Shown here: positions 1 to 64,000 of the stretch, in pieces | Position numbering within the stretch: position 1 is the stretch's first letter | Layout: every line of letters begins with the position of its first letter | Origin: Acidobacteriota bacterium | GTDB lineage: Bacteria; Acidobacteriota; Blastocatellia; RBC074 | DNA length: 64,000 nucleotides | Direction of reading: 5' to 3' | Assembly: GCA_043718445.1 (NCBI GenBank) | Contig: JAYSVR010000026.1 | Coordinates: forward strand, 2,900 to 66,899 | Made by a program: the position numbers and the translations under genes | Notes under the pieces: model-generated | Seen by the model: only the letters and a program-made list of their open reading frames with translations | What the model was told of the DNA's origin: nothing | Database searches by the model: none

Positions 1-526
1 CAAGTTGTGCGGTACTCGCGCGCGCGGCGGTCAATTGTTGGCGTAATTCCTGTTCAGAGCTTTGAGGCGCTGACAACGCAGCACGCATTTGTGTTACTTC
101 GCTTTGCAGAGATACGAGCTTATAACCCAGCCCGCCGCCGCCAACGGCAATCAGTGTGCAGGCAGCACCTAAAGCATAGCCTCGTACCGGATAGCTCGCT
201 CTAAAAAAATCGCTGACCGATTGCAGCCAGCCAGGTTGTGACGACTCAACGGATTCTGCCGTGCTATCAAGCTGGCGCTGAAGAGCTTGCGCGAAGTGCA
301 ATTTTTGCCGGTGTTCGGGGGCGGATAAAAAATGCCGTTCGAACTGTAAGCGTTCCGCCGAAGACAGCGTCTGGCGAACATAAGCGTCGGTCAATTCGTC
401 TTCAGCGATCAATAACTGCTCGAATACTTCATCGTCGAGCATGATCTTTTGCTCAATTAACAATTGCTCTTTTTCAGCCAGCGTGCCGAGCAAGTACCGC
501 TTCAAGTTATTTTCGTCCCTATACAT
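1..526 (-). CDS. Membrane-anchored anti-sigma factor. Gene starts at ATG 524-526 and runs off the left window edge, so the C-terminus is missing.
   Basis: Manual translation of the minus strand gives MYRDENNLKRYLLGTLAEKEQLLIEQKIMLDDEVFEQLLIAEDELTDAYVRQTLSSAERLQFERHFL... followed by a hydrophobic segment GYALGAACTLIAVGGGGLGY. It lies 90 bp downstream of an ECF sigma gene on the same strand. It is not in the ORF track because no stop codon falls inside the window. Confidence 0.5.
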   Translation of the reverse strand, partial: MYRDENNLKRYLLGTLAEKEQLLIEQKIMLDDEVFEQLLIAEDELTDAYVRQTLSSAERLQFERHFLSAPEHRQKLHFAQALQRQLDSTAESVESSQPGWLQSVSDFFRASYPVRGYALGAACTLIAVGGGGLGYKLVSLQSEVTQMRAALSAPQSSEQELRQQLTAARASTAQL

Positions 527-619
527 TGGGCCTCTCTCCCGTCTTTTTTATGCGCTGGGGATAACGCTTCCATTGATTATTGCAATAAACGGCAATCCAT
601 TTCATGCCCCAACTCATGA

Positions 620-1174
620 CTATGATTGTGCCAGGCAATTCAGCAGGCATTCCTGCAACGTCGCGCGCATGCGAAAGACCTTGATTTTCAAGGCGTTGTC
701 CGTCAAACCGAACTCCACCGCCAAGGCTTTGCGCCGGTCAATTTTTGCCTGTTTTTCTTCGCGGTAATATTCCAGCAAAAGGCGGCGTTGCGGCAACGGC
801 AGGTTAGCCATACATCGATTCAAGCATTGGTCTGCGCGCTCTTTATCCTCGGCGGAACCGGGGTCAGGTGGCGATTCGGGTGGGGCAAGTGTGCTTTTAC
901 GCCGCCATTCGAGAAAGACGCGGTTTGCGACGCCAAAAAAATAAAGGGAAGGATCGCCTACGTAATCAGCCGCGAGGTCTGCTACTTTTTTACTTACGCG
1001 ATCAATGGTTTCATCGGCCAACTCTTCCGCTTCCCAACTGCCACGTGAGGCAAAAACCCTGATTAGCTTGCGACGAATTTCTTCGTATTTTTTCCCCGCG
1101 CACTCAGGATCAGGATCGAGCCAGTTGAGCAAGCGGCGCAATGTGTCGGCGTCTAATTTCCAGGGGGTCTTCAT
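620..1174 (-). CDS. ECF-type RNA polymerase sigma factor (sigma-70 regions 2 and 4)
   Basis: 184-aa ORF. A region-2-like segment (WEAEELADETIDRV..YFFGVANRVFLEWRR) and a region-4 HTH (LPLPQRRLLLEYY..LAVEFGLTDNALKIKVFRMRATL) are present. It is followed by a cognate anti-sigma gene. Confidence 0.7.
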   Translation of the reverse strand: MKTPWKLDADTLRRLLNWLDPDPECAGKKYEEIRRKLIRVFASRGSWEAEELADETIDRVSKKVADLAADYVGDPSLYFFGVANRVFLEWRRKSTLAPPESPPDPGSAEDKERADQCLNRCMANLPLPQRRLLLEYYREEKQAKIDRRKALAVEFGLTDNALKIKVFRMRATLQECLLNCLAQS

Positions 1175-1599
1175 CGAGGCGAATTATTCACTATATCCCT
1201 GTGAACGCCAAGCGCTCAGGGCGTTTTTGAAGCGGCAGGCCGGTATTCCAATCTGGACATCAACAAGCAGCGGTGAGTCACACTTGAGCAGTGCCGCGAT
1301 CACTATTTTAAGCCTGCATCGGCTTTCAAAGGGCTGAGACATCTTACGAATGCCGCTCACACATAACGGCCACGCATGCACCAAGTAATAGGCGGGTTAA
1401 GTTTAACTGGTAAGCTCATCAACTATTTTCAATCAGTAACTCATCAAGAATATGCACTTTACCCAACGGGTGTATCGCCTGCAAGATTCATGATTGACTT
1501 GAGGGACGGGCGAATTGTGCTGTTGGCTCCGATGTTGCCGCAGGTAGACCATAACTTACACGATCTCTCAATTGCCTTCGGGATGAATCATTTGAGCAA

Positions 1600-4500
1600 T
1601 TAAAAGCTATGGCCGAGGTATTCACCCTGTAACACGAAGGCTGCCCAGTGGAAAGGCGGGTTGCCTTGCCGCCACATTTCGAGTTGAGCTTCGCGCAAGG
1701 CGGCGGCGGGGGTGAGTTTTTCGTGGAAAAGCCGCCGGTAAAAGGCCTTCATAAATTCCGCCGTAGCCTCGTCATTCACCTTCCATAAGCTCGCCATCAC
1801 ACGCGGAGCGCCCGCGTACATAAAGCCGCGCGTCAAGGCGACCAGCCCTTCGCCCTTGATGTCTTTGCCGAGCGCCGTGTCGCAGGCGCTCAGTACGATC
1901 AACTCAGCGGGCAGCTTCAAATTGTAAATGTCGTGCAAGCGCAGAAAGCCGTCTTGCGGTTGTCCGTGCATATCGAACTGCGAAAGCGCTACGCCCGAAA
2001 GCGCGGGGCGTTGGCTGTCGAGCAGCCCATGCGTAGCGAAATGGATGATTCGATATTGGCTCAACTCGTTTCCCGTCACGAACCCACGATTGACCGCGAA
2101 GCCTTGCACGAGATGAGCGGAGTTATCCGACGCGACCGCGAGAATGGCTTCGGCTTCTTCGCGCGTACCAGGCAAGCGGGACAGCCCACCTTCGCGGTTA
2201 GTCGCGGGGCGAGTTTTTTTGTTTGCGCCGAAACGATCATCATCTTTGCCAAAGACCGGATCAGCCAGGATTGCCAGACTTTTTTGCGCTGACTTGCGCT
2301 GACTGGTTTCGCTGCGCACCAAAGCCAGCGTCGAGGCCGACGGCAAACTGATAATCTCGTGTTGAACAAGCAGCGGTTGGCTTAACTGTCTGGTGGCCTC
2401 TGAGGGTTCAGGCAAAGCTGCGAACGGCACGTATTGCAATGCCCCTTCGCTGACCACGATCAATCGTTTTTTGCCAAGTCGCGCAGCCAGCGGGGTCAAC
2501 ACCATACGGCTCAATTCCTCCGCCGCCAGTGCGTATTGCGCGTCGTTGTCAGCAAAGCGCGCGCGACGTTGCTTGAGCGATTCATTCGCTACGGGCTGGC
2601 GCGCGACGAGCAGTTCATAAACGCGACGCGCAGCCTTTTCGATCTGCGCACGCGCGGGTAACTCAAAACTAGCAATCTCATGTTTGGTTACGGCCCAGAC
2701 GTAGCTGCGCTGTTCGCCAAGCGCGTATTCCAACAAGAGGGTGTCGTCATCCAGCACCGAGTTTTGAATCGCGGCGAGGTCGAGCGGCTGGGGTTGGGTC
2801 AACGCTGCGTATCGCGGACTGCGCGCGCGCATCTGCGCCTGTACGTCATCAAATTGCGCGGTCAACGCAGAGATTTCCGTCTCAACCGCCGCCAATTCCC
2901 CTTCTTTCGGCGTGCCGCCATTCAGCCGCATCAAGCGGTCTGCCTTGCCGTTGACTTGCTGCCGCAAGGCGCGCTCGCGCTGCATTAATTCTGGATCAAC
3001 ACTTTGACGCAAATTGGCGCTCGCTTCTGTCAACAACTCCAACATGCTGCGCGCCCTTGACCGCTCGCTCGCCGCCAGCGCCAGCGCGTCGTAACCTTGT
3101 GACGGCTGCTGCCGATGCAGGTTCATCAGCACCTCAATCTGCAATTGGTGATACTGGTAAATCGAAGCCGAGTATGAGGTACGCAACTCCTGGCTGAAGA
3201 CTTTGGCGCGGAGCGATTCGCTCAACGCCAGTGCGGCTTCAATCTGCGCGCGCGCTGCTAGTAAGTCCGCTCGATCAAGTTCAACCAGCGCCAGATGGTA
3301 ACGCGTCTGCGATTCGCCGAAACGGTCACTCACCACTTGATTGAGCGCCAGCGCCTGCCGGTAAAATTCGAGCGCCTGTTCCTGCTGGTTTAGCGCACGA
3401 TACGCATCCCCTAAGTCGTTAAGCAGGTAAGCTTCGCCTTGCCGATTGCCGACTTTCTGAGAGAGTAGCAGCGCCTTTTGATAAGTAGAGAGAGCTTGCT
3501 GCTGTTCTCCTAACGCGGCATAGGCGCGCCCACTGTTGATGAGTGCGTAGGACTCATACCGTTGAAGATCAAACGTCCGAAGGAGCGGCAAAGCTTGCTG
3601 GTAATAATTCAGCGCCTTCAGGTGATCGCCCATGGTGTAATGCGCCTCACCAATTTGTGCGAGTACTGCTGCTACTCCTTGGTTGAAGCCTTTCACTTGC
3701 CACAACTTCAGCACGTTTTCGTAAGTGTTCAAAGCACGCTGGGACTCGCCCAGTGCAAGGTAGTCATAAGCTGAATTTCCAGAGGTTGTAGCTTCCCACA
3801 GTTGGTTACCCATCATTTTGAAGAGCAAGGCGGCTTGTGTATAGCAATTCAGCGCTTCCTGCTTCTCACCTATCCGCGAATTAAGTTGCCCCAACGCCGT
3901 AAGGGTTAAAGCTTCACCACGTCGGTGCCCAGTCTCGCGCCACAAAGCGAGTGAGCGTGCATAATAGTCAAAAGCTCCTTGCGCATTGCCGATGTCAGAG
4001 TGTGTATAACCAAAATTTAACAAGATGGTTGCGAACAAGCGGCGATCATTAAGCACATGGCAAAGTGCCAATGCTTGCTCGAGAAATTTGAGCGCCTGCT
4101 CCTTCTCGTCTCTCCAGTCGTAATAAGCTCCCATATTGTTGAGCGCACGCGCTTCCCCCATTTTATCACCAGCAATACGACTCAAATGCAGCGCCTGCGT
4201 GGCGCTTTCCAACGCCTGTTGAGGCTGGGCCAAGTAAAGATAGACGTTGCTCATTTGGTTGAGCGTCTCGGCATGGCTGCGGGCATCCTCGTGCCTGACG
4301 TTGAGCGTGAGCGCGCGTTGATAAAAGCTGATCGCCGTTGGTAGCTCACCTAATGAATAATAGGTCGCTCCGATCCCACGCAGCGCATAAATCATACGCC
4401 GCTGATCGCCGAGTGAGTGCCAAAGGGTGAGTGCAGTTTGATATTTCTGAATCGCTTGACGGCTGGCCTGCGCTTCCCAGGTTTCGTATAGCTGCTCCGC

Positions 4501-5085
4501 TACGGCCTCAGTCATTTCCGCCGCGATCAGCTGCCGATCTTGCGCTGTAGCCTGACGCAATTCTGCGATTTTCACAGAATAGGCTCCAGCCTGCGCCACT
4601 GTTTCAAGCGAGCGCACTGTGAGCAGGTAGGTACCAGAAACCTCAATCAGCGCCGAAAGTGATCGTGTATGAACATCACGGCAGTTCAGGTTACGTACTT
4701 GTCGGCCACGTGGAGTTGAAAGCGCAAGGTTAACGGCAATCCCCAGCGGTTCGATGGTCAACCTCAAATACTGCCCGGCTTTCAGTGCGAGGAGATAGGT
4801 ATGCTTGTCGGTTTGCCCAAGTGCGCGTTGCACCGGTTGAGCCGGGACAAGAAACAAAAGTTCCAGAGGGCGTTCAGTAGTTGCCCTGGGCAAGGATTGA
4901 CAGCGCACAGGGGTACGAAGCAAAGCCAGCAAACAAAGCAGGCTTATGAATAGCGCTAACCGGCAAAAAATCTTGCGAGGGGAGGAGGTCACTATCGCAG
5001 TAGTGTCCTCCCCTTGCCGCACCTCGGCACAACACGGTAATGCATAATAGTGTAGGCGATATTTAGCACTGCTTGTCATTACCAA
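1600..5085 (-). CDS. TPR-repeat protein with C-terminal CHAT (caspase-HetF-like) protease domain. It has an N-terminal hydrophobic anchor or signal.
   Basis: 1161-aa ORF. There are about 12 TPR-like repeats (recurring ALNNMGAYY / AL..Y.QAL motifs, aa 200-650). The C-terminus has the CHAT His/Cys dyad motifs IIHFATHG and LIVLSACDTALG. A hydrophobic stretch LALFISLLCLLALL lies near the N-terminus. The start overlaps the stop of the upstream C11 peptidase gene. Confidence 0.85.
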   Translation of the reverse strand: MVMTSSAKYRLHYYALPCCAEVRQGEDTTAIVTSSPRKIFCRLALFISLLCLLALLRTPVRCQSLPRATTERPLELLFLVPAQPVQRALGQTDKHTYLLALKAGQYLRLTIEPLGIAVNLALSTPRGRQVRNLNCRDVHTRSLSALIEVSGTYLLTVRSLETVAQAGAYSVKIAELRQATAQDRQLIAAEMTEAVAEQLYETWEAQASRQAIQKYQTALTLWHSLGDQRRMIYALRGIGATYYSLGELPTAISFYQRALTLNVRHEDARSHAETLNQMSNVYLYLAQPQQALESATQALHLSRIAGDKMGEARALNNMGAYYDWRDEKEQALKFLEQALALCHVLNDRRLFATILLNFGYTHSDIGNAQGAFDYYARSLALWRETGHRRGEALTLTALGQLNSRIGEKQEALNCYTQAALLFKMMGNQLWEATTSGNSAYDYLALGESQRALNTYENVLKLWQVKGFNQGVAAVLAQIGEAHYTMGDHLKALNYYQQALPLLRTFDLQRYESYALINSGRAYAALGEQQQALSTYQKALLLSQKVGNRQGEAYLLNDLGDAYRALNQQEQALEFYRQALALNQVVSDRFGESQTRYHLALVELDRADLLAARAQIEAALALSESLRAKVFSQELRTSYSASIYQYHQLQIEVLMNLHRQQPSQGYDALALAASERSRARSMLELLTEASANLRQSVDPELMQRERALRQQVNGKADRLMRLNGGTPKEGELAAVETEISALTAQFDDVQAQMRARSPRYAALTQPQPLDLAAIQNSVLDDDTLLLEYALGEQRSYVWAVTKHEIASFELPARAQIEKAARRVYELLVARQPVANESLKQRRARFADNDAQYALAAEELSRMVLTPLAARLGKKRLIVVSEGALQYVPFAALPEPSEATRQLSQPLLVQHEIISLPSASTLALVRSETSQRKSAQKSLAILADPVFGKDDDRFGANKKTRPATNREGGLSRLPGTREEAEAILAVASDNSAHLVQGFAVNRGFVTGNELSQYRIIHFATHGLLDSQRPALSGVALSQFDMHGQPQDGFLRLHDIYNLKLPAELIVLSACDTALGKDIKGEGLVALTRGFMYAGAPRVMASLWKVNDEATAEFMKAFYRRLFHEKLTPAAALREAQLEMWRQGNPPFHWAAFVLQGEYLGHSF

Positions 5086-6593
5086 GTCTCTCTAAAAAAC
5101 TCTACGGGCGGATTTTTCACTTTTGCCGCCATATCGCTGCCGCCTTTACTGCCAGGCTCAAGGAAGCGCACCCCAACCCGCGTATCATCTGTTGGGATGA
5201 AGCACAGCGGTGTCTTTCCTTTATGCCGCTCCAGATCCTCATTGCGAATATCTCGGCGCGAAGCCTTCAGGTATTCTTCAATGAAGTTACCCCAACCTGT
5301 CTGCCTGGAAAATTTGAGTTTCTTGTACTCGACTAATTCTTCAAACTTCTCTATCTTTTGCGTGTCTGCCGCCCAGGGTAAATAGATCGAAACCCCGTGC
5401 GAGTGTTGAAATGCCGCGCCGTTGAAACAAGAACTCAACACAAATTTGGGAATATTTTTTTCCGAGTTGCCATCAATGACGTCATTGACAGATCGGCATG
5501 CCTCCTGAATTTTTTCGCTGGCTCCTACTCTGATCAACTGAGCGCAAAAATCCCAGAGGTCTACATAACGCTCGGCGTGGTAAGACTGGGCGTACCAATG
5601 CGCCAGTAAGATTGCATTGAGGGTAGTCTCTTGTTTGAGGGCGGCCTCTTGTTTGAGCGCTTCGGTTAAAGCCTCCTGCAACCCTTTCACAGCTTTGACT
5701 AGAGCGGGGCTTTGCTTCAAGTCACAGACTGCTTGGTCTACCGATACGCCACCCACCTCGTAATCCGAGTAATAGCGCACATACTTGTTTACTAACGAGC
5801 ACGCAAGCTTAACCGTGTCTGCCTCGTTATCACTCGCCTCATTCTGACTGGTATCGCTTGTACTGACTGCCTCGTTCAAGGTCTCCAAAATGCGGTGATA
5901 AGGCCAACCCGTACTCAATTCAAACCCTTCGGCTCCGATCACTAAGTCAACAAAGCCTGACAACTCGTGCGCCACTTCCGCCATGCTCATCAGGCAACTA
6001 TCCATCAACACAATATCTATCTTGCGTGGGAGCTTTTGGAACACCGCGCGCAAGTCGGAAATCGACAGTGAGGCTGCCGGGTTGTTACTTTTCAAAAAAG
6101 GGCCGACGGCTCCACTCCCGTGCCCCGAAAGAATCACCAATTGGCCCGTGCCTTGCGCCGAATTCGATTCGATGCTCGATACTAGAAACGCTTCCAACAC
6201 ATCCGGGTTGGAAGCGCTCATCAGTTCTGCTTTGGTGAGAGTGCGCACGGACAGCTTGCCATCGACTGCGTTTTTTTTCTTAGCCGATTGCTGGTGAGGC
6301 TGGGGCAGGATGGGAACTTTTTCACTGGGTTTAAGTTCTCCATCTTTATCCCCAATCGGGGAGGAAATAAGTCCTGTTTGCCCAGTTGCCAGATCGTGCT
6401 TTCTGATCGTGTAGCGGCTGGGTAGAGTGTCTTTGGCGCTGGAATGAAATTGGGCGATTACCTTAACTCCTTCGGCGGTGCCGACGCGTTGCATTTCTTT
6501 GAGCGAGAAAATGCATTCTTCGCTCAGGCTGTTGTCGGCGGCCATGTAAACCATGACATTCCAATTCTTGTTTTCGGACTTGAGGGATTTCAT
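5079..6593 (-). CDS. Peptidase C11 (clostripain-like) family cysteine protease, with no signal peptide
   Basis: NWNVMVYMAADNSLSEE resembles the clostripain N-terminal motif. The catalytic His lies in VILSGHGSG and the Cys in IVLMDSCLMS. The track ORF extends to 6830, but AAAGGAGAG precedes ATG at 6591-6593 (MKSLKSENK), making that the likely start. Confidence 0.75.
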   Translation of the reverse strand: MKSLKSENKNWNVMVYMAADNSLSEECIFSLKEMQRVGTAEGVKVIAQFHSSAKDTLPSRYTIRKHDLATGQTGLISSPIGDKDGELKPSEKVPILPQPHQQSAKKKNAVDGKLSVRTLTKAELMSASNPDVLEAFLVSSIESNSAQGTGQLVILSGHGSGAVGPFLKSNNPAASLSISDLRAVFQKLPRKIDIVLMDSCLMSMAEVAHELSGFVDLVIGAEGFELSTGWPYHRILETLNEAVSTSDTSQNEASDNEADTVKLACSLVNKYVRYYSDYEVGGVSVDQAVCDLKQSPALVKAVKGLQEALTEALKQEAALKQETTLNAILLAHWYAQSYHAERYVDLWDFCAQLIRVGASEKIQEACRSVNDVIDGNSEKNIPKFVLSSCFNGAAFQHSHGVSIYLPWAADTQKIEKFEELVEYKKLKFSRQTGWGNFIEEYLKASRRDIRNEDLERHKGKTPLCFIPTDDTRVGVRFLEPGSKGGSDMAAKVKNPPVEFFRETW

Positions 6594-7047
6594 CTTTAGC
6601 TCTCCTTTTAAATAGTTCAGGTTTGGTTGAATGCGGCGGGCTGACCACGCTTGATCAGCCGCAACCGTGATATGGGTGAACGGCAGGACAATGACTGAAT
6701 CAATGCCCCAAAGGATGAATCGCAATGAACGCAGCGCGCGCTCGACGAAAAGTAGCTCATTAGCATTGAGCCAGACGTAAACTGCTGTTTGGATAAGGCT
6801 GCCTCGGATTCGGCGGGCGCAAAATAGCACGGAGGTGGCGGTGGGTCTACTGCTCGCGGCACATTACAAATCTTTGTAGCTAATTCGCTCCGATAATTCA
6901 GACCAACGCGAAGACAGCATTTCAGCCTCTGCTGCTTGAGCCATTGATCTAAGCCACGGCTGAGACAATACTGTTATGGCAGTTTCAAAACAGCTTTCCT
7001 GTCAGGAGAGTTCGCCTTTACTACCACCAACCTTCATCGAGGAAACC

Positions 7048-8790
7048 ATGAACCGTCTTTTTGTCCCGCTGGCCGCCGCGTTATTGATTTTTGCCACCTT
7101 CGCGCAAAGCGGAGCTTCATCGGCATCACAAAATTCCCAACGCCCCAACATCATCGTGATTATGTCGGATGACATGGGCTATTCAGATTTGGGTTGTTAT
7201 GGCGGAGAAATCAATACGCCAAATCTGGATGCGTTGGCGAAAGGCGGTGTGCGCTTCACGCAGTTTTACAACACGGCGCGTTGTTGCCCTACGCGGGCGA
7301 GCTTGCTGACGGGTTTGTATCCGCATCAGGCCGGCATCGGACACATGATGGAAGACAAAGGCCACGACGGTTATCGCGGCGATTTGAATGAACAGTGCGT
7401 GACGATGGCCGAGGCGTTGCGTCCGGCGAGCTATGCGACTTATGCCGTAGGAAAATGGCACGTCACCAAAGCCGTCAACCCCAAGTCAGAAGCTGAAAAA
7501 CACAACTGGCCGATGCAACGCGGCTTTGATCGTTTTTATGGCACGATCACGGGCGGCGGCAGCTTTTGGGATCCGTCCACGCTGACGCGCGACAACACCA
7601 TGACGACGATTTATGCCGACGCGGAATATCAACCAAAAGAACAGTTCTATTACACCGACGCGCTCAGCGATAACGCAGTGAAATTCATCGGCGAGAATCA
7701 GGCGACGAAACCGTTTTTCATGTATCTGACTTACACCGCCGCGCACTGGCCGATGCACGCGCGCGAACGTGACATTGCGAAATACAAAGGCAAGTACGAT
7801 CTGGGCTACGCGCCCATGCGCAAGGCGCGTTACGAACGCATGAAGAAGATGGGTTTGATTGATCCGCGTTGGGCGCTGTCGCCGCCAGCAGGCGAGTGGG
7901 ACAAAGTGAAAGACAAAGCGTGGGAAGCGCGCACGATGGAAGTTTACGCCGCGATGATTGACTCGATGGATCAAGGCATCGGGCGCATCATCGCCGAACT
8001 CAAACGGCGCGGACAGTTCGACAATACGTTGATCTTGTTTATGCAAGACAACGGCGCTTGTGCCGAAGTCACCGGACGCAATCTGGCGGGGCCAAATGCG
8101 CCGAACTCATATCACGCGCGGCCTGACCAAGCGGTTTATCCCGCCGTAGCCAAAGACGCGCAGCATTATTTCGCTTCGATGCCCAAACAGACACGTGACG
8201 GACGCGCAGTGATTTTAGGGCCGAACGTATTGGCAGGGCCTGATGATACGTTTATCGCTTATGGGCAAGGCTGGGCGAACGCGAGCAATACGCCGTTTCG
8301 TGAATACAAACACTGGAATCACGAAGGCGGAATCTCTTCGCCATTGATTGCGCACTGGCCGAAAGGCATTGCGACTAAACAACACAATCAATACATCAAA
8401 ACGCCGAGCCACTTGATTGACATCATGGCGACCGTCGTTGACGTAGGCGCAGCGAAGTATCCGACCGAACACAAAGGCCAACAGATTCAGCCGATGGAAG
8501 GCGTGAGTTTGCGTCCGGCGTTCACGGGCAAAACCATTCAACGCGCGCAACCGATCTTTTGGGAACACGAAGGCAATCGCGCGATTCGTGCCGGGCAATG
8601 GAAGCTCGTCGCCAAAGAAAACCAGCCGTGGGAACTTTATGACATCGCCGCCGACCGCAGCGAGATGAATAACCTCGCTGATAAACAGCCTGAGCAAGTG
8701 AAAGAGCTGTCGGCGCAATGGGACGTATGGGCTGCGCGGGCGAAGGTGTTGCCGTTGGGCACGTGGCGTGCGCAACCGACACGGCGTTGA
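7048..8790 (+). CDS. Arylsulfatase (Cys-type sulfatase, formylglycine motif CCPTR)
   Basis: SDDMGYSDLGCYGG...ARCCPTRASLLTG matches the canonical sulfatase signature. A signal peptide MNRLFVPLAAALLIFATFAQS is present. The track start is 6976, but GAGGAA precedes ATG at 7048. Confidence 0.85.
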   Translation: MNRLFVPLAAALLIFATFAQSGASSASQNSQRPNIIVIMSDDMGYSDLGCYGGEINTPNLDALAKGGVRFTQFYNTARCCPTRASLLTGLYPHQAGIGHMMEDKGHDGYRGDLNEQCVTMAEALRPASYATYAVGKWHVTKAVNPKSEAEKHNWPMQRGFDRFYGTITGGGSFWDPSTLTRDNTMTTIYADAEYQPKEQFYYTDALSDNAVKFIGENQATKPFFMYLTYTAAHWPMHARERDIAKYKGKYDLGYAPMRKARYERMKKMGLIDPRWALSPPAGEWDKVKDKAWEARTMEVYAAMIDSMDQGIGRIIAELKRRGQFDNTLILFMQDNGACAEVTGRNLAGPNAPNSYHARPDQAVYPAVAKDAQHYFASMPKQTRDGRAVILGPNVLAGPDDTFIAYGQGWANASNTPFREYKHWNHEGGISSPLIAHWPKGIATKQHNQYIKTPSHLIDIMATVVDVGAAKYPTEHKGQQIQPMEGVSLRPAFTGKTIQRAQPIFWEHEGNRAIRAGQWKLVAKENQPWELYDIAADRSEMNNLADKQPEQVKELSAQWDVWAARAKVLPLGTWRAQPTRR

Positions 8791-8994
8791 GCCTTGCGTT
8801 TTTTCAGCAACGGCGTGAAGCTGCGCGCCACATCAGTAACAAAGTCTTACTTCTAAATTCGGTAGTTAACCAAGTCCCTGGCAGTTGCTTCTGGCAATCA
8901 ACTGTCAGGAAAGTAACAACTCGCTGGCCGACGAAAAGTCGCACGGCGGCTTCGTGCTTTCACCAATAACTCAATTGCTATCAGAGGAGTCCCA

Positions 8995-11900
8995 ATGCTT
9001 AAACGCAATATCGTCGTCACGCTGTTGCTCGCTGTTCTGTTCATCGCGCCCTTGCGCGCGCAAACGCCTTCGGGCGAAATCAGCGGCGTCGTCAGCGATC
9101 AAACCGCCGCCGCCGTCGCGGGCGTCAAGGTGTCGCTTGTCAACCTTGCCACCAACGCGACGCGCGAAGTGCAAACCAATGATTCAGGCTTGTATGCCTT
9201 CCCCGCTTTGTCGCCAGCCGTTTATACGTTAAAGGCTGAGAAGCAGGGCTTTCGCGCCGTCGAACGCAAAAACATAGAAGTGCTGGTCGGCAGCGCTAAC
9301 CGCATTGACCTCGCGCTCGAAGTCGGCGAACTCACCAACGTAGTCGAAATCGCAGGCGGCGCTCCGATACTGCAAAGCGAAAACGCGAGCATCGGCACGG
9401 TCATCGAGAATCGTTCCATCGTCGAGTTGCCATTGAATGGCCGTAACTATTTGCAACTGACTTCGCTGATTCCCGGCGCGACGACCAACGGCCCGGCTTC
9501 GGCGCAAGGGCAACAACGCATGGGCGGACAGCGCAACAGCTTTGCGTTAAACGTCAGCGGACAGCGCATCCATTTCAACCATTATTCGCTCGACGGCATT
9601 GAGAATACCGACCTGAATTTCAACAGCTATATGCTGCTGCCCTCGATTGATGCGATTCAGGAATTCAAGGTCGAGGCGGGTTTATTCGACGCCGAATATG
9701 GCCGCGCGATTGCGCAAATCAACGTCTCGACCAAATCGGGCGGCAATCAATTTCACGGGACGCTGTTTGAGTTTTTGCGCAACTCGTCACTTGATGCGAA
9801 AAACTATTTTGATCGGGCTGATCGTCCGATTCCGCCGTTCAAACGCAATCAATACGGTGCGACAGTGGGCGGCCCAGTTTGGATTCCCAAAGTTTTCAAT
9901 GGCAAAGACCGTTTGTTTTTTCTGTTCAACTGGGAAGGCTTGCGCGAACGCAAAGCTCTGACGCAAACCATTAACGTACCGCTCGCCGCTGAACGCCTCG
10001 GCGATTTCTCGGCAACGGGTGTGACGATTTATGACCCGCGTACGCGCGTCTTCGACGCGGCGGGCAACGTGACGAGTGCGCCTACGCCGTTTGCGGGCAA
10101 TCGCATTCCCGACAATCGCATTCATCCCGTTGTTAAAAAGCTGCTCGCGTTTTACCCGAATCCGCAAAACGGCAATCGCGTAGGCAATTATCTCAACGAC
10201 GAAAGCAAACGCATTGACGCCGATCAATACACCTATCGCATTGATTTCACTGAAAGCTCGAATTCGTCGTGGTTCTTCCGTCACAGCATTTCGCACGAAC
10301 TCGGTCTTGATCCCTATCCGATCCCGAACATGGGCATCAACACCGACACCGATGTGCAGCAAGGCGTCATCGCCAATACGCGAACGATTGGTTCGAGCAA
10401 GGTGAATGACATGCGCATCGGCCTGAGCCGCTTGGTCAACGGTCACATCTCGCCGCGCGCCAACGTGCAAAACGTAGTGAAAGAACTCGGCATCAACATC
10501 CCCAGCGACAACCCTTTGTATTGGGGCGTGCCGAATATCGGCATCACCGGCATCTCGGGTTTGGGCGAAGAGAGCGACGCGCCGTTTATCAATTACGACA
10601 CGACGTTTCAGTTGATAGACAACTTTTCGTGGACGTTCGGCAAGCATTCGGCCAAGTTCGGCGGCGAATGGCGGCGCGTGCGTTACAACCAGATCGGCGG
10701 TGTCGTCACGCGCGGACGGTTCAATTTCGACGGACGCTATACGCAATTACCGCAATTGCTCAATCAGCCCGCTCCTCCGGCGGCACAGCGCGGCGGCGCT
10801 CCGTTGGCTGATTTCCTGCTCGGACATTTCAACAATGCCGAAGGCCAGATCGGCGCACCAGTCGCCAACTTCCGCTCGAACTATTTCGCGTTGTATGCGC
10901 AGGACAACTGGAAGATTACGCCCAAGCTCACGTTGAATTACGGCGTGCGGTGGGAAAACGACCAGCCCTTTCGCGATAAACACGATGCCATCGTCAACAT
11001 TGATTTTCGTTGGGACAATTCGATTGAGCCAACTTATGTGCGTGCCGGCACGGGCGATCCATATGGCGGCAGCGTGCCGTTTCGTCTCGCGTCTGACATC
11101 AAGTATGTGCGCGACGGACGCTTCGGTTCGCGCGCCTATCGCAACGACCTGAACGACATCGCGCCGCGTTTGGGCATCGCTTATCAGATCAATTCAAAGA
11201 CAGTGTTGCGCACGGGCGCGGGCATCTATTACGTACGCGACATCGGCAATGCGGTGTTCGACATCGTGCGCAATGCGCCTTTCACCGTTCGTCGCAACGA
11301 ACCGGCGGAATCGTTCCGGCCCAATTTGAGTTTCGAGCAACCGTTTGCGCGCACCGGAGCGCCGACGTTTATTTTGATCAATCAGTTCGATGAGCCTTCG
11401 TCGTATGTGGCGCAATGGTCGTTCGGCTTTCAGCGCGAAATCACCAGCGACATGACGGCTGAGATCACTTACTTCGGTTCGGCGGGCATACACTTGCGAC
11501 GCTTGCAAAGTTACAACAACCCCGAACCGAGCCAGTTGCCCAACACGAACAACGCGCGACCGTTTCCCAAATTCGGCAGCTTTCAGGTGATGAATGCGCC
11601 GAGCCATTCGAGCTATCACGCGCTGTATATGAAAGCCCAGCGGCGTTTCTCGAACGGCCTGACGTTTATCAGTTCGTTCGCGTGGGGCAAATCAATTGAT
11701 AACGGCAGCGGCGTGCGCACTTCGGTGGGCGATTCGTTGACGCCGTCGAACAATTACAACCTGCAACTCGAACGCGGCTTGTCGGCTTTCGATTTTCGGC
11801 GTCGCTCAACGACTTCAGGCTTGTGGGCTTTGCCGATTGGCAAAGGTCAAAAGCTGAATCTCGAAAACAAAGTGGCGAACTTCCTGATTGGCGGCTGGCA

Positions 11901-12348
11901 GTTGGGCGGCATCTTTACGTTGCAAGACGGCTTCCCGTTCACGGTGCTGTGCGGGCCGGGCAACATTCAAAACGGCGGCGGCGTTTGTTATCCCGACTCG
12001 ACCGGAATCAATCCGAATCTGTCGCGCGATCAACAAACCCGTACGCGCTTTTTCAACCTCGACGCTTATGTTGATCGCATTCCGGCGACGGGCAATTTCC
12101 GCTACGGTACGACCGGACGCAATTCGGTCACCGGGCCGGGCATCATCAGTTTGGATGCTTCGCTCAACAAGAAGTTCAACTTCAGCGAATCGAAGTATCT
12201 TGAATTCCGCACCGAAGTTTTCAACGCACCCAATCATCCGATTTGGAATCCGCCGGGCAATCAATTGCGTACGCCGAATGCAGGCGTAATCACCAGCACC
12301 AAGATTGATTCGCGGCAGCTTCAGTTCGGTTTGAAGTTGGTTTTCTGA
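8995..12348 (+). CDS. TonB-dependent receptor-like outer-membrane protein with an N-terminal carboxypeptidase-regulatory-like (CarboxypepD_reg) domain
   Basis: 1117-aa ORF. A signal peptide is followed by ISGVVSDQTAAAVAGVKVSLVNLATNATREVQTNDSGLYAF (Cna-B/CarboxypepD_reg-like), then a plug/barrel. It ends in a beta-barrel terminal LQFGLKLVF. Confidence 0.8.
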   Translation: MLKRNIVVTLLLAVLFIAPLRAQTPSGEISGVVSDQTAAAVAGVKVSLVNLATNATREVQTNDSGLYAFPALSPAVYTLKAEKQGFRAVERKNIEVLVGSANRIDLALEVGELTNVVEIAGGAPILQSENASIGTVIENRSIVELPLNGRNYLQLTSLIPGATTNGPASAQGQQRMGGQRNSFALNVSGQRIHFNHYSLDGIENTDLNFNSYMLLPSIDAIQEFKVEAGLFDAEYGRAIAQINVSTKSGGNQFHGTLFEFLRNSSLDAKNYFDRADRPIPPFKRNQYGATVGGPVWIPKVFNGKDRLFFLFNWEGLRERKALTQTINVPLAAERLGDFSATGVTIYDPRTRVFDAAGNVTSAPTPFAGNRIPDNRIHPVVKKLLAFYPNPQNGNRVGNYLNDESKRIDADQYTYRIDFTESSNSSWFFRHSISHELGLDPYPIPNMGINTDTDVQQGVIANTRTIGSSKVNDMRIGLSRLVNGHISPRANVQNVVKELGINIPSDNPLYWGVPNIGITGISGLGEESDAPFINYDTTFQLIDNFSWTFGKHSAKFGGEWRRVRYNQIGGVVTRGRFNFDGRYTQLPQLLNQPAPPAAQRGGAPLADFLLGHFNNAEGQIGAPVANFRSNYFALYAQDNWKITPKLTLNYGVRWENDQPFRDKHDAIVNIDFRWDNSIEPTYVRAGTGDPYGGSVPFRLASDIKYVRDGRFGSRAYRNDLNDIAPRLGIAYQINSKTVLRTGAGIYYVRDIGNAVFDIVRNAPFTVRRNEPAESFRPNLSFEQPFARTGAPTFILINQFDEPSSYVAQWSFGFQREITSDMTAEITYFGSAGIHLRRLQSYNNPEPSQLPNTNNARPFPKFGSFQVMNAPSHSSYHALYMKAQRRFSNGLTFISSFAWGKSIDNGSGVRTSVGDSLTPSNNYNLQLERGLSAFDFRRRSTTSGLWALPIGKGQKLNLENKVANFLIGGWQLGGIFTLQDGFPFTVLCGPGNIQNGGGVCYPDSTGINPNLSRDQQTRTRFFNLDAYVDRIPATGNFRYGTTGRNSVTGPGIISLDASLNKKFNFSESKYLEFRTEVFNAPNHPIWNPPGNQLRTPNAGVITSTKIDSRQLQFGLKLVF

Positions 12349-12361
12349 TACAAAGCTGTGG

Positions 12362-12392
12362 GCGGCGTAAGCGAATTACGCCGCCCACTCAC
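12362..12392 (+). terminator. GC-rich hairpin (13-bp perfect stem gtgggcggcgtaa/ttacgccgcccac) directly after the TBDR stop codon, with no U-tract
   Basis: Inverted repeat read from the sequence. It ends 2 nt before the LysR start codon. Confidence 0.35.
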
Positions 12393-12394
12393 GC

Positions 12395-13279
12395 ATGCAC
12401 ATCGAAACTCTCAAAACTTTTTGCGACCTGATTGAAACCGGCAGTTTCTCGAAAGCCGCCCAACTCAATTTCGTTTCGCAATCCGCCGTGAGCCAACAAC
12501 TCAAAGCCCTCGAACAACGTTACGGCCAGCAACTCATCGAACGCGGCCACCGGCAAAGCCTCGCGCTGACCGAATCTGGCAAAATCTTTTACCGCGCCTG
12601 TCAGGAACTGCTCGAAAACTTTCGCCTGCTCGAAGAGCAAATGCGCCAGCCCGACGAATCAATCACTGGCACGCTCAAAGTGGCGACTGTTTACAGCATC
12701 GGCCTGCACGAGTTGCCGCCTTATGTGAAGCAGTTCATGAAAGCGCATCCGCAAGTGAAGGTGCATATCGAATACAGCCGCACCGACAAGGTTTATGAAG
12801 CCTGCCAAAACAACGCGATTGATTTCGGCATTGTGGCGCTGCCGTTGCGGCGTCCGAATCTCACGGTGATTCCGTTGCGGCAAGACAAACTCGTCATCGT
12901 TTGTGCGCCCGAACATCGGCTGGCGCGCAAACGCAAAGTCAGTTTCACGCAACTGGCAGGCGAAGATTTCATCGCGTTTGAGCGCGACATTCCTACGCGC
13001 AAGACGATTGACGGCTTGCTGAAACAACACAAAGTCGTAGTGAATCGGGTGATGGAATTCGACAACATCGAAACCCTCAAACGTTCGGTCGAAGTCGGAA
13101 TCGGCCTTTCGATCCTGCCTGAAACAGCCGTCGTCAACGAAGTCAAAAACGGTTTGCTCGCGCAATTGGATTTCAGTGAAGGCACGTTCACGCGCGCCAT
13201 CGGCATCATTCATCGGCGCGGACGTGTCTTCAGCGCAGCGGCGCGTGAGTTCGTGCAAATGCTGACGGCGGCGCGTTGA
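12395..13279 (+). CDS. LysR-family transcriptional regulator
   Basis: The N-terminal HTH is [43 protein letters not shown] 294-aa LysR substrate-binding fold follows. Confidence 0.85.
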
Positions 13280-13431
13280 CGCTGATGGACTGACACCTTA
13301 GACTGCGCGCGTTTTACATAAGCACTCATTCATCCGGCACGTTTCTAAAGCCGGAAAACATTTTCGAACAATTCGTCGGCAGTAGCTTTCTCAAAAAAGG
13401 AGTAGAAGGCGAAAGCGAAGTTATCTTTGTC

Positions 13432-14211
13432 TTGCGCCGCAACCTTATGGCTGAATCGAAAACTGCTTTGCAAAATCGTAGCTTTGGCGCGACTGAGCGG
13501 CGCGAATCATGGTGGACAGAAGTCTTGCCCATCATCATCGTGTTCGGCGGCTTCGGCATTTACGCGACGCTGCGTGCAATGGAAGGCGCACATTATGAAT
13601 GGGGGAATTATCTCTCGCCGTTCTATTCGCCGCTGATTGACCCCGAACATCATTGGCTGCCGAAATGGCTCTCACCCGCGTTGCTGATTCTCGGCGCGCC
13701 CCTGGGCTTTCGCACGACTTGTTACTATTACCGCAAGGCGTATTACCGCGCGTTTTTCATGTCGCCGCCTTCGTGCGCCGTGACAGGACGCGCGGCGGGC
13801 AAGTATTCAGGCGAACGCAAGTTCCCCTTCATCCTGCAAAACCTGCATCGTTACTTTTTGTATCTGGCGCTGATCTTCATCGTCATCTTGTGGTACGACG
13901 CGCTCAAGGCGTTCTTTTTCCAAGACGGCTTCGGCATTGGCGTAGGCTCACTGATTATGGTGCTTAACGTAGTGCTGCTGACGATGTATACGTTTTCCTG
14001 CCACTCGCTGCGGCATCTGGTCGGCGGCAAGCTCGATTGCTTTTCGTGCGAAGTCGCGGGCGGCACGCGCTACAAAACGTGGAAAGGCGTCAGTTCGCTC
14101 AATGAACGCCACATGCAATTCGCATGGGCGAGCCTGCTGTCGGTAGGCTTGTGCGATTTGTATATCACGCTGGTTTCGCGCGGCTATATTACTGATTTAC
14201 GGTTGTTGTGA
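13432..14211 (+). CDS. sdhC: Succinate dehydrogenase/fumarate reductase membrane anchor, cytochrome b subunit (type B, single anchor with about 5 TM helices)
   Basis: Polytopic membrane protein. It lies immediately upstream of the flavoprotein and Fe-S subunits. The start is alternatively at MAESK (13447). Confidence 0.65.
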   Translation: MRRNLMAESKTALQNRSFGATERRESWWTEVLPIIIVFGGFGIYATLRAMEGAHYEWGNYLSPFYSPLIDPEHHWLPKWLSPALLILGAPLGFRTTCYYYRKAYYRAFFMSPPSCAVTGRAAGKYSGERKFPFILQNLHRYFLYLALIFIVILWYDALKAFFFQDGFGIGVGSLIMVLNVVLLTMYTFSCHSLRHLVGGKLDCFSCEVAGGTRYKTWKGVSSLNERHMQFAWASLLSVGLCDLYITLVSRGYITDLRLL

Positions 14212-14390
14212 TGACAAAAGAACCATCTGCAAACGATACGACGCGCGAGATTGACGACAGCGATGACTGGACGGAAGAAGATATGCGCGAGTTTACCGCG
14301 TATTCGATGCGTTGCTTTATTGAAAGGGAAGAAGCGGAAGAAGCTGCCTTTCTTGCTACTGAACTCACACCCCAAGCTGAAAACCAATGA
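14211..14390 (+). CDS. Small, highly acidic protein (59 aa) encoded between sdhC and sdhA
   Basis: MTKEPSANDTTREIDDSDDWTEEDMREFTAYSM... The ATG overlaps the sdhC stop codon (TGATG) and its stop overlaps the sdhA start (ATGA). Translational coupling on both sides argues it is expressed. Confidence 0.35.
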   Translation: MTKEPSANDTTREIDDSDDWTEEDMREFTAYSMRCFIEREEAEEAAFLATELTPQAENQ

Positions 14391-16111
14391 GTGAAAAATA
14401 CGAAACACACGAACACGATGTCTTAATCATCGGAGCAGGCGGCGCGGGTTTGCGCGCTACGATTGCGGCCCTGGCGCAAGGCGCTTCGGTCGGCGTCGTA
14501 TGCAAATCGTTGCTCGGCAAGGCGCACACCGTCATGGCTGAAGGCGGCGTAGCGGCGGCGATGGGTAACGTAGACAGCGCCGACGGCTGGCAGCCGCACT
14601 TCCGCGACACGATGCGCGGCGGCAAGTTCATGAACAACTGGCGCATGGCGCAGCTTCACGCGCAGGAAGCGCCCGACCGCGTGCGCGAGCTTGAGCATTG
14701 GGGCGCGCTGTTTGATCGCACGCCCGACGGAAACATTTTGCAGCGCGCGTTCGGCGGACACACTTATAAACGGCTCTGCCACGTAGGCGACCGCACCGGG
14801 CTTGAGATGATTCGTACGCTGCAAGATCGCGGCGTCGCGCTCGGCGTAGACGTTTTCATGGAATGCACAGTCACCAAGCTGTTGAAAGACGGCGACCGCG
14901 TCGTTGGAGCCTTTGCCTATTGGCGCGAGACGGGGCGCTTCGTAGTTTTCAAAGCCAAAGCCATCGTGGTTTGCACCGGCGGCATCGGCAAGTCTTATCG
15001 CGTCACGTCGAACTCGTGGGAATACACCGGCGACGGACAGGCGCTGGCGTTCGAGGCCGGAGCCGAATTGAAAGACATGGAATTCGTTCAGTTCCATCCG
15101 ACCGGCATGGTCTGGCCGCCGGGCGTCGCGGGCATTCTCGTAACCGAAGCCGTGCGCGGCGAAGGTGGCATCCTGCGCAACAGCAAGGGCGAACGCTTCA
15201 TGGAAAAATACGACCCGAAGCGGATGGAGCTTTCGACGCGCGACGTGGTGGCGCGTTCGATTTACACCGAAGTCAAAGAGGGACGCGGTACGCCACACGG
15301 CGGAGCCTTCTTAGACATTTCGCATAAGCCCGGCGATTACGTGAAAAAGAAGCTGCCGAGCATGTATCACCAATTCAAAGAACTCGCCGACGTAGACATC
15401 ACCAAAGAGCCGATGGAAGTCGGCCCGACGTGCCATTACGTTATGGGCGGCATTAACGTTGACGCCGAGACCGCCGCCGCAACGATTCCTGGTTTATACG
15501 CGGCGGGCGAAGCAGCAGCGGGCTTGCACGGCGCGAATCGTTTGGGCGGCAATTCGCTGTCTGACTTGTTGGTCTTCGGTCGGCGCGCGGGCGAAGCGGC
15601 GGCGCAATACGCGAACAGTTCAAGCGCGGTGACGATTGATAATGCGCAAGTCGAAGCCGCCGCGCGCGAGATGCTCGAACCCTTTGAACGCACGACGGGC
15701 GAGTCGCCATATGACGTTCACGACGAGTTGCAGGATTCGATGCAAAGCCTCGTCGGCATCTTCCGCAACGAAGAAGACATGACGAAAGGCTTGGCGAAAC
15801 TCGAAGAGTTCAAAGAGCGCGCGAAAAAAGTGCGCGTCGTCGGTTCGCGTATGTTCAACCCCGGCTGGCATCTGGCGCGCGACCTGCAAAACATGCTGCT
15901 GACTTCTGAAGCGGTTGCGCTGGCAGCGCGTGAACGCAAAGAGTCGCGCGGTGCACACGCCCGTATAGATTTTGAAAAGCTCGATGATGAAAAGTGGGGC
16001 AAGCAGCACAACATCATCAAGCGCAACGGAGACGGTTCGCTGAATCTTTCACAACGACCGATTTTCGAATTGCCTGACGAACTCAAACAGGTTTTGGAAG
16101 AAGATAAATAA
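14387..16111 (+). CDS. sdhA: Succinate dehydrogenase/fumarate reductase flavoprotein subunit
   Basis: FAD-binding motif VLIIGAGGAGLRA. Further evidence includes the RDTMRGG motif, a HPTG-type covalent FAD His region and 574-aa length. Confidence 0.9.
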   Translation: MSEKYETHEHDVLIIGAGGAGLRATIAALAQGASVGVVCKSLLGKAHTVMAEGGVAAAMGNVDSADGWQPHFRDTMRGGKFMNNWRMAQLHAQEAPDRVRELEHWGALFDRTPDGNILQRAFGGHTYKRLCHVGDRTGLEMIRTLQDRGVALGVDVFMECTVTKLLKDGDRVVGAFAYWRETGRFVVFKAKAIVVCTGGIGKSYRVTSNSWEYTGDGQALAFEAGAELKDMEFVQFHPTGMVWPPGVAGILVTEAVRGEGGILRNSKGERFMEKYDPKRMELSTRDVVARSIYTEVKEGRGTPHGGAFLDISHKPGDYVKKKLPSMYHQFKELADVDITKEPMEVGPTCHYVMGGINVDAETAAATIPGLYAAGEAAAGLHGANRLGGNSLSDLLVFGRRAGEAAAQYANSSSAVTIDNAQVEAAAREMLEPFERTTGESPYDVHDELQDSMQSLVGIFRNEEDMTKGLAKLEEFKERAKKVRVVGSRMFNPGWHLARDLQNMLLTSEAVALAARERKESRGAHARIDFEKLDDEKWGKQHNIIKRNGDGSLNLSQRPIFELPDELKQVLEEDK

Positions 16112-16135
16112 AGGCAAGAGACTCAGTGGCAAACG

Positions 16136-16230
16136 GCATTCTCAATTCCCCATTCTCAATTCTTATACAGAAGAAACATTGGCTTACAGTTTTCTCTTTA
16201 AAAGAATTGAGAATGGGGAATTGAGAATGC
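16136..16230. repeat. Perfect 29-bp-arm inverted repeat (gcattctcaattccccattctcaattctt / aagaattgagaatggggaattgagaatgc) with a 37-nt loop, between sdhA and sdhB
   Basis: Read directly from the sequence. Each arm also contains the direct repeat attctcaatt twice. Confidence 0.6.
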
Positions 16231-16267
16231 CGATGCCGCAATGGTTCGGTTTTAAGGAGACGCATAA

Positions 16268-17008
16268 ATGGCGGAAGCTACACTCAGAATTTATCGTGGC
16301 GATAAAGACGGGGGCGAACACGTCGAATATAAAGTGCCGGTCGCGCCGGGCATGGTCGTGCTCGACGCTTTGCATTACGTGCAAGGCCATCAAGCGCCTG
16401 ACTTGGCGGTGCGCTGGAATTGCAAGGCCGCGAAATGCGGCTCGTGTTCGGGCGAAGTCAATGGCCATCCGAAGCTGATGTGCAAGACGCGGCTCGACGA
16501 TTTGCCGCTCGATCAGCCGATCACGATCAATCCGTTGAAGAGCTTCCCGATCATCAAAGACCTCGTGACCGACGTGTCGTGGAATTACAAGATCAACAAA
16601 AAGATTCCGCCTTTCACGCCCGCGCCCAACACCGAATGGAAGATGCAGCAGGAAGACATTGACCGCGTGCAGGAGTTCCGCAAGTGCATCGAATGCTTCC
16701 TTTGCCAAAACGTATGCCACGTGCTGCGCGACCACGAGAAGAAAGAAGATTTCGGCGGCCCGCGCTTTTTCGTGCGCATTGCCGGACTCGAAATGCATCC
16801 GCTCGACACCGTGTCGCGCACCGCGTTGCTCAAAGACGAACTGGGCATCGGCCTGTGCAACATCACCAAGTGTTGCACAGAGGTTTGCCCTGAAGACATT
16901 CATATCACCGATAACGCGATCATTCCGTTGAAAGAGCGCGTGGTAGATGAGTTTTACGATCCGATCCAAATGATCTGGCGCAAGCTGACGGGCAAAGGCA
17001 AAAAGTAA
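16268..17008 (+). CDS. sdhB: Succinate dehydrogenase/fumarate reductase iron-sulfur subunit
   Basis: 2Fe-2S motif CKAAKCGSCSGEVNG. Cys clusters CIECFLCQNVC and CNITKCCTEVCP follow. Confidence 0.9.
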   Translation: MAEATLRIYRGDKDGGEHVEYKVPVAPGMVVLDALHYVQGHQAPDLAVRWNCKAAKCGSCSGEVNGHPKLMCKTRLDDLPLDQPITINPLKSFPIIKDLVTDVSWNYKINKKIPPFTPAPNTEWKMQQEDIDRVQEFRKCIECFLCQNVCHVLRDHEKKEDFGGPRFFVRIAGLEMHPLDTVSRTALLKDELGIGLCNITKCCTEVCPEDIHITDNAIIPLKERVVDEFYDPIQMIWRKLTGKGKK

Positions 17009-17023
17009 AATGCGGAGGTTGCG

Positions 17024-17521
17024 ATGTTCGAGCTAAAACCCATCCATCCCGAATCTATCGAACAGGCTTTGGAAAAAGCGCATCACTATCGCTTGCTCAA
17101 CGAACCCGGCGAAGCCGAAAGCATTTGCCTCGACGTACTCGAAATCGAGCCGGAGCATCAAGGCGCGTTGGTTACGTTGCTGCTGGCGCTGACTGATCGT
17201 ATGGCGAAAGGCTATGCAACGGGCGCGCGTCAGGCCAAAGAGGTTTTGCCGCGCCTCACAGACGAATACCAACGGCATTATTACGCTGGACTGATTTGCG
17301 AACGGCAAGGCAAAGTGCGTTTGCAACAAGGCGGGCCGGGCGCTACGCACGATGCTTACGAATGGTTGCGCGAAGCGATGGCGGCTTACGAAAAAGCCGA
17401 GCCGCTCAAACCCGCTGGCAACGACGACGTGATCTTGCGCTGGAATGCCTGTGCGCGAAACATCATGCGCAACCAACTCTCAGCACGCCCCACCGACAAC
17501 GCAGCACAATTTCTGGAATAA
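17024..17521 (+). CDS. Conserved hypothetical helical protein (165 aa) located 16 bp after sdhB
   Basis: ORF with no recognisable catalytic motifs. Its position suggests co-transcription with sdhCAB. Confidence 0.45.
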   Translation: MFELKPIHPESIEQALEKAHHYRLLNEPGEAESICLDVLEIEPEHQGALVTLLLALTDRMAKGYATGARQAKEVLPRLTDEYQRHYYAGLICERQGKVRLQQGGPGATHDAYEWLREAMAAYEKAEPLKPAGNDDVILRWNACARNIMRNQLSARPTDNAAQFLE

Positions 17522-17530
17522 ATCTTCGCT

Positions 17531-18898
17531 ATGCCTTCTTACCTTCGAGCGTGGCTCGTGGCGTTATGCGTCACGGCGGGCGGTGGGCTGATGTCAGCCT
17601 TCGCGCAATCCAAACCGAACATTCTCATCCTTTACGCCGACGACTGGCGGCACGATACGCTGGGCATTGCGGGGCATCCTATCGTCAAGACGCCGCACCT
17701 CGATCAACTGGCGCGTGAAGGCGTTCGCTTCACGCGCGCACACGTGACGACTTCGATTTGCGGCGTCAGCCGCGCGACGTTGTTTACCGGACAATGGATG
17801 TCGCGCCACGGCAACCCCGCGTTCGAGATGTTCAAGACGCCGTTTAGCGAAACCTATCCCGGCTTGTTGCGCGCGAACGGTTATTACACCGGTCACATTG
17901 GCAAGTGGCACAACGGCAAGTTTCCCGCCAAGCATTTCGATTTCGGACGTTCGTATGCGGGAACGCATTTCATCAAGCAACCAGACGGCTCTACGATTCA
18001 CGTCACACAGAAAAACGAAAACGACGCGCTCGAATTTTTACGCGCGCGTCCGAAAGAAAAACCCTTTGTGCTGACGCTTGCGTTTTTCGCTACGCACGCC
18101 GAAGACCAAAATCCGAAGCAGTATTTGTATCAACCACAAAACGCCGCGCTCTATCAAAACGTAACCATCCCGATTCCGAAAACCGCAGGCGACGAATACT
18201 TCAAACTGCTGCCGCCCTTCATCGCCAACGAAAAAAACGAAGGCCGCAATCGCTGGCACTGGCGTTTCGATACGCCGGAAAAATATCAGGAATACATGAA
18301 GGCTTATTACCGGTTGGCGACTGAAGTGGACTCAACCGCAGGGCGCGTTTTAGCTGAACTCAAAGCCCAGGGTTTAGACGACAACACGCTCGTGATTTTC
18401 ACGACTGACAACGGATACTTTCACGGCGAACACGGACTGGCTGACAAATGGTATCCCTATCAAGAATCCATTCGCGTACCGTTGATCGTGCGCGACCCGC
18501 GTATGCCGAAAACCAAACGCGGAGCGATCAATGATGCTTTGGTTTTGAATGTAGATACCGCGCCAACGATTCTTTCCGCCGCTGGCGTCAAGGCTCCGGC
18601 GCGCATGCAAGGCCGAGATTTCGCTGAATTGTATTTGAAAGCAAAGACGAAAGACTGGCGGCAGGATTATTTTTATGAACACGCGACGATTCGCAACATT
18701 GATTTCATCCCTTCGTCTGAGGCGCTGGTGCAACGCGACGTGAAATATCTTTACTGGCCTGATTTCAAATACGAAGAGTTGTTCGATCTCAACCGCGATC
18801 CACACGAAACGCGCAATCTTATCAACGATGCGAAATACGCGAAGCGATTGACAGCCTTGCGACAACGTTTTGCCATCTTAAAAGCCGCTGCGAAATGA
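17531..18898 (+). CDS. Sulfatase-family hydrolase (alkaline-phosphatase superfamily) with signal peptide and a noncanonical C-G-V-S-R formylglycine motif
   Basis: [15 protein letters not shown]...[17 protein letters not shown]...[11 protein letters not shown] are sulfatase hallmarks. Val replaces the usual Pro in the motif. Confidence 0.75.
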
Positions 18899-18931
18899 TT
18901 GCTTCGCTAATCGCCGAAGGGCTTTCGCCAC

Positions 18932-18996
18932 AAAAAAGCACAGGATTCACAAAACTTATTCTTTCAAAACGTTTTGTGAATCCTGTGCTTTTTGTT
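18932..18996. terminator. Bidirectional rho-independent terminator between the convergent sulfatase (+) and 19017-19406 (-) genes
   Basis: aaaaaagcacaggattcacaaaac ... gttttgtgaatcctgtgctttttgtt forms a stem of about 19 bp. It is flanked by an A-run on one side and a T-run on the other. Confidence 0.7.
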
Positions 18997-19016
18997 CGGA
19001 ACAGCAACCTTCTTGC

Positions 19017-19406
19017 TTATCGTTTTTCGTAAGTGCTGGACGACCAGTCAGGTAGGTTCGCCAACCTTTTGCGAGCAGCGGCGTCATCGAAATAAACCAT
19101 GATCGTTCCGTCTTCTTTTTGCTTGGCTCGCCAGCCGCGCATGACGAGGACGATTTCCATCGCTTGCGCCAGCGTCACGTCTGAAACCTGCAAATGGATT
19201 TTGGCATCCGTCAGTGATTCATCAAATGCGACGTTAAGCGAAAGGTTCCGGGCCAGATTTTTGAGCGACTCTTTGGCAGAAATATCTTTGAACACAACGT
19301 TCGTCAGGTTCGCCGCTTTGGCAGGAGCGTTTTGCGCCCAAGCCGCAGTCGCACTCAACATCAACACGCAAGCTAACAAAAACACTTTCGACATAATTAC
19401 CTCCAA
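19017..19406 (-). CDS. Small secreted protein with secretin/TonB N-terminal (STN)-like fold, hypothetical
   Basis: Signal peptide MSKVFLLACVLMLSATAAWAQ. The segment NVVFKDISAKESLKNLARNLSLNVAFDESL..VTLAQAMEIVL resembles STN domains. Confidence 0.4.
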   Translation of the reverse strand: MEVIMSKVFLLACVLMLSATAAWAQNAPAKAANLTNVVFKDISAKESLKNLARNLSLNVAFDESLTDAKIHLQVSDVTLAQAMEIVLVMRGWRAKQKEDGTIMVYFDDAAARKRLANLPDWSSSTYEKR

Positions 19407-19433
19407 TAAATCGCACCTGCATTTCAGCGACGG

Positions 19434-19844
19434 TCAGAGCTTCAATATCTCTTGCAACAATTCCCAGTACTCTTTGCTGATAGGCATTACCGAAAGTCTG
19501 GGCAGTCTTACCAGATCGAATTCGCTGAAGGCTTCGTTGGCTTTGATCTCAGCCAACGTGACCGGCGTTTTGACACGGCGTTTGGGTTTGAGATTGATGA
19601 CGACCAGATGTTCGTCGTCAGCATTTGGGTCGGGATAAGCGTCGGTGACGGTTTCGGCGAGACCGACAATCGTCTTCTCGTTGCCGGTGTGATAGATCAA
19701 CACTTCGTCGCCGAGGCGCACCGCGCGCAGGTTTTTGAGCGCCTGATTGTTGCTGACGCCGTCCCAGACGCATTTCTTATCGGCTTCGAGTTGATCGTAG
19801 GAATAGGTTTCGGGTTCGGTTTTGAATAACCAACGTTGTGGCAT
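19434..19844 (-). CDS. EVE (PUA-like) domain protein
   Basis: WLFKTEPETYSYDQLEADKKCVWDGVSNNQALKNLRAVRLGDEVLIYHT is the EVE/DUF55 hallmark. Confidence 0.7.
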   Translation of the reverse strand: MPQRWLFKTEPETYSYDQLEADKKCVWDGVSNNQALKNLRAVRLGDEVLIYHTGNEKTIVGLAETVTDAYPDPNADDEHLVVINLKPKRRVKTPVTLAEIKANEAFSEFDLVRLPRLSVMPISKEYWELLQEILKL

Positions 19845-19997
19845 GGTCTTTCACTCTTCGCGAGCCTGCTGTTTTCTCAGCAAGCGGGTGTGTGTAGCGT
19901 GTTGCACTCGTTGCTTCCTTGTGACGTAAAGCGCACTTTGAAATTACGTGCGGCTCAGGTGAGACAAGCCAAAGGAAGTCAGGGCGAGACAATCAAT

Positions 19998-20477
19998 TTA
20001 TTGCGTTAACGGTTTCGTAAGATCAGCCAGATTGGCATCGGCGGCACGCTGCAAGTCAAGGGGCGCTAAGATCATTTGCAAGCCACGTTGTCCGGCACTG
20101 ACGCTGACAAGGTCGTGCAAAATCGCCGTTTCGTCAAGGTAGACGGGGAACTTTTTCTTCGTGCCCAGGGGCGATACACCGCCGCGAATGTAACCAGTCA
20201 GCCCCTGCAATTCTTTGACGGCGACGAGTTCGATTTTCTTGTTTCCGGTGGCGGCGGCAAACTTCTTCAAATCCAGTTCGGTATCCGCAGGAACGCACGC
20301 CATCACCACGCCAGTCTTGTCGCCGCGCGCAACCAGCGTTTTGAACGTAGCCTCCGGCGGCATATTCACCTTGCGCGCCACGGTGATGGCATCAAGTTCA
20401 TCATCGTTGACTTCATAAGCGCGCAGTTCATAAACGATCTTGAGTTGATCGAGCATACGCGCCGCAATCGTTTTCAT
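19998..20477 (-). CDS. ybaK: Cys-tRNA(Pro)/Cys-tRNA(Cys) deacylase YbaK
   Basis: 159 aa with the YbaK/ProX motif [11 protein letters not shown]. Confidence 0.8.
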
Positions 20478-20497
20478 CGGTTGTCAGTTGTCGGTTG

Positions 20498-22451
20498 TCA
20501 GTTGTGCGCAGCCTTTGCCGCTTCGGTTTCAAGAGCTTTTTCCCAAGCCGTGTATAGTTCTTGCACCTGCATTTCGATGCGCTGGTATTGCGCGTTGAGT
20601 TCCGTCAGTTTGACGTGGTCACGCGCGACGGCCTCAGTAGCCATTTCAGCGAACAGCTCGTCTCGTTGCGCTTCTATCACCTGAATCTGCGCTTCGAGTT
20701 CGGCGGCTTTTGAATTCTGGTTGCGCGACTTGTTCGACTTATTCGACTTGGTTGGAGGCTTGGTGACAACGACCGGCTTGGCAGCCGCCGCTTTTTGCGC
20801 TTCGCGTTCGGCGCGTGCCTGCTCGGTCAGGCGAGCTTGCGCTTCGGTCAGTGCGCGGTGATGCGCTTCATAAAACTCTGTGTAACCACCATCGAAGTAT
20901 TCCGCGCTGCCAGCAGAAAAATACAAAATCTTGGTGCAGATGCGGTCTAGAAAATAACGGTCGTGCGAGACCGTGATGATCGTGCCGTCGTATTCGTTGA
21001 GCGCCTCTTCGAGTGTTTCGCACGAAGCGATGTCAAGATGGTTTGTCGGTTCGTCGAGCAACAACACATTGACGCGCGAATAGATCAGCTTGGCTAACGC
21101 GAGTCGGCCTTTCTCACCACCTGACAATGACGAGACCGATTTGAATACATCGTCGCCGCTGAACAGGAAGCGTCCGAGAAAGCCGCGCAATTCGCCGTCG
21201 GCGACGCCGTGGCCCGCGATGGTGCGCAACTCACCAAGTACGTCGTTGCGGTCATCTACCGTATGCAGCCGTTGATCGTAATAGCCTGTCGCAACGCCGC
21301 TGCCCCAACGCGATTCGCCCGCCAGCGCAGCCTGTTGACCAAGCAAGGTACGCAACAACGTCGTCTTGCCCGTACCGTTGCCGCCGATGATCCCGAGGCG
21401 TTCGCCGCGTCTGAGCAACAAATTCAAATCACTCGCCAACACCTTCGTGCCGTAACCGACCGCGAGGTCTTCGAGCATCAACACCTGATCGCCGGTGCGC
21501 GCCGTCGGCTTGAGTTTGAAATTCGCCGTGTCGAGTTGATTGACGCTTTCGAGGCGTTCGATTTTTTCGAGTTGGGTGCGCCGCGACTTGGCCTGCTTGG
21601 TTTTCTGTCCGGCGAGATTGCGGCGAATGAAATCTTCGGTTTTGGCGATCATGCCTTGCTGCAATTCATAAGCACGTTGTTGCTGTTCGCGGCGCTCTTC
21701 GCGCTGTTCGAGGTATGCGGTGTAATTGCCTTTGTAACTGTCAACCTTGCCGAATTCGAGATCGAGTACGCGCGTGACGGTGTGATCGAGAAAGAACCGG
21801 TCGTGCGAGATGATGAGATAAGCCGACGGATATTTTGAAAGATATTCTTCCAGCCATTCGACCGCGTCTACGTCAAGGTGGTTCGTCGGTTCGTCAAGCA
21901 ACAGAATGTCAGGTTCGAGCAACAGCAAACGCGCCAGGCCGAGACGATTCTTTTCGCCGCCCGATAGGCTTTCGGCGCGCTTGTCGAATTCGTCTTTAGC
22001 AAAACCTAAACCCAACAACACGCCCTCGGCGCGCGAGTGATAGGTGAATCCGCCGCCGTCTTCATAGGCGTGTTGCGCGTCGCTGTATTCATGCATCACG
22101 CGGTCGAGTTCATCGCCTTGCGCTTCGCCCATCGTGTGTTCGAGTTCGCGCATCTGGGTTTCGAGCGCGATCAATGGACTGAACACTTGCAACGCGGCGT
22201 CGAGTACGGTGTCGGCTCCAGCAAAATCTACGTGTTGCGCGAGTACTCCGACGCGGAAGCCTTTCATCCGTTCGAGTTCGCCGTTGTCATGCGACTCGGT
22301 ACCGTTAATCAGCCGAAAGATCGTGGTCTTGCCCGCGCCGTTGCGCCCGACCAGACCGACGTGTTCGCCGGGATTGAGTTGAAAGCTGACACCTTTGAGT
22401 ACGTCCTGGGTGCCGTAAGATTTGGTTACATCTGCGAGACGAAAAAGCATA
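20498..22451 (-). CDS. ABC-F family ATPase (two ABC cassettes plus a Lys/Ala-rich C-terminal coiled coil; Uup/EttA-like)
   Basis: Two Walker A motifs (GRNGAGKTT, GGNGTGKTT) and two LSGGEK signatures. The track start at 22507 gives an implausible N-terminus, so the start is more likely ATG 22449-22451 (MLFRLADVTKSYG). Confidence 0.85.
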
Positions 22452-22562
22452 AGTAGTGAAACGGAAAGTGAAGGAGAGAACGCAAGAAGGAGAGACCGAA
22501 AAGACAAAATACCGCGATTGTCTCTCGGCCTCTCCTTCTCTCAGTCTTAACTTTCTTGCTGT

Positions 22563-23720
22563 CTATTTTTTAGGTGTAGCTGCCGCTGCCGCTGCCGGTG
22601 AAGCTGCTGCCGCCGCAGGCGCTGCGTTCATCACCGGACGCAACACGCCGAAGCTGTTCGGATTGCCCAGCGTTGACGTAGCGAGAACGTTGTCAATTTT
22701 CGCTTCGTCCCGGGCGCGGGTGAGCAAAGCCGCGTTCAACAACTGACGGCGTTGATTCAGGATGTAATCCGAAATCTGTTTGCGAACTTCGGCATCTTCC
22801 ACTGTCAATTGGCGGCGTTCGGTACGCTTTTGCGTGAGCTTGAAAATATGAAAGCGTCCGCGTTGATCTTTCAACGGGCCGATGCGGTCGCCTTCGCTCA
22901 TTGCCATGAGTTTGGCTCCGAGGTCGGCGGGTAATCCGGCTTGCGCGAGTCCGGCAAATTGCGTTTGCGGAATGAAGGGCAGATCGCCCGCTTGCAACGC
23001 GCTTTGGTCTTCTGACTGGCCGCGCGCCAACGTAGCGAAATCGGTTCCGCTGGCTAACCGACGACTGATGTCGGTGATCTTGGCCTGCGCGGCGACCGGG
23101 TCTTTCGCGTCGTTTTTCATGCCGTTGTCACCGGGGTCAACAATGATGTCGGCCACCGCGACGCCGGGTTCGGCAATGAACTGTTGCGGATTGGATTTGA
23201 AAAAGTCTGTGATCTCACGGTCTTGCACTTTCAACGTCGCACCGAGCTTGTCTTGCATCTTCTGAATCGCCATCTGTTTGCGAATGTCAGCGCGTACGCC
23301 CTCTTGCGTCTGGCCGCTGGTTTTCAACTGCTTGTCGAACTCTTCTTCCGTCATCCCCGCTTCCTGCTTTTGCTTCTGAATGAACTCGTTGATCTCTTGA
23401 TCGGTCGGATTGATGCCGTCTTTCTGTGCGCGTTGAAACAGCACTTCCTGCTGAATCAATTCGTCCAGCACCTGCAATCGCGCCGTAGCGAGTTCGAGCG
23501 GAGACAGCGAATTCTCAGCCGCCTGGCGTTTGGTCAGGCGGTCAACTTCTTCAACGGTGATGGTCGTACCGTTGACGGTCGCTGCGGCTTCTTTGCCGCC
23601 GCTGCTCGTGGTTGAAGTCGAAGCGCCGCCGCTGCCGCCGCAAGCGGAAAGCAAAAGCGACAGACTCAATAAGCCAATCATAAAATTGGCGGTGGGGATG
23701 GCAATGAGATTTTTTCTCAC
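22563..23720 (-). CDS. SurA/PrsA-like peptidyl-prolyl isomerase lipoprotein (parvulin-type)
   Basis: Lipobox LLLSACGG. A SurA-N-like helical region is followed by a parvulin-like segment. The C-terminal tail is Ala-rich. Confidence 0.6.
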   Translation of the reverse strand: MRKNLIAIPTANFMIGLLSLSLLLSACGGSGGASTSTTSSGGKEAAATVNGTTITVEEVDRLTKRQAAENSLSPLELATARLQVLDELIQQEVLFQRAQKDGINPTDQEINEFIQKQKQEAGMTEEEFDKQLKTSGQTQEGVRADIRKQMAIQKMQDKLGATLKVQDREITDFFKSNPQQFIAEPGVAVADIIVDPGDNGMKNDAKDPVAAQAKITDISRRLASGTDFATLARGQSEDQSALQAGDLPFIPQTQFAGLAQAGLPADLGAKLMAMSEGDRIGPLKDQRGRFHIFKLTQKRTERRQLTVEDAEVRKQISDYILNQRRQLLNAALLTRARDEAKIDNVLATSTLGNPNSFGVLRPVMNAAPAAAAASPAAAAAATPKK

Positions 23721-23747
23721 GGTGTTATTTAGCTCCTTAAAAATGGG

Positions 23748-23813
23748 TAGGACAGGTTCGTAACCTGTCCGCTTTCCGCTGACGGTAGGACAGGTTACGA
23801 ACCTGTCCTACCC
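23748..23813. repeat. Tandem pair of REP-like hairpins (ggacaggtt-cgt-aacctgtcc and ggtaggacaggtt-acg-aacctgtcctacc), probable ridA terminator
   Basis: Read from the sequence. The second hairpin is followed on the minus strand by ttttt. The same gtagg.caggtt core recurs at 40654. Confidence 0.5.
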
Positions 23814-23820
23814 AACTACG

Positions 23821-24195
23821 TTAGGCCAACGCGATCACTTCGATTTCGACTTTCACATCACGCGGCAAGCGCGCGACTTCAACGGTTGAACGCGCCGGTT
23901 TCGACGCGTCAAAAAACTTGGCGTAAACCTCATTCAACGCGGCGAAATCATTCATGTCCTTGATAAACACCGTCGTCTTGACGACGCGACTCAACGACGA
24001 ACCAGCCGCTTCGAGTACGGCTTGCGCGTTCAGCAGCACGCGTTCGGTTTGGGCTTTGATGTCGCCCTCGACAACTTGCATCGTCGCGGGGTCGAGCGGA
24101 ATTTGCCCCGAACAAAAGATCAGGCCGTTGGCCTTGATCGCTTGCGAATAAGGGCCGATAGCCGCCGGAGCCTGCGCGGTCTGAATGATTTCCAT
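23821..24195 (-). CDS. ridA: RidA/YjgF family reactive-intermediate deaminase
   Basis: [36 protein letters not shown] is the canonical RidA N-terminus, with a C-terminal R..VEV motif. The start is the internal ATG at 24193-24195. Confidence 0.8.
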
Positions 24196-24343
24196 CGCGT
24201 GATGTGTCCTTCGGTAATTGCGTTGGGGTTTGAAATTAAGGCGCGGATTGTACGGAGCCATTGCGCGGAAAGCAAAGCCGCGAATTGACTCACTTAATAA
24301 CTACGAGAAGGCGAAGGATTGATATTGCCAATGGGCCAACTGG

Positions 24344-25393
24344 TTACGTGATCGTAGCGGCAAAAGCGTCGTCGTTGAGGTGGGGATAAGCAGAGTAAAT
24401 GCGATCAATCTCTGCCATCTGCCCGGGCGAGAGGTCTTCGCGCCGATCAAGACACCAGCGCCCGGCGAGCAAGCCCTGGCGGCGCAACACTTCATGCAAT
24501 CCGGCAATACAGCCTGCGAAATTATTCCGCGCGTCGAAAAGCACCGCGTTGGCGTCAGTGATTTCAGCCGAACGCGCCAACAATTCATACGCATTCCGCC
24601 CGCCGTTACGTTTGCACTCGCGCACAGCGTCGAGCAATTCGACGGCGCGTTTCGTCCACACGGCCCAGTGTCCGAGCAAACCGCCCGCAAAATGAATTGA
24701 AATCGTTTCGCTTCCGCGCGGCAAACGAAATTCCGTCAGCAGGTCGCCTACGATGTTGTCGTCGTTGCCGGTGTAAAGCGCGACCTCAGCGTGACGCCCG
24801 CTGTCGGCCAGCGCACGCACTACGTCAAGTGTTTGATAACGGTTGAACGGCGCGACTTTAATGGCAACGACGTTTTCGATTTCGAGAAACGCGCGCCAGA
24901 AAGCGTAATCAAGCAGGCGACCGCCTACGGCAGGTTGCAGGTAAAAACCGAACAGCGGAATGGTTTCGGCAACGCGACGGCAATGCGCGAGCAGCTCGTC
25001 ATTCGAGGCTTCGTTGAGCGCGGCGAGACTAAGCAAGCCTGCGTCGTAACCGGCTGCGAGCGCGAACGCAGCTTCTTTCACGGCTTGTTCGGTCTTACCG
25101 CATACGCCTGCAATTTTGACGAGTCGTTTGTTGTTGGCCTTTTCAAACTCGCGCGCCGTCGCTATCGCCAATTGCAAGACCGGCTCGAACAAACCGACCT
25201 TCGGCTCACGAATCGCAAATTGCGTAGTGTGTACGCCAATCGCCAAGCCACCGGCTCCGGCGGCGCAATAATATCTGGTCAACCGAGCCTGACGCTGCTC
25301 GTCCAGTGTGCGTTCAGCGGTCAACGCCAACGGATGCGCGGGAATTACGAGGCCTGCCAGCAAGGCTTGGCGAATGATCGGATCAACAGACAA
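24344..25393 (-). CDS. Dihydrodipicolinate synthase/N-acetylneuraminate lyase-family (class I aldolase) protein, tentative
   Basis: 349-aa TIM-barrel-like ORF with weak similarity to DapA-like aldolases. Assigned from overall pattern only. Confidence 0.4.
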   Translation of the reverse strand: MSVDPIIRQALLAGLVIPAHPLALTAERTLDEQRQARLTRYYCAAGAGGLAIGVHTTQFAIREPKVGLFEPVLQLAIATAREFEKANNKRLVKIAGVCGKTEQAVKEAAFALAAGYDAGLLSLAALNEASNDELLAHCRRVAETIPLFGFYLQPAVGGRLLDYAFWRAFLEIENVVAIKVAPFNRYQTLDVVRALADSGRHAEVALYTGNDDNIVGDLLTEFRLPRGSETISIHFAGGLLGHWAVWTKRAVELLDAVRECKRNGGRNAYELLARSAEITDANAVLFDARNNFAGCIAGLHEVLRRQGLLAGRWCLDRREDLSPGQMAEIDRIYSAYPHLNDDAFAATIT

Positions 25394-25420
25394 GGCGATT
25401 TTCTCCTGCTCAAAACTCTT

Positions 25421-26443
25421 TCAGAACTTTCCGTCGGTGACTTCAAATTTCGTAGGTTTGTTCAAACTCGCGCCGCCGCTTTCAACCCAATGCGCGACCA
25501 TTTCCATCAACGTCAAAGCCGACACCGACGGATAGCCCAACCGCGAATGGCACAAGGCTGCATTGTTCAGCAGTGCGATTGCTGAAGGCTCACCTTGATA
25601 GAGAACTTCGCGCTGAAAGCGATGCGCAAAAAATTCCGCCGTACGTTGCGTCGAAAGCGTTTCAGGTCCGGTGACGTTCAAGATGCGCGGCGGCGTATCG
25701 CACAACTCAATGGCGCGCAGCGCATAAGAATTCGCATCGCCTTGCCAGATGACGTTGAACGCGGCGACTGAAAGATTCACCGGCTCGCCTGCATGAACTT
25801 TTCTGGCAATGTCTACTAATACGCCGTAGCGCAAATCCACCGCGTAATTCAGCCGAAACAACAAACAGCGCGTGCCGTGTTCGCGCGCGAAGTATTCAAA
25901 GATGCGTTCGCGCCCCAAACACGATTGCGCGTACTCGCCTTGCGGCGCAGGCGCATCGCTCTCAATCGAACCGCCCGAAGCCGCGCTGACAAACGGATAA
26001 ACATTGCCCGTCGAAAACGCGACAATGCGCGAAGAGCGATAGCGTTCAGCCACGAGCGCGGGCGTGTATGTGTTGCTCGCCCACGTGAGATCGCCGCGTT
26101 CGGTCGAACCGAACTTGCGCCCCGCGAGAAACCAGACGTTTTCGCAATCGGGCAACTGGTTGATTTGCGCGCGGTCGAGCAAATCGCAGGTGATGGTTTC
26201 GACGCCTGCGATTTCGAGTTCGGCGCGTGCTGATGACGAAGCAAAACGCGAAACCGCAATTACGCGGCGCATGCCATTCACCGCTTGCGCAGCGCGTTGC
26301 ATCAAGCGCGCCAACGACGGCCCCATCTTTCCGCCCGCGCCGAGAATTAATACGTCGCCCGTCAAGCGTCGCATGCAATCAATGTCAGCCGGTGAAGGCG
26401 TGGCAAGTAAGTCTTCGAGTTGTTGTTCGGTGGATGGAAGCAT
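25421..26443 (-). CDS. NAD-dependent epimerase/dehydratase family protein
   Basis: Rossmann motif VLILGAGGKMG. The start is set at ATG 26441-26443 (MLPSTEQQ) to avoid overlap with the upstream GNAT gene. Confidence 0.65.
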   Translation of the reverse strand: MLPSTEQQLEDLLATPSPADIDCMRRLTGDVLILGAGGKMGPSLARLMQRAAQAVNGMRRVIAVSRFASSSARAELEIAGVETITCDLLDRAQINQLPDCENVWFLAGRKFGSTERGDLTWASNTYTPALVAERYRSSRIVAFSTGNVYPFVSAASGGSIESDAPAPQGEYAQSCLGRERIFEYFAREHGTRCLLFRLNYAVDLRYGVLVDIARKVHAGEPVNLSVAAFNVIWQGDANSYALRAIELCDTPPRILNVTGPETLSTQRTAEFFAHRFQREVLYQGEPSAIALLNNAALCHSRLGYPSVSALTLMEMVAHWVESGGASLNKPTKFEVTDGKF

Positions 26444-26453
26444 CAAAAGATTC

Positions 26454-27317
26454 TCAGCCAAACTCCGGCCCCACAATAGCGAATTGTTTTTCAGGCAATC
26501 CGATAAAAGCATTGGAGCCGCGACACATACGCAAAAAAGAACGCTGTTCACGAAAGCCAATAGCGGTTAGCCACGCCAGCCACTCGGCATTGTGATGCAA
26601 CGCGTCGAGATAAAACGGCTTGCCGTTTTGTTCATTAAGACACGCTTTCACCAATTCACGCGCCGTCACCAAATCGTGCGCAATCACCGGCCCCAAATGT
26701 TCAGCGTTCTGTCCGTGGCGTCCGAAACAATAGCCCGTGATGGCTTCGCGCTCCTCTTTCGCCCAAGCGTATTCGGGTGCGCCCGCGAACATCCATTCCA
26801 ACAACGCGCGACGGTCTGCTCCAAAAACTTCACGATCATAGTTTGAGATTGCCGATAAGTCTGCGGGCCGCATTCGGCGCAGTGACTGAGTTGGAGGCGG
26901 CAGCTTTACGCAGTTGCTGACGACAGCTTCCATTCGACTCAAGCCATATTCGCCTACGAAACCGAGTTGAAGATAGACAGGCTGTCCCGCTGGCGTCGCA
27001 TCTAATCGAATAACTGGTCGAACATCTGGCACATCGCGCAAGATCGCCAACGCTTCATTCATCAAGCGCGTACCGATGCCTTGCCCGCGAAACGCCGGAT
27101 CAACCAACACCATCGCTATCCAACTAAAGCGGTTTTCGTAATTGATCGTAGCGACCGTGCCGATGACTTGATCGTCTTTGAGGGCTACGCGACAACCGTG
27201 CGGGCTGAGGTTGAGAAAGCATTCCCAATCGCGGCGCGTCTGATTCCAATGGCTGGCGCGACAAAGGCGCAAACCAAGCTCAATATCGGCAGCCTTCATT
27301 TCACGAAAGCTAAACAT
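26454..27317 (-). CDS. GNAT family N-acetyltransferase (two-domain)
   Basis: Acetyl-CoA binding motif RGQGIGTRLMNEAL. The start MFSFREMK at 27315-27317 overlaps the upstream stop codon. Confidence 0.7.
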   Translation of the reverse strand: MFSFREMKAADIELGLRLCRASHWNQTRRDWECFLNLSPHGCRVALKDDQVIGTVATINYENRFSWIAMVLVDPAFRGQGIGTRLMNEALAILRDVPDVRPVIRLDATPAGQPVYLQLGFVGEYGLSRMEAVVSNCVKLPPPTQSLRRMRPADLSAISNYDREVFGADRRALLEWMFAGAPEYAWAKEEREAITGYCFGRHGQNAEHLGPVIAHDLVTARELVKACLNEQNGKPFYLDALHHNAEWLAWLTAIGFREQRSFLRMCRGSNAFIGLPEKQFAIVGPEFG

Positions 27318-28236
27318 AGGCTTCGGCAATGCGCGCCTTGAGAAAAGCCAGATCGCTGACGGCGGCGGCGAGCGTGTTGTCATCTTTTTCGACTGCCGTC
27401 TTACCTGCAATTTCGTATTCGACGTGCAGCGAAATCGGCCCGTGAAAATTGGCTTGGGCAAGCGTCTGGCAAACGGACTTCCAATCCACCATGCCTTCGC
27501 CCAGCGGACAATCTTTGATGCGCCAGCCTTTTGCCGATTTTTCCCAATAAAAATCTTTGACCGCCATCATCTTGATGCGCGGCGCGATGTGCAGCAATGC
27601 GCTTTTCCAACCGCCTGCGCCGCCTTCGGCTACCGTGTGGCGCGGGTCGAAATAATAACCCGCCCAACGCGCATCGAGCGCTTCGATAAACGGCGCGAAA
27701 TCCCAAATTGGCCCGCCGATATAACTCGAATGATTGTGAAATCCGGCTTGTATCTTGTGCTGTCTGCCGAGTTCGACCAACGTGCGAAAGGCTTGCGCAG
27801 CCTGTTCCTGTTCGCGGCGAATGTTGGCGTAAGCGTATTTGTAATAACCCGGTTTGAAATACGAAATGCCTAACTGGCCTGCCGCCGCCAGAATCGGCGC
27901 GGCGGTCGCATCCTGTGACGACAACAAGCCAGTCGTAATCATCGGCACTTCGAGTGACTCGGCACGAATGGCGGCGACGGCTTTGGGTAAGTCCTCGGCA
28001 GCGCGTACTGGCTCGACGTGTCCGCCGGGACGCACCGTCAAATCAATGCCGGTGAAGCCCGCGCGCTTGACGGTTTGCGCCAACGGCTGCCAGTCCAACG
28101 TGGGCAAGTGCTTTGAGAAAAAACAGAGCTTGCCCACATAACCGGCGGCGGTCGGCGATGAGTTCACCAGCAAGGCAGAACTCGTAGTGGCGATAAATTC
28201 GCGTCGCGTTAGTTTCATCGGTTTCCCCTTTTCCAT
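27310..28236 (-). CDS. Sugar phosphate isomerase/epimerase (xylose-isomerase-like TIM barrel), TAT-exported
   Basis: Twin-arginine signal MKLTRREFIATTSSALL. AP-endonuclease-2/xylose-isomerase-like TIM barrel motifs are present. Confidence 0.7.
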   Translation of the reverse strand: MEKGKPMKLTRREFIATTSSALLVNSSPTAAGYVGKLCFFSKHLPTLDWQPLAQTVKRAGFTGIDLTVRPGGHVEPVRAAEDLPKAVAAIRAESLEVPMITTGLLSSQDATAAPILAAAGQLGISYFKPGYYKYAYANIRREQEQAAQAFRTLVELGRQHKIQAGFHNHSSYIGGPIWDFAPFIEALDARWAGYYFDPRHTVAEGGAGGWKSALLHIAPRIKMMAVKDFYWEKSAKGWRIKDCPLGEGMVDWKSVCQTLAQANFHGPISLHVEYEIAGKTAVEKDDNTLAAAVSDLAFLKARIAEAYV

Positions 28237-28259
28237 CTCAAGTCAGGTTGATCGCGGCT

Positions 28260-29324
28260 TCAGTGTTTTCCGTTCGCCGCGCCCCGCGCAGGCACGTGAG
28301 CACGTAACCAGCGATCCAACGCCGCTTTGCTTTCCAGCGCGACTGGTTGTTTTAAGTCAATCAGTTGATTCAGCAAAAGCTCGACACTCTCTAACGAGAG
28401 CCGTCCCAGCCGTTTGGTAGTAGCTTCGTTCAACGAACCCAGACGTTGTGTTAAAAGCAATAGCACGATTTCGAGCTTGCCTTCGCGTTTACCTTTCTCC
28501 AAGCCTTTCTCCAAGCCTTTCTCCAGGCCTTCCGCCAAACCTTTCTCCAGACCTTCCTCCCTACCTTTCGCCAGTCCTTCTTGTTTCCAAGTCGTTGCAT
28601 AAGAGGTTGCATATTGCATAACAGTTTCTTTCTCCTTCGGTTCAAAACAATCTACTTCTGTTTCAAATTCGGTGGTCTGTGCGGGAGTCAACGGCAGATA
28701 AGCGTCAATGAAATGCCACAACGGCCACCGCTTCTTTTCAGGTAATTGCAATCGGGCCAGCATGCGCAAACAAGCGGCGCGAACTTTCGGACGTTCTTTC
28801 GGTTCGACTCCCATTTTCGCCATCAAGGCGCTCGCCACTGGATTGTCGCGTTGCAAATAGTCGCGCCAGTCAAGTCGGTTTAATTGAATCGTGGCGAAGT
28901 TGAATTCCAGCACACGCCGATCAGGAAACTCAACTTTATACTGCCCCGGTTCCGCCGCGCGCGGGCTGTCCCACGAAAACAGCGCAATCGGATAAACCGG
29001 CAGATCGTGTTTATAGCTCTGCACGGCGAAGTAATAAAACATCCGTTTGGGCGACCAGCCGCGCTTGCCCGATTGCACTTCAGTGTGAATCAGGAAATAA
29101 GTCGGCTGTCCGCGCAAGCGCGCCTTGACCAACAGATCAACCGCGCGCCGTTCGTTTGAGGTAATTTCGCCGAAACTTTCCTGTTCAATAAACTCAAGGG
29201 AATTCACATCAAGGTGGCGCACCACTTCGGGCAAAAACAATTCGAGGAAGTCTACGAAACAAACGCGCAGCACTTCCTTGAAAAGCTGATCGTGTTCGAT
29301 GGGTTGGCGCTTGGGTTGTTTCAT
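28260..29324 (-). CDS. Rpn-family (YhgA-like) recombination-promoting nuclease / putative transposase with a C-terminal DUF4351-like tail
   Basis: The N-terminus HDQLFKEVL...FLIHTEVQS is the PD-(D/E)XK YhgA-like core. The C-terminus has an EGLEKGL tandem repeat encoded by a 12-nt periodic DNA repeat at 28489-28570. The start ATG overlaps the upstream enolase stop codon (ATGA). Confidence 0.65.
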   Translation of the reverse strand: MKQPKRQPIEHDQLFKEVLRVCFVDFLELFLPEVVRHLDVNSLEFIEQESFGEITSNERRAVDLLVKARLRGQPTYFLIHTEVQSGKRGWSPKRMFYYFAVQSYKHDLPVYPIALFSWDSPRAAEPGQYKVEFPDRRVLEFNFATIQLNRLDWRDYLQRDNPVASALMAKMGVEPKERPKVRAACLRMLARLQLPEKKRWPLWHFIDAYLPLTPAQTTEFETEVDCFEPKEKETVMQYATSYATTWKQEGLAKGREEGLEKGLAEGLEKGLEKGLEKGKREGKLEIVLLLLTQRLGSLNEATTKRLGRLSLESVELLLNQLIDLKQPVALESKAALDRWLRAHVPARGAANGKH

Positions 29325-30781
29325 TTTGGCTTTATCACTCCGAGGCCGTATCCGTTGAGCGTCGCCGTACGCAACATTCCATCCTTGATGTCGAACAAAC
29401 CGGGGAAATCTTTTTTCCACTTTTCATTCGCCGACGGCACATATTGTCTCGCGTTGCCTTCGAGTCCGCCCACGCCGGGCACGTGCGCGGCGATGGAGCA
29501 CGAATGAATGAACGACGCGCCGGGGCAAGTCAGGTCTTGCACACACAACGACATTTTGTATTTCTGTGCCGCCGCTGCCATCAGCACCGCGTGGCTTTGT
29601 CCTTTGCAGGCCTTGAGCGCGACGCCGGTGTAGCCCATCTCGCGCGCCAGCAGCAGCGATTCCAAATCGGTCAGTGATTCGTCAATCACGACGGGGCGCA
29701 GCTTCGCGGCCTCGTGCATTACGTTTGCACGGTCGGCGCGCAGGTCGCGTTGTGTGGGCTGTTCGATATATTGAATGCGCGCAAAGCCCTGCGGCGCAGC
29801 CTCTTTCACGCGGCGCAAGAGTTCGAGCAAGTAAGCGACGTTGTCGCAGCGTTCGTTGAAATCAAGCAAGTACTTGCAGCGCCGCTGCTGGGCGGCAGAA
29901 AGATTTTCATCTACGATGCGGTCAATTTTGAGGATGCGTTGCGTATCGGCTTCGCGGTCGCCGCCGTTGAGCTTGATCTTGAAATGCGTGAGGCCATTGA
30001 AACGAATCCAATCGGGCAAGGTTTCAGGCAAGCCATCGCCGACTCGTTGCTTCACGTCACTTTCGAGCAAAGGGTCAGACGCGCCGACTGAATGAAACAG
30101 CGGAATGCGCGGCACGGGTTGCTTGAGCAAAAAGCGATCAAGATATGCGCCTTTGAAATCAGCACCTAGATAATGCGACAAATCACGCGGCAACAAATCG
30201 CGTCCATAGGTTTGCCAACTGCTGCGGCGATGCACTTTGCCGAAAGCATCGTGAAGGGCTGCGTCAAAAGCGCTCGCCGTCACCAGCACACAAAGTTTGG
30301 GAATCGGGGCGGCAAGTTTCAGTTCGCGCGAAACTTCAGCGGCGGCTTTCAGAAATTCAGGTTCAAGCGCAACGAAAGCATCCAGCGGATGTCCGGGTTC
30401 TTTATAACCGTTGATGATTTTGTTGAGGCGTTCAGCTAGCGTTTTCATTGCGCCGAGCGTCGTGTCGTAACTCATTGGCGCTACGCCTTTCGGAGTCGGA
30501 AACGCCCACTGATTACCCATCGTCATCGAACCGAACCCGCGCGCAGTGCGTCCGTCAACGGTGGTGACGACGCAATTGACGTTGAGCAAGGTCACGCGAT
30601 CTACGCTGCGTCCGCCAAACATATAGGGAGTTCGGTACAAATGATCTTCATAGCCGAAAGCGATTTCTTCGATGCGAATGCCAGTGGGGCGCGACAGCTT
30701 GAGGAAAGGCGCAAGCAAAGGCGCGCTAGTTACCGTTTGCAAAAATCGGCGGCGTGATAAGACATATCTCAAGTTAGCCAT
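29321..30781 (-). CDS. Enolase-superfamily (mandelate racemase/muconate lactonizing enzyme-like) protein, TAT-exported
   Basis: Twin-arginine signal LSRRRFLQTVTSAPL. MR/MLE-type barrel with KxK and acidic ligands. Confidence 0.65.
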   Translation of the reverse strand: MANLRYVLSRRRFLQTVTSAPLLAPFLKLSRPTGIRIEEIAFGYEDHLYRTPYMFGGRSVDRVTLLNVNCVVTTVDGRTARGFGSMTMGNQWAFPTPKGVAPMSYDTTLGAMKTLAERLNKIINGYKEPGHPLDAFVALEPEFLKAAAEVSRELKLAAPIPKLCVLVTASAFDAALHDAFGKVHRRSSWQTYGRDLLPRDLSHYLGADFKGAYLDRFLLKQPVPRIPLFHSVGASDPLLESDVKQRVGDGLPETLPDWIRFNGLTHFKIKLNGGDREADTQRILKIDRIVDENLSAAQQRRCKYLLDFNERCDNVAYLLELLRRVKEAAPQGFARIQYIEQPTQRDLRADRANVMHEAAKLRPVVIDESLTDLESLLLAREMGYTGVALKACKGQSHAVLMAAAAQKYKMSLCVQDLTCPGASFIHSCSIAAHVPGVGGLEGNARQYVPSANEKWKKDFPGLFDIKDGMLRTATLNGYGLGVIKPK

Positions 30782-30906
30782 ATTCGTTTCAATCTAAGTT
30801 CGGTTTGCGTTACGGCTTGCCCGACCAACGTTAATCGCGTTGCCCGGCGACTGGTTCGACGAAGTCAGCGTCTTCAAACGGTCGTGTGCGTAAGCGCTCA
30901 AGTCGC

Positions 30907-31050
30907 TCAGGCTAAATCATCCAACCAGTCTAAATCATCCAAGAGGCTAAAAATGATACTTGGCTTGCCGTTTGTCGCAGCGGCTTGCCCGCAAAAGTTC
31001 GCCAAACCGCCGCACAGAAAAAACACGAGCAAGAGAATTCGTTTGGTCAT
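30907..31050 (-). CDS. Candidate small secreted peptide (47 aa): signal peptide plus acidic repeat tail LLDDLDWLDDLA
   Basis: Manual translation gives MTKRILLLVFFLCGGLANFCGQAAATNGKPSIIFSLLDDLDWLDDLA. A purine-rich stretch lies 9 nt upstream of the ATG. It overlaps an opposite-strand 62-aa track ORF, so this call is speculative. Confidence 0.25.
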   Translation of the reverse strand: MTKRILLLVFFLCGGLANFCGQAAATNGKPSIIFSLLDDLDWLDDLA

Positions 31051-31158
31051 ATTCATTCTCTCAAGGGTTTAAGAGCAGCAAGTTTCGATCATCCGGTTTG
31101 ATAGCAAGCGCTTTCGCCAGCAGTGCTTTGAACGCTGCGTCCTGCCAATGCGGCAACG

Positions 31159-34100
31159 CTAAAATTCCAACCGCAAACTCATCTGTAGATTGCGGCTGTT
31201 TTTCGCGCGCCGAATCGTACCGGCGGCTGGTACGTCTACGTTATTTTCGGGCAGGTTGAAGTTCGGATGGTTGGGCAGATTGAAGGCTTCGATCCGATAT
31301 TGAAACGCTTTGCCTTCCTTGAACCGAAAGCGCCGCGAGAGCGAAGTGTTGATGATGACCGTACCGGGGCCGTCGAGAATGTTGCGGCCTGAGTTGCCGA
31401 AACGATACGACCCCGTAGGCACAACCTTAAACGCATTGCGGTCGAACCATTGGTCGGGGTTCGGATTGTCTACGGTACCTTTGGCAATGCGGTCGGGGCG
31501 CGTCGCTTCGCCGTTGGCGAAACTCACCGTAGCTACGCGCGGCGTAAACGGTTGACCTGAATAAATCGTACTCGTGCCCGCCAACTGCCAATCGCGCGCC
31601 AGCCAGTTGCGCCCCAGGCTCGGCGACCAGATGAAGCTGCCCGCGAACGTATGCCCGATGTCGAAATCAGAACGCCCGCGTTCGAGTTTCAGGTTGCGCG
31701 AGTCTTGCGCCGACGAGAAGTTGTATTGAATCACGCCGCCTGTGTTCGACGTTTCATCAATGGATTTGGCGTAAGTGTAAGAGCCACGCAGAAAAATTTG
31801 TTTCGACACGCGCCGCCGCACCGTCAACTGGCCGGAGTTATAAATCGAATTCGAGCCGTCGTTGATGATTTGAATAGTACCAAACGTGGGGAAAGGCCGA
31901 ATCGTGCTGGTCGCTTGCGTGCGACCGGCTTGATTGATGTCATAACGGCGTTGCAAGTGCGTGCCTTTCGATCCGGCGTAAGCCGCCTCGATTACCGTGC
32001 CGTTGCCGATTTCGCGTTCGAGCGCGAGATTCCACGATTGCAGGTATTGCGTCTTGGGCGAATCGCTTTCCTGTCCGAAGCTGCTGGTCACGCCCGCGAA
32101 TCCGCGCCGGTCGGTCGGGAACGGATTCGACAACGTCAGGCGACGCGGGTCAGCCGTCACGCGGGTGAACGTTTCAGTCACGCCGAACGGATAAGTGTCG
32201 GCGTATTCATCCATGCGAAAGAGCGAACTCGATCCGTAAAAGATTCCGTAACCGCCGCGCAACACCGTTTTGTTGTTGCCGAACAAGCGATAGGCAAAGC
32301 CGAAACGCGGCGCGAAATTGTTCTTGTCAGTGCGCACGATGGTGTCTGGCAAACCTACGTCAGCGGCTTTGACGACGAAGGCAGACAAGCCCGCGGTCGT
32401 GATGCGCGCGTTGAAATCGGCTTCTGACAACTGGCCTGTACCCGCGACGACGATCTTGCCGAGCGACGGAATGAATTCAGCCAGCGCGCCGAATTTCTCG
32501 CGCGGCTGTTTCATCAGGTCATAACGTACGCCCAGATTGAGCGTCAGATTGCGCGAAGCCTTCCAGTCATCCTGCGCAAAGCCCGCATAGTTCGACACCA
32601 GATGATAAGGCCCGGTCGCATCGAGTTGGCGACGGTCGCTGTCAATCCAGCCAAGCATGAAATCGGCGACGGGGTGTCCGGTGAAACGTCCGAGAAAATT
32701 CACTCGTCCGCGCGTGTCGCCATAACTGCGCGAAAAATATTGCATACGCAAAAAGTCGCCGCCGAACTTGAACGAATGCGCGCCCTTAATCCAAGTCATT
32801 GTGCCAGCGTATTGATAGTTATTGACCGCCCAGATTTTCGGAATGTCGTTAGCCGGGCCCAGCGGCATATAACCCGTCAGCACCAGATAAGGCGGGCCCG
32901 CCGCCACCGGATTATTCGTGCCACCTTTGAATCCGGTCTCTGCCGCCCAATCGCTGCTCTCGCCGCTACGCGCCCAGACTTCGCGGTTGTCGCGGCGCGA
33001 ATAATTGGCGCTCGCTTCCAGATACATCGTCGGCGTGAAGGTGTGCAGGTAACGAACGTAAGTCAGCAATTCGTTCGGCGTATTCGACGAGCCGAAATAA
33101 GGCAACGGCGAACGGGCAGTCACGACCGGATTGAATGAGCTGCGCTTGCGCCAGAAAGCGCCTGCCGTCAAACGGTCGCGGTCATTCAGCGAGTGGTCAA
33201 CTTTGGCGCTGAAGCTGTCGAAAGAATTCGTCAGGTTGCCTTGCGTGACGTAGTTGTAAACGTTGTTGGTCAGATTGGGCGTCGGATAATATTTCGCCAG
33301 CCGCACCGCGACAGGATCGAAACGGTTCGCCGGAATGATGTTGTTGGCAAAGGGTACGCGATTGACTGTGTCGGTAATCACCTGAGGCTGCCCCGTCGCA
33401 TTGGTCGCCTTAGAAAAATCGCCGCGCAACATCTCCGGCGTAGGAACCAATACGCGCTCGGCGTTGCCTTCGATCTGGCGCAACGAATCCCACGCGAACA
33501 GAAAGAAGGTGCGATTGCGTCCGTTAAAAATTTTGGGCAGCACTACCGGCCCCGAAATCGTTGCGCCGAATTGATTGCGCCGCAGCTTTAACAGTTCAGG
33601 ATCGAAATAACCTTTCGCGTCAAAGATGTCATTGCGCATGAACTCATAGAGCGAGCCGTGAAATTTATTGGTTCCGCTCTTCGTCACCGCCGTCAGCATG
33701 CCGCCCGCGTAACGACCGTATTCCGCCGAGAAACCCGACGTCAGCATCTTGAATTCCTGAATGCTCTCAATCGGCGGATTGATGACGACGCCCGTGTTGC
33801 GGCGCTGCGTATTGTTCATGCCGTCGAGCAAGAAGCCCGTGTTGTCGCCACGTCCGCCGTTGACCGAGAACGAGCCGTCGCCGCCGTCGCCGCGCGGAAT
33901 CACGCCGCCGGTGAGCAACGCCAGATCACTGAAGTTGCGTCCGTCGAGCGGCAGTTCGGCAATTTCCGCGGCGGTCGTGACTTCACCCCGCGCACCCGTT
34001 TCGGTATTCAACGCCGAAGGCGCATCGGTGATGTTGACGGTTTCGGTCGCCGCGCCGATTTCTAAACGAATGTCCATGCGCAAGGTCTGCCCTACTTCCA

Positions 34101-34401
34101 ACGAGAAGCCTTCGCGCTTGTAAGTGCGAAACCCGGTCGCTTGCGCTTCGAGCACATGACTCGTGGGTTGCAGATAAGGCAACGCGAAATCGCCGGATTC
34201 ATTGGTCACTGTTTGCTGGCTGATGCTTGTACCCAGATTGGTGACCTTGATCGTAGCGCCCGCGACCACCGCGCCGTTGGCGTCGGTCACGCGGCCCGTT
34301 ACGCCCGCCGTAGGCGTTTGCCCAGCAGCAGTGCCAGCAGCAATATTTGATAAAGCGAATGCCGCCAGCAACAAGGCCAGCGTGAGTGCGTAGTTTTTCA
34401 T
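31159..34401 (-). CDS. TonB-dependent receptor-like outer-membrane protein with N-terminal CarboxypepD_reg domain (paralog of 8995-12348)
   Basis: Start MKNYALTLALLLAAFALS preceded by GGAG. The segment TGRVTDANGAVVAGATIKVTNLGTSISQQTVTNESGDFAL is present. The C-terminus ends LQMSLRLEF. Confidence 0.8.
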   Translation of the reverse strand: MKNYALTLALLLAAFALSNIAAGTAAGQTPTAGVTGRVTDANGAVVAGATIKVTNLGTSISQQTVTNESGDFALPYLQPTSHVLEAQATGFRTYKREGFSLEVGQTLRMDIRLEIGAATETVNITDAPSALNTETGARGEVTTAAEIAELPLDGRNFSDLALLTGGVIPRGDGGDGSFSVNGGRGDNTGFLLDGMNNTQRRNTGVVINPPIESIQEFKMLTSGFSAEYGRYAGGMLTAVTKSGTNKFHGSLYEFMRNDIFDAKGYFDPELLKLRRNQFGATISGPVVLPKIFNGRNRTFFLFAWDSLRQIEGNAERVLVPTPEMLRGDFSKATNATGQPQVITDTVNRVPFANNIIPANRFDPVAVRLAKYYPTPNLTNNVYNYVTQGNLTNSFDSFSAKVDHSLNDRDRLTAGAFWRKRSSFNPVVTARSPLPYFGSSNTPNELLTYVRYLHTFTPTMYLEASANYSRRDNREVWARSGESSDWAAETGFKGGTNNPVAAGPPYLVLTGYMPLGPANDIPKIWAVNNYQYAGTMTWIKGAHSFKFGGDFLRMQYFSRSYGDTRGRVNFLGRFTGHPVADFMLGWIDSDRRQLDATGPYHLVSNYAGFAQDDWKASRNLTLNLGVRYDLMKQPREKFGALAEFIPSLGKIVVAGTGQLSEADFNARITTAGLSAFVVKAADVGLPDTIVRTDKNNFAPRFGFAYRLFGNNKTVLRGGYGIFYGSSSLFRMDEYADTYPFGVTETFTRVTADPRRLTLSNPFPTDRRGFAGVTSSFGQESDSPKTQYLQSWNLALEREIGNGTVIEAAYAGSKGTHLQRRYDINQAGRTQATSTIRPFPTFGTIQIINDGSNSIYNSGQLTVRRRVSKQIFLRGSYTYAKSIDETSNTGGVIQYNFSSAQDSRNLKLERGRSDFDIGHTFAGSFIWSPSLGRNWLARDWQLAGTSTIYSGQPFTPRVATVSFANGEATRPDRIAKGTVDNPNPDQWFDRNAFKVVPTGSYRFGNSGRNILDGPGTVIINTSLSRRFRFKEGKAFQYRIEAFNLPNHPNFNLPENNVDVPAAGTIRRAKNSRNLQMSLRLEF

Positions 34402-34497
34402 AACCATCTCCGGTGATAAGGGTTGTGCCAACAAGAATTGTCAGCCATCGCATTCTAGGGAAAACCAGATTGATTGGCTATGGCTTATCGAGTGCGG

Positions 34498-35670
34498 CTA
34501 AGGCAAACCAACATAATTTTCTGCCAGTGCTGTGGCTGCCGCTCGCGAACTCACTACGTAATCCAATTCAGACAGTTGCAATCGTTGCTGAAAATCACTC
34601 TGCTCAGGAAAGCGATGCAACAACGAAGTCATCCACCACGAGAAATGCTGAACGCGCCAAACGCGGCGCAAACAGGTCGTCGAATAAGCCGCCAGCAATT
34701 CCCGCTGGCCCGCCTGATAAAAAGCTGCGAACGCTTGCGACAAAACGCGCACGTCGGCCATCGCCAGATTCATGCCTTTCGCTCCCGTTGGCGGAACGAT
34801 GTGCGCGGCATCGCCTGCCAAAAACAACTTGCCGAATTGCATCGGTTCCGCGACGAAGCTGCGCATCGGCGTAACGCCTTTTTGCAGGATCGTACCTTCA
34901 GTCAGTTGCAAGCTGGTATCAGCGCCCAGACGTAATTCCAACTCTTCCCAAATGCGCGCGTCAGGCCAGTGCGCGATGTCTTCGTCTGGCGCACATTGCA
35001 AATAAAGCCGCGTGATCTCTGGCGTACGCATACTGAACAACGCAAAGCCGCGCGGATGATGGCAATAGATCAATTCATCGGAAGGAGGTTTCGATTGCGC
35101 CAGAATGCCGAGCCAGCCAAAGGGGTAAACCCGTTCATAAATTTGCAACGCACTGGCGGGAATCGCTGAACGCGCAATGCCGTGAAAGCCGTCGCATCCG
35201 CCAATGAAATCACAAGCGATCTCGTGTGACTCGCCGTCTTTGCGAAAGCGAATCTTCGGCGCGTCGGAATCAAGGTCGTGCAGGCTGGTGGCTTCGGCTT
35301 CAAAGTGCAGCGGCAAGCCCGCGTCGAGCCGCACTTGAATCAAATCCTTCACGACTTCCTGTTGGCCGTAAACCGTGATCGCGCGCCCGCCCGTCAGTTC
35401 GTGTAAATCAAGGCGATGCCGCGCGTTGTTAAAACTTAGTTCAAGGCCGTGATGAACCAACCCTTGCCGCCGCATGCGTTCGCCGACACCGGCTTCGTTC
35501 AGCGTGTCAACGGTTCCCTGTTCCAACACTCCGGCACGCACGCGGCTCTCGACATACTCGCGGCTGCGGCTTTCGATCACGATGGATTCGATGCCTTGCC
35601 GATGCAACAAGTGTGCAAGCAACAAGCCCGCCGGGCCTGCGCCGATGATGCCGACCTGCGTTTTGATCAA
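34498..35670 (-). CDS. pobA: 4-hydroxybenzoate 3-monooxygenase
   Basis: IGAGPAGLLLAHLL, CDGFHG and LAGDAAHIVPPTGAKGMNLA motifs. 390-aa length. Confidence 0.9.
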   Translation of the reverse strand: MIKTQVGIIGAGPAGLLLAHLLHRQGIESIVIESRSREYVESRVRAGVLEQGTVDTLNEAGVGERMRRQGLVHHGLELSFNNARHRLDLHELTGGRAITVYGQQEVVKDLIQVRLDAGLPLHFEAEATSLHDLDSDAPKIRFRKDGESHEIACDFIGGCDGFHGIARSAIPASALQIYERVYPFGWLGILAQSKPPSDELIYCHHPRGFALFSMRTPEITRLYLQCAPDEDIAHWPDARIWEELELRLGADTSLQLTEGTILQKGVTPMRSFVAEPMQFGKLFLAGDAAHIVPPTGAKGMNLAMADVRVLSQAFAAFYQAGQRELLAAYSTTCLRRVWRVQHFSWWMTSLLHRFPEQSDFQQRLQLSELDYVVSSRAAATALAENYVGLP

Positions 35671-36141
35671 TTACGTCACCGTATAAAAGTCCAACAACAC
35701 AGCCGCTTTGGTGCGTACGCCGGAACACACAGCGACGACGCGATTCAACCAATCGTATTTAGCAGCGCCCGTTTCAAACACCGGCACGGCGCGAAAGTAA
35801 TACTTCGCCGGATCAACTTCATCGCCGCGCGCGATGGCCGCCAACACTTCGGGCGAGCCATGCCGCACGCCGGTGTTACGCACATAAATCAACGCGCCGT
35901 CTTCGGTGCGCAGCGTGTAACGCGCTTCGAGCAACGCCGTACCGTCTGCCGCGACGATTTGCCAATCTGCGCCGCCTGGCAAAACTTCGCCGCGCAAGCG
36001 CGCGCCTTCTACGCGCCCGCCCGTGATCGGGATGATGCGGCGTTCGCCCGTCAGCACCTTGCCGATGCTTTGCGGCGGAGCCAGCGTGATGCTCAGGTGC
36101 GCGAGCAACTCAAGTTTTGGCGTGACTGGTTTCAAGTCCAT
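35671..36141 (-). CDS. DUF3237-family beta-barrel protein
   Basis: The pattern RRIIPITGGRVEGARLRGEVLPGGADWQ is typical of DUF3237. The start MDLKPV is preceded by AAGGTG. The gene abuts pobA. Confidence 0.6.
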   Translation of the reverse strand: MDLKPVTPKLELLAHLSITLAPPQSIGKVLTGERRIIPITGGRVEGARLRGEVLPGGADWQIVAADGTALLEARYTLRTEDGALIYVRNTGVRHGSPEVLAAIARGDEVDPAKYYFRAVPVFETGAAKYDWLNRVVAVCSGVRTKAAVLLDFYTVT

Positions 36142-36152
36142 AGATTCACCTT

Positions 36153-37244
36153 TTAACCCCAGACTTCGCGCGCCGTTTCGGCCACCAACTTTAACTTGGC
36201 TTCCTGATCGGCAGGCGTAACAAGATTGCCTTCGAGCGTCGAAGCAAAGCCGCACTGCGGACTGAGCGCCAACCGGTCGAGCGAAATATATTGCGCAGCT
36301 TCGTTGATGCGGCGTTTGAGTTCGTCCTGACTTTCGAGTTCAGGTTTTTTAGTGCTGACCAGTCCTAAAACGCCGACGCGATCTTCGGGCACTTCGGCCA
36401 GCGGCTCGAATCCGCCCGAACGCGCATCGTCGAATTCGAGCAGGAAGCGGTCGAACTTGGTTTGCTGAAAGACTTTCGTAATCGGGCCGTAATCGCCTTG
36501 CGCGTAAAACTTGCTCTGGTTGTTGCCGCGACACAGATGCAAACCGAACTGAACGGTAGCCCCCTTGCCTGAAAGCTGGCTGATGATTGCGTTATCCATC
36601 TCGATAGAAAGGTCGAGCAAGCGGTCGGGATCGTTGCCGCGTTGCCGATAGCCCTCACGCAACGCCGGATCAAGCAACGCAGTATATTGCGGTGAATCAA
36701 TTTGAATATATTGGCAGCCGAGGCGAATCAGTTCGTCAATTTCGCCGCGCAAAATGTCTACGAGATCGGCGAGGTAAGCGTCCACCGTGGCGTATGCGCC
36801 TTTCGATTTGTCTGCGTCGTAATAGGCCGCCGCCTGTTGCGCACTGACCAGCGTCGTCTTCGCCGGGCGCGTCGTACTCGCGCGCAGCCAGGTGAACTCT
36901 TCGGCGCACATATGCCGCTTGCGCTGTAACTTTGAAACTACGACGGGACGTTGCAACACGAGTTCTTCGCCCGCGTCATTGCGGAACGGAATCGCCCAGC
37001 CGCCGTATTTGTCGAAGCCCTCGACGGCATCAATCAAGTGGCCGTAAAACGCATAGCGCCGCATCTCTCCATCGGTGACGACTTCGATGTCGGCACGTTC
37101 CTGCAACTCAACGGCTTCGCTAACGGCGCGGTCTTCGATTTGTTTGAACAGCGTGTCTGACAACTCGCCCGCTTCATGCTTGACGCGCGCGTCTTTCAAA
37201 TAAGCTGGTCGCAACAGGCTTCCTACTACATCGCTTCGATACAC
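36153..37244 (-). CDS. MetE-family (cobalamin-independent methionine synthase C-terminal-domain-like) Zn-dependent methyltransferase
   Basis: 363-aa UroD/MetE-like barrel. His-x-Cys Zn motif in GLHLCRGN and distal Cys in PQCGF. GTG start preceded by AAGGAG. Confidence 0.7.
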   Translation of the reverse strand: MYRSDVVGSLLRPAYLKDARVKHEAGELSDTLFKQIEDRAVSEAVELQERADIEVVTDGEMRRYAFYGHLIDAVEGFDKYGGWAIPFRNDAGEELVLQRPVVVSKLQRKRHMCAEEFTWLRASTTRPAKTTLVSAQQAAAYYDADKSKGAYATVDAYLADLVDILRGEIDELIRLGCQYIQIDSPQYTALLDPALREGYRQRGNDPDRLLDLSIEMDNAIISQLSGKGATVQFGLHLCRGNNQSKFYAQGDYGPITKVFQQTKFDRFLLEFDDARSGGFEPLAEVPEDRVGVLGLVSTKKPELESQDELKRRINEAAQYISLDRLALSPQCGFASTLEGNLVTPADQEAKLKLVAETAREVWG

Positions 37245-37260
37245 AGTTTCTCCTTGTCAG

Positions 37261-37367
37261 ACGTAGCGCAGACTTCAGTCTGTGACCCGTATCGCGGACT
37301 TTAGTCCGCCAGTCATGCGCAGACTAAAGTCCGCGATACGGGTCACAGACTGAAGTCTGCGCTACGT
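37261..37367. repeat. Perfect palindrome: 46-bp arms (37261-37306 / 37322-37367) around a 15-nt loop, filling the intergenic region upstream of the MetE-like gene
   Basis: The arms are exact reverse complements. Each arm contains the smaller palindromes cagacttcagtctg and gcggactttagtccgc. Confidence 0.65.
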
Positions 37368-37368
37368 G

Positions 37369-38256
37369 TTAGGTGTTAATCGCTTGCGCCAACGTGCGGT
37401 AATCTTCCGGCACGTCGCCGCTGAAATGTTCTTTCAATCCAAGTTGTGCGCCCCACTCTTGCCGTTTGACGATGGCTTCGGCCATCAGCGGTTCGATACC
37501 GGCGGCGCGCAAGGTCGCGGCGACTTCTTCTAACTCGCGCGCGCGACGTTCGCCGTGTTCGATAACGCGGCTCATGCAATAGCCCGCCAGCTTGCTCCAA
37601 TTCATGCCCGGCCACGACGCTTCGAGCGAAGCGAACACGCGCTCGTCCACGCCGTATTTGGTCGCGCCCAGCACGCATTCAAACAGCAAGGCTTCGATCC
37701 CTTTGACCATGATGCTGCGGCACATTTTGACCGCGACCGCCGCGCCGATTTCGTCAGAAACGATTTCGAGTTTCATGCCGTAAGGCGCGAGCAATTCAAC
37801 AAAGGCAACCGCATGCACGCCGCCCAACAACATCGGAACCTGATGGCCTTGCCGCAACGGCACCGGAGCCATCACAGCCGCTTCGACAAAGCGCGCGCCT
37901 GCGGCAGTGACCGTCTGGTCAATCGTGCGTTTGGTTTCAGGCGAAACCGAATTGAGATCGGCGTAAAGCTGATGAGCTTGCAAATAAGGCGCAAACTGGG
38001 CGGCGGCTTCAGCGGCGGAATTCGCCGTGACAACCGAAAGCATCACGTCGCAACGCGCGGCTAAGGCTTCAGGCGAAGCGCATAAGACCACTTCGGTTTC
38101 AGCCGCGCGTGCTTGAATGCGTTCGCCGCGTCCAGGTGTATGTGTGTGCAAGTCATACGCCGCGAGTTGCGTGACACCTGCGCCGCTCAAGCCGCTGGCG
38201 AGACGAGAGCCGGCTTCGCCAAAACCGACGAAACCAATTTTGAGTTCGCTACTCAT
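37369..38256 (-). CDS. NAD(P)-binding dehydrogenase (6-phosphogluconate/3-hydroxyisobutyrate dehydrogenase-like NAD-binding domain + DUF1932)
   Basis: Rossmann motif KIGFVGFGEAGSRLA. Confidence 0.6.
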   Translation of the reverse strand: MSSELKIGFVGFGEAGSRLASGLSGAGVTQLAAYDLHTHTPGRGERIQARAAETEVVLCASPEALAARCDVMLSVVTANSAAEAAAQFAPYLQAHQLYADLNSVSPETKRTIDQTVTAAGARFVEAAVMAPVPLRQGHQVPMLLGGVHAVAFVELLAPYGMKLEIVSDEIGAAVAVKMCRSIMVKGIEALLFECVLGATKYGVDERVFASLEASWPGMNWSKLAGYCMSRVIEHGERRARELEEVAATLRAAGIEPLMAEAIVKRQEWGAQLGLKEHFSGDVPEDYRTLAQAINT

Positions 38257-38336
38257 AAATAACCCCGCCGGAAAAAATCATCGGTGTCATAAATCGCCAA
38301 CTGTTCAACGCCCGATTGCAAAGCATGGTGAGATCA

Positions 38337-40457
38337 TTATTTTCCCTTCGCATCGTGCGCGCGTTTGATGACATAAGCCTGAATCGCCCTGATCTCATCT
38401 TCTTTCAATACGCCCGCGTAACTCGGCATGCCTTTGCTGGCAATGCCGTTTTGCACAATGCTGACAAAGGCTTCGTGCTGGTTTTGATTCAAGCGGCGTA
38501 GGTCGGCAATCACTCCGCCCCCGACGGCTGCTCCGCCGTGGCAGGTTGAGCAATAGGCCGTGTAAAGCATCCGTCCGCCTTGTATGACTTGCTCAGAAGC
38601 CACCAACGGCGGAGGCGCGGGAATTGGCGAATCTGGTGGCAACGGCGGTAAGACAGCTTTGCCACCGAGTTTGAAAGTGAGTACGCGCGCGATTGATTTC
38701 ACTTTGGCCGCCGCCGCGATGTCGCCGCCGATCACGCCCAACACACCGCCCCATCCCGCCATCACCGTCACGTATTGCTCGCCCTTAACTGTATAAGTAA
38801 CCGGCGGCGCGATGATGCCGGTTTGCGCCGCGACTTCCCATAGTTGTTCACCTTTATCGGCGGAGTAAGCAACGACGCGCCCGTCAGTCGTACCGATAAA
38901 AACCAAATTGCCAGCGGTCGAAAGCACGCCGCCGTTGAGCGGATGTTTATACGTGACTTTCCCCGCAGGCCACGCAGGCTTTTGCGTGACGGGGTTCCAA
39001 GCCAACAAATATCCGACGCTGCCGGCGACCATTTGTTTGATGGTGGCTTCGTCTTCAGGATTCGGAATCGGCAGTTGCGCTACGTTAAAGCCGCGCTTGC
39101 CAGGTTTGTAATTGGGATCGTTGCTGTAAGGAAACGCCATGTCTTGCGTAGGCAAATAAACCAAGCCTGTCAGCGGCGAATAAGACATCGGATGCCAGTT
39201 ATGTCCGCCAATCGGGCTTGGCATAATCAGTTTTATTTCTTTGGAATAATCCGTCGCGGCAGCGTCTTCTGCCGGACGCCCGGTCTTCGAGTCTACGTGC
39301 GAAGCCCACGTGACGTTGACGTATTTTTCGGCTGAGATGAACTCGCCCGTCTGACGATCAAGCACATAAAAGAATCCGTTTTTCGGCGCTTGCATAATGA
39401 CCTTGCGCGGCGTCGTTCCTGAAGGGTCGCCTAGTTTGAGTTCCGCCAAAATCATGTGCTGCGTCGCGGTGAAATCATATTTATCGCCCGGCGTCGTCTG
39501 GTAATGCCACACGTATTCGCCCGTGTCGGCCTTGACCGCGACGATAGAAGAAAGAAACAGATTGTCGCCGCCACCGGGACTGCGCGCGTAAGAACTCCAC
39601 GGCGAGCCGTTGCCTACGCCGAGGTAAAGCAAATTAAGTTCGGGGTCATAAGCCATCGAATCCCACACCGTACCGCCGCCGCCGTATTCCCAGTACTTGT
39701 CGCCCTTCCAGGTTTTCGCCGCCATCTCAAGCGCCTTCGATTCATAAGGTTTTTTCGGATCGCCGGGCACGGTGAAAAAGCGCCACGCCTGCTTGCCTGA
39801 TTTCGCGTCATAAGCCGTCGCGTAACCTCTGACGCCGAACTCGCCGCCCGCATTGCCAATCACGATATTTTTGCCCGCGATGCGCGGCGCTCCAGTAATC
39901 GTATAAGGCCGCGCGCGATCAGTGATCGTATCAACCCGCCACGCGCGCTTGCCCGTCGCGGCATTCAGCGCATCCAGATAACCATCCAGCGTCGCAACAT
40001 AAACTTTGCCTTCCAGCACTGCGACGCCGCGATTGACTACGTCGCAGCAGGCATTGGCTGAGACTTCACGATTCACTTGCGGGTCATACTTCCACAGCAA
40101 CTTGCCCGCAGCGGCGTCGAACGCATAAACAATGCTGAAGGCTCCAGTCGTATACATCACGCCGTCCACGACGATGGGCGAAGCCTCTACGCCACGATCT
40201 ATGTCGAGCTTGTAATGCCACGCGAGGCCAAGCTGTTTCACGTTCTGTTCGTTGATCTGTTTGAGCGGCGAGAATCGTTGTTCGTCAAAGGTGCGCCCGT
40301 GCGCCAGCCAGTTGCCCTGATCGTTTTTAGTTTCAGCAATAATTCGTGCGACGGTGACGTTGCCAGACTTTTTGGATTGGCTGCTGACCGTTGAGTGACG
40401 TTCTGATATGACAGTGGTTAACAGCGTTGCAATGACCGCGACTTTTAACTTATTCAT
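38337..40457 (-). CDS. PQQ-dependent quinohemoprotein alcohol dehydrogenase (type II; PQQ propeller plus C-terminal cytochrome c)
   Basis: Signal peptide. The PQQ-ADH motifs GNWLAHGRTFDEQRFSPL and W-repeat blades are present. C-terminal heme site CSTCHG. Confidence 0.85.
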   Translation of the reverse strand: MNKLKVAVIATLLTTVISERHSTVSSQSKKSGNVTVARIIAETKNDQGNWLAHGRTFDEQRFSPLKQINEQNVKQLGLAWHYKLDIDRGVEASPIVVDGVMYTTGAFSIVYAFDAAAGKLLWKYDPQVNREVSANACCDVVNRGVAVLEGKVYVATLDGYLDALNAATGKRAWRVDTITDRARPYTITGAPRIAGKNIVIGNAGGEFGVRGYATAYDAKSGKQAWRFFTVPGDPKKPYESKALEMAAKTWKGDKYWEYGGGGTVWDSMAYDPELNLLYLGVGNGSPWSSYARSPGGGDNLFLSSIVAVKADTGEYVWHYQTTPGDKYDFTATQHMILAELKLGDPSGTTPRKVIMQAPKNGFFYVLDRQTGEFISAEKYVNVTWASHVDSKTGRPAEDAAATDYSKEIKLIMPSPIGGHNWHPMSYSPLTGLVYLPTQDMAFPYSNDPNYKPGKRGFNVAQLPIPNPEDEATIKQMVAGSVGYLLAWNPVTQKPAWPAGKVTYKHPLNGGVLSTAGNLVFIGTTDGRVVAYSADKGEQLWEVAAQTGIIAPPVTYTVKGEQYVTVMAGWGGVLGVIGGDIAAAAKVKSIARVLTFKLGGKAVLPPLPPDSPIPAPPPLVASEQVIQGGRMLYTAYCSTCHGGAAVGGGVIADLRRLNQNQHEAFVSIVQNGIASKGMPSYAGVLKEDEIRAIQAYVIKRAHDAKGK

Positions 40458-40610
40458 AATTCCCTCTCGAAACGGTTTTCGAAATAACAGCCAGTTTCCA
40501 GCCTGACAGTAATTAGAACTCTAGCAGGTATAACAGTGCCGCCGATTGAACTAATTCAGGTTTCATCTTTGAACCCTTCTGATATGTCAGCTTAGGGCAA
40601 ATGACCTTTA

Positions 40611-40707
40611 GATCGGTTTTCAGTTAGGTTTACGGGAAAACCTTAAACGCGATGTAGGGCAGGTTAAGAACCTACCCTACACCCGTAAACGCAATTGCAA
40701 ACCGATC
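40611..40707. repeat. Nested triple inverted repeat (outer gatcggttt/aaaccgatc, middle gtttacggg/cccgtaaac, inner gtagggcaggtt-aag-aacctaccctac) between an SDR gene and the PQQ-ADH gene
   Basis: Read from the sequence. The inner hairpin shares its core with the 23748-23813 REP-like elements. Confidence 0.5.
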
Positions 40708-41453
40708 TAGTGCAAATAACCGCCGCCATCGCACAAGATCATTTGCCCCGTAATCAATTCGGCGTCATCGCTCGCCAGAAAAGCGATGAGTCCGGCGAGG
40801 TGTTCGGGCTTGCCGCGTTTCTTGATAGCCTGATTGCCCATCACGCGGTTGAAGGCGGCTTCGTCTGAATGCGCCATTGTCCCTTCGGTAGCGATCATGC
40901 CCGGCGCGACGGCGTTCACACAGATATTGTCGTCGCCCATCTCTTTTGCCATCACGCGCGTCATTCCCATCACTGCGCCTTTGGCGGCGACATAAGCCAT
41001 CTGCCCCGGATTTGCCAAAAAATAAGTGCGTGACGCCACGTTGATCAGCCGCCCGTATTCGCTTTTTTTCAGCAACGGATAAATCGCTTTCGACACGAGG
41101 AAGTAGCCGAGATAATTGACCTGAATAAAACGATTCACTTCTTCATACGACAACTCGTGCCAGGGCGTCTTGCCAGAGAGGATGCCCGCGTTGTTGACCA
41201 GAATGTCTACGCGCTCGTGCCGCGACGCGATGGCGGCGACGGCTTGCGCGATTTGCGCTTCGCTTGTGACATCACAGATTTCAGCGTGCGCTTGTCCGCC
41301 CGCCGCGCGAATTTCATTCACGGTTTCGGCGGCATCATTGATGTCGAGAATTTCGACGGCAGCACCATCTGCCGCCAACCGAATTGCCGCAGCCTTGCCA
41401 ATACCGACTGCCGCGCCTGAGACGACTGCGACACGATTTGCTAAACGAGTCAT
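40707..41453 (-). CDS. SDR-family oxidoreductase
   Basis: VAVVSGAAVGIGKAAA and a YxxxK catalytic pair. The start is set at MTRLANR to avoid a 100-bp overlap. Confidence 0.8.
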   Translation of the reverse strand: MTRLANRVAVVSGAAVGIGKAAAIRLAADGAAVEILDINDAAETVNEIRAAGGQAHAEICDVTSEAQIAQAVAAIASRHERVDILVNNAGILSGKTPWHELSYEEVNRFIQVNYLGYFLVSKAIYPLLKKSEYGRLINVASRTYFLANPGQMAYVAAKGAVMGMTRVMAKEMGDDNICVNAVAPGMIATEGTMAHSDEAAFNRVMGNQAIKKRGKPEHLAGLIAFLASDDAELITGQMILCDGGGYLH

Positions 41454-41488
41454 GTGATTTTCCTTTGCTTGCCTTTGCTTGAATAAAA

Positions 41489-42268
41489 TTAGAGTTGCGG
41501 ATTCCGCAAGCTCGGCAAGCCTACGCCTGCCGCATCGAAGCCGCCGTCTACTGCGAGTATTTGTCCGTTGATAAAACTGGCAGCGTCGCTGCATAAAAAT
41601 ACGACGGCGTGGGCGATCTCATCCACTGTGCCGTAACGCGCTAACGGAATCGCATCGCGGTAACTGGTGCGAATGTCTGCCGAATGCACTTGCGCCGCCA
41701 TCGCCGTTTCGACCGGGCCGGGCGCGACCGCGTTCACACGAATGCCGACGTTGCCGTATTCGACCGCCTGCTGTTTGGTCAGATGCATCAACGCCGCTTT
41801 GCTCGTGCCATAAGCGATGCGCAACGTACTCGCACGCAATCCCGAAATCGAAGCGATGTTCACAACGCTGCCACCGCCGGATCGCAACATCACCGGCACG
41901 CAGGCTTGCGTACACAAAAACGGGCCGTTCAAATTCGTCGCCATAACGTGCGACCAATCATCAAACGTAGTTTCGAGCGCAGGTTTGAAAACAGCTACGC
42001 CCGCGTTGTTGACCAATGAGTCAATGCGACCGAAGTGCGCGGCGATTAGATCAATGGCCGTTTGCACTTGTTGTGAATTCGATACGTCGCATTCAACCGT
42101 CAGCGTCGCCAGCGTAGTTTGATCGCGCAAAGCCTCCGCTGTTTGCGCCAGCGTCGCCGCGTCGTAATCAAGCAACGCTACGCGATAACCGGTTGCCAGA
42201 AACTTTTGCACAATCGCCAAGCCAATGCCGCGAGCCGCACCGGTGACGACTGCTACTTTTTCATTCAT
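41489..42268 (-). CDS. SDR-family oxidoreductase
   Basis: VAVVTGAARGIGLAI and NNAG motifs. Confidence 0.8.
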   Translation of the reverse strand: MNEKVAVVTGAARGIGLAIVQKFLATGYRVALLDYDAATLAQTAEALRDQTTLATLTVECDVSNSQQVQTAIDLIAAHFGRIDSLVNNAGVAVFKPALETTFDDWSHVMATNLNGPFLCTQACVPVMLRSGGGSVVNIASISGLRASTLRIAYGTSKAALMHLTKQQAVEYGNVGIRVNAVAPGPVETAMAAQVHSADIRTSYRDAIPLARYGTVDEIAHAVVFLCSDAASFINGQILAVDGGFDAAGVGLPSLRNPQL

Positions 42269-42283
42269 AGGATTTATTCCGTA

Positions 42284-43387
42284 TTACTGACGAGCGTTCA
42301 GGTTTGCCAGCGTATCTTTTAGTTTCGCTTGTTCGGCCTGATTGGCGGGCAATTTTTTGGCGTGAAAAGCCGGAAGCAATTTATCCCACACGACGTTGAG
42401 TTCGGCTTGCATATCTTTGGTGTTCGCCGTGATCGCAATCACGGCGTCGAGTTCGGGCAGGATGATGCAAAATTGTCCGTTGGCTCCGTCGCCGCGATAG
42501 GCATTGTGGCGGCAGCGCCAGAATTGAAAGCCGTAACCTTGATCCCAATCGCGCGCCGGATCGCTGCCGTTAGAAACCTGCTTTGCCGTAGCCTGTTCGA
42601 CCCACGCCGTCGGAACCAATTGCTTGCCGTTCCATTTGCCCTTTTGCAAATAAAGCTGGCCGAATTTGGCGATGTCTTCAGTGCGAACTTTCAAGCCCCA
42701 GCCGCCAAAAGTTTCGCCCTGCGGATTCACGGGCCACTCAGGATTCTCGATGCCTAACGGTTCAAACAAACGCGGCTTCAGATATTCGAGTACGTTTTGA
42801 CCAGTCACTTTGCTCACAATCGCCGACAACATAAAGCTGCCCGGCGTGTTGTATTGAAAGTGCGTGCCGGGTTTGTGCGCTACCGGATGCGCCAAAAATG
42901 TTTTCACCCACGGTGCAGTCGAGGTCAGCAACTTGGTTTCTTCGTTATGGCCGGTCGTCATCGTCAACAGGTCGCGCACACGCATCTGTTTGAGTTTGTC
43001 TGACGGTTCGGCGGGCGCTTGTTCGGGGAAAAATTTCAAGACCGGATCGTCTACGTTCAACTTGCCTTCCGCGACGGCCAAACCAATCGCCGTCGAAGTA
43101 AAACTCTTGCTCAACGAATGCATCACGTGTGGTTTCTCAGCGGCTTCGGGCTTCCACCAACCCTCTGCGACAACGTGACCGTGCCGTATCAACATAAAGC
43201 TGTGCATCGAATTGACCTGCTTATCGGCGGCTTCGACGAAAGCGCGAATGACGGCGGAATCTACGCCTTGCACTTCGGGCGTACTGCGCGGCAGTGCGAC
43301 TTTGGCGGCGGGCGCTGAATGTCCAATCGCAAGTGACGACAGTCCAACCAACATCACAACAAACAAAAATCTCAAACTCTTCATCAA
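42284..43387 (-). CDS. Serine hydrolase of the beta-lactamase/transpeptidase-like family, secreted
   Basis: Signal peptide and the SxxK motif MHSLSKSF. Confidence 0.7.
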   Translation of the reverse strand: MMKSLRFLFVVMLVGLSSLAIGHSAPAAKVALPRSTPEVQGVDSAVIRAFVEAADKQVNSMHSFMLIRHGHVVAEGWWKPEAAEKPHVMHSLSKSFTSTAIGLAVAEGKLNVDDPVLKFFPEQAPAEPSDKLKQMRVRDLLTMTTGHNEETKLLTSTAPWVKTFLAHPVAHKPGTHFQYNTPGSFMLSAIVSKVTGQNVLEYLKPRLFEPLGIENPEWPVNPQGETFGGWGLKVRTEDIAKFGQLYLQKGKWNGKQLVPTAWVEQATAKQVSNGSDPARDWDQGYGFQFWRCRHNAYRGDGANGQFCIILPELDAVIAITANTKDMQAELNVVWDKLLPAFHAKKLPANQAEQAKLKDTLANLNARQ

Positions 43388-43443
43388 CTTTCACTCCTCA
43401 TTTTTCTGCCCGAATTTTTCTATTTGCTAAAAGACTATCGCCT

Positions 43444-44355
43444 TTAGCGCATTCCTACTGAAATAAACCGTAACGCCTCGGGCAAGCCGGTGCGCCAATA
43501 CTCCCACGTATGCCCACCGTCCCGCACTCGGTATTCGTGCGGAATGGCGCGGTCGCGCATCAACACGTGCAACAGTGAATTGCCCGTATACAACGCGCCG
43601 TCATCGTCGCCGCAATCCAGATAAAACCGGACGGCGTGCTTTTGCTTATCCGGCAAATTTTTCATCAAGTCGAGAATGCTGTTCTTACGCCAGAAATCCC
43701 AAAACTCTTTATTGCTACGCGGGTCGCCTTCTTTGCTCTCGCCCAACGCGGCTTTATAGCGGCGCTGGAATTCAGGCAGCGTCAGCTTGTTGACTTCTTC
43801 GTCGGTGCGCACCGCCGCGCTCATCGCGTAACAAGTTTGAAAGAGTTCTGGATGATGCAACGAATAAAGCAAGCTGCCGAAACCGCCCATAGACAATCCG
43901 GCAATCGAACGAAAGCGTTTTTCGGCGCGCGTGCGATAGGTTTTCTCGACGTGCGGAATGAGTTCCTTGATGAAGTAATCTTCGTACTGATATTCGCCGC
44001 GCAGGTGATTGAGATAAAACGTCATCTCGGCGTCAGGCATGACAACGATCATCGGATCGGCTTGTCCCGCGCGCCCGCTTGTATTAATGCTGGCATCAAC
44101 GATGGACTGCATATTGCCGAGTTGAATCCAGTCGCTGTGATCGCCTCCGCCACCGTGTAGCAGGTACAACACCGGATAGCGCCGCTGCGACGTGTCATAT
44201 CCGCCGGGCAAATAAACCGAATACTTCATTTCTTTTTTCAGGGTTTGGCTCTTGATCGTCAACCCTTCGACAACGCGGCTCTCTTGTGCGCACGATGCGA
44301 TGACGCATCCACACAGCATAAAACCCAAAAACAATTTGTTTATTTGATTCATCAT
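43444..44355 (-). CDS. Esterase (putative esterase/enterochelin-esterase-like alpha/beta hydrolase)
   Basis: YPVLYLLHGGGGDHSDW and GLSMGGFGSL nucleophile elbow. Confidence 0.75.
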   Translation of the reverse strand: MMNQINKLFLGFMLCGCVIASCAQESRVVEGLTIKSQTLKKEMKYSVYLPGGYDTSQRRYPVLYLLHGGGGDHSDWIQLGNMQSIVDASINTSGRAGQADPMIVVMPDAEMTFYLNHLRGEYQYEDYFIKELIPHVEKTYRTRAEKRFRSIAGLSMGGFGSLLYSLHHPELFQTCYAMSAAVRTDEEVNKLTLPEFQRRYKAALGESKEGDPRSNKEFWDFWRKNSILDLMKNLPDKQKHAVRFYLDCGDDDGALYTGNSLLHVLMRDRAIPHEYRVRDGGHTWEYWRTGLPEALRFISVGMR

Positions 44356-44377
44356 TTTCTTCCCAACTTACTTCGCC

Positions 44378-44700
44378 ACCCACCGCATCGTGAACATCAC
44401 GAGTGCTGAAATCAAAGCTGGAACGGCAGCAGCTAAAAACAACGCGCGCGTCCTTGCTGAAACAACTGCAAAAGCGGAACACCTGCTTGCGTTTGCTCCG
44501 GTACGAAAAACTCTGTTGCCGCCGCATAGCTTTGCGCGGGATTGATGCGGCTTAACACGCGAGCGATTTGTGATTTGGCTTTGCCCTTCACGCTCAGAAA
44601 TTGCAACGACTCAGGCAGCCAGAAATACATCACCAACGCAATCATCAACGGAATCGTACCGCCTACGTAAAACACCGAACGCCAGCCGTAATGCGGAATT
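44378..44700 (-). pseudogene. 3' remnant of an MFS (aromatic acid:H+ symporter-like) transporter gene, frameshifted
   Basis: WLPESLQFLSVKGKAKSQIARVLSRINPA and the terminal TM segment LFLAAAVPALISALVMF sit in two different frames. There is no start codon or N-terminal half. Confidence 0.45.
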
Positions 44701-45184
44701 AGCCACGCCGCGATGAATCCGCCATCGGCGCATCACTTTCAGCAGGGTTGCCGTGATCGTGCCACGTCCACGCAGGTGTGAGAATAAAATCGCCAGCGTT
44801 CATTGTGACTCGTTCGCCTTCGACCGCCGTGTAACCATACTCAGGGGCATGTGATTCCAGCACGAAGCGCAACGCCGAAGCCTGATGGCGATGGCTGCGC
44901 GCAACCTCACCGGGCAGCACCAATTGCAACCCTGCATAAAGCGTTTGTGTAATTTGCGACGCGCCACGCAAGCCAGGGTTTTCTAAAACCAACACGCGGC
45001 GTTCGGCTTGTTCGGCAGTGATGCGTTCGCCTGCTTCGAGCAGCAAAGGACGCATCGCGTGATAAGACCAATGCGCGGGCTGCACCGGCGTCATCGGTTC
45101 AGGCGAAACGAGCCGAGCCAGTGATTCCCACAAAGGCGCGGCATGACATTCGGCGAGTCGCGCGTTAAACGTAAGATCTTGCAT
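44699..45184 (-). pseudogene. 5' fragment (first cupin, about 160 aa) of a gentisate 1,2-dioxygenase gene, truncated and abutting the MFS remnant
   Basis: APLWESL...[11 protein letters not shown]...ALRFVLE...[21 protein letters not shown] are GDO N-terminal-domain motifs. The second cupin is missing. Confidence 0.5.
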
Positions 45185-45649
45185 AAACTTTGAGTGGTTA
45201 CTGCGCGCCGACGAATGAATACAGCAATTTTACGACTGTGATTGCGGTTGTGATTCAGAAGCCGCGCTCGAATTCACTGGATTGATTGCAGATCCCATAC
45301 GTAACCCAAAATTGTTATTACTGCTGCCCACCAGCCTAGCGATTTCAAGGCAAAACAACCTATGAGATGGCGATATGTAGTTGCTAAATTAAGCTACTCC
45401 ACAAAGGATGGTTTGTTTTTGTTGTATTCGTAAAGCGAATGTCTAGCGACTGGTGGTGAGCAGGATTCTATTCACATTGCAGCGAAAAGGAAACGCTTGA
45501 CGGGGAATAGGTGGACTTGCTGAGGAAAGTTGGCTGAGAGTCTCTGGGGTTAGAATTCCTGGGAAGGGGGAGCCACCTGTGTGAGGCTAGAGGATGAAGC
45601 GCCTTGTGGAATACAGTCCATTTTACCAAGGCGCTTCAGACCTGCGGGG

Positions 45650-47100
45650 TTACAGAGCTTTGAGGAAAGCCAGACTAGGAGCGAAGAAATACTCGCCGCC
45701 GCGCATCTTCACGAACCCTTGCAGGGAAAAAGCCGTTGCGGGCGTCGCGCTACCCCAGTTTCTGGGCCAGTTCTGATTGCTGACCGGCCCGACGCCGATG
45801 ACTGGGTCAAGGCCGGGCGGTGGCGGTGGTACGCCCAGCGGAAAACTCGGATTATTGGCCCACGTTTGTTGGGTGAATTGAAATTGTTGTTCGATCTTGC
45901 CGTTGTAAGCCATAAACAACAGGCCCACGCCGCCGGTTGGCAACAAGGGAGCCACCTTCGCGTTGAACTCAGCCAGCGACCCGACTTCAGGCAACGTGGA
46001 AGGATGCGTCTTGCGCGCCACGTCTTCATATGGAATGCCGCGGCGCGGCATTAAATGTTTGCGCTCGGCGGGTTCTGGCTCTGCGCCGCCGGTGCCGCGC
46101 GGATTCACTTTGCGAATATGTGCGTGGAAGGGACAGCGCGCACCCGGGTCGCCTTTGTAACCGAAATTATTCGGAGGCGTCAGTCCCAATGCCTCGTCAG
46201 CAAGTGTGACGGGCGTGCCGTCTTCAAACCGTCCAACGGCTAAGGCACCAGCCAGTTCGCGGGTTTCGCCAGTGAACCCCAACGCATCGGCCAGTTGCTG
46301 TTCCCGCAGCTTGAAGCCTTTGACATCCTGTTCCAATTTGCGGAAGACGAAATAGCTGCCGAAACTGATGGCTCCTAATCCAGTGGGCGCGCCGGGGTCT
46401 GGAATCAAAGCCGTCTCCAGCGGGAAAGCCGGGTTCCAGTCACTGATGCCTGCTTCGGCAGACTCCTTCTCAATGTCTTCTTTGAGCAACAAAGGTTGGC
46501 TGCGTCCGTCTACGTAACCGAAATGTTCGATGCCTTCGCCTGCCTGATTGTTCAAGGCTTCGCCTTTTTGCTGGTGAATGATCGTGCCGCCCCCTTTGGT
46601 CAACAGGTTGATCATCTCATCACGTTTGACGCGCAACCGATTCACGTTGCTGTCGCCCAACAACAGCATGCCGTCAATCTGACCTTGAAAAGGCGTTTCC
46701 CAGGAAGCCACCGGGGGATCATTGAGCGCCGTCAAGCTCGACGCCGCCTGCATGCCGTTCACAAAGATCAGATTCGTCGGGCGCGCCGTCGGCAACCCCA
46801 GCGCAACATATCCAGTGGAGGAAAGAAACAAGGACGCAAACGTGTCACCTACTTTGCCGTACTGGTGATACTCCTGAGTTTCCTGCAACTGCCGCATGGC
46901 GCTGGTCAGGTGAAAGTTGGCAATTTTGCGCAATGACTTTTTCATTGCGGAAGCCTGGGCCGGGTTAATCTTAAAAAAAATATTGATAGTCAGAGGGCGT
47001 CCGTGACCTTTCAGGATATTGCCTTGCAGCGTTTGCAGCATTTCCTGCTCCTCCTGATTCGCCAGTTTCCAGGAGATTGGTTTTGTCAGATCAATTGCCA
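45650..47100 (-). CDS. Dyp-type peroxidase
   Basis: GNILKGHGR, HFGYVDGRSQP (GxxDG), proximal-His region RCPFHAHIRKVNPR and the C-terminal GGEYFFAPS. The start is probably MAIDLTKP. Confidence 0.8.
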
Positions 47101-47386
47101 TTGCTGTTGGTTCCTTTCTGTGCTGATTAATCAACGACCGGAACAAGCCTGCCTCGAAACCCCGTGGCAAGCTCATTCATGAAATTCACCGGCGAGATAC
47201 TGATGCTGAAATTAGTCAGCCTCGCACGGTTTCACTTATGAGTTACTCAATGACGTATGGCAAAAAATGGTAAAACGTTTCATCCCTCAGGATAAATGGC
47301 TTGGCTGATGGTTAGGAGTGGTTAGAAGTCAGCCGTAGGACAATCGTTATTATGTGCCGACTGCCCTACGGTTTCTCGGCGCGCAG

Positions 47387-48260
47387 TTAGAATAACAGCT
47401 TCAGCGCGAACTGAATCTGGCGCGGCGCATATACGCCCGCCGTCGTCGTGATTTTGCCGAAGGCTGCGTTGCCAAAGGCCGTATTCGGTTGCCCGAAAAC
47501 CGGATGATTCGGCACGTTAAACATCTCGGTGCGGAATTGCAGGTTCCAGCCTTCATATAACTTGAAGGTCTTGAACAACGACGCATTGATGATGCTCTGG
47601 CGCGGGCCGGTGCCTACGTTGCGCGGTGCATTACCCAACGTGAAAGCCGTCGGCAAAGCGAAGGCTTTCACGTCGAGGGATTGTCCGCCTGTGCCTACGG
47701 TTGGGTTCGACACGCGAATGTTGGAGTTCACCAGATTTGGACGCTCAACGCCGCCGCCGATGATGCCGCTGACGGCTTGTTGATCGGTGACGGTGAACGG
47801 CAAACCGGTTTGCCGCGTCAGGCTGCCATTGGTTTGCCAACCGCCGAGCGCCGCGCCCGCTGCGCCTGTGAGTGATTTGCCGAAGGCAGTTCATAGTTCG
47901 CGCCGAACGAGAAGCGATGGCGAATGTTGAAATCACTGGTCGCCCAATCGTATTTCTTGACGTTCTCAATCGCGCCCGCAAACGGCCCGATGAAGTTGCC
48001 ATACCCGCCCGTGCTGGTTCCCAGACCGGTGACATTGTCTTTGCTGTTGCCGAAGTTATAGCCCGAAGTCAGGCTGAGTCCTTTGCCAAAGCGGCGATTA
48101 AAGCTCAGTTGCAACGCGTGGTAAGTGGCAGTGCCGCCGGTCGTGAAATAGCCAATCGTCGTCACGCGCGGTGCGGTCACATCAAGGCCAAGCCAAGTAG
48201 CAACGCCAACAGCGTCAGGCAAGTCTTGCCTTTTTGTATGACAAAAAATCTATTCATAGT
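47387..48260 (-). pseudogene. Remnant of a TonB-dependent receptor: intact signal peptide followed, out of frame, by only the last about 270 aa of the barrel, with a further frameshift near 47810
   Basis: MNRFFVIQKGKTCLTLLALLLGLALM then a stop. The barrel C-terminus ...QIQFALKLLF is read in other frames. Confidence 0.45.
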
Positions 48261-48420
48261 ACCTCCTAGGAGTTTGGGCTTGCCTGTGAAGAGAAAGCAG
48301 GAGCCGCGTGAGCAATTAACAACGTCGCCAACGCGCGTTGCGATAAATACGCCTAACGATTCAGGCGCTCTTTCTTCCCAAAGCAAGCTATTTGAGGTGG
48401 TGGTGTGGTGGGATTGAATC

Positions 48421-48500
48421 GTCTCTAAAACAACAGGTAGTGACGACTTCAGTTGTTCCGTGCATTCGTGGTATCGGAACGACTGAAGTCGTCATTACCT
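48421..48500 (-). terminator. Rho-independent terminator downstream of the PepSY gene (25-bp stem with 2 mismatches, then a U-rich tract on the minus strand)
   Basis: aggtagtgacgacttcagttgttccg ... cggaacgactgaagtcgtcattacct, then guuguuuua on the minus-strand transcript. Confidence 0.5.
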
Positions 48501-48513
48501 TCAACTTAATCTT

Positions 48514-49716
48514 TCAGTCAGCCCTCATCGGTGAACTAGTAAGATTCGGCTCACTCGTTCTGGCGCGTCGTCCACGCCATGCCCAGAACCGACGCCACGA
48601 CAAAGCCAAGCCGGTGTAAACCAAAAAGCACGCGCCTAACGAAGCAATGCCCGCCAGCGTTTGCCCGAATCCGCCCAGCACTTCGCCGGTGTGAGCAAAA
48701 CGCATAATGGTGCGCCATTGACGGCCTTTGGTTCCGTCAGCAAATCGTTCGAGTTTGGTGACTTGTCCGCTGCGATTCAGCGTGAGGGTTTCGCGCTTGT
48801 GCGGTTCGCCGCCCATGCCGGTATCAATCACAAAGGCCAGCGGAGCCGTCGCGTCTTTCGGCAAACGTACATTGATCGTTTGCCAATCGCTGCGGTGTTG
48901 TTTGGCGCGTGGCATCAAGTCATTGAGTGTGCCAAACGAAACAGGCGCGGCGGCAGGAGCAGCAGCAGGCGCATTGGGTGGCGGCCCGGGCGGACGCGGC
49001 GGCCCTGACGGAGGCGCTTCGCCAGCAGCGCGAAAGACGAGATTGCTAGCCCACGGAAACGAAATGATGACTCCGCCCAGCACTACGACAAAAAGCGGTA
49101 CGCAACACCAAAAGCCAATCACGTTATGCCAGTTGAAATCGCGCGCTTTGCTCGGCAAGCCGCGCCGGAACCAAAGCACCTGCTTGATTTGTGTCCACGT
49201 GAGCGAACGCGGAAACCAAAGGTATAAGCCGCTCATAACGATAAACAGGAACAGCAAATTTGATACGCCCGTGATGGCTTTGCCGACGGCTCGTCCTTCG
49301 CCTTCGCGGCCCAGCCAGCGATGCCAGTCAGTCATGACGTGAAAGAAATTCCGCGTGCCTTGTGCGCCTTCGCCCAGCAACGCGCCGGTATAAGGATTGA
49401 CGAACACCGTACGCTCGCCGCGTCCATTCGCGTTAGGAAAACTGACCGAAGCCGGAGCCGCCGCATCGGCGCGCAACGTCAGGCTCGCGGGCGTCGCACC
49501 GGCTTCACTGACTTTGGCGAGCAACGCGGCGGGCGCGAGCGGCGCGGCATTAGTCGAACCAACGGCGACGTTATAAAGGCTCTTGTCGGCGCGGGCGATC
49601 ATTTGCTTTTCATAGGTCAGCAAGACGCCCGTCACTGACAACAGCAAGACAATCAGGCCAGCGGTTACGCCAGCGATTAAGTGGCACCAGAATAATATTT
49701 TGCGAAAGGCTTTCAT
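48514..49716 (-). CDS. PepSY-associated TM helix domain membrane protein
   Basis: The N-terminus MKAFRKILFWCHLIAGVTAGLIVLLLSVTG is typical of PepSY-TM proteins. There are 4 TM segments and a Pro-rich linker. Confidence 0.65.
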   Translation of the reverse strand: MKAFRKILFWCHLIAGVTAGLIVLLLSVTGVLLTYEKQMIARADKSLYNVAVGSTNAAPLAPAALLAKVSEAGATPASLTLRADAAAPASVSFPNANGRGERTVFVNPYTGALLGEGAQGTRNFFHVMTDWHRWLGREGEGRAVGKAITGVSNLLFLFIVMSGLYLWFPRSLTWTQIKQVLWFRRGLPSKARDFNWHNVIGFWCCVPLFVVVLGGVIISFPWASNLVFRAAGEAPPSGPPRPPGPPPNAPAAAPAAAPVSFGTLNDLMPRAKQHRSDWQTINVRLPKDATAPLAFVIDTGMGGEPHKRETLTLNRSGQVTKLERFADGTKGRQWRTIMRFAHTGEVLGGFGQTLAGIASLGACFLVYTGLALSWRRFWAWRGRRARTSEPNLTSSPMRAD

Positions 49717-49719
49717 GGT

Positions 49720-50883
49720 TTATTTCTCTGTCAGTTCGCGTTGCAAACGTTTCATTTCACCGTGTACGGCGTGCAAGGTCATTAGCGCGTGCAACGGATG
49801 CGCACCCGCCGCCACGATGCGTCCGGCGTTGTCGCTGATCTTGGCTGTCGTGCCGACTTCAGCCAACGCGCGCGCCGCGTCGTGGCAATCTGCGCGTAAC
49901 TGATATTCCAGAGTTACGCCATCGAAGTCGGTCAACAAGCGGCGACGCAGCGCGCTGTCGTGCCTCATATCGAACAGCAGCTTGTTCAAGTGATAAGCCT
50001 CAGCGGGCGGGTGTGCATAAAATGCAAAGCCGCCTTGGTCTTTGAAAACATAAGCGGGCGGCGCGACTTCGGGTGGCACAGCGCGTTCGCGTTGCGGCAA
50101 AAAGCGTATCATCGCGTGTCCGTGATGCCACGTCGGCGTGTATTGGATAAGCTCGCCCGGCACTGCGCCAATCGCACCGAACATCACGGCCCACGGCAAA
50201 AGTTCAGTGTTGCCAACTTCGTCAAGTTGTTCTGAAGTCAAAGCCAACAGCGTCTCGATGCGTCCGTGTTCGAGTTCGGCAATCATCCATTTGTCGAAAT
50301 CGAATTCCGGCTGCGGATACTTCCAAGTGCCCGGATAGTGCGACATGCCGCCGCTGGCAATGATACAAACTCTTTCTTTGCGCGACGCGACGACCTCAGC
50401 CAACGCGCGTCCGAACGCCGCACAACGCTTGGGCGTAGGCAGCGGCGGCATATAGACATTCGCATGAATCGGCACGACCGGAATCTCACGTCCACCAATA
50501 ACAAACTCGAACGGCACGGCAAACGTATGCCCCAACACCGCGTCTTCTGAATAAGCCAGATCAAAATCGTTGCGCACCAGTTGATTCAGCAAGTCTTCGG
50601 CGTATTCACGATGAATCGGCAGATCGAATTTGCGTCCGGCGAATTCCGCCGTCGCGCGATTGCCCGCGACAATCGCAAACGTAGGCACGCAACCAATCGA
50701 AAACGTTTCGAGGTGATCACTGCCGAGAAACAGAATCACATCGGGTTTGGTCTCATCCAGAATCTTGCCGAGTTCGCGCATGCCCGCGATGCTGGCATCG
50801 AGTTGCGCTGGGTCTTCGTCCGGCGGATAAGTGAAAAGTTGCGGTGCGTGGCAGGTGGCAAAAGCGGCTACGATCTCACCCAT
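49720..50883 (-). CDS. Class III extradiol ring-cleavage dioxygenase (LigB family, with a C-terminal LigA-like extension; gallate/protocatechuate-4,5-dioxygenase-like)
   Basis: LigB motifs CHAPQL, LGSDHLE and the conserved His pattern. 387-aa fused architecture. Confidence 0.7.
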   Translation of the reverse strand: MGEIVAAFATCHAPQLFTYPPDEDPAQLDASIAGMRELGKILDETKPDVILFLGSDHLETFSIGCVPTFAIVAGNRATAEFAGRKFDLPIHREYAEDLLNQLVRNDFDLAYSEDAVLGHTFAVPFEFVIGGREIPVVPIHANVYMPPLPTPKRCAAFGRALAEVVASRKERVCIIASGGMSHYPGTWKYPQPEFDFDKWMIAELEHGRIETLLALTSEQLDEVGNTELLPWAVMFGAIGAVPGELIQYTPTWHHGHAMIRFLPQRERAVPPEVAPPAYVFKDQGGFAFYAHPPAEAYHLNKLLFDMRHDSALRRRLLTDFDGVTLEYQLRADCHDAARALAEVGTTAKISDNAGRIVAAGAHPLHALMTLHAVHGEMKRLQRELTEK

Positions 50884-51583
50884 TCTGATTGTCTCCCCCC
50901 TCGGTATATTCGACGTATTCGACGCCTAACTCAGCCAGCTTTGCACGCAAGCCTTGAATGTTGACACTATATTCACCGGCCTTTAAGCGCGCGCGAACTT
51001 GCTCTTCTTTCTCAACTCGTTCTTGCCCCAGCCGTGCGACTTCGGCGGCGTGCGCGCGTGGGACGATGACGACACCGTCTACGTCACCGACAACGACATC
51101 ACCGGGGTTCACCTGCGCGCCTGCGCAAACGATGGGCACGTTCACCGAACCGGGCACCACTTTCAGCGGCCCTTGCGCTGAAATTGCTTTGGCCCACACG
51201 GGAAAATTCATCGTCGTGAGATCGGCTACATCGCGTATGCCTGCATCCAAGATCAAGCCGCGTATGCCGTGAGTCTGACACGAAGTCCCCATCAGTTCGC
51301 CGAACATGCCGCAGGTCGAAGGTGAAGTCGTTGCCACGATTAACACGTCGCCCGGCTGACAAACTTCAATCGCGGCGTGAATCATCATGTTGTCGCCGGG
51401 GTGGCATAAAACTGTTATGGCAGAACCAGCCAGCCGCGCCGTCGGATAGATCGGACGCATATAAGGTTGCAGCAAGCCCGTGCGATTTTGCGCCTCTGAG
51501 ACCGTGGCGGAACCTTGCGCGCCCAGCGCCTTGATAAGTTCAGCATCGGCGCGCTGAATGTTTCTGACGACTACGTTTTTCAT
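50876..51583 (-). CDS. RraA-like 4-hydroxy-4-methyl-2-oxoglutarate / 4-carboxy-4-hydroxy-2-oxoadipate aldolase
   Basis: RraA/MenG fold (GDVLIV, GIRGLILDAGIRD). The start MKNVVVRN is ATGA-coupled to the upstream gene. Confidence 0.75.
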   Translation of the reverse strand: MKNVVVRNIQRADAELIKALGAQGSATVSEAQNRTGLLQPYMRPIYPTARLAGSAITVLCHPGDNMMIHAAIEVCQPGDVLIVATTSPSTCGMFGELMGTSCQTHGIRGLILDAGIRDVADLTTMNFPVWAKAISAQGPLKVVPGSVNVPIVCAGAQVNPGDVVVGDVDGVVIVPRAHAAEVARLGQERVEKEEQVRARLKAGEYSVNIQGLRAKLAELGVEYVEYTEGGDNQNG

Positions 51584-52308
51584 GAAATCGGCTCCATCGT
51601 GACTTGCGGATAAACGCGTTGAAAGGCTTCGGCGTAAACAATCGCGGGATTGCCCGAATTGCGTCCGCCCTGCGTGCCGCGCCGTTTGGCAACGTCGGTG
51701 TAGTAATTCCAGAGATGCGTTTGCGCATCCATGCAATGCATCGCTTTGACCTTCGTTTCAAACACCAGCGTGATGTCCAAAATCACATCCGGCTTGAACT
51801 CGCACATCTCGGTTTGATGCGGCTCGAAATAAAACACGGGCGGAGCGCCCAGATGTTTGTGTTCGCTGGGATAACCCATTGCTTGAGCATAAATGCGCGC
51901 ATTCATCGTGAGTTTAGAAGTCTCGACGTGATCGCCGTTGTAAGGGTCAATCGGCGTATGCGTCATCACGCACGTTGGTTGATAACTGCGAAATTCCTGC
52001 ACGAGTTCTTCGGTCAGTTGCGGCGTCACGCCCAACGGATAATCGCCCGCATTAAAGCAGCGAATCTCTGCACCCAATGTTTCAGCGGCCTTGACGGCTT
52101 CGGCGTGGCGAATCTCTTTAACCTTTTCGATAGTCATGCCTTCTTTCTTCCACAGCCCTTGCGACTCGCCGCGTTCGCCATAAGACAAACACAGCACCCG
52201 CACCCGCGCGCCGCGCGCCGCATAAAGCGCAATGGCTCCGCCCGCGCGCCAGACGAAATCAGCCGCATGCGCGCTGACAACCAACAAACGTTCATTCTCC
52301 CAACTCAT
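51580..52308 (-). CDS. LmbE/PIG-L-like Zn-dependent enzyme (candidate 4-oxalomesaconate hydratase, GalB-like)
   Basis: PIG-L motif LLVVSAHADDFVW-like (AHAADFVW) and the HxxH region. The gene sits in the operon with the ring-cleavage dioxygenase and aldolase. Confidence 0.55.
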   Translation of the reverse strand: MSWENERLLVVSAHAADFVWRAGGAIALYAARGARVRVLCLSYGERGESQGLWKKEGMTIEKVKEIRHAEAVKAAETLGAEIRCFNAGDYPLGVTPQLTEELVQEFRSYQPTCVMTHTPIDPYNGDHVETSKLTMNARIYAQAMGYPSEHKHLGAPPVFYFEPHQTEMCEFKPDVILDITLVFETKVKAMHCMDAQTHLWNYYTDVAKRRGTQGGRNSGNPAIVYAEAFQRVYPQVTMEPIS

Positions 52309-52376
52309 TGCTATCCTCTCTCAAGTCTCAAATCTGAAATGTCAGTTTTCTTAGGAAATTGAATACTCGCTTTGGT

Positions 52377-52471
52377 TTGAGTGGGAATTCGCCACAAAGA
52401 AGCACATAAACCACAAAAGAAAAGAAAAATTTTGTGGCTCTTGTGCTTTTTTGCGGCGAATTCCCACTCAA
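52377..52471. repeat. Long imperfect inverted repeat (about 40-bp arms with about 6 mismatches, 11-nt A-rich loop) between the amidohydrolase and LmbE-like genes
   Basis: ttgagtgggaattcgccacaaagaagcacataaaccacaaaa ... ttttgtggctcttgtgcttttttgcggcgaattcccactcaa. Confidence 0.5.
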
Positions 52472-52505
52472 GTTAAAGGTAGAATTTAAATTTCCAAACA
52501 AGCTC

Positions 52506-53429
52506 TTAGTGAATCAGCCCCGACGGAATCGTCACTGCCATCTGTTTAACTTCGGCAACTGAATAGCCCGCATCGAGAAAGCGTTGCGCAAACATCGCAA
52601 AGCCTTCGGCCACCGGCGGATTGGTTTTCTGCCCCAAGTCGGTCGCCAGCATCGAACGTTCAACGCCCGTTGTGCGAATGTTCGCAAAGACCGAGTCCCA
52701 CGTAGCTTTGTTGGTGTGATAGGTCGTGAAGCAATGCTCAATAATCGCGCCGAGGTCGGCGAGTGCGGCTTGCTCTTCACCAGTCAGGTTTTGCGAAGGA
52801 AACTCAGCGTGTGTGACGATGACGCGCTTGACGCCGCTTTCGCGCGCAGCTTTCACCAGTGGAAAGATTTCGTGACGACCTAAATGTCCGGTCGCCAAAA
52901 TCATGTCGTGCTTGGCAATGAGTTCAAGGCACTGACGCGCGTCTTCGTTGATCGCACCCGCTTCATTCAACACCGTCATCGGCGGTCGCGTAATGCCCGC
53001 CGCCGCGATCTCGCGTTGAATCTTTGCCCAGAACGGCAGTTTCACATTCGGGCCGTCGAGCCGTCCGGCGGTTTCGTTCGCGGCGTCTACCGTAGGGAAC
53101 CAGACGATCTTGTTGCCTGAACGTCCGGCGATTTCGACCGCGACGGGATTCAAGCCGCCTACGCTATGATTGAGCGCGATGGCTCCGTAAGCCTCAATGC
53201 CCGGCACGCATTTGGTCACAACTTGCGCACGCTCGGCGGTCGGGATGTAATGCGATTTCAACACGAAGCCTTTCATACCGCGCGCCAGAAAATCGTGCGC
53301 GAGGTCTACGTCGTCAATGCGGCGTTCGATCACATCGGGCGCCACGTGAATTTGTAAGTCATACGCGCCTTGCAAGGCTTCCCACGCTGCGTCGGTCACT
53401 GGCGTAACTACGTCGTTATGTTCGCTCAT
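52506..53429 (-). CDS. Amidohydrolase-2-type TIM-barrel metal-dependent hydrolase (LigI/LigJ-like lactonase or hydratase candidate)
   Basis: 307 aa. The beta-strand/His/Asp pattern (VIVTHAEFP, ATDLG) is typical of PF04909-like hydrolases. It is first in the catabolic operon. Confidence 0.55.
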   Translation of the reverse strand: MSEHNDVVTPVTDAAWEALQGAYDLQIHVAPDVIERRIDDVDLAHDFLARGMKGFVLKSHYIPTAERAQVVTKCVPGIEAYGAIALNHSVGGLNPVAVEIAGRSGNKIVWFPTVDAANETAGRLDGPNVKLPFWAKIQREIAAAGITRPPMTVLNEAGAINEDARQCLELIAKHDMILATGHLGRHEIFPLVKAARESGVKRVIVTHAEFPSQNLTGEEQAALADLGAIIEHCFTTYHTNKATWDSVFANIRTTGVERSMLATDLGQKTNPPVAEGFAMFAQRFLDAGYSVAEVKQMAVTIPSGLIH

Positions 53430-53656
53430 CTTGCTCCCTCAGAATTGATGGTGATAGTGGAATGTTTTGGATACTTCGGGCGGCAGTATGCTGTTGCACT
53501 TTCGTGCGGTCAAGCCTCACGGCGAGATTCTGATATGACAGATTGATTTTCGCACCGACCAATTCTTGACACTGCCCAGCCCGGTCAGCATACTCCGGCG
53601 CACTTGCCTGAGACTTGATTTAACGCAACCAAATTAACGCAACCGGGGGAACCTTT
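53430..53656. promoter_or_regulatory. Divergent promoter/operator region between the catabolic operon (-) and the GntR regulator (+). It contains the direct repeat ttaacgcaacc x2 just upstream of the GntR start.
   Basis: 227-bp intergenic region. The repeat lies at about 53620-53645. No experimental support. Confidence 0.3.
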
Positions 53657-54364
53657 ATGAAAGAAACGTCTGCCACCGCCAGTTTATCGGCTGAAGCCTA
53701 TCTAATTTTGCGCGAAAAGATTTTGCGCGGCGAATTGCCCATCGGCCAAGTCGTCTCGCGCCGCAAAGTCGCCGTCGAACTCGGTATGAGCATGCTGCCC
53801 GTGTCAGAAGCCTTGCAGCGGCTGGAACTGGAAGGCCTGCTCGAAAGTCGCCCGCGCGCCGGTACGCGTGTCAAGATTCCGACCGAAGACGAAGTGCGCG
53901 GCCATTATGTCGTGCGCGAAGCGTTAGAAGTGCAAGCCGCCAAACTTTTTGCCGAAGTCGCCACCGCTTCAGAACGGACTGAATTACAAAAGCTCGCAGC
54001 GCGCGTTGACGCGCTTTCTACCAAGGCGGGCAAAGATCGGTTTCTCTATCTGTCACACCACGAAAAATTGCATCGCCGCATTGCCGAAGGAGCGCATTGC
54101 CAACCGTTATGCGACGCCATCGAAAAAAACCAAGTGTTGGCCTCGACCTGGCTGTGTGTGCCGCGCGCGAAAGCGACGAACGAACCGTCGCGCCGCCATC
54201 AGGACTTAGCCGCTACGTTGTGCAACGAAAGCCCGAAAGTCGCGGCGGAGGCGATGCGCAAACACGTGCAAAATGCGCTGAAAAATACGCTGGGCCGTTT
54301 GGAGTCTTACTTTCTGATACGCCAAACGGCACAAACCGTTTTTACCCGCAGCCGCAAATCGTAG
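53657..54364 (+). CDS. GntR-family (FadR/FCD subfamily) transcriptional regulator
   Basis: Winged HTH segment LREKILRGELPIGQVVSRRKVAVELGMSMLPVSEALQRLELEGLLESRPRAGTRV, plus a helical FCD domain. Confidence 0.85.
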   Translation: MKETSATASLSAEAYLILREKILRGELPIGQVVSRRKVAVELGMSMLPVSEALQRLELEGLLESRPRAGTRVKIPTEDEVRGHYVVREALEVQAAKLFAEVATASERTELQKLAARVDALSTKAGKDRFLYLSHHEKLHRRIAEGAHCQPLCDAIEKNQVLASTWLCVPRAKATNEPSRRHQDLAATLCNESPKVAAEAMRKHVQNALKNTLGRLESYFLIRQTAQTVFTRSRKS

Positions 54365-54651
54365 CTCGCTTGAGCGTTTTCTTTATAGTTCAACTCTGAC
54401 ATACCAGTTGCCAATAGCCTAAGCACTCAGCCACTTAGCGACGCTTTACGCTGGTGCGAAGCAACCGTTGGCTTCGTGTTCCGCACTCTTCCAAACCACA
54501 CGGCGCACTGGCTACGGCATTGAGCCAGCCGCGCGAAGTCGCCTATACTGCGCGCCGCCCCGAACGTACTTAGCCCGGCATTATCGGCACGACATCAATT
54601 TAGCTTCACTGACGGCAAGCAGAGTTTCACTGACTTGAGGAACAGCAAGGT

Positions 54652-57516
54652 ATGGCAGACCAATTCAACTACGACGTATTCCTGAGCCACAGCAGCCACG
54701 ACAAAGACATCGTGCGCGCCGTCGCCGAACGCTTGCGGGCAGACGGGCTGCGCGTGTGGTTGGATGAATGGATATTGAAGCCCGGCGACAGCGTTCCGGC
54801 GAAGATTGACGAAGGCTTGGAGCAGTCGCGCGTGCTGGTGCTGTGCATGTCCGCGCAGGCGTTCGGCTCTGACTGGGCGCAGTTGGAAAGTTATACGTTC
54901 CGGTTCCGCGACCCGCTGAATAAAGGGCGGCGCTTCGTTTCGCTGCGACTCGATGCGGCAGAGATCAAGGCTTCGCTGGCGCAATTCTTCTATATCAACT
55001 GGCTGCCGGAAGCGCGCGAGCAAGAGTATGCCAAGTTGCTTGAAGCCTGCCGCCCGCCTGCTCCGCCCTTGCTTGACCGGCGCGCCGTGGAGCTAGCCTA
55101 TCTGAACCGCTTGCAGGCAGAAGAAGAACTCGATCAAAACCGGCAAACGCGGCGTTACACGCAACTCGGCGGGCAGGCGCAAAAGCTTCGTCCTAAAGTC
55201 TGCGCGGCATACGAACGCCGCTCGGCGCGCGAGGGCGAGCCGCAAGCGCCCGAGCCGGTTGAGAACGTCGTTGAAACAATTCTCACGCTGCGACAAGCCG
55301 CGTTGCTCGGCGAACCCGGGGCCGGCAAAACCACTACGCTTTGGTTGCTGGCCGTCAACTTGCTCGCAACGGCACGCCAAAATTCAGCAGCGCCGCTGCC
55401 ATTGTTGATTCGTTTGGGGCGCTGGACCGAAGCCGAACAAACGCTGCCGGCGTTTATGGCTGCGCAATTGGGGGAACTCGGCGCGCATCTCGAAACGCTC
55501 CTCCAAGAAAAACGCGCGGCGTTGTTGTTAGATGGCTTGAATGAATTGCCCGTCAGCCAGCGCAAAAGCAAATATCCGCAAGTGCAAAAACTCATTAAGC
55601 AATATCCGCAGTTGCTGGCGGTCGTTTCGTGCCGCCAGCTCGATTACGAAGACAAAGATAATGAGCTTAAGCTGGGCTTTGATGTCATCAACATCAAGCC
55701 GCTCGACCCGCTGCGGATGCTTGAGTTTGTGCAACGCGATTTGGGTGATGACGAACTGGGCGAGAAAATGTTTTGGGACGAGTTGGCGGGTAAGGATACG
55801 CAACAAACCTATCAACGCTTTAGGCAGGAGGTCGCCAGCCAATTGAAAGAGCCGGAACAGACTTTCTGGAACGCAGGCCGCTTGCCGTCGGGCGTGTATT
55901 GGGGTTGGCGTTATCGCGACGAAAAAGACGAGAAGCCTGACAACAGCTATTGGGAAAACTGGCTGAAGCGGCGCGACCAGCCCTCGAGCCTGATGCTGAT
56001 GGCGCGTAACCCTTACCTGCTTTCGATGCTGGTTTCAGAATTCGCGGAGGCGCGCAAACTGCCGGACAATCGCGGCGATTTGTTTCGGGCCTTTGTCAAA
56101 CGCTTGCTGCAACGCGAATGTGAGTCGTTGACCGATGAGGCACAACAAACGGCCTTGCGCGGCGAGCACGAAACCTTAAAGCAGAAACTTGCGGAACTCG
56201 CTTTCGCCATGCAGGTTCGCCGGAATGAAGGCACAGAAAGCGATGCCTGGACGGCGCTGCCCAAAGCCGCCGCGCTCGACATTTTGACCGAGCCGCAATT
56301 TTATCTGGCGGGCAACGCCAGCATCCTCAGCCTTAATGAACCGGTGCGCTTTTCGCATCAACTCTTGCAGGAATATTTCGCTGCGCAATTCATGGACATC
56401 CGCTTCCGCGCCGGAGACTTGCAAGCCGAAAAGCTGTGGCCGCGCACCAACTGGTGGGTGCGCACGAACTGGGAAGAGGCCGCAGTGTTATGGGCAGGCT
56501 TGAAAACCGCTGATTGCTCAGAGGTCGTCGAATGGATCGCCGCCGCCAACCCCGAAGTCGCCGCGCAATGCATCGTGCGCAGCGGCGCGCATACGCCTGA
56601 CGCCACGAGCGCACGGTTGCGTGACCAATGGTTGCCGCGTCTGGCTGATCTAAATCTCGAACCTGAACCGCAAGCCCGCGCCGCGCTTGGGCGCGCGTTA
56701 GGGCAAATTATCGGCTTGGATAATCGTCAGGGGATTAGCTTGCCTGACCTCAAGCGCGACGAAAGCTGGATCGAAATTCCCGGCGGTAAGTTTCAATACG
56801 GATTAGCCAATGACGACTGGGCCGCGAAACCGAGCCAGCCAGATTTAGCTACTTTCTGGATCAGCCGCTATCCGGTCACGCACGCGCAATTCCGCTGCTT
56901 TCTGGATGACGCCGAAGGGCACGGCGACTCGCGTTGGTGGGAAGGCTTGGCAGCGAACGAAGACAGCCGCCAACCCGTCGAACCGTCTTTCAAATTCGAC
57001 AATCATCCCCGCGACACGGTGAATTGGTACGAAGCCGTCGCCTTTTGCCGCTGGCTGTCGTGGCGTTGGGGCGGTGGCTATGACTTGCGCAAGATTGACG
57101 ACTGGAAGGTGCGGCTGCCCACCGAGTTTGAATGGGAGAAAGCGGCGCGCGGGACTGACGGGCGGCTCTATCCATACGAGGGCGAATTCGACCCGACCAA
57201 GAGCAACGTGGATAAAACTGGTATTGGCAAGACTAGCGCCGTGGGAATTTTCCCCAACGGTGCGTCGCCTTATGGCGTTGAAGAAATGAGCGGCAACGTG
57301 TGGGAGTGGTGCTTGAGCGATTACGACAAGCCGCAAAAAGACGCACGCAAAGAGAAATTGGGCACGGATAATAATCGTGTCCTGCGGGGCGGCGCGTGGA
57401 ACTACGATCGGGACGACGCGCGCGCCGTCTTTCGTAACCTCAATCCGCCGGGCTTCCGTAACGACGATCTCGGTTTTCGGGTGGTGTTGTTTCGTCCCCC
57501 TTCTGTTCTGCTCTGA
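54652..57516 (+). CDS. TIR - NACHT-like STAND NTPase - FGE/SUMF1(formylglycine-generating-enzyme fold) three-domain protein, a candidate immune sensor/effector
   Basis: TIR: YDVFLSHSSHDKDIVRAVAERLRADGLRVWLDEW...KIDEGLEQSRVLVLCMSAQAFGSDWAQLE, with a Glu in the GLEQS position. NTPase: Walker A GEPGAGKTT, Walker B LLLDGLNEL, sensor VVSCRQ. C-terminus: FGE-sulfatase fold (YPVTHAQF..NHPRDTVNWYEAVAFCRWLS..RLPTEFEWEKAARG..YPYG..SPYGVEEMSGNVWEWC..RVLRGGAWNYDRDDARAVFRN..GFR) but with no Cys in the region where FGE has its catalytic cysteine pair. Confidence 0.85.
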   Translation: MADQFNYDVFLSHSSHDKDIVRAVAERLRADGLRVWLDEWILKPGDSVPAKIDEGLEQSRVLVLCMSAQAFGSDWAQLESYTFRFRDPLNKGRRFVSLRLDAAEIKASLAQFFYINWLPEAREQEYAKLLEACRPPAPPLLDRRAVELAYLNRLQAEEELDQNRQTRRYTQLGGQAQKLRPKVCAAYERRSAREGEPQAPEPVENVVETILTLRQAALLGEPGAGKTTTLWLLAVNLLATARQNSAAPLPLLIRLGRWTEAEQTLPAFMAAQLGELGAHLETLLQEKRAALLLDGLNELPVSQRKSKYPQVQKLIKQYPQLLAVVSCRQLDYEDKDNELKLGFDVINIKPLDPLRMLEFVQRDLGDDELGEKMFWDELAGKDTQQTYQRFRQEVASQLKEPEQTFWNAGRLPSGVYWGWRYRDEKDEKPDNSYWENWLKRRDQPSSLMLMARNPYLLSMLVSEFAEARKLPDNRGDLFRAFVKRLLQRECESLTDEAQQTALRGEHETLKQKLAELAFAMQVRRNEGTESDAWTALPKAAALDILTEPQFYLAGNASILSLNEPVRFSHQLLQEYFAAQFMDIRFRAGDLQAEKLWPRTNWWVRTNWEEAAVLWAGLKTADCSEVVEWIAAANPEVAAQCIVRSGAHTPDATSARLRDQWLPRLADLNLEPEPQARAALGRALGQIIGLDNRQGISLPDLKRDESWIEIPGGKFQYGLANDDWAAKPSQPDLATFWISRYPVTHAQFRCFLDDAEGHGDSRWWEGLAANEDSRQPVEPSFKFDNHPRDTVNWYEAVAFCRWLSWRWGGGYDLRKIDDWKVRLPTEFEWEKAARGTDGRLYPYEGEFDPTKSNVDKTGIGKTSAVGIFPNGASPYGVEEMSGNVWEWCLSDYDKPQKDARKEKLGTDNNRVLRGGAWNYDRDDARAVFRNLNPPGFRNDDLGFRVVLFRPPSVLL

Positions 57517-57619
57517 TCACTGTTCCTGGGCGGTGCGCGAAGCGCAGGCGCGTATGCGCCAGCCCGCTGCGCCGCTTTGGGCGCAGCCGAAAATTTTTTT
57601 GCTTTTTGACACAGTGAGC

Positions 57620-57730
57620 TGACTGCCGCCCCGCAGGTTCGTCATGATGCGTGCCGTCAATCGTAACAACAACTCGCCGGGCAACCGTAACAACAATACG
57701 GGTTTTCGGCTGTTGGTGGCGCGTCCCACT
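57620..57730 (+). pseudogene. Degenerate duplicate of the last about 100 nt (FGE-domain C-terminus) of the upstream gene
   Basis: Encoded AVNRNNNSPGNRNNNTGFRLLVARP parallels the gene tail AVFRNLNPPGFRNDDLGFRVVLFRP. Nucleotide identity is about 75 percent with identical register. Confidence 0.45.
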
Positions 57731-57929
57731 CCTTTCGTCCCTCTTCAAGGGCCTGAGGCACGGGCTTCAGTGCGAGTCGTCCTTTTTGTTTATCAAGAAG
57801 CGAGGCTTCCAGCATTGCTGGCCGAGTAAGCTTTGCCAGCCGCAGCGAAGAACTGAAAGAAGGCGCAGTCGAGTCCCGTCCGCACGGCCAAGCTGAATAA
57901 AGCCAAACACCGTCGGGCGCATACAAAAG

Positions 57930-57959
57930 CAACAGCCGGACACGCGTGTCCGGCTGTTG
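57930..57959 (+). terminator. Perfect 15-bp palindromic hairpin (caacagccggacacg/cgtgtccggctgttg), terminator-like
   Basis: Read from the sequence. It is followed by a weak T-tract tcgtatcc. Confidence 0.35.
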
Positions 57960-58067
57960 TCGTATCCCGCCAGCCAAGTCTTGATAGCCAGTGCAACAGC
58001 GGCTGGCGTATGATGCTCGCGCATCGAAACGGAGGTCACATTTATGGTTTTATCAGGGGTTTCATCA

Positions 58068-58319
58068 ATGCCCATCATCAAGGTACGCGACAAGCTGACG
58101 AGCTTGCCCGAAACGCTGGCGAGTGCGCCGGGCGCGCTTGAAGTGACGCGGCGCGGCAAGCCCGTGCTGGCAATCTTGTCGTGGGAGCTTTACGAATCCA
58201 TCGTTGAAACTTTGGAGATTTTAGGCGACTCAGAACAATTAACGGCGCTGCGTCAGGGCATCAAAGACGCTGACGCAGGACAGGCAATTGAATGGACACA
58301 AGCCAAACAAGGGCTTTAA
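58068..58319 (+). CDS. Phd/YefM-family type II antitoxin
   Basis: MPIIKVRDKLTSLPETL..EVTRRGKPVLAILSWELYESIVETLEIL matches the Phd/YefM pattern. Confidence 0.6.
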   Translation: MPIIKVRDKLTSLPETLASAPGALEVTRRGKPVLAILSWELYESIVETLEILGDSEQLTALRQGIKDADAGQAIEWTQAKQGL

Positions 58320-58350
58320 CATTTGCCTTACCAAATGGAGCATTACAACT

Positions 58351-58602
58351 ATGATACAGACAGCGAGAGCCGAAGTGAGTATTGACGGGCAAGTGCATCT
58401 GCTTGAACCGCTGCACGTCACCCAAACCAGTCCTGCCATTGTGACTTTGTTGAACACTGAGAACGGTTACGCCAAACCCCAAAAAGGCAACGCCCAGACG
58501 ATGTTGCAATTTCTCGAAGAAAACCGTTTGCCTGAAAGCGCCCTGCCTACAACAGACGAGATCGAAGCCCAAATTTTGGAGGCGCGCGAGTCATGGGCGT
58601 GA
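58351..58602 (+). CDS. Antitoxin-family protein (DUF104/AF2212-like N-terminus) partnered with the downstream PIN toxin
   Basis: AEVSIDGQVHLLEPLHVTQTSPAIVTLL resembles the small beta antitoxin fold. The stop overlaps the VapC start. GGAG lies upstream of ATG 58351. Confidence 0.45.
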   Translation: MIQTARAEVSIDGQVHLLEPLHVTQTSPAIVTLLNTENGYAKPQKGNAQTMLQFLEENRLPESALPTTDEIEAQILEARESWA

Positions 58603-59006
58603 ATCCATTGCGGGTTTATTTCGATGCCTGTGTCGCCATTTACCTGATCGAAGAACATCCAACGTTCGGGCCGCTAATTGAGGCGCGACTGGCGCAGACC
58701 CCAGAAGCGGTAATTCAGGTTTCAGAATTGACCGAGATGGAATGTTTGGTGATGCCGCTCAGAAAGCGGAATCAACCGCTGCTCGACAAATTCCGCCGTT
58801 GGTTCGACAAGGTCGAAGTGTTGTCGGTTGAACTTGAGGTGTTCCGCCGAGCGGCTCAGTTACGCGCAGATTTTGCCGGGCTGAAAACTCCCGATGCCAT
58901 TCATCTGGCTACGGCATTACATTATGGCTGTGATGAGTTCTGGACGAATGACAACCGTCTGAGTCACATCGCGCCTGCACTCGTGAAAGACATCCTTTCA
59001 ACGTAA
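58593..59006 (+). CDS. vapC: PIN-domain ribonuclease toxin VapC
   Basis: VYFDACVAIYLIE ... DAIHLATAL ... DEFWTNDNRL show the conserved acidic PIN residues. Confidence 0.8.
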   Translation: MGVNPLRVYFDACVAIYLIEEHPTFGPLIEARLAQTPEAVIQVSELTEMECLVMPLRKRNQPLLDKFRRWFDKVEVLSVELEVFRRAAQLRADFAGLKTPDAIHLATALHYGCDEFWTNDNRLSHIAPALVKDILST

Positions 59007-59135
59007 GGTCAACTCTCAGCGTGTTGGCGTCTCCGTCCGCCTGAATAAAAAGCCCCGCAGTATTGCGTAAATCAGCCCGTGCGCCCTATCTTCTGCGCAC
59101 TCGATAGAATTTGCCGCACTTCAAGGAGACTCCGA

Positions 59136-61400
59136 ATGCCCCAGATAAAAGAACCTGTTCGCACTGAGACGACGTTTCGCCCTTTCATCGCTGATAAAAC
59201 CAACTTGCCTGAGCTAACCATCTTGCCGCTCATTGCGGGTACGTTGTTGGGCATCGTATTCGGCGCGTCGTCGTTGTATCTCGTGCTGAAAACCGGCTTG
59301 ACGGTCAGTGCCTCGATTCCGGTTGCGGTGATTTCGATTACGCTGTTTCGCTTGCTGTCGAAATTCGGTTTGCGCAACGCCTCGATTCTCGAAAACAACA
59401 TCGTGCAAACCGCTGGTTCGGCGGGTGAATCTATCGCGTTCGGGTTTGGCGCGACGATGCCCGCGATCATGATTTTGGGCTTCAACCTTGAATTGATGAA
59501 CGTGATGTTGGTCGGCGTATTGGGCGGCTTGCTCGGCATCTTGATGATGATTCCGTTGCGCCGCGCGTTGATCGTGCAACAACACGGCATACTCAAATAC
59601 CCCGAAGGCACGGCTTGCGCCGAAGTGTTGAAGGCAGGCGCGGATGAGGCTTCGCTCGCCGAAGCCGAAGCCAACGGCACGGCCAGCATCAGCGAAACCA
59701 AAATCGGCGCGCGCACGATCTTCACAGGCTTCGGCATCGGGCTGGTTTATAAATCGCTGATGTCTGCGTTCAAGCTGTGGAAGGAAGTGCCTGAGCGTGT
59801 GTTCGGCGCACCGTTCAAAGGCGGTTCGATCTCGGCTGAAATTTCGCCGGAGTTGTTGGGCGTGGGTTACATCATTGGGCCGTATATTTCGGGCCTGATG
59901 GTCGGCGGCGGCGTGCTGGCTTATCTAGTACTCATTCCCGCTATCAAGTTTTTCGGCGATGCGTTGAAAGAACCGCTCGCGCCCGCCGCTACGTTGATCA
60001 GCGAAATGTCGCCCGACGAAGTGCGCAGTGCTTATGTTTTGTATATCGGCGCTGGCTCAGTCGCCGCCGCTGGCATCATCAGCGTGATTCGTTCGTTGCC
60101 GGTGATTTTGAGCAGCCTCAAAAGCGGCCTGAGCGATTTGCGCGGCGCACAAACCGGCTCCGCCGAAAACCTGCCGCGTACTGAACAAGACGTACCGATC
60201 AAGTGGGTCATCATCGGCATCGCCGCGTTGATGGTGATGATCATGGCTTTTCGCAGCTTGCACATGAATTTTCTCGGCGCGCTGTTGATCGTGTTGTTCG
60301 GCTTTCTCTTCGTCACCGTTTCATCGCGCCTCACGGGCGAAGTCGGTTCGTCATCCAATCCGATTTCGGGGATGACTTACGCGACGCTGTTGCTGACCTG
60401 TTTGATCTTTCTGGTCGTAGGCTGGACGGCTCCGGCTTATTACGTGACGGCGTTGTCGGTCGGCGCGATTGTTTGCATCGCGGCTTCGAATGGCGGCACG
60501 ACTTCGCAGGATTTGAAAACCGGCTTTCTCGTAGGCGCTACGCCACGGCATCAGCAGTTGGCAATTTTGATTGGTTCGCTGGCGTCGGCTTTGGTGTTGG
60601 GGCCGATTCTGTTGCGCTTGAATGACACCGGCACGGTTTATGTTCCGCAGCCAACGACCACCTTGCGCGCAGAAGTTTCAAACTTGCGCGAACGCGCTGC
60701 ACTCACCGGCCCGCAAGCGCGCACCGATGCAAATAGCTATCTCGTCTGGCAGCACACCGATGAAAACGGCGAAGCGAAAAAATACCTCGTCAACGAACAA
60801 GGCGTGCCGGTTTATCTCGTAGACCCCGGCATCAACGGCACCGCCGACAAACGGCCTGACGGTTCGTCGGTGCCGAAATTCGACGCACCGAAAGCGGTGC
60901 TGGTGTCATACATCATCAAAGGCATTTTGAATCACAAACTGCCGTGGGCTTTGGTGTTGATTGGCGTGATGATTACGCTCACGCTCGAATGCGCCGCCGT
61001 GCCTTCGCTCGCGTTTGCTGTGGGCGTTTATCTGCCGCTCTCGACTTCATCACCGATCTTTATCGGCGGAATGATTCGCTGGCTGGTTGATGTTTGGCTG
61101 CGGAAGAAATACGCCACTCGCAAAATGACTGAAGAAGAATTCGTTGCCGAAACCGATAAGAGTCCCGGCGTATTGATGGCGTCGGGTTACATCGCGGGCG
61201 GAGCCATCGCGGGCATCGTCATCGCTTTTCTTGCAGGCGTGCTGACCGACACCAACGTCAAGATCGAACAATGGGCCAACACGAGCAATCCGTTTTTTAG
61301 CGGAGCTAATGCGAACCTGTTTTCGCTATTGCCGTTTGTCGTGCTGATAGTGTTGCTCTATCTCACCGGACGCGAAAAGATTTTGGCGGGCAAGCAATAA
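59136..61400 (+). CDS. OPT-family oligopeptide transporter
   Basis: About 16 TM segments and the OPT hallmark [18 protein letters not shown] lies 7 nt upstream of ATG 59136. Confidence 0.85.
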
Positions 61401-61431
61401 CTCATTCGACTAAAAAGGCTTTCGCGCTAAA

Positions 61432-62109
61432 ATGCTGGTGAGGAGCGAAAAAGCGATGAGCGCATTACGTCAAGCAGTTGCGGTTGAACTTGATTATCCT
61501 GAGACGGATGGCAACCCGATGGCTGAAACCGATTTACATCGTGATCTGATGATTGAGTTGATTGAACAACTCAAAACTCATTTTCAGGATGATCCGCTGG
61601 TTTACGTGTCGGGGAACATGTTGCTCTATTACGAAAAGGGTAACGTGAAGAAACGGCTGGCACCTGATGTATTCGTCGTGCGAGGCGTAACCAAGCATCA
61701 ACGCCGCGTTTACAAACTATGGGAGGAAGGCCGCGCCCCCGACGTAGTTTTTGAAATCTCGTCGCGCGGGACTTGGGGCGAAGACTTGCAAACCAAATGG
61801 CAGCGTTATGCGCAAATGGGCATCCGCGAATACTTCATCTTCGACCCGGAATACGATTATTTAGAGCCCGCGTTGAATGCTTATCGGTTGGTGAATGGCG
61901 AATACAAACAGTTGAAAGCATTGGGCGGCGTAGTGACGAGCAAATCGTTGGGACTGGAATTGGTTGATACCGGAAAGACTTTGCGATTGCGCAATCCAAT
62001 TACGGGACAATTTTTGCCAACCAGGCAAGAATTTATGCAGAAAGCTAACGCAGAAATCGAACGCTTACGTGCTGAACTAGCGTCATTGAAAGGGAAAGAA
62101 TCACGATGA
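61432..62109 (+). CDS. Uma2-family (DUF820) endonuclease
   Basis: PD-(D/E)XK-like core [10 protein letters not shown]...PDVFVV...EISS. The stop overlaps the next gene start (ATGA). Confidence 0.7.
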
Positions 62110-63542
62110 AAAAGTTTTCTCTGACCACTGAACAACAATCACTTAATGACATTTCGCGTCGCTGGTTTATGCAAGAATGCGGCGTTGGCATGGGCGCGAT
62201 TGCGATGAATGCGTTGCTCGCGCAGGGCGGTTACGCAACCAGTCAGGAAACGAATAATCCGCTCGCGCCGAAGAAACCGCATTTCGCGCCGAAAGCAAAA
62301 AACATCATCTATCTGTTTATGGGCGGTGCGCCCAGCCATTTAGAGATGTTTGATTACAAGCCCGAACTCGCCAAGTTTAACGGCACGTTGCCGCCGCCGG
62401 AATTGCTGAAGGGTTATCGCGCGGCGTTCATCAATCCGAACTCGACGCTGTTGGGGCCGAAGTTCAAGTTCGCCAAGTATGGCGAGAGTGGCGCGGAGCT
62501 TTCTGAATTGTTGCCGCATACTTCGACGATTGTGGATGACATCACGATCATCAAATCAATGGTGACCGATGCCTTCAATCACGCGCCCGCGCAGTTGATG
62601 ATGTATACCGGCTCGATGATTTTTGGGCGTCCGAGTTTCGGTTCGTGGGCGACTTACGGATTGGGCAGCGAGTCAAAGGACTTGCCCGCCTTTGTCGTAT
62701 TCACCACCGGCAAGAAAGGGCCAAGCGCGGGCAACAGTTGTTGGGGCACAGGCTTTTTGCCTACGGTTTATCAGGGCGTGCAGTTCCGTTCGAGCGGCGA
62801 CCCGGTGTTGTATCTCTCGAACCCGCGCGGCGTAGACGAGGCGCTGCAAAAAGATTCGCTGACCACGTTGCGCAAATTGAACGAGTTGCGATTGGACGCA
62901 ACGGGCGATCCTGAAATTGCCACGCGCATCAATTCTTACGAGATGGCGTTTCGTATGCAAAAGGCTGCGCCCGAAGCGATGGACATCACCAAAGAGCCTA
63001 AACATATTCTGGAAATGTACGGCGCAGAACCGGGCAAGTCTTCGTTTGCGAATAATGCGCTGCTGGCGCGGCGCTTGGTCGAACGCGGCGTGCGGTTTGT
63101 TCAGTTGCACCACGAGTCGTGGGATCAACACGGCTCGCTGGTCAAAGACATCAAGCAAAATTGTTTAGACACCGATCAGGCTTGCGCGGCATTGGTGAAG
63201 GATTTGAAACAACGCGGAATGCTTGACGATACGCTGGTGATTTTCGGCGGCGAGTTCGGACGTACGCCAATGGTGCAAGGCGGCGATGACGGACGCGATC
63301 ATCATCCGAATGCGTTCACGATGTGGCTGGCAGGCGGCGGAATGAAACGCGGGCTGACGATTGGCAAGACCGACGACTTGGGTTTTAACGTCGTCGAAGA
63401 CCGCGTACACGTGCATGATTTGCACGCGACGATCTTGCACTTGTTGGGCTTCGATCACGAAAAACTGACTTATCGCTTTCAAGGCCGCGACTTCCGCCTG
63501 ACCGACGTACACGGTGTGGTCGTAGACAAAATTTTGGCCTGA
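62106..63542 (+). CDS. DUF1501-domain (sulfatase-like fold) protein with a TAT signal
   Basis: Twin-arginine motif [21 protein letters not shown]1501 conserved blocks [17 protein letters not shown] and GGEFGRTP. Confidence 0.8.
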
Positions 63543-63592
63543 CGAAATTCCGGGTTGACGAAATCTCAACTTAGAAATAGTCTAAACAACGA

Positions 63593-64000
63593 AATGACGA
63601 GATTGGCAAGCCACAAAGTGATGTCGCTGGTGCAAACGCAGGGTCTGAAAATGACGCCGCAACGCCGTGCGATTGTCGAATACCTGCAAACGGCGAAGAC
63701 CCATCCGACGGCTGATGAAGTGATGACGGCGGTCAACCGCAAGTTCCCTATGACTTCGCGGGCGACGGTTTACAACACGTTAAACTGGCTGAAAGAAAAC
63801 GGGATGGTCAAGGAAGTGTTCGAGGGCGGCGTAGTCCATTTCGACCCGCACACCGCCGCGCATCATCACTTTGTTTGCAACAAGTGCGGCAAAGTCGAAG
63901 ACGTAGATTGTTCGGCGATCAACGAAATTAAGCTGTGTACGTTGCCCGATCTTCAAAAAGTCGAGACGATGGAAGTGACGCTGCGTGGGCTTTGCGCCGC
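63593..64000 (+). CDS. fur: Fur-family metalloregulator, partial (runs off the right window edge)
   Basis: MTPQRRAIVEYLQTAKTHPTADEV..VYNTLNWL..HHHFVC.KCGKV matches the Fur DNA-binding and metal-site motifs. No stop codon falls inside the window. Confidence 0.7.

Follow-up and report, generated by a model that had tools for sequence, protein, structure and literature searches.

To our knowledge, work on REP/RayT systems has been confined almost entirely to Gammaproteobacteria. REPIN-RAYT systems are pictured as lineage-restricted, vertically inherited, and fast diverging. Transcribed palindromic repeats, among them the malE-malF REP of Escherichia coli, the Correia/NEMIS elements of Neisseria (which are cut by RNase III), and the ERIC elements of Yersinia, shape the fate of mRNA, and the REP/BIME elements of E. 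coli bind IHF, gyrase, and Pol I. A REP is defined as a short perfect stem-loop preceded by GTAG (PMC8266576). In the non-autonomous REPINs, two inverted REP arms form a hairpin of ~100 nt, and the cognate single-copy tyrosine transposase is itself repeat flanked (Bertels and Rainey 2011, PMC3116915; PMC3337134); REPIN-RAYT groups 2 and 3 occur mainly in enterobacteria and Pseudomonas (PMC8266576). In the REPtron of the Ton-Hoang group (Corneloup et al. 2021, PMC8266576; structure 4ER8), a Y1/HUH gene, that of TnpA_REP, is bracketed by a REP and an inverted REP, and the REPs of group 3 are short, perfect palindromes with GTAG in front. In vivo transposition of any REP has never been directly demonstrated (PMC8266576). 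A survey of GTAG repeats (Di Nocera, De Gregorio, and Rocco 2013, PMC3733652) places them, in the portions cited here, in Proteobacteria, Cyanobacteria, Chloroflexi, and the PVC group; for Acidobacteria, those portions describe only tyrosine transposases flanked by long terminal inverted repeats.

Here we describe a palindrome from an uncultured acidobacterium that is a REP/BIME/REPIN-type element and not a conserved leader, riboswitch, or terminator. Very probably it is a cluster of four GTAG REPs, belonging to a family presumably mobilized by RayT, that arrived recently between a dehydrogenase gene and a MetE-like gene.

Geometry, fold, and gene context of the palindrome

The palindrome occupies positions 37261 to 37367 of the window, by which we mean the whole 64-kb stretch of DNA that was analyzed; inspection of the sequence and a repeat finder agree on its 107 nt. 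Its arms (37261 to 37309 and 37319 to 37367) are 49 nt each, 98% complementary, and 9 nt apart. It can also be counted as 46 perfect pairs (37261 to 37306 with 37322 to 37367) closed by a 15-nt loop (37307 to 37321), which is how a sequence-only reading of this DNA had described it, correctly according to both the sequence and the repeat finder. The central bases that stay unpaired as the loop of the long hairpin (37311 to 37318) were located by sequence, repeat finder, and fold. The single arm mismatch is C/A on the plus strand and a G-U wobble on the minus strand, which is the mRNA sense, so that a transcript has 49 contiguous pairs. Folded alone as RNA, the 107 nt reached -102.2 kcal/mol, compared with -33.3 ± 3.6 kcal/mol for 200 dinucleotide shuffles, none of which was as good (z = -19.2). 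The folding calculation that the sequence-only reading had proposed as a check thus bore out its structure. With flanks included, the value was -111.7 kcal/mol (z = -14.2).

All neighboring genes are on the minus strand. Upstream lies a gene for a 295-amino-acid NAD_binding_2/DUF1932 dehydrogenase (37369 to 38256), whose stop codon (37371 to 37369) is 1 nt from the palindrome. Downstream is a gene for a 363-amino-acid Meth_synt_2 protein, similar to cobalamin-independent methionine synthase (MetE-like; 36153 to 37244), followed by DUF3237 and FAD_binding_3 (PobA-like) genes. The AAGGAG Shine-Dalgarno sequence of the MetE-like gene (37255 to 37250) begins ~5 to 6 nt past the palindrome and its GTG start (37244) 16 nt past it. 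The earlier placement of the element between the dehydrogenase stop codon and this AAGGAG was accurate. The wording "5' leader" is replaced here: the region separates two co-directional cistrons and is not demonstrably a 5' leader.

No T/U run follows either side of the palindrome, as judged by inspection and by a terminator scan, and a combined promoter and terminator scan found no terminator-like or sigma-70-like site near it. The element thus lacks the U-tract that follows the G+C-rich hairpin of an intrinsic (Rho-independent) terminator, as the sequence-only reading had also noted. A U-tract-less or Rho-assisted terminator or attenuator could still end the dehydrogenase transcript here and insulate the MetE-like operon; a very stable hairpin directly past a stop codon would suit that role, and the cited portions of the GTAG survey propose transcription termination roles for REPs (PMC3733652). 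We consider this very unlikely, in view of the missing T/U run and terminator-scan match and also because an efficient terminator at this place would silence three intact downstream genes. With ~6 nt to the ribosome binding site and no promoter-like site, the palindrome has to be transcribed if those three genes are expressed, and it is almost certainly part of a polycistronic mRNA.

Several other assignments were considered for the palindrome. An Rfam scan of the 30- to 45-kb region returned only subthreshold matches, to plant and animal microRNA hairpin models, which we dismissed as generic long-hairpin hits. A CRISPR array was ruled out, as regularly spaced direct repeats with unique spacers are absent, and tRNA-like content, small-ORF content, and an insertion sequence end were all rejected.

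Four REP units in inverted pairs

The nested subpalindromes that the sequence-only reading had seen are real and correspond to four copies of CRGACTNNAGTCYG (at 37269, 37295, 37320, and 37346), the sole copies in the 64 kb, where 0.26 would be expected. Each arm of the palindrome consists of two tandem REP units, each a GTAG or GTAT tag followed by a hairpin of the form CGCRGACT-TY-AGTCYGCG. The arm reads GTAG-CGCAGACT-TC-AGTCTGTG, a 4-nt spacer, and then GTAT-CGCGGACT-TT-AGTCCGC; the other arm is an inverted copy. Unit 1 (outer, TC loop; 37263 to 37284, plus strand) carries the GTAG tag and the hairpin GTAGCGCAGACTTCAGTCTGTG, matches the family pattern exactly, and as RNA on its own folds at -8.3 kcal/mol. 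Unit 2 (inner, TT loop; 37289 to 37310, plus strand) has the degenerate tag GTAT (GTATCGCGGACTTTAGTCCGCC) and follows unit 1 head to tail after the spacer ACCC, the two forming direct repeat D1. Unit 3 (inner, TT loop, tag GTAT; 37318 to 37339, minus strand) is an inverted copy of unit 2 that differs by one base (GTCTG versus GTCCG), and unit 4 (outer, TC loop, tag GTAG; 37344 to 37365, minus strand) is an inverted, identical copy of unit 1. The order across the 49-nt arms and 9-nt center (37261 to 37367) is therefore >TC >TT <TT <TC, that is, REP> REP> <REP <REP, with the GTAG tags outermost. Units 1 and 4 combine GTAG with an 8-bp stem and units 2 and 3 combine GTAT with a 7- to 8-bp stem, which is REP structure, and the arrangement of the units (> > < <, GTAG outside) is that of a REP plus an inverted REP, i.e., a BIME or GTAG-outside dimer.

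Units 2 and 3 carry GTAT in place of GTAG. The degenerate tags described in the cited portions of PMC3733652 involve changes at the second or third position or the form GTGG; a fourth-position change to GTAT is not among them.

In most respects the units resemble the GTAG REPs of that survey, as far as its cited portions describe them. Such GTAG REPs correspond to the classical REP/BIME elements known from E. coli and Pseudomonas. The tag sits at one end of the stem-loop in both; the stems of 7 to 8 bp compare with a typical 6 to 9 bp; loops of the 2-nt TY kind rank among the two commonest types in the survey; GTAG-outside inverted pairs (the "privileged" "HH" dimers) dominate there and in the family described below; and G-T pairing, which suggests function as RNA, occurs in both. 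The close head-to-tail doublet in each arm is a point of difference, since the same portions call such a class absent or underrepresented. Likewise, the palindrome shares with REPINs the two inverted arms, the hairpin of ~100 nt, and the non-autonomous character, whereas a REPIN arm carries one REP and the palindrome arm carries two. Its units also resemble the group 3 REPs of REPtrons in being short palindromes preceded by the tag.

The flanks of the palindrome (GTCAG/ACGTAGC at one end and GCTACGT/GTTAG at the other) have no direct repeat in common, i.e., no target site duplication, and the units are tag plus hairpin and not insertion sequence ends. The recent or mobile origin proposed by the sequence-only reading accordingly stands in its REP form, with the tag and hairpin described above, the dispersed family, the RayT neighbors, and the absence in relatives described below. 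It does not stand as a MITE in the strict sense, which would have IS-derived terminal inverted repeats and a target site duplication.

A dispersed repeat family beside RayT-type transposase genes

An exact scan of species-representative genomes with GTAKCGCRGACTTYAGTCYG yielded at least 129 matches in at least 117 stretches, compared with ~17 expected (calculated for 596 Gb, both strands, and uniform base composition, with one genome per species). The matches listed span ~12 phyla. By record title, the loci among them fall in Acidobacteriota (39), Bacteroidota (22), Ignavibacteria/Kapaibacteria (16), Planctomycetota (12), Chloroflexota (7), Proteobacteria (6), Cyanobacteria (5), Verrucomicrobiota (5), Firmicutes (2), and Chlamydiae, Armatimonadota, and Zixibacteria (1 each). 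When up to 3 substitutions were allowed, the 117 listed loci (833 kb) held 242 REP units and shuffled loci held none. Neighboring units no more than 120 nt apart in these loci were predominantly inverted with GTAG outside (67 pairs, versus 5 with GTAG inside and 12 in tandem). Units were also depleted from stop-free stretches of at least 150 codons, which contained 39% of them versus 86% of random 20-mers. Among the matches listed, several metagenome-assembled genomes (MAGs) have at least 4 to 6 separate loci each.

A few proteobacterial GTAT matches look like chance occurrences within genes. The stem sequence of the REP was not matched in full-text literature or in the text and supplements of PMC3733652, whose 24 family consensuses sit in a figure.

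The TC-then-TT doublet of the palindrome arm is also present at two loci of one MAG (L051 and L095). In JGI metagenomes, the 22-mer spanning unit 1, spacer, and unit 2 had no exact match, and tandem REP doublets with a 3- to 4-nt spacer had none either; movement of the four-unit composite as one piece is for this reason unsupported.

Members of the family lie beside RayT-type (Y1/HUH) genes, on both sides at four loci (L051, L127, L128, and L129) and on one side, at 40 to 60 nt, at two others (L067, Pyrinomonadaceae, and L084, Armatimonadetes). L051 belongs to the acidobacterial MAG S-RSF-IL-17, whose MetE-like protein is 93% identical to that of the window. Its transposase gene is bracketed by >TC >TC >TT <TT <TC upstream and <TT <TC downstream; these clusters are 86 to 90% identical to the palindrome arms and keep the same unit order. 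The 229-amino-acid product scored 30.2 bits against Pfam Y1_Tnp (cutoff, 23) and 69.8 bits against NCBIfam REP_Tyr_transpos, the REP-associated tyrosine transposase model. Because the latter score is below the cutoff of 80, we class the product, from its sequence, as a RayT-like relative and not as a certified equivalog. Among proteins of solved structure, its best relative was E. coli TnpA_REP (4ER8; E = 4e-4, C-terminal third only). The strong part of the alignment sets Tyr192 of the L051 protein against the residue counted as Tyr115 of TnpA_REP, which we take to be the catalytic tyrosine, and HVH aligns with HMH of 4ER8 only in a second, weak, and nonsignificant stretch. The protein thus has the two hallmarks of a Y1 transposase, an HUH motif and a catalytic tyrosine, the former by way of the weak stretch. 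It is only distantly related to E. coli TnpA_REP. Its length is ~230 amino acids, and R-N-L-P-H-W marks its N-terminal region.

A database search with the L051 protein returned 1,808 relatives, many of them named "REP element-mobilizing transposase RayT" by JGI. Three further homologs (57 to 60% identical) were fetched, and all three had REPs of the same family on both sides (GTAGCATAGACTTTAGTCTG, GTAGCACAGACTTCAGTCTG, and GTGGCACAGACTTYAGTCTG). In other genomes, then, the family shows the REPtron arrangement, a tnpA_REP gene immediately flanked by REPs, and resembles REPINs in that the transposase is itself repeat flanked. The window differs in this respect: a tblastn search of its 64 kb with the RayT protein found no RayT gene, as expected if a genome carries one or a few.

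The core REP is almost the same across these ~12 phyla while the associated transposases diverge to ~33% identity (L084 versus L051).

The breadth of the family bears on whether the units are instead an operator array, i.e., four 16-bp sites (GCRGACT-NN-AGTCYGC) through which a dimeric transcription factor or nucleoid protein would control the aromatic acid/MetE-like operon. The sites are dyad symmetric and regularly spaced (25 to 26 bp), and the binding of IHF, gyrase, and Pol I by E. coli REP/BIME elements offers a precedent. IHF recruitment by REP/BIME is mentioned in the portion of PMC3479197 cited here. However, these same units are found across about a dozen phyla, at unrelated loci that number in the hundreds, and beside RayT genes, orthologous operons lack them, and no sigma-70-like promoter is nearby; an operator array is highly improbable.

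The palindrome is absent from orthologous sites

The relatives of the MetE-like protein come from uncultured Acidobacteriota/Blastocatellia MAGs. The order dehydrogenase then MetE-like is kept at L118/L119 and L120/L121 (MetE-like proteins 97% and 93% identical to that of the window, respectively), and the flanks of the palindrome align with the DNA of L118 and L120 nearly base for base outside two sharp breaks, one after GCGATT (37378), where homology is lost, and one at AGGAG (37253), where it returns. Between these breaks, L118 and L120 carry an unrelated palindrome built of GGGAGTGAT repeats. Its folding energy is -65.8 kcal/mol in L120; the L118 copy, at -27.7 kcal/mol, has decayed. Units of the window's REP class are absent from the orthologous loci of L118 to L121. 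Pairwise DNA alignments leave a segment of ~124 nt (37254 to 37377, minus strand) that is without counterpart in these close relatives. It comprises the palindrome, ~7 nt on the Shine-Dalgarno side, and 10 nt on the dehydrogenase side that encode a new C terminus, N-T-stop. The dehydrogenase ends in AINT-stop in the window and in AIQGQYFA-stop or AIQGQ-stop in the relatives, so the event rewrote its last codons. Since the segment that was exchanged slightly exceeds the palindrome in length, the change was not a clean insertion.

More distant contexts differ further. The upstream genes of L122 and L126 are different ones, and the palindromes there are of yet other kinds (CACGAAG repeats in L122 and GACGCGAA repeats in L126). 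In two orthologs that are 87 to 89% identical, the spacer between an upstream transporter gene and the MetE-like gene is as short as 22 nt (L123) and 13 nt (L125). The palindrome is therefore absent from L118/L119, L120/L121, L122, L123, L125, and L126, the presence/absence pattern of a mobile element. With orthologous leaders that are unrelated or absent and Rfam matches that are subthreshold, it does not behave as a riboswitch or conserved cis-regulatory leader. Because the leaders differ, a dedicated riboswitch, attenuator, or operator for the MetE-like operon is excluded as far as this sequence comparison reaches. The other suggestion of the sequence-only reading, a dedicated protein site or an RNA structure gating MetE-like translation, likewise lacks support, in that orthologous loci do not retain the element and two of them have spacers of 13 to 22 nt.

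Given a contig from an uncultured organism, assembled from metagenomic data, and knowing that library or assembly errors can make perfect palindromes, we also weighed a fold-back or chimeric join. Such an artifact is barely credible here. Across the site, the gene order and the near-identical flanks run on as they do in independent assemblies, the element is short and internal to the contig, and it consists of canonical REP units in an architecture also found in another MAG.

An unrelated-sequence long hairpin stands shortly before the MetE-like Shine-Dalgarno sequence in four contexts, even where the upstream gene differs: in the window (5 nt before it, -102 kcal/mol), at L118 and L120 (-27.7 and -65.8 kcal/mol), at L122 (-69 kcal/mol, z = -11.9), and at L126, where inverted repeats end ~35 nt before it. 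One could argue that the intercistronic hairpin itself is selected, as a stabilizer, processing site, or decoupler ahead of the MetE-like ribosome binding site, so that any palindromic repeat able to provide one would be kept, with the REP cluster as the current occupant; that the single mismatch of the window's stem pairs (G-U) in the mRNA sense only would fit. We nonetheless think this unlikely. The two orthologs with 13- to 22-nt spacers have no hairpin, the L118 hairpin is visibly decayed, which speaks against strong selection, and the length of the spacer is more simply explained by the insertion of an element alone. About one-fifth of the window's spacers of at least 60 nt hold long palindromes, so that repeated occupancy of a permissive site is no great surprise.

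Proposed origin and effects on the transcript

Returning to the REP cluster as a recent arrival, we propose that the non-autonomous REPs move in the form of single-stranded, hairpin-folded DNA, through the action of a RayT/TnpA_REP tyrosine (HUH/Y1) transposase whose gene lies elsewhere in the genome. If TnpA_REP and IS200/IS605 are taken as the analogy, the enzyme would recognize the folded single-stranded unit together with its GTAG tag and then cut and rejoin nearby; on the same analogy, mobilization in the source genome probably depended on RayT. At this site, the cluster would have replaced an older, unrelated palindrome along with the last few codons of the dehydrogenase gene.

In the mRNA, the palindrome is predicted to form a 49-bp hairpin. 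Long hairpins in polycistronic transcripts can stabilize the upstream segment or serve as endoribonuclease substrates (in part from the cited portions of PMC3733652). From the position and stability of the element we infer three possible consequences. The hairpin could block 3' exonucleases and thereby stabilize the upstream mRNA segment, the classical REP effect. It could be processed by RNase III, which would uncouple the two cistrons; for REP dimers, the extent of pairing may decide endoribonuclease sensitivity, according to the portions of PMC3733652 cited here. It might also hinder termination of dehydrogenase translation, because the stem begins 1 nt past the stop codon; in E. coli, a REP less than 16 nt from a stop codon stalls terminating ribosomes and lowers upstream output (Liang 2015, as cited in a portion of PMC12306157). 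Judging from the sequence, such effects on the transcript are plausible and incidental. The palindrome resembles the malE-malF REP, Correia, and ERIC elements by its predicted position as a long hairpin in a polycistronic transcript; Correia and ERIC elements, being MITEs, possess terminal inverted repeats and target duplications, and the palindrome has neither.

For annotation of this locus, the palindrome should be labeled neither a terminator nor a regulatory element of the MetE-like/DUF3237/PobA-like operon, an error that the present analysis avoids. It is recently arrived repeat DNA that altered the end of the neighboring dehydrogenase.

A broadly distributed REP family

Four features are unusual: the head-to-tail doublet in each arm, the near-perfect symmetry of four units, the Acidobacteriota host, and the breadth of the family. 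Groups 2 and 3 of the REPIN-RAYT systems are for the most part enterobacterial and Pseudomonas systems, whereas the family of the palindrome occurs in ~12 phyla among the matches listed. The core GTAG-CGCRGACT-TY-AGTCYGCG and the ~230-amino-acid RayT-like transposase may together constitute a single REPtron family in about a dozen phyla, including Acidobacteriota, Planctomycetota, Ignavibacteria, Bacteroidota, Cyanobacteria, Chloroflexota, Verrucomicrobiota, and Armatimonadota. The lineage of the window may propagate the two-REP doublet, giving "double-decker" REPINs. Finally, the same intercistronic slot may have been refilled several times by unrelated palindromes, which would hint at selection for a hairpin. 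That all three propositions hold jointly is a tentative idea that we regard as somewhat doubtful.

If the family is real and not already catalogued, its breadth would be hard to square with the lineage-restricted picture of REPIN-RAYT systems; the hairpin would have to be under extreme constraint, or transfer between phyla would have to be frequent. A clear REP example from an uncultured acidobacterium also offers an entry point to hairpin recognition by RayT and to the spread of the repeats, and palindromes that replace one another at a single operon junction bear on whether such elements are tolerated parasites or useful parts of an mRNA.

Other GTAG-REP sites in the window

A second locus of the palindrome's exact REP class was not found in the 64-kb window. 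A generic search of the window for GTAG followed by any hairpin gave 15 matches, versus 3 to 12 in shuffled sequences and 1 to 20 for other tetranucleotide tags; only its strong matches (23747 to 23811, 37263/37365, and 40654/40680) are to be taken as meaningful. Besides the palindrome, the window holds two inverted GTAGGACAGGTTCGTAACCTGTCC units with perfect 27-nt arms (23744 to 23814), a related unit tagged on both strands (40654 to 40680), and two inverted GTAGTGACGACTTCAGT... units with the common core GACTTCAGT (48435 to 48500). The presence of several REP families in one genome agrees with the cited portions of the GTAG survey (PMC3733652). All four sites of the window are intergenic, three of them between co-directional genes and one between convergent genes, with none in the five divergent spacers. 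The same bias is described in those portions of the survey, where units likewise lie downstream of coding regions, between co-directional or convergent genes.

Mosaic gene content around the MetE-like gene

Comparison of window positions 34498-37244 with loci of relatives carrying MetE-like orthologs (L120, L122, L123, L125, and L126) revealed a mosaic structure for the MetE-like / DUF3237 / PobA-like cluster. At L120 and L123, the MetE-like gene is followed by an inserted AMP-binding ligase gene, and the cluster is found without DUF3237 at L122, L125, and L126. The genes upstream of the cluster also differ by locus, coding for a dehydrogenase, AdoHcyase, an MFS transporter, or enoyl-CoA hydratase. 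Rather than being a methionine synthase, the “MetE-like” protein probably belongs to an aromatic-acid pathway.

Three of the untagged palindromes detected sit in the slot shortly upstream of the MetE-like gene, each in a different relative. Long intergenic palindromes without a GTAG tag were located at 16134-16232, 18933-18993, and 52344-52504 of the window and, in relatives, at L120 2874-2984, L122 1143-1235, and L126 2274-2451. Their arms consist of short tandem repeats (e.g., CATTCTCAATTC, CACAAAGAAG, GGGAGTGAT, CACGAAGA, and GACGCGAA), and they look like a separate class of hairpin repeats that is typical of the lineage.

Further REPs in the window and in other genomes

A second class of REP is represented by an inverted pair of GTAGGACAGGTTCGTAACCTGTCC units (window 23744-23814) with perfect 27-nt arms and a 17-nt centre, which takes up a 100-nt spacer separating two co-directional genes. 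L111 (a locus matched in the REP-family scan) has a related copy with 82% identity, and a lone GTGG-tagged unit lies at L122 1063-1091, after the AdoHcyase stop codon. Between convergent genes, window 48435-48500 holds two GTAGTGACGACTTCAGTTGTTCCG-type units in inverse orientation to each other; they have the GACTTCAGT core in common with the studied element and a different stem, and full pairing of the first arm requires G-U pairs.

Some REPs carry the GTAG tag on both strands. At window 40609-40709, one of these, GTAGGGCAGGTTAAGAACCTACCCTAC, is enclosed by a further 28-nt inverted repeat and lies between the genes for a PQQ-dehydrogenase/cytochrome c and a short-chain dehydrogenase. In the studied element's family, single REPs tagged in this way (GTAGCGCGGACTTCAGTCTGCGCTAC) occur at L042 5998-6023, L105 1156-1181, and L111 116-141, and either orientation reads as a REP.

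RayT-like genes and adjoining REPs

At L129 / L130, an inverted pair of GTGGCACAGACTTCAGTCTG units (1885-1970) lies within the RayT-like open reading frame (gene 1501-2244), apparently as a REP insertion that kept the transposase gene in frame. The encoded protein is 247 aa long, compared to about 230 aa in relatives. At L051, from the acidobacterial MAG S-RSF-IL-17, the RayT-plus-REP module is flanked by ~60-nt copies, one on each side (1700-1760 and 2720-2800), each coding for the end of a multi-haem-like protein (...NEQKQNLLAPVSCSGCH); these could be tandem paralogs or an insertion-linked duplication. Finally, the REP-adjoining RayT homolog of a Pyrinomonadaceae MAG (L067 6847-7532) is broken into two overlapping reading frames, owing either to a frameshift that made it a pseudogene or to an error in sequencing.

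Follow-up and report, generated by a model that had tools for sequence, protein, structure and literature searches.

The question raised by this locus is whether a cluster of conflict-type genes in an Acidobacteriota (Blastocatellia) genome forms a defence island, and what the short copy downstream of its receptor gene represents. To address it, we examined the interval at positions 54365–62109 of a 64,000-nt stretch of contig JAYSVR010000026.1, the whole of which is referred to as the window. From GntR to DUF1501, all genes and elements described for the locus lie on the plus strand, with the exception of one hairpin. The joint reading that we favor, with a probability of approximately 0.78, is a small variable slot that carries an NLR-like receptor with a relic DGR and swapped conflict-type cassettes. 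The TIR-NACHT-FGE, Phd, PIN, Uma2, and DUF1501 genes that a sequence-only reading had listed are real and are supported by Pfam profile matches, and the sdh genes that it had placed earlier in the window are also real (sdhA/sdhB-like genes at 14387–17008). A sulfatase gene lies elsewhere in the window, at 17531–18898.

The receptor and its variable repeat

The receptor gene (54652–57516) is a single ORF whose 954-aa product is NLR-like and of the TIR-NACHT-FGE(CLec) type. Pfam analysis indicated that the protein consists of a TIR domain (54676–55041; TIR_2, 85 bits), a NACHT domain (55297–55653; PF05729, 35.9 bits against a cut-off of 26.7), and an FGE-like lectin domain (56761–57486; FGE-sulfatase, 169 bits). 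The Walker A (GEPGAGKTT) and Walker B (LLLDGLNE) motifs of the NACHT module are readable in the translation, and Glu79, located within SDWAQLE, is the candidate catalytic residue of the TIR domain. With the effector (TIR) at the N terminus and the sensor (FGE/CLec) at the C terminus, the protein exhibits the bNACHT-type layout. More than 1000 homologues were found, in which the N-terminal effectors are swapped (TIR, alpha/beta-hydrolase, trypsin-like, SEFIR, and EAD8), and the PADLOC TIR-NLR model matches the TIR part only (23 bits). A sequence search of the PDB retrieved ToxD, EgtB, SUMF2, and TvpA (2y3c, E = 1e-11), a DGR variable protein to which the C-terminal domain is homologous. As the domains suggest, the non-catalytic FGE/C-type-lectin domain would bind an invader-derived ligand, the NACHT NTPase would then oligomerize, and the TIR domain would carry out the effector function, most likely cleaving NAD+; both the ligand and the TIR activity of the receptor are predictions. 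The published literature holds no phage-defence phenotype for any member of the FGE-sensor NACHT class, and STAND-linked CLec domains and sensors are stated to be uncharacterised (PMC10907252).

The NCBI name of the homologues (SUMF1/EgtB/PvdO family nonheme iron enzyme) would make the FGE domain an enzyme of sulfatase maturation or thiol-histidine chemistry, which is extremely improbable: the Pfam FGE-sulfatase match is strong, the EgtB and SenA models match weakly, and the window contains a sulfatase gene, but every NCBIfam score falls far under its cut-off (76 against 360 for EgtB), Cys is absent from the last 60 residues, where FGE has its catalytic pair, this segment is hypervariable across the family, a true FGE with the Cys pair is encoded separately in the related locus L012, and the domain here is fused to TIR and NACHT.

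The sequence-only reading had further described a pseudogenised duplicate of the 3' end of this gene. A copy does exist, since the 85 nt at 57649–57733 are 74% identical to 57420–57504, and it is the sole such copy in the window; it is instead no plain pseudogene. Sequence analysis indicated that the copy is a truncated DGR template repeat (TR) and that the last ~40 codons of the gene are the variable repeat (VR). The VR comprises codons 911–951 (57381–57504), as supported by mismatches at TR adenines and by family entropy, with codons 917–940 (57400–57471) being hypervariable. The relic TR (57649–57733) is rich in Asn codons (AAC/AAT) and has lost ~41 nt of its 5' end. The VR ends in the IMH-like GTCCCCCTTCT at 57494–57504, while the TR ends in the IMH*-like GTCCCACTCCT at 57723–57733; the same distinction between the two ends is seen in the related locus L090.

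Comparison of the window VR with its own TR revealed mismatches at 10 of 18 adenines and at 16 of 73 other sites (p = 0.007). Against the full-length TR of the homologous locus L019, the corresponding counts were 15/27 and 15/98 (p = 5e-5), and the L019 VR compared with its own TR gave 15/27 and 9/98 (p = 9e-7). Upon comparing the two loci, it is evident that the TRs differ at only 3 of 91 sites, while the VRs differ at 29 of 91. The same positions vary across the family: among 120 homologues, the 16 adenine-codon positions had an entropy of 3.27 bits, compared with 0.94 bits for the remaining 23 (p = 8e-8), with perfect separation, each of the 16 being more variable than all of the 23. The adenine bias of the window pair is significant, yet 11–16 of its mismatches fall outside TR adenines (the count is 11 over the 77 positions that can be compared), and the pair does not show the strictly adenine-only pattern of an active pair.

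It might be supposed that the copy arose by plain tandem duplication of the 3' end and is decaying, functionless in the past and at present. It is indeed short and internally deleted, does not form an intact reading frame of the gene, and is located directly downstream. However, Asn codons are abundant in the copy, the mismatches are biased to its adenines, it is conserved far better than the VR that resembles it, and in the homologous loci L086 and L090 this element, together with its tail, adjoins avd and RT. A tandem duplication of this kind is very unlikely, and we regard it as already largely refuted.

Beyond the truncated template repeat and the VR, the 3' region contains three further elements. 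The VR is followed by a conserved element (57517–57611), recognized by its nucleotide conservation, in which a pair of short GC hairpins (TGCGC-GAA-GCGCA; GGCGC-GTAT-GCGCC) accompanies a terminator-like stem that leads into a T-run. This element is 89–94% nt identical downstream of homologues that share only 51–84% protein identity, is present after all three targets of L090, and has a fold z of -2.2. The TR is followed by a spacer-like tail (57734–57930) in all TR-bearing homologous loci; the tail is 84–90% nt identical to those of L019, L084, L086, and L090, and shows, among five sequences only, blocks of conservation together with a hairpin that varies and in which some pairs are compensated. 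Adjacent to the tail, on the minus strand, is a hairpin with a perfect 13-bp stem followed by CTTTTG (57931–57958), the best terminator-like site of the region. It is common to L019 and L084, both of which are devoid of RT and Avd, and its position corresponds to the site of the inverted avd where this gene is retained, with the RT gene beyond it in L090. The avd gene abuts the tail in L086 and L090, and that of L086 ends ~8 nt before the hairpin position. The hairpin marks the edge of a lost DGR core.

Homologous loci with fuller cassettes are consistent with this arrangement. L090 contains a complete DGR with RVT_1, bAvd, a TR, and three family targets, which are paralogous and accompanied by EAD8 adaptor partners. 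The mismatches between these targets and the TR are almost adenine-only, with adenines accounting for 18/19, 15/17, and 13/14 of them. In L086, avd adjoins the same TR tail, and in both L086 and L090 it lies inverted between the TR-spacer and the RT gene. The TR of L084 has an internal deletion of 24 nt, for which its VR shows no counterpart. In the complete relatives, RT and Avd would produce a copy of the TR in which errors fall specifically at adenines, and transfer of this copy to the VR would diversify ~16 residues of the predicted binding site of the lectin domain.

Cassette turnover around the receptor gene

The variable slot is bounded on the left by a GntR/FCD regulator gene (53657–54364; Pfam matches), which is the final gene of a LigB/RraA/LmbE/DUF6282 catabolic block. 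GntR is 98% identical at the aa level in the close relative L001 and 76% identical in L023–L040, with the upstream genes unchanged. The right anchor of the main slot is a housekeeping OPT-family oligopeptide transporter gene (59079–61400; Pfam 309 bits, TIGR00733 325 bits), 93–95% aa identical in L001 and L012, which splits the conflict genes into two groups. This gene was missing from the earlier gene list, though it takes up ~2.3 kb, or 30%, of the interval; conflict-type sequence accounts for ~5.4 of the 7.7 kb.

Comparison with L001 and L012 revealed three replacement or indel segments with sharp breakpoints (55045–58062, 58341–59055, and 61403–62156). In L001, the flanks are 89–93% nt identical and the GntR, Phd, OPT, Uma2, and DUF1501 genes are kept, while other genes are found in place of NACHT-FGE and a ParE gene in place of ORF83 and PIN. 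In five more distant relatives (in L023–L037), rhamnose-catabolism genes lie directly 3' of GntR, and a sixth (L028) has a different insert again at this position. Perfect synteny does not hold in these relatives (L001, L012, L023–L037, and L028), in agreement with the earlier claim that the region is variable.

The Phd/YefM-family antitoxin gene (58068–58319) is an orphan, with matches that are marginal yet above the cut-offs (Pfam, 30.0 against 29.8; TIGR01552, 22.4 against 20.8). Its ORF opens at 58044, and both homology and the L001 orthologue favor a start at 58068. The protein is 89% aa identical to its L001 counterpart, whose gene is overlapped at its 3' end by that of a ParE/RelE toxin (ParE_toxin, 42 bits), the cognate toxin that is absent next to the window Phd. 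What is left in the window is a ParE stub (58316–58340) with homology to the opening ~24 nt of the L001 ParE gene; the blastn block 58063–58340 corresponds to L001 9350–9626, in which ParE starts at 9603. The ORF83-PIN replacement (58341–59055), which is missing from L001, has its left junction at this stub.

This replacement contains an ORF of 83 aa (ORF83; 58351–58602), a putative antitoxin for PIN, which overlaps by 10 nt the gene of the PIN-domain (VapC-like) toxin (58593–59006). The latter is well supported (PF01850, 58 bits), and its toxicity is predicted. The label "DUF104-like" previously given to the antitoxin found no support: ORF83 has no Pfam, NCBIfam, or PADLOC match even at E ≤ 1, none of its 26 homologues (71–100% identity) carries a precomputed Pfam domain, and its AlphaFold model (pLDDT 66) is too poor for a fold search. 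The overlapping ORF83-PIN pair recurs in another context in L092–L095, and the 10-nt overlap is the same in L092 as in the window; the pair adjoins a TIR protein in another genome too. The Phd gene was probably orphaned when the mobile ORF83-PIN (VapBC-like) pair displaced its ParE partner.

The third segment (61403–62156), present in L001 and missing in L012, is an indel cassette with the gene of a Uma2 PD-(D/E)XK-type protein (61432–62109; PF05685, 78.5 bits against a cut-off of 27; PADLOC candidate PDC-S03). The DUF1501 gene (62106–63542; 532 bits), whose product has the twin-arginine motif SRRWFMQ in the N terminus, follows with the overlap of stop and start that had been described, ATGA at 62106–62109. 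Its first ~17 codons are unlike those of L012 and lie inside the Uma2 cassette. The Uma2 gene alone is deviant in composition (GC 0.48, z = -3.2; GC3 z = -2.6), and the other genes are not distinguished by their base content. Uma2 represents a distinct low-GC indel placed between OPT and DUF1501, while in the GntR-to-OPT gap conflict-type cassettes have been exchanged over time between two conserved genes.

PADLOC models compared with the interval genes gave TIR-domain matches, a weak match to PDC-S60 (E = 1e-3), and the candidate PDC-S03 for Uma2, with no complete known system and no match to Phd, ORF83, or PIN; on the basis of these model matches, two or more clustered recognised systems are not present. 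The interval contains no tRNA, and no integrase or transposase was found among its identified genes. The description of the region as a defence island holds for its variable content and is overstated with regard to a complete known system, mobile-element genes, and a composition shift. These observations would also fit the explanation that there is no island at all, with TA, Uma2, and STAND genes being abundant in these genomes and their proximity reflecting chance and ordinary interspecies indels. The conflict-type genes are only five and are interrupted by a housekeeping transporter, GC and GC3 are normal except in Uma2, and the closest homologues of the NLR gene are solitary among metabolic genes. 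However, the locus has undergone three independent changes at the cassette level within 8 kb, whereas the 5 kb on either side are collinear at 89–93% nt identity, the position after GntR holds different inserts in three lineages, and the ORF83-PIN pair stands beside a TIR protein again in another genome. We consider chance proximity to be quite unlikely. Our reading of the interval is that of a small variable slot, and not of a large defence island, in an Acidobacteria genome of the Blastocatellia type.

Possible local and distant sources of diversification

To determine whether the DGR machinery is encoded locally, we searched the 64-kb window. With the L090 RT as the query, tblastn gave a best E value of 0.04, a scan of the window for the YxDD motif found nothing, and tblastn with Avd returned zero matches. 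The window locus has lost its Avd/RT core and the 5' part of its TR, which is no exact template for the present VR. Because the core is gone and the TR is truncated and inexact for the VR, the local DGR is a relic, and therefore any current diversification needs an RT and a TR elsewhere in the genome.

A DGR may still act on the gene in trans, and the TR and spacer retained locally could themselves serve as a satellite template. Comparison of the L019 VR with an L086-type TR revealed 17 adenine and 2 non-adenine mismatches, a better fit than with its own TR (14 and 8), and parts of the window VR are closer to an L090-type TR than to the local one. Templating in trans has a precedent in Thiohalocapsa (PMC10907252), and the IMH-like end and the post-VR element of the window gene are intact. 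On the other hand, the window TR is without its 5' 41 nt, the deletion in the L084 TR has no match in its VR, and at least 9 non-adenine mismatches separate the window VR from every available TR. Moreover, the TR and spacer are conserved at 84% nt between L019 and L084, close to the 88% of a flanking housekeeping gene, so that no selection on RT-less TRs is needed to explain their conservation. Continued action in trans is possible, though on balance unlikely, and a relic remains our preferred reading of the local DGR.

An extension of the trans model is more tentative still and rather doubtful. The RT-less modules of target, TR, spacer, and hairpin may be functional satellites, with a single master RT/Avd elsewhere serving several dispersed NLR-like receptors, each with a nearby template. 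If true, this would amount to a distributed DGR network that diversifies the whole TIR-NACHT-lectin sensor repertoire in soil Acidobacteria.

Comparison with known systems

The variable slot resembles defence islands and variable hotspots in its cassette-level turnover between conserved anchors and its conflict-type content; unlike them, it is very small, has no recognised complete system and no mobile-element genes, and shows little compositional signal. Among its toxin-antitoxin genes, the PIN toxin with a small overlapping upstream gene, kept as a pair, is similar to VapBC, although the putative VapB (ORF83) fits no described family. The Phd orthologue of L001 precedes a ParE/RelE toxin as in Phd-ParE modules, whereas the window Phd has lost its toxin except for the ~24-nt stub.

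The receptor shares the tripartite effector-NACHT-sensor architecture of the bNACHT anti-phage proteins. In the description of these proteins by Kibby et al., the FGS domain type is one of two antigen-receptor-type sensors and TIR is among the effectors (10.1101/2022.07.19.500537); in contrast to the window protein, no tested bNACHT cited there is stated to carry an FGS sensor. The C-terminal domain is similar to Treponema denticola TvpA (the 2y3c match above) and Bordetella phage Mtd, with an FGE-type C-type-lectin fold and a VR at the extreme C terminus. TvpA and Mtd are surface or tail-fibre proteins without an NTPase or effector, whereas the lectin here would serve as the sensor of a cytoplasmic STAND protein.

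The closest parallel is provided by FGS/CLec sensors on bacterial NACHT proteins with DGR diversification, which have been described (10.1101/2022.07.19.500537, PMC7159879, PMC10907252). DGR-diversified STAND/NACHT-CLec loci were predicted by Kaur et al. in 2020 (PMC7159879) and reported as "antigen sensor" loci in DGR clade 5D by Dore et al. in 2024 (PMC10907252). Like them, the window locus combines a TIR effector, a central NACHT domain, and a C-terminal FGE-type lectin with the VR; the TR is AAC-rich, incomplete loci and templating in trans occur, and a relative (L090) has several paralogous targets with EAD8 adaptor partners. It differs from them in that the host belongs to the Acidobacteria (Blastocatellia) and not to Thiohalocapsa or cyanobacteria, in that the window copy is without RT and Avd and has a truncated, non-cognate TR, and in that the avd of this clade (L090 and L086) has an inverted orientation and separates the TR-spacer from the RT gene. 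DGR-diversified NACHT-lectin sensors are already published, and the window locus is a further example of them, here in an Acidobacteria lineage.

A template and variable repeat pair at the receptor gene

Analysis of the gene at 54652-57516 (+) showed that it encodes a single 954-aa protein with the TIR, NACHT and FGE domains anticipated from the sequence alone (TIR_2, 85 bits; NACHT, 36 bits; FGE-sulfatase, 169 bits), referred to here as the NLR gene. Downstream, a copy of its 3′ end at 57649-57733 (+) reads AAT CGT AAC AAC AAC TCG CCG GGC AAC CGT AAC AAC AAT ACG GGT TTT CGG, and the gene's own 3′ end reads TTT CGT AAC CTC AAT CCG CCG GGC TTC CGT AAC GAC GAT CTC GGT TTT CGG. The mismatches favour the adenines of the copy (10/18 adenines versus 16/73 other sites, p = 0.007). 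Aligned with the untruncated copy in L019, a relative's locus with a homologous gene, the window gene end differs at 15/27 adenines versus 15/98 other sites (p = 5e-5), and the L019 pair itself is mismatched at 15/27 adenines versus 9/98 others (p = 9e-7). Comparison of the window with L019 revealed that the copies differ at 3/91 sites and the corresponding gene ends at 29/91. Entropy across 120 homologues averages 3.27 bits at the 16 codon positions where the TR has an adenine at position 1 or 2, and 0.94 bits at the remaining 23 positions within codons 911-949, with the two sets disjoint (p = 8e-8). The copy and the gene end form the template repeat/variable repeat (TR/VR) signature of a diversity-generating retroelement (DGR). 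The sequence-only reading had described the copy as a pseudogenised duplicate; the copy is present, but it is not a plain pseudogene, since the adenine bias and the complete cassette of the related locus L090 show a DGR template repeat, of which it is a relic. The homologues most similar to the gene (84% and 78% aa identity) lie in genomic neighbourhoods that are unrelated; even so, the copy and ~300 nt 3′ of it accompany the gene.

The VR (57381-57504, +) contains the hypervariable codons 917-940 and has an IMH-like end, GTCCCCCTTCT. The post-VR element (57517-57611, +), consisting of two short GC hairpins and a terminator-like stem, is 89-94% identical in nucleotides in eight homologous loci and also lies 3′ of all three L090 targets. 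The TR relic is ~41 nt shorter at its 5′ end than its counterparts in L019, L086 and L090, has an IMH*-like end, GTCCCACTCCT, and is followed by a spacer-like tail (57734-57930, +) kept in every TR-bearing locus. A hairpin with a 13-bp stem (57931-57958, -) is the best terminator-like site. The consensus fold of the spacer derives from 5 sequences with mostly invariant pairs and supports no structural claim. A permissive Rfam search of 54000-64000 returned a chance snoRNA match only (E = 0.056), and a promoter scan stayed at shuffle level (5 sites versus 3.5 expected).

Complete and decayed relatives of the cassette

L090, whose homologue is 51% identical, served as the positive control. At 5933-19246 it carries an RVT_1 reverse transcriptase (RT) gene, a bAvd gene and the same repeat and tail, in the order tail, avd, RT, with three family members as targets, in which 18/19, 15/17 and 13/14 mismatches fall at adenines. 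The DGR in this stretch is complete: its three NACHT-FGE targets all bear EAD8, with an EAD8-patatin protein as partner. Just upstream lie Uma2, Trypco1 and GntR genes. L086, without an RT, combines the repeat and tail with an inverted avd that adjoins the tail ~8 nt short of the position of the window hairpin. The RT and Avd of L090 and L086, used as queries, had no match in the 64-kb window, so the local DGR is incomplete. In L088 (8001-15582; also in L089), a convergent pair of TIR-NACHT-FGE paralogues surrounds an IS200/IS605 Y1 transposase gene (11211-12140) at the site occupied in L090 by the RT/Avd/TR core, and each side keeps only the post-stop element. L091 is another decayed cassette: a 74-aa ORF (8248-8472) flanked on both sides by TIR-NACHT-FGE genes is a C-terminal DGR RT fragment, 69% identical to the L090 RT.

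The window VR has 11 non-adenine mismatches to the local TR over 77 comparable positions and is in part closer to the L090-type TR. A template other than the local one probably wrote it last, and dating the system as long-dead from these mismatches was rejected on that ground. The L019 VR (4158-4282) shows 17 adenine and 2 non-adenine mismatches to the TR of L086 (10926-11050), from another MAG, and matches its own adjacent TR less well (14 adenine and 8 non-adenine mismatches). Because it is nearer the L086-type TR than its own, templating in trans, or TR replacement, is suggested in this clade; trans templating has been reported for Thiohalocapsa (PMC10907252). There was no sign of a phage-borne DGR, the TR core being absent from the viral contigs scanned. 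Selection on the TR, the spacer and the post-VR element, proposed from their excess conservation over the coding region, was dropped after comparison of L019 and L084, which occupy one slot: the flanks are 88% and the TR-spacer 84% identical in nucleotides, while identity between the NLR proteins reaches only 59% and their NACHT regions cannot be aligned. As the NLR gene is fast and the noncoding DNA not unusually slow, the apparent excess is no evidence of selection; the receptor gene is fast-evolving and mosaic. The locus shows a receptor outliving its diversifier, with RT and Avd lost and the receptor, the template relic and the cis elements remaining, and it points to complete loci such as L090 as candidates for experiments.

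Gene content and cassette turnover in the slot

All genes of the interval (~54365-62109) lie on the + strand. Behind a GntR/FCD regulator (53657-54364) and the NLR gene follow a Phd/YefM antitoxin (ORF opening at 58044, likely start 58068), whose Pfam score of 30.0 barely exceeds the cut-off of 29.8; an 83-aa ORF, ORF83 (58351-58602), overlapping a PIN-domain gene (58593-59006) by 10 nt; an OPT oligopeptide transporter (59079-61400; 309 bits); Uma2 (61432-62109); and DUF1501 (62106-63542), whose start sits within the Uma2 stop as ATGA (62106-62109). The sequence-only reading had listed most of these genes in its 8-kb cluster, including the PIN toxin and the Uma2/DUF1501 overlap, and the sdh genes it placed earlier in the window are real; it left out the housekeeping transporter, 30% of the interval. 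Its "DUF104-like" label for ORF83 is unsupported: no Pfam, NCBIfam or PADLOC model matches, 26 close homologues are domain-free, and the low-confidence AlphaFold model (pLDDT 66, pTM 0.29) is too poor for a fold search. None of the interval's genes has a paralogue elsewhere in the window. A 221-aa antisense ORF within the OPT gene (59072-59737, -), also open in the sister loci L001 and L012, is most likely a shadow ORF of the conserved transporter gene.

The nearest relatives by the OPT gene are Acidobacteriota/Blastocatellia MAGs. L001 is collinear with the window on both sides (89-93% nt), and the L001/L012 comparisons revealed three differing segments. In the first, window 55045-58062 (NACHT-FGE and tail) is swapped in L001 for a frameshifted TIR stub, a zinc-ribbon-FGE protein, a DUF4365 nuclease-domain protein and a 129-aa ORF. 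The stub (5156-5584) is an ORF of 142 aa that holds TIR alone and carries both an insertion and a frameshift; it is what remains of the 5′ part of a TIR-NACHT-FGE gene at this position. Its amino-acid identity to the window TIR is just 62%, though the flanks are 98% identical. In the second segment, the place of window 58341-59055 (ORF83 and PIN) is taken in L001 by a ParE/RelE toxin gene that overlaps the conserved Phd gene; of the ParE start the window retains about 24 nt, with Phd an orphan there and ParE displaced. The slot is a clean example of cassette turnover, with a VapBC-like pair in place of ParE and Phd retained. In L092/L093 (579-4662), the ORF83-PIN bicistron, again overlapping by 10 nt, sits immediately 3′ of a 1128-aa TIR-WD40 protein, near a Y1 transposase; since the same overlapping pair adjoins this protein in L092, it behaves as a mobile bicistron, which would fit a VapBC-like module. 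The third segment, window 61403-62156 (Uma2 and the first ~17 DUF1501 codons), is missing from L012, where DUF1501 follows OPT directly. The ~17 codons 5′ of the twin-arginine motif (window 62106-62156; L012 3625-3679) are entirely unlike with and without Uma2, so the Uma2 cassette supplies the start codon and the signal-peptide n-region.

More distant relatives keep a LigB/RraA/LmbE/DUF6282/GntR block. Immediately after GntR come IclR and rhamnose-catabolism genes, except in L028, where a VIT-VWA protein and small ORFs are next. This L028 insert (11077-14894), in the post-GntR slot of a third lineage, encodes an 865-aa VIT-VWA protein and two small ORFs, of which one is a homologue of the 129-aa L001 ORF; a 127-aa Cys/His-rich ORF in it matches no Pfam or PADLOC model and looks HNH-like by eye. 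Synteny is thus imperfect in L001, L012 and the distant relatives, and the slot is variable, as had been proposed.

The defence-island interpretation is only partly supported. Variable content agrees with it; against it, PADLOC profile models matched only the TIR domain of the 954-aa protein, with a weak PDC-S60 match, and Uma2 as candidate family PDC-S03, with none for Phd, ORF83 or PIN; ARAGORN found no tRNA in the window, the interval holds no integrase or transposase, and 30% of it is the transporter. Composition deviates in Uma2 alone (GC 0.48, z = -3.2); for TIR-NACHT-FGE, Phd, ORF83 and PIN, both GC and GC3 fall within 1.6 sd of the background (40 ORFs). The region is accurately described as a small hotspot of cassette turnover together with one separate indel.

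The receptor and known DGR-diversified systems

The FGE-like domain shares sequence homology with TvpA, one of the classical DGR variable proteins, and has no cysteine at the place of the catalytic pair of FGE. L012 codes for a separate, secreted true FGE (35-1168) with this Cys pair, GGSFLCSDQYCERY, directly 5′ of OPT; its role is unrelated to that of the NLR's domain. A sulfatase gene lies 40 kb away in the window (17531-18898). Across the family the N-terminal effectors are swapped, comprising TIR, alpha/beta-hydrolase, trypsin-like, SEFIR and EAD8 domains. From what is known of STAND/NLR proteins and TIR NADases, the diversified lectin surface would bind an invader molecule, NACHT would oligomerise, and TIR (candidate catalytic Glu79) would deplete NAD+ or make a signal; in complete loci, as in DGRs generally, RT-Avd would copy the TR-spacer RNA into the VR with adenine-specific errors. 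Homologues are annotated as "SUMF1/EgtB/PvdO family nonheme iron enzyme", a habit corrected here: together they make up a family of >1000 NLR-like receptors spanning Acidobacteria and Chloroflexi, with a putative binding site written by a retroelement.

In bacterial NACHT proteins, the FGS domain is one of two antigen-receptor-type sensors, with DGR diversification considered likely (Kibby et al., 10.1101/2022.07.19.500537), and FGS-DGR links in conflict systems have been described (Kaur et al., PMC7159879). DGRs diversifying NACHT/nSTAND-CLec targets, some with TIR effectors, are documented, as are incomplete DGR loci and trans activity (Dore et al., PMC10907252), and FGE-sulfatase sensors occur among defence-associated STANDs (2026 survey, PMC13581612). 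The locus opens no new class of system, and its value is that of a well-resolved instance: it is a partly decayed example, in an Acidobacteria lineage, of the already described DGR-diversified NACHT-lectin kind.

What the first reader, a model, noticed from the sequence alone, without database searches (positions are those of the whole stretch)
54652..57516. TIR-NACHT-FGE(SUMF1) STAND protein with a catalytically dead FGE domain: a candidate immune sensor-effector
A single 954-aa ORF combines three domains. First, an N-terminal bacterial TIR domain with an intact Glu in the GLEQS position, the usual NADase catalytic site. Second, a NACHT-type STAND NTPase (GEPGAGKTT Walker A; LLLDGLNE Walker B with the NACHT-typical acidic pair). 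Third, a C-terminal formylglycine-generating-enzyme/SUMF1 fold. The FGE domain has no cysteine where FGE has its catalytic Cys pair (RVLRGGAWNYDRDDARAVFRN..GFR). It therefore cannot mature sulfatases and is more likely a ligand or protein-binding sensor. This architecture fits the logic of bacterial NLR-like antiphage systems (sensor - ATPase switch - TIR effector). The gene sits in a defence-island-like neighbourhood with toxin-antitoxin genes and a Uma2 nuclease. Whether this domain combination has been characterised cannot be judged from sequence alone.
Basis: partly seen in the sequence, partly recalled or inferred. Interest (0 to 1): 0.85.

Follow-up and report, generated by a model that had tools for sequence, protein, structure and literature searches.

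The report
NLR-like receptor with retroelement-diversified sensor tip
The gene encodes a bacterial immune-type receptor (TIR effector, NACHT switch, lectin-like FGE sensor) whose ligand-binding tip was once rewritten by a mutagenic retroelement that survives here only as a broken template copy, a kind of system already described by computation but never tested.

Summary
The 954-aa ORF (54652-57516, +) and its TIR, NACHT and FGE-sulfatase domains are real.

The supposedly dead active-site stretch is the variable region (VR) of a diversity-generating retroelement (DGR). Across 119 homologues, 15 of codons 917-940 are hypervariable between invariant scaffold residues. VR dN/dS is 2.4-3.3, against 0.15-0.25 elsewhere in the gene.

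About 130 nt past the stop codon lies a 5'-truncated, AAC-rich template repeat (57649-57733). It is followed by a conserved structured RNA segment shared with complete DGRs in relatives. Three relatives carry RT, Avd and a TR, with 92-100% of VR/TR mismatches at TR adenines. Here only 45% fall at adenines, and no RT or Avd lies anywhere in the 64 kb.

So this is an intact, selectively maintained NLR-like receptor with a fossil or trans-dependent DGR. NACHT-FGS "antigen-receptor" proteins, including TIR-bearing DGR targets, are already described computationally (Kaur 2020, Kibby 2022/23, Doré 2024), though I found no tested member. Verdict: new member of a known kind, moderate interest.

The parts
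54520..54549 (+). Probable native promoter (TTGAGC - 18 nt - TATACT)
   Evidence: Consensus scan. The same TTGAGC..TATACT motif is present upstream of the orthologues in L001 and L003, although the rest of the upstream DNA is unrelated. Function is inferred.
54652..57516 (+). TIR-NACHT-FGE(CLec) gene, 954 aa, intact
   Evidence: dN/dS against orthologues is 0.24-0.26 overall, so the gene is under purifying selection.
54676..55041 (+). TIR domain (residues 9-130). The catalytic-position Glu is E79 (codon 54886-54888) in SDWAQLES.
   Evidence: Pfam TIR_2, E 6.9e-24. PDB sequence hits to AbTir, PdTIR and TcpB, with E79 aligned to their active-site Glu. E79 is invariant in 37 homologues. Foldseek matches AbTir, PdTIR and MyD88.
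55297..55653 (+). NACHT nucleotide-binding domain (residues 216-334). Walker A GEPGAGKT is at 55309-55332 and Walker B LLLDGLNE at 55522-55545.
   Evidence: Pfam NACHT, E 8.5e-9. Motif coordinates. Motifs invariant in the family. Foldseek matches NOD2, NLRP3, NLRC4 and NAIP5.
55654..56760 (+). Helical region between the NBD and the sensor (residues 335-703). It is NLR-like (helical / winged-helix type) and includes the conserved WWxRTNWEEAA..ANPEVAAQC block.
   Evidence: AF2 pLDDT is 80-90 and mostly helical. Foldseek alignments of 550-650 columns to NLR NACHT modules cover it. Conservation. The subdomain assignment is inferred.
56761..57486 (+). FGE-sulfatase / C-type-lectin-fold sensor domain (residues 704-945), lacking the catalytic Cys pair
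   Evidence: Pfam, E 1.8e-49. Domain model pLDDT 89. Foldseek matches ToxD, EgtB, FGE, pFGE and TvpA. Cys pair absent.
57381..57507 (+). DGR variable region (VR). Hypervariable codons are 917-922, 929-932, 935 and 937-940 (nt 57400-57471), interleaved with invariant scaffold residues.
   Evidence: Homologous to template repeats. Column entropy exceeds 3 bits at those codons and is below 1 bit at W916, A923-V926 (V926 1.18 bits), R928, P933, R936 and G941-R943 in 119 homologues. VR dN/dS is 2.4-3.3 with lower dS than the rest of the gene.
57517..57611 (+). Conserved GC-rich hairpin cluster and T-run immediately after the stop. It is a likely terminator and possibly the DGR target-recognition hairpin.
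   Evidence: Identity is about 87-91% to the same position in L084, L085 and L004, and about 93% to L001 (my estimate from the alignment), higher than the coding sequence. MFE fold -41.4 kcal/mol with three or four hairpins. The role is inferred.
57625..57643 (-). Inverted 19-nt fragment of the 5' edge of the template repeat. It marks a rearrangement that removed the first ~40 nt of the TR.
   Evidence: Reverse complement of L001 4524-4542 (18/19), the start of that locus's full-length TR. Sequence shown.
57649..57733 (+). Template repeat (TR) remnant, 85 nt, AAC/AAT-rich, 5'-truncated
   Evidence: 74% identity to VR 57420-57504, blastn E 1.2e-13. 10 of 22 mismatches lie at TR adenines (hypergeometric P 2.4e-3). 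98% identical to the TR of L001 and 78-91% to the TRs of L085 and three complete DGRs. The TR 3' end CCCACTCCT against VR CCCCCTTCT recurs in most loci (L087 and L088 read CCCACTTCT).
57734..57977 (+). Conserved non-coding segment 3' of the TR, a probable structured part of the DGR RNA (spacer-like), ending in a 13-bp hairpin at 57930-57959
   Evidence: Homologous to the segment after the TR in all eight loci, including the three with an RT. RNAalifold finds 44 pairs, 16 of them with compensatory changes. No Rfam match. The window copy carries a 12-nt insertion in the last conserved helix.

Best explanation
The gene encodes a bacterial NLR-like (NACHT/STAND) receptor of the 'antigen-receptor type'.

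Sensor. The C-terminal FGE-sulfatase domain is not an enzyme. It is a C-type-lectin-fold binding domain whose last ~28 residues form the variable region of a diversity-generating retroelement (DGR). In this protein family an error-prone reverse transcriptase (RT) copies an AAC-rich template repeat (TR), randomises the adenines, and writes the copy over the VR. This creates new binding surfaces on an invariant scaffold.

Proposed mechanism (inferred). Ligand binding at this surface releases the NACHT NTPase to oligomerise. Oligomerisation brings the N-terminal TIR domains together and switches on NAD+ cleavage through E79. The cell is then killed or arrested, as in abortive infection, or a signal is produced.

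State of this locus. The receptor gene is intact and under purifying selection, but the diversifying machinery is a relic. The TR is 5'-truncated and rearranged, non-adenine differences have accumulated, and no RT or Avd is encoded in the 64-kb window. The receptor specificity is therefore probably frozen, unless an RT elsewhere in the genome acts in trans.

What is shown and what is inferred.
- Shown: domains, motifs, the VR/TR relationship, family-wide hypervariability, and complete DGRs in relatives.
- Inferred: ligand sensing, oligomerisation, NADase output and the antiphage role.
For: Architecture and catalytic motifs.

VR/TR in the window:
- A direct repeat of the gene's 3' end lies 130 nt past the stop (E 1.2e-13).
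- In register the downstream copy reads CGT AAC AAC AAC TCG CCG GGC AAC CGT AAC AAC AAT.
- Mismatches are enriched at TR adenines: 10/22, P 2.4e-3. Against the full-length TR of orthologue L001 the figure is 15/30, P 5e-5.

Family-wide signature:
- 15 hypervariable codons coincide with A-containing TR codons. The invariant codons between them are A-free.
- VR dN/dS is 2.4-3.3 with dS 0.12-0.22. Elsewhere dN/dS is 0.15-0.25 with dS 0.3-0.9.

Complete DGRs next to homologues:
- L086 (51% identity): RVT_1 and bAvd are called, and 18 of 19 mismatches lie at TR adenines.
- L004 (49% identity): 12 of 13, with RT motifs IGNLTSQ and YVDD.
- L088 (62% identity): 15 of 15.

The window's TR and the ~190 nt after it are homologous to those elements.

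Decay in the window's clade:
- No RT or Avd is found by tblastn in the window, L001-L003 or L084.
- L084 has a TR with an internal ~24-nt deletion, and L085 has a TR plus an intact Avd but no RT.
- L087 has a TR plus only a 30-aa Avd fragment.

Conflict-system character: a conserved NACHT-FGE core with swapped N-terminal effectors and adaptors.

Literature describing this class.
Against: - No function has been tested for any FGS-type NACHT protein in the papers I could read. Antiphage activity, NADase activity and the ligand are all inferred.
- The adenine bias in the window pair is only 45-50%, against 92-100% in complete DGRs. The pair would fail the usual criteria of DGR-finding tools.
- The TR is the most conserved segment among the RT-less loci (91-98%, against 80-81% for adjacent coding DNA). 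This fits uneasily with a long-dead element and leaves a trans-acting RT possible.
- Only 64 kb of the genome could be searched.
- The neighbourhood gives no independent support for a defence role.
- The full-length AF2 model is poor for the sensor (pLDDT below 50), so inter-domain geometry is unknown.
Confidence: 0.75

Rival explanations
1. The DGR is still active in trans. An RT-Avd pair encoded elsewhere in the genome uses the TR and structured RNA carried next to each receptor gene (or another intact TR) to keep diversifying this VR.
For: - TRs of the RT-less loci are 91-98% identical to each other, while the flanking coding DNA is 80-81% and the VRs 67-72%. This suggests purifying selection on the TR.
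- The RNA segment after the TR is retained and covaries.
- One genome (GCA_016196035.1) holds two family members. One has a TR and an intact Avd; the other has only a TR.
- Doré 2024 reports incomplete DGR loci that are diversified in trans.
Against: - The window's TR lacks its first ~40 nt and has an inverted fragment at the break.
- The RNA segment has a 12-nt insertion in a conserved helix.
- 12 of 22 VR/TR mismatches are at non-adenines. Repeated homing would erase such differences.
- No RT or Avd lies in 64 kb.
- The orthologue P0003 is identical at protein level in two different samples.
Confidence: 0.15
2. The protein is a signalling or housekeeping STAND NTPase unrelated to immunity, for example kin or self recognition, developmental cell death, or sensing of a small molecule or glycan by the lectin-fold domain. 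On this view the TIR acts as an adaptor rather than an NADase.
For: - There is no conserved linkage to known defence genes.
- FGE-type CLec domains bind diverse ligands.
- Kaur 2020 places such systems in multicellular or social bacteria and discusses roles beyond simple phage defence.
Against: - The catalytic-position Glu is invariant.
- N-terminal swapping with trypsin, alpha/beta-hydrolase, SEFIR and EAD8 adaptors, with a separate EAD8-patatin protein encoded beside the receptors, is typical of conflict effectors.
- Targeted hypermutation of the sensor implies an arms race with a variable ligand.
Confidence: 0.08
3. The C-terminal domain is an active SUMF1/EgtB/PvdO-type enzyme, as the NCBI product name 'nonheme iron enzyme' implies, and the protein regulates or performs a redox modification.
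For: Public annotations name homologues 'SUMF1/EgtB/PvdO family nonheme iron enzyme' or 'formylglycine-generating enzyme'. The fold matches those enzymes.
Against: - Both FGE cysteines are absent.
- NCBIfam EgtB, SenA, OvoA and PvdO scores are 33-76 bits against cut-offs of 360-500.
- Pfam reports no DinB-like iron-binding domain.
- The would-be active-site loop is the hypervariable region.
- No sulfatase or thiol-histidine pathway genes are nearby.
Confidence: 0.02

Closest known systems
DGR-diversified STAND/NACHT-CLec 'antigen sensor' targets (RT clade 5D of Doré et al. 2024, PMC10907252; FGS-type bNACHT of Kibby et al. 2022/2023; Kaur et al. 2020, PMC7159879)
   Same: - Central STAND NTPase, a single C-terminal FGE-type CLec domain carrying the VR, and an N-terminal effector or EAD8 adaptor. 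TIR N-termini are explicitly mentioned in Doré 2024.
- Relatives at 49-62% identity sit in complete DGRs with RT, Avd and TR, often with two or three targets.
   Different: - In the window the RT and Avd are missing, the TR is truncated, and the adenine bias is eroded.
- The host is an acidobacterial-type lineage rather than the purple sulfur bacteria and cyanobacteria emphasised in those papers. This rests on the names of homologues; the taxon of the window itself was not determined.
- I found no experimentally tested member of this class in the passages I read.
Experimentally studied bacterial NACHT proteins (bNACHT01 and others, Kibby et al.) and Avs/AVAST STAND defence proteins
   Same: Tripartite effector / STAND NTPase / C-terminal sensor layout. 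The NACHT module resembles animal NLRs. TIR is a recognised effector type.
   Different: - The tested members listed in Kibby's legend carry LRR, HEAT, TM or short C-terminal (NCH1) regions, and characterised Avs sensors are TPR-like. None listed has an FGE/CLec domain.
- PADLOC Avs and bNACHT models do not hit this protein. The PADLOC TIR-NLR model matches only the TIR part.
DGR variable proteins Mtd (Bordetella phage BPP-1) and TvpA (Treponema denticola, PDB 2y3c)
   Same: FGE-type or C-type-lectin fold with the VR at the C-terminal end. TvpA is a direct sequence hit (E 1.2e-11) and a structural hit (E 1.2e-12, TM 0.65). The VR aligns to the TvpA VR.
   Different: Mtd is a phage tail-fibre protein, and TvpA, to my knowledge, is a surface lipoprotein. 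Both bind ligands outside the cell. Here the domain is fused to an NTPase switch and a TIR effector in a single polypeptide and is presumably cytoplasmic (localisation was not tested).
Formylglycine-generating enzyme (SUMF1) and its inactive paralogue pFGE (SUMF2)
   Same: Same fold and conserved scaffold motifs (RLPTEaEWE, GNVWEW, RGGsW, LGFR).
   Different: The Cu-binding Cys pair is absent, as in pFGE. There is no secretory or ER context and no sulfatase linkage, and the loop is hypervariable.
Bacterial TIR NADases (AbTir, PdTIR, Thoeris ThsB, TIR-SAVED)
   Same: The TIR_2 fold is about 30% identical to AbTir and PdTIR, and the active-site Glu is conserved.
   Different: Here activation would come from a fused NACHT switch rather than a separate sensor or a cyclic nucleotide. 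The product (NAD+ depletion or a signalling nucleotide) is unknown.

Membership tests
NACHT-clade STAND NTPase (bacterial NLR-related protein) | NACHT nucleotide-binding module with Walker A (GxxxxGKT/S) and Walker B (hhhhDGhDE-like) | tested here: met
   Pfam NACHT, 35.9 bits against a cut-off of 26.7. GEPGAGKT at 220-227 and LLLDGLNE at 291-298, invariant in the family. Foldseek top hits are NOD2, NLRP3, NLRC4 and NAIP5.
NACHT-clade STAND NTPase (bacterial NLR-related protein) | Tripartite layout: N-terminal effector, central NTPase, C-terminal sensor | tested here: met
   TIR 9-130, NACHT plus helical region 216-700, FGE 704-945. The N-terminal module is swapped among homologues.
NACHT-clade STAND NTPase (bacterial NLR-related protein) | Protection against phage that depends on the NTPase and the effector | not testable with these tools
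   Needs heterologous expression and phage challenge.
DGR target (variable protein) | C-type-lectin / FGE-type fold with a variable region at the C-terminal end | tested here: met
   (TvpA hit). Hypervariable codons 917-940. VR dN/dS 2.4-3.3.
DGR target (variable protein) | Cognate template repeat differing from the VR almost only at TR adenines | tested here: inconclusive
   A TR remnant is present (E 1.2e-13) and the adenine bias is significant. But only 10/22 mismatches lie at adenines (45%; 15/30 against the L001 TR), compared with 92-100% in L004, L086 and L088. The TR is also 5'-truncated.
DGR (complete element) | DGR-type reverse transcriptase ((I/L/V)GxxxSQ and YxDD motifs) near the TR | tested here: not met
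   No RT was found in the 64-kb window by motif scan or by tblastn with the L004 and L086 RTs. The rest of the genome was not available.
DGR (complete element) | Accessory variability determinant (Avd) | tested here: not met
   tblastn with the L086 Avd finds nothing in the window, nor at relaxed E-values in 57500-58100.
Formylglycine-generating enzyme (SUMF1) | Catalytic Cu-binding cysteine pair after the RGGS(Y/W) motif | tested here: not met
   No Cys after residue 887. Both Cys of Streptomyces FGE align to gaps in the query.
Formylglycine-generating enzyme (SUMF1) | Genomic or functional link to sulfatases | tested here: not met
   No sulfatase in the window neighbourhood or in seven homologous loci.
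EgtB/OvoA/SenA sulfoxide (selenoxide) synthases | Full-length match including the N-terminal DinB-like iron-binding domain | tested here: not met
   NCBIfam EgtB scores 75.9 bits against a cut-off of 360 and SenA 66.1 against 420. Only the FGE-like half matches.
TIR-domain NADase | TIR fold with the conserved catalytic glutamate | tested here: met
   TIR_2, E 6.9e-24. E79 aligns to the AbTir and PdTIR Glu and is invariant. That this position is the catalytic Glu (AbTir E208) rests on my own knowledge.
TIR-domain NADase | NAD+ cleavage activity | not testable with these tools
   Needs a biochemical assay.
PADLOC 'TIR-NLR' / Avs systems | Full-length match to the system's profile | tested here: not met
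   PDLC03015 TIR-NLR matches only residues 9-79 (E 6.5e-6). No Avs or bNACHT model was reported.

The most novel reading that the evidence does not exclude
In this acidobacterial-type clade each receptor gene travels as a self-contained cassette: promoter, receptor, hairpins, private template repeat, then structured RNA. The RT-less cassettes are not dead. They are served by a single RT-Avd pair encoded elsewhere, forming a distributed DGR in which templates rather than only targets are dispersed. The unusually high conservation of the TRs among RT-less loci would then reflect ongoing selection.
Probability: 0.12. Interest if true: 0.7.

Novelty: new member of a known kind. Interest (0 to 1): 0.4.

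Why it matters
DGR-diversified NLR-like receptors are the closest bacterial analogue of an anticipatory receptor repertoire. They combine a germline-encoded switch and effector with a sensor tip that is rewritten by targeted hypermutation. The class is known only from comparative genomics.

This locus adds three things:
- A TIR-armed member from an acidobacterial-type lineage.
- A documented series of decay states (complete, Avd only, TR only, truncated TR) within one protein family. The series shows that receptors are kept under purifying selection after the diversifier is lost.
- A conserved, covarying RNA segment 3' of the TR that could help define the DGR RNA of this retroelement clade.

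For experiments, the complete relatives L086 and L088 are better starting points than this window.

The finding also corrects a misleading public annotation ('SUMF1/EgtB/PvdO family nonheme iron enzyme') for more than a thousand proteins.

Tried and rejected
1. The look-up of encoding contigs on the exact protein returned nothing, and the listing of cluster members gave no accession or organism. The source genome could therefore not be searched for an RT.
2. An exact-pattern scan of JGI metagenome contigs with a 36-nt TR core found no match. I did not use the second scan.
3. The genome-contig scan with the family alignment mostly returned generic FGE-domain proteins. Only L004-L006, L008 and L010 were real family members.
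4. My first RT motif scan missed the RT in L004 because the spacing window was too strict. I corrected this after reading the ORFs and cross-checked it with tblastn.
5. The full-length AF2 model with 37 sequences gave an unusable FGE domain (pLDDT below 50). I re-ran the domain alone with 119 sequences.
6. Rfam found nothing for 57300-58100.
7. The repeat finder with default extension did not report the VR/TR pair. It needed blastn with a +1/-1 scoring scheme.
8. I considered and rejected an active FGE or EgtB enzyme, a pseudogene (dN/dS), and a paralogue fragment as the origin of the downstream repeat. The repeat is AAC-rich, matches the TRs of complete DGRs, and is followed by the same RNA segment.
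9. A defence-island context did not hold up.

Full report
**1. The observation**

Pfam gives three domains above their curated thresholds:
- TIR_2, residues 9-130, E 6.9e-24.
- NACHT, residues 216-334, E 8.5e-9.
- FGE-sulfatase, residues 704-945, E 1.8e-49.

Walker A (GEPGAGKT, 220-227) and Walker B (LLLDGLNE, 291-298) are present. Both are invariant in an alignment of 37 full-length homologues.

A full-length AlphaFold model is confident for the NACHT and helical part (pLDDT 80-90) but not for the sensor. Its Foldseek hits are animal NLR NACHT modules (NOD2, NLRP3, NLRC4, NAIP5) for the centre, and AbTir, PdTIR and MyD88 for the N-terminus.

A model of the C-terminal 274 residues, built with 119 homologues, is confident (pLDDT 89.2, pTM 0.89). 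It matches ToxD, EgtB, FGE, pFGE and the DGR variable protein TvpA.

**2.

The TIR glutamate. In HMMER alignments to AbTir, PdTIR and related solved TIR domains, the query's SDWAQLE aligns to their KDWTNYE / KEWPQKE. E79 therefore occupies the position of their active-site Glu. That this is AbTir E208 rests on my own knowledge. The GLEQS glutamate (E57) faces SGLRNS / KGLGSS. E79 is invariant in the family and E57 is not.

The FGE cysteines. The protein has no cysteine after C887. In the alignment to Streptomyces FGE ([23 protein letters not shown]), both catalytic cysteines fall in insertions that the query lacks. NCBIfam models for EgtB, SenA, OvoA and PvdO match only the FGE-like half, at a fraction of their cut-offs.

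**3. What the dead active site really is**

A blastn search of the gene's last 230 nt against the window, using a permissive scoring scheme, found one strong extra hit. Positions 57420-57504 match 57649-57733, 74% over 85 nt, E 1.2e-13, on the same strand. The hit starts 130 nt after the stop codon.

In register, the downstream copy reads ...GTC AAT CGT AAC AAC AAC TCG CCG GGC AAC CGT AAC AAC AAT ACG GGT TTT CGG. Where it has AA, the gene has TT, CT, TT, G., G.. This is the template-repeat / variable-region (TR/VR) relationship of a diversity-generating retroelement.

The adenine bias is significant but eroded:
- 10 of 22 mismatches lie at TR adenines, while adenines are 21% of the TR (hypergeometric P 2.4e-3).
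- Against the full-length TR of the closest orthologous locus with a TR (L001), the figure is 15 of 30 (P 5e-5).

**4. Family-wide confirmation**

The database search found more than 1,100 proteins with the same NACHT-FGE core, mostly named as Acidobacteria, Blastocatellia or Chloroflexi MAG proteins. Their N-termini are interchangeable: TIR, SEFIR, alpha/beta-hydrolase, trypsin-like peptidase, EAD8 adaptor, or combinations.

In 119 of them the FGE domain is strongly conserved (mean column entropy 1.17 bits). The exceptions are codons 917-922, 929-932, 935 and 937-940, which exceed 3 bits. These sit between scaffold residues that are nearly invariant at under 1 bit (V926 is 1.18): W916, A923-V926, R928, P933, R936 and G941-F942-R943. 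Every hypervariable column corresponds to an A-containing TR codon, and the invariant ones to A-free codons.

Between the window gene and its orthologues P0002 and P0003, dN/dS is 0.15-0.25 in the TIR, NACHT, helical and FGE-scaffold segments. In the VR it is 2.4-3.3, with a lower dS than elsewhere. This is what mutagenesis of first and second positions of AAY codons produces. The same numbers show that the gene as a whole is maintained by selection.

**5. Complete DGRs in relatives, decay in this clade**

| Locus | Protein and identity to query | RT | Avd | TR | VR/TR mismatches at TR adenines |
|---|---|---|---|---|---|
| L086 | EAD8-TIR-NACHT-FGE, 51% | yes (RVT_1) | yes (bAvd) | intact | 18/19 |
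| L004 | family member, 49% | yes (IGNLTSQ, YVDD) | yes | intact | 12/13 |
| L088 | alpha/beta-hydrolase-NACHT-FGE, 62% | yes | yes | intact | 15/15 |
| L001 | P0003, 78% | none within 10 kb downstream | none | full length, 125 nt | 15/24 |
| L084 | P0006 | none | none | internal ~24-nt deletion | not applicable |
| L085 | P0008, same genome as L084 | none | intact | full length | 19/40 |
| L087 | P0005 | none | 30-aa fragment only | present | 16/23 |
| window | this gene | none in 64 kb | none in 64 kb | 5'-truncated | 10/22 |

L086 also carries two further EAD8-NACHT-FGE targets and an EAD8-patatin gene.

In the window, the first ~40 nt of the TR are gone. A 19-nt piece of its 5' edge is present in inverted orientation at 57625-57643. 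tblastn with two RTs and an Avd finds nothing in the window.

**6. The cassette and its RNA**

Homology between the window and the orthologous loci L001 and L003 starts at the ATG, preceded by a shared TTGAGC-N18-TATACT promoter-like motif at 54520-54549. Where the contig allows, it ends at about 57977. The flanking genes are unrelated.

The ~95 nt after the stop form GC-rich hairpins plus a T-run. They are better conserved than the coding sequence: 87-91% to L084, L085 and L004, and about 93% to L001 by my reading of the alignment.

The ~190-245 nt after the TR are homologous in all eight loci, including the three with an RT. RNAalifold predicts 44 pairs, 16 of which are kept through compensatory changes. 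Rfam has no matching family.

I read this as the structured 3' part of the DGR RNA. It would be analogous to the spacer that is needed for priming in the Bordetella phage DGR. That comparison rests on my own knowledge and is not tested here. The window copy carries a 12-nt insertion in the last conserved helix.

**7. An unexplained point**

Among the RT-less loci, the TR is the best conserved segment:
- TR: 91-98%.
- Preceding FGE coding DNA: 80-81%.
- RNA segment after the TR: 79-81%.
- VRs: 67-72%.

A long-dead TR should not be the most conserved piece. Either the loss of RT is recent, or an RT elsewhere still uses these templates. The structural lesions and the non-adenine mismatches argue for decay in the window. 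I cannot settle the question with 64 kb of sequence.

**8. Mechanism**

Shown:
- A TIR domain with the catalytic-position Glu.
- A NACHT NTPase with intact Walker motifs.
- A lectin-fold domain whose tip has been hypermutated on an invariant scaffold.
- Modular exchange of the N-terminal effector.

Inferred, by analogy with characterised Avs, bNACHT and eukaryotic NLR proteins and with bacterial TIR NADases: ligand binding at the VR surface relieves autoinhibition. The NACHT module then oligomerises in a nucleotide-dependent way. The clustered TIR domains cleave NAD+ or make a signalling nucleotide, leading to growth arrest or death of the infected cell.

The ligand is unknown. The history of hypermutation implies a variable partner, most plausibly a phage or other invader protein.

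**9. Comparison with the literature**

- Kaur et al. 2020 describe FGS domains, often DGR-linked, as components of NTP-dependent conflict systems.
- Kibby et al. list the 'FGS domain type' as one of two antigen-receptor-type sensors of bacterial NACHT proteins and note likely DGR diversification. The domains listed for their tested set are LRR, HEAT, REase, TIR, TM, NNH1 and NCH1, not FGS.
- Doré et al. 2024 show that an RT clade commonly diversifies STAND (NACHT or nSTAND1)-CLec targets, some with TIR or peptidase N-termini. They also discuss incomplete loci and trans activity.
- A 2026 survey of defence STANDs shows AlphaFold models of FGE-sulfatase sensors. It does not mention DGRs.

A search for papers combining DGR, NACHT and TIR returned only these computational works. 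The architecture is therefore known, and its function remains untested.

**10. Verdict**

The finding is a new, partly decayed member of a described class, not a new kind of system.

Interest is moderate (0.4). The class is exciting and experimentally open, but this locus is not its best representative and nothing in it contradicts current ideas.

Noticed in passing
window 57734-57977; also L001 4655-4898, L004 15483-15306 (-), L086 15063-14839 (-), L088 12962-13136: A conserved non-coding segment immediately 3' of the template repeat is shared by all eight DGR loci examined. RNAalifold predicts 44 pairs, 16 with compensatory changes, and there is no Rfam family. It could define the structured part of the DGR RNA for this retroelement clade.
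   Followed up: partly
TRs: window 57649-57733, L001 4530-4654, L085 10926-11050: Among loci that have lost the RT, the template repeat is the most conserved DNA (91-98%), against 80-81% for adjacent coding sequence. This is unexpected for a dead element and remains unexplained. Either the loss is recent or an RT acts in trans.
   Followed up: partly
L085 11233-11574 (-): An intact bAvd gene (78% identical to that of a complete DGR) sits next to a TR and a TIR-NACHT-FGE target, with no RT detectable in about 10 kb on either side. A 764-aa ORF without Pfam hits occupies the place where an RT would be expected.
   Followed up: partly
L086 7933-22596: A complete DGR island holds three NACHT-FGE targets (one with TIR), an EAD8-patatin gene, and Trypco1, Uma2 and GntR genes just upstream. 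GntR (upstream) and Uma2 (downstream) also flank the window gene. This may be coincidence.
   Followed up: no
L003 583-2478: The closest orthologue (P0002, 84% identity) lies directly downstream of a protein kinase that has a weak TCAD9 (ternary-complex-associated domain) hit. This is a different conflict-system-type neighbour from those in the window.
   Followed up: no
window 58288-58602 (+): A 104-aa ORF without Pfam or PADLOC hits overlaps the end of the Phd/YefM gene (58044-58319) and the start of the PIN gene (58593-59006). It may be the cognate antitoxin of the PIN toxin, which would make two TA-type genes in a row.
   Followed up: no
window 28479-28580: A run of six 42-nt windows offset by a 12-nt tandem period (GCCTTTCTCCAA-like, 74-100% identity) was seen in the window-wide repeat scan.
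   Followed up: no
public annotation of homologues: Hundreds of these receptors are named 'SUMF1/EgtB/PvdO family nonheme iron enzyme' or 'formylglycine-generating enzyme required for sulfatase activity'. These names are misleading, given the missing catalytic residues and the DGR variable region.
   Followed up: yes
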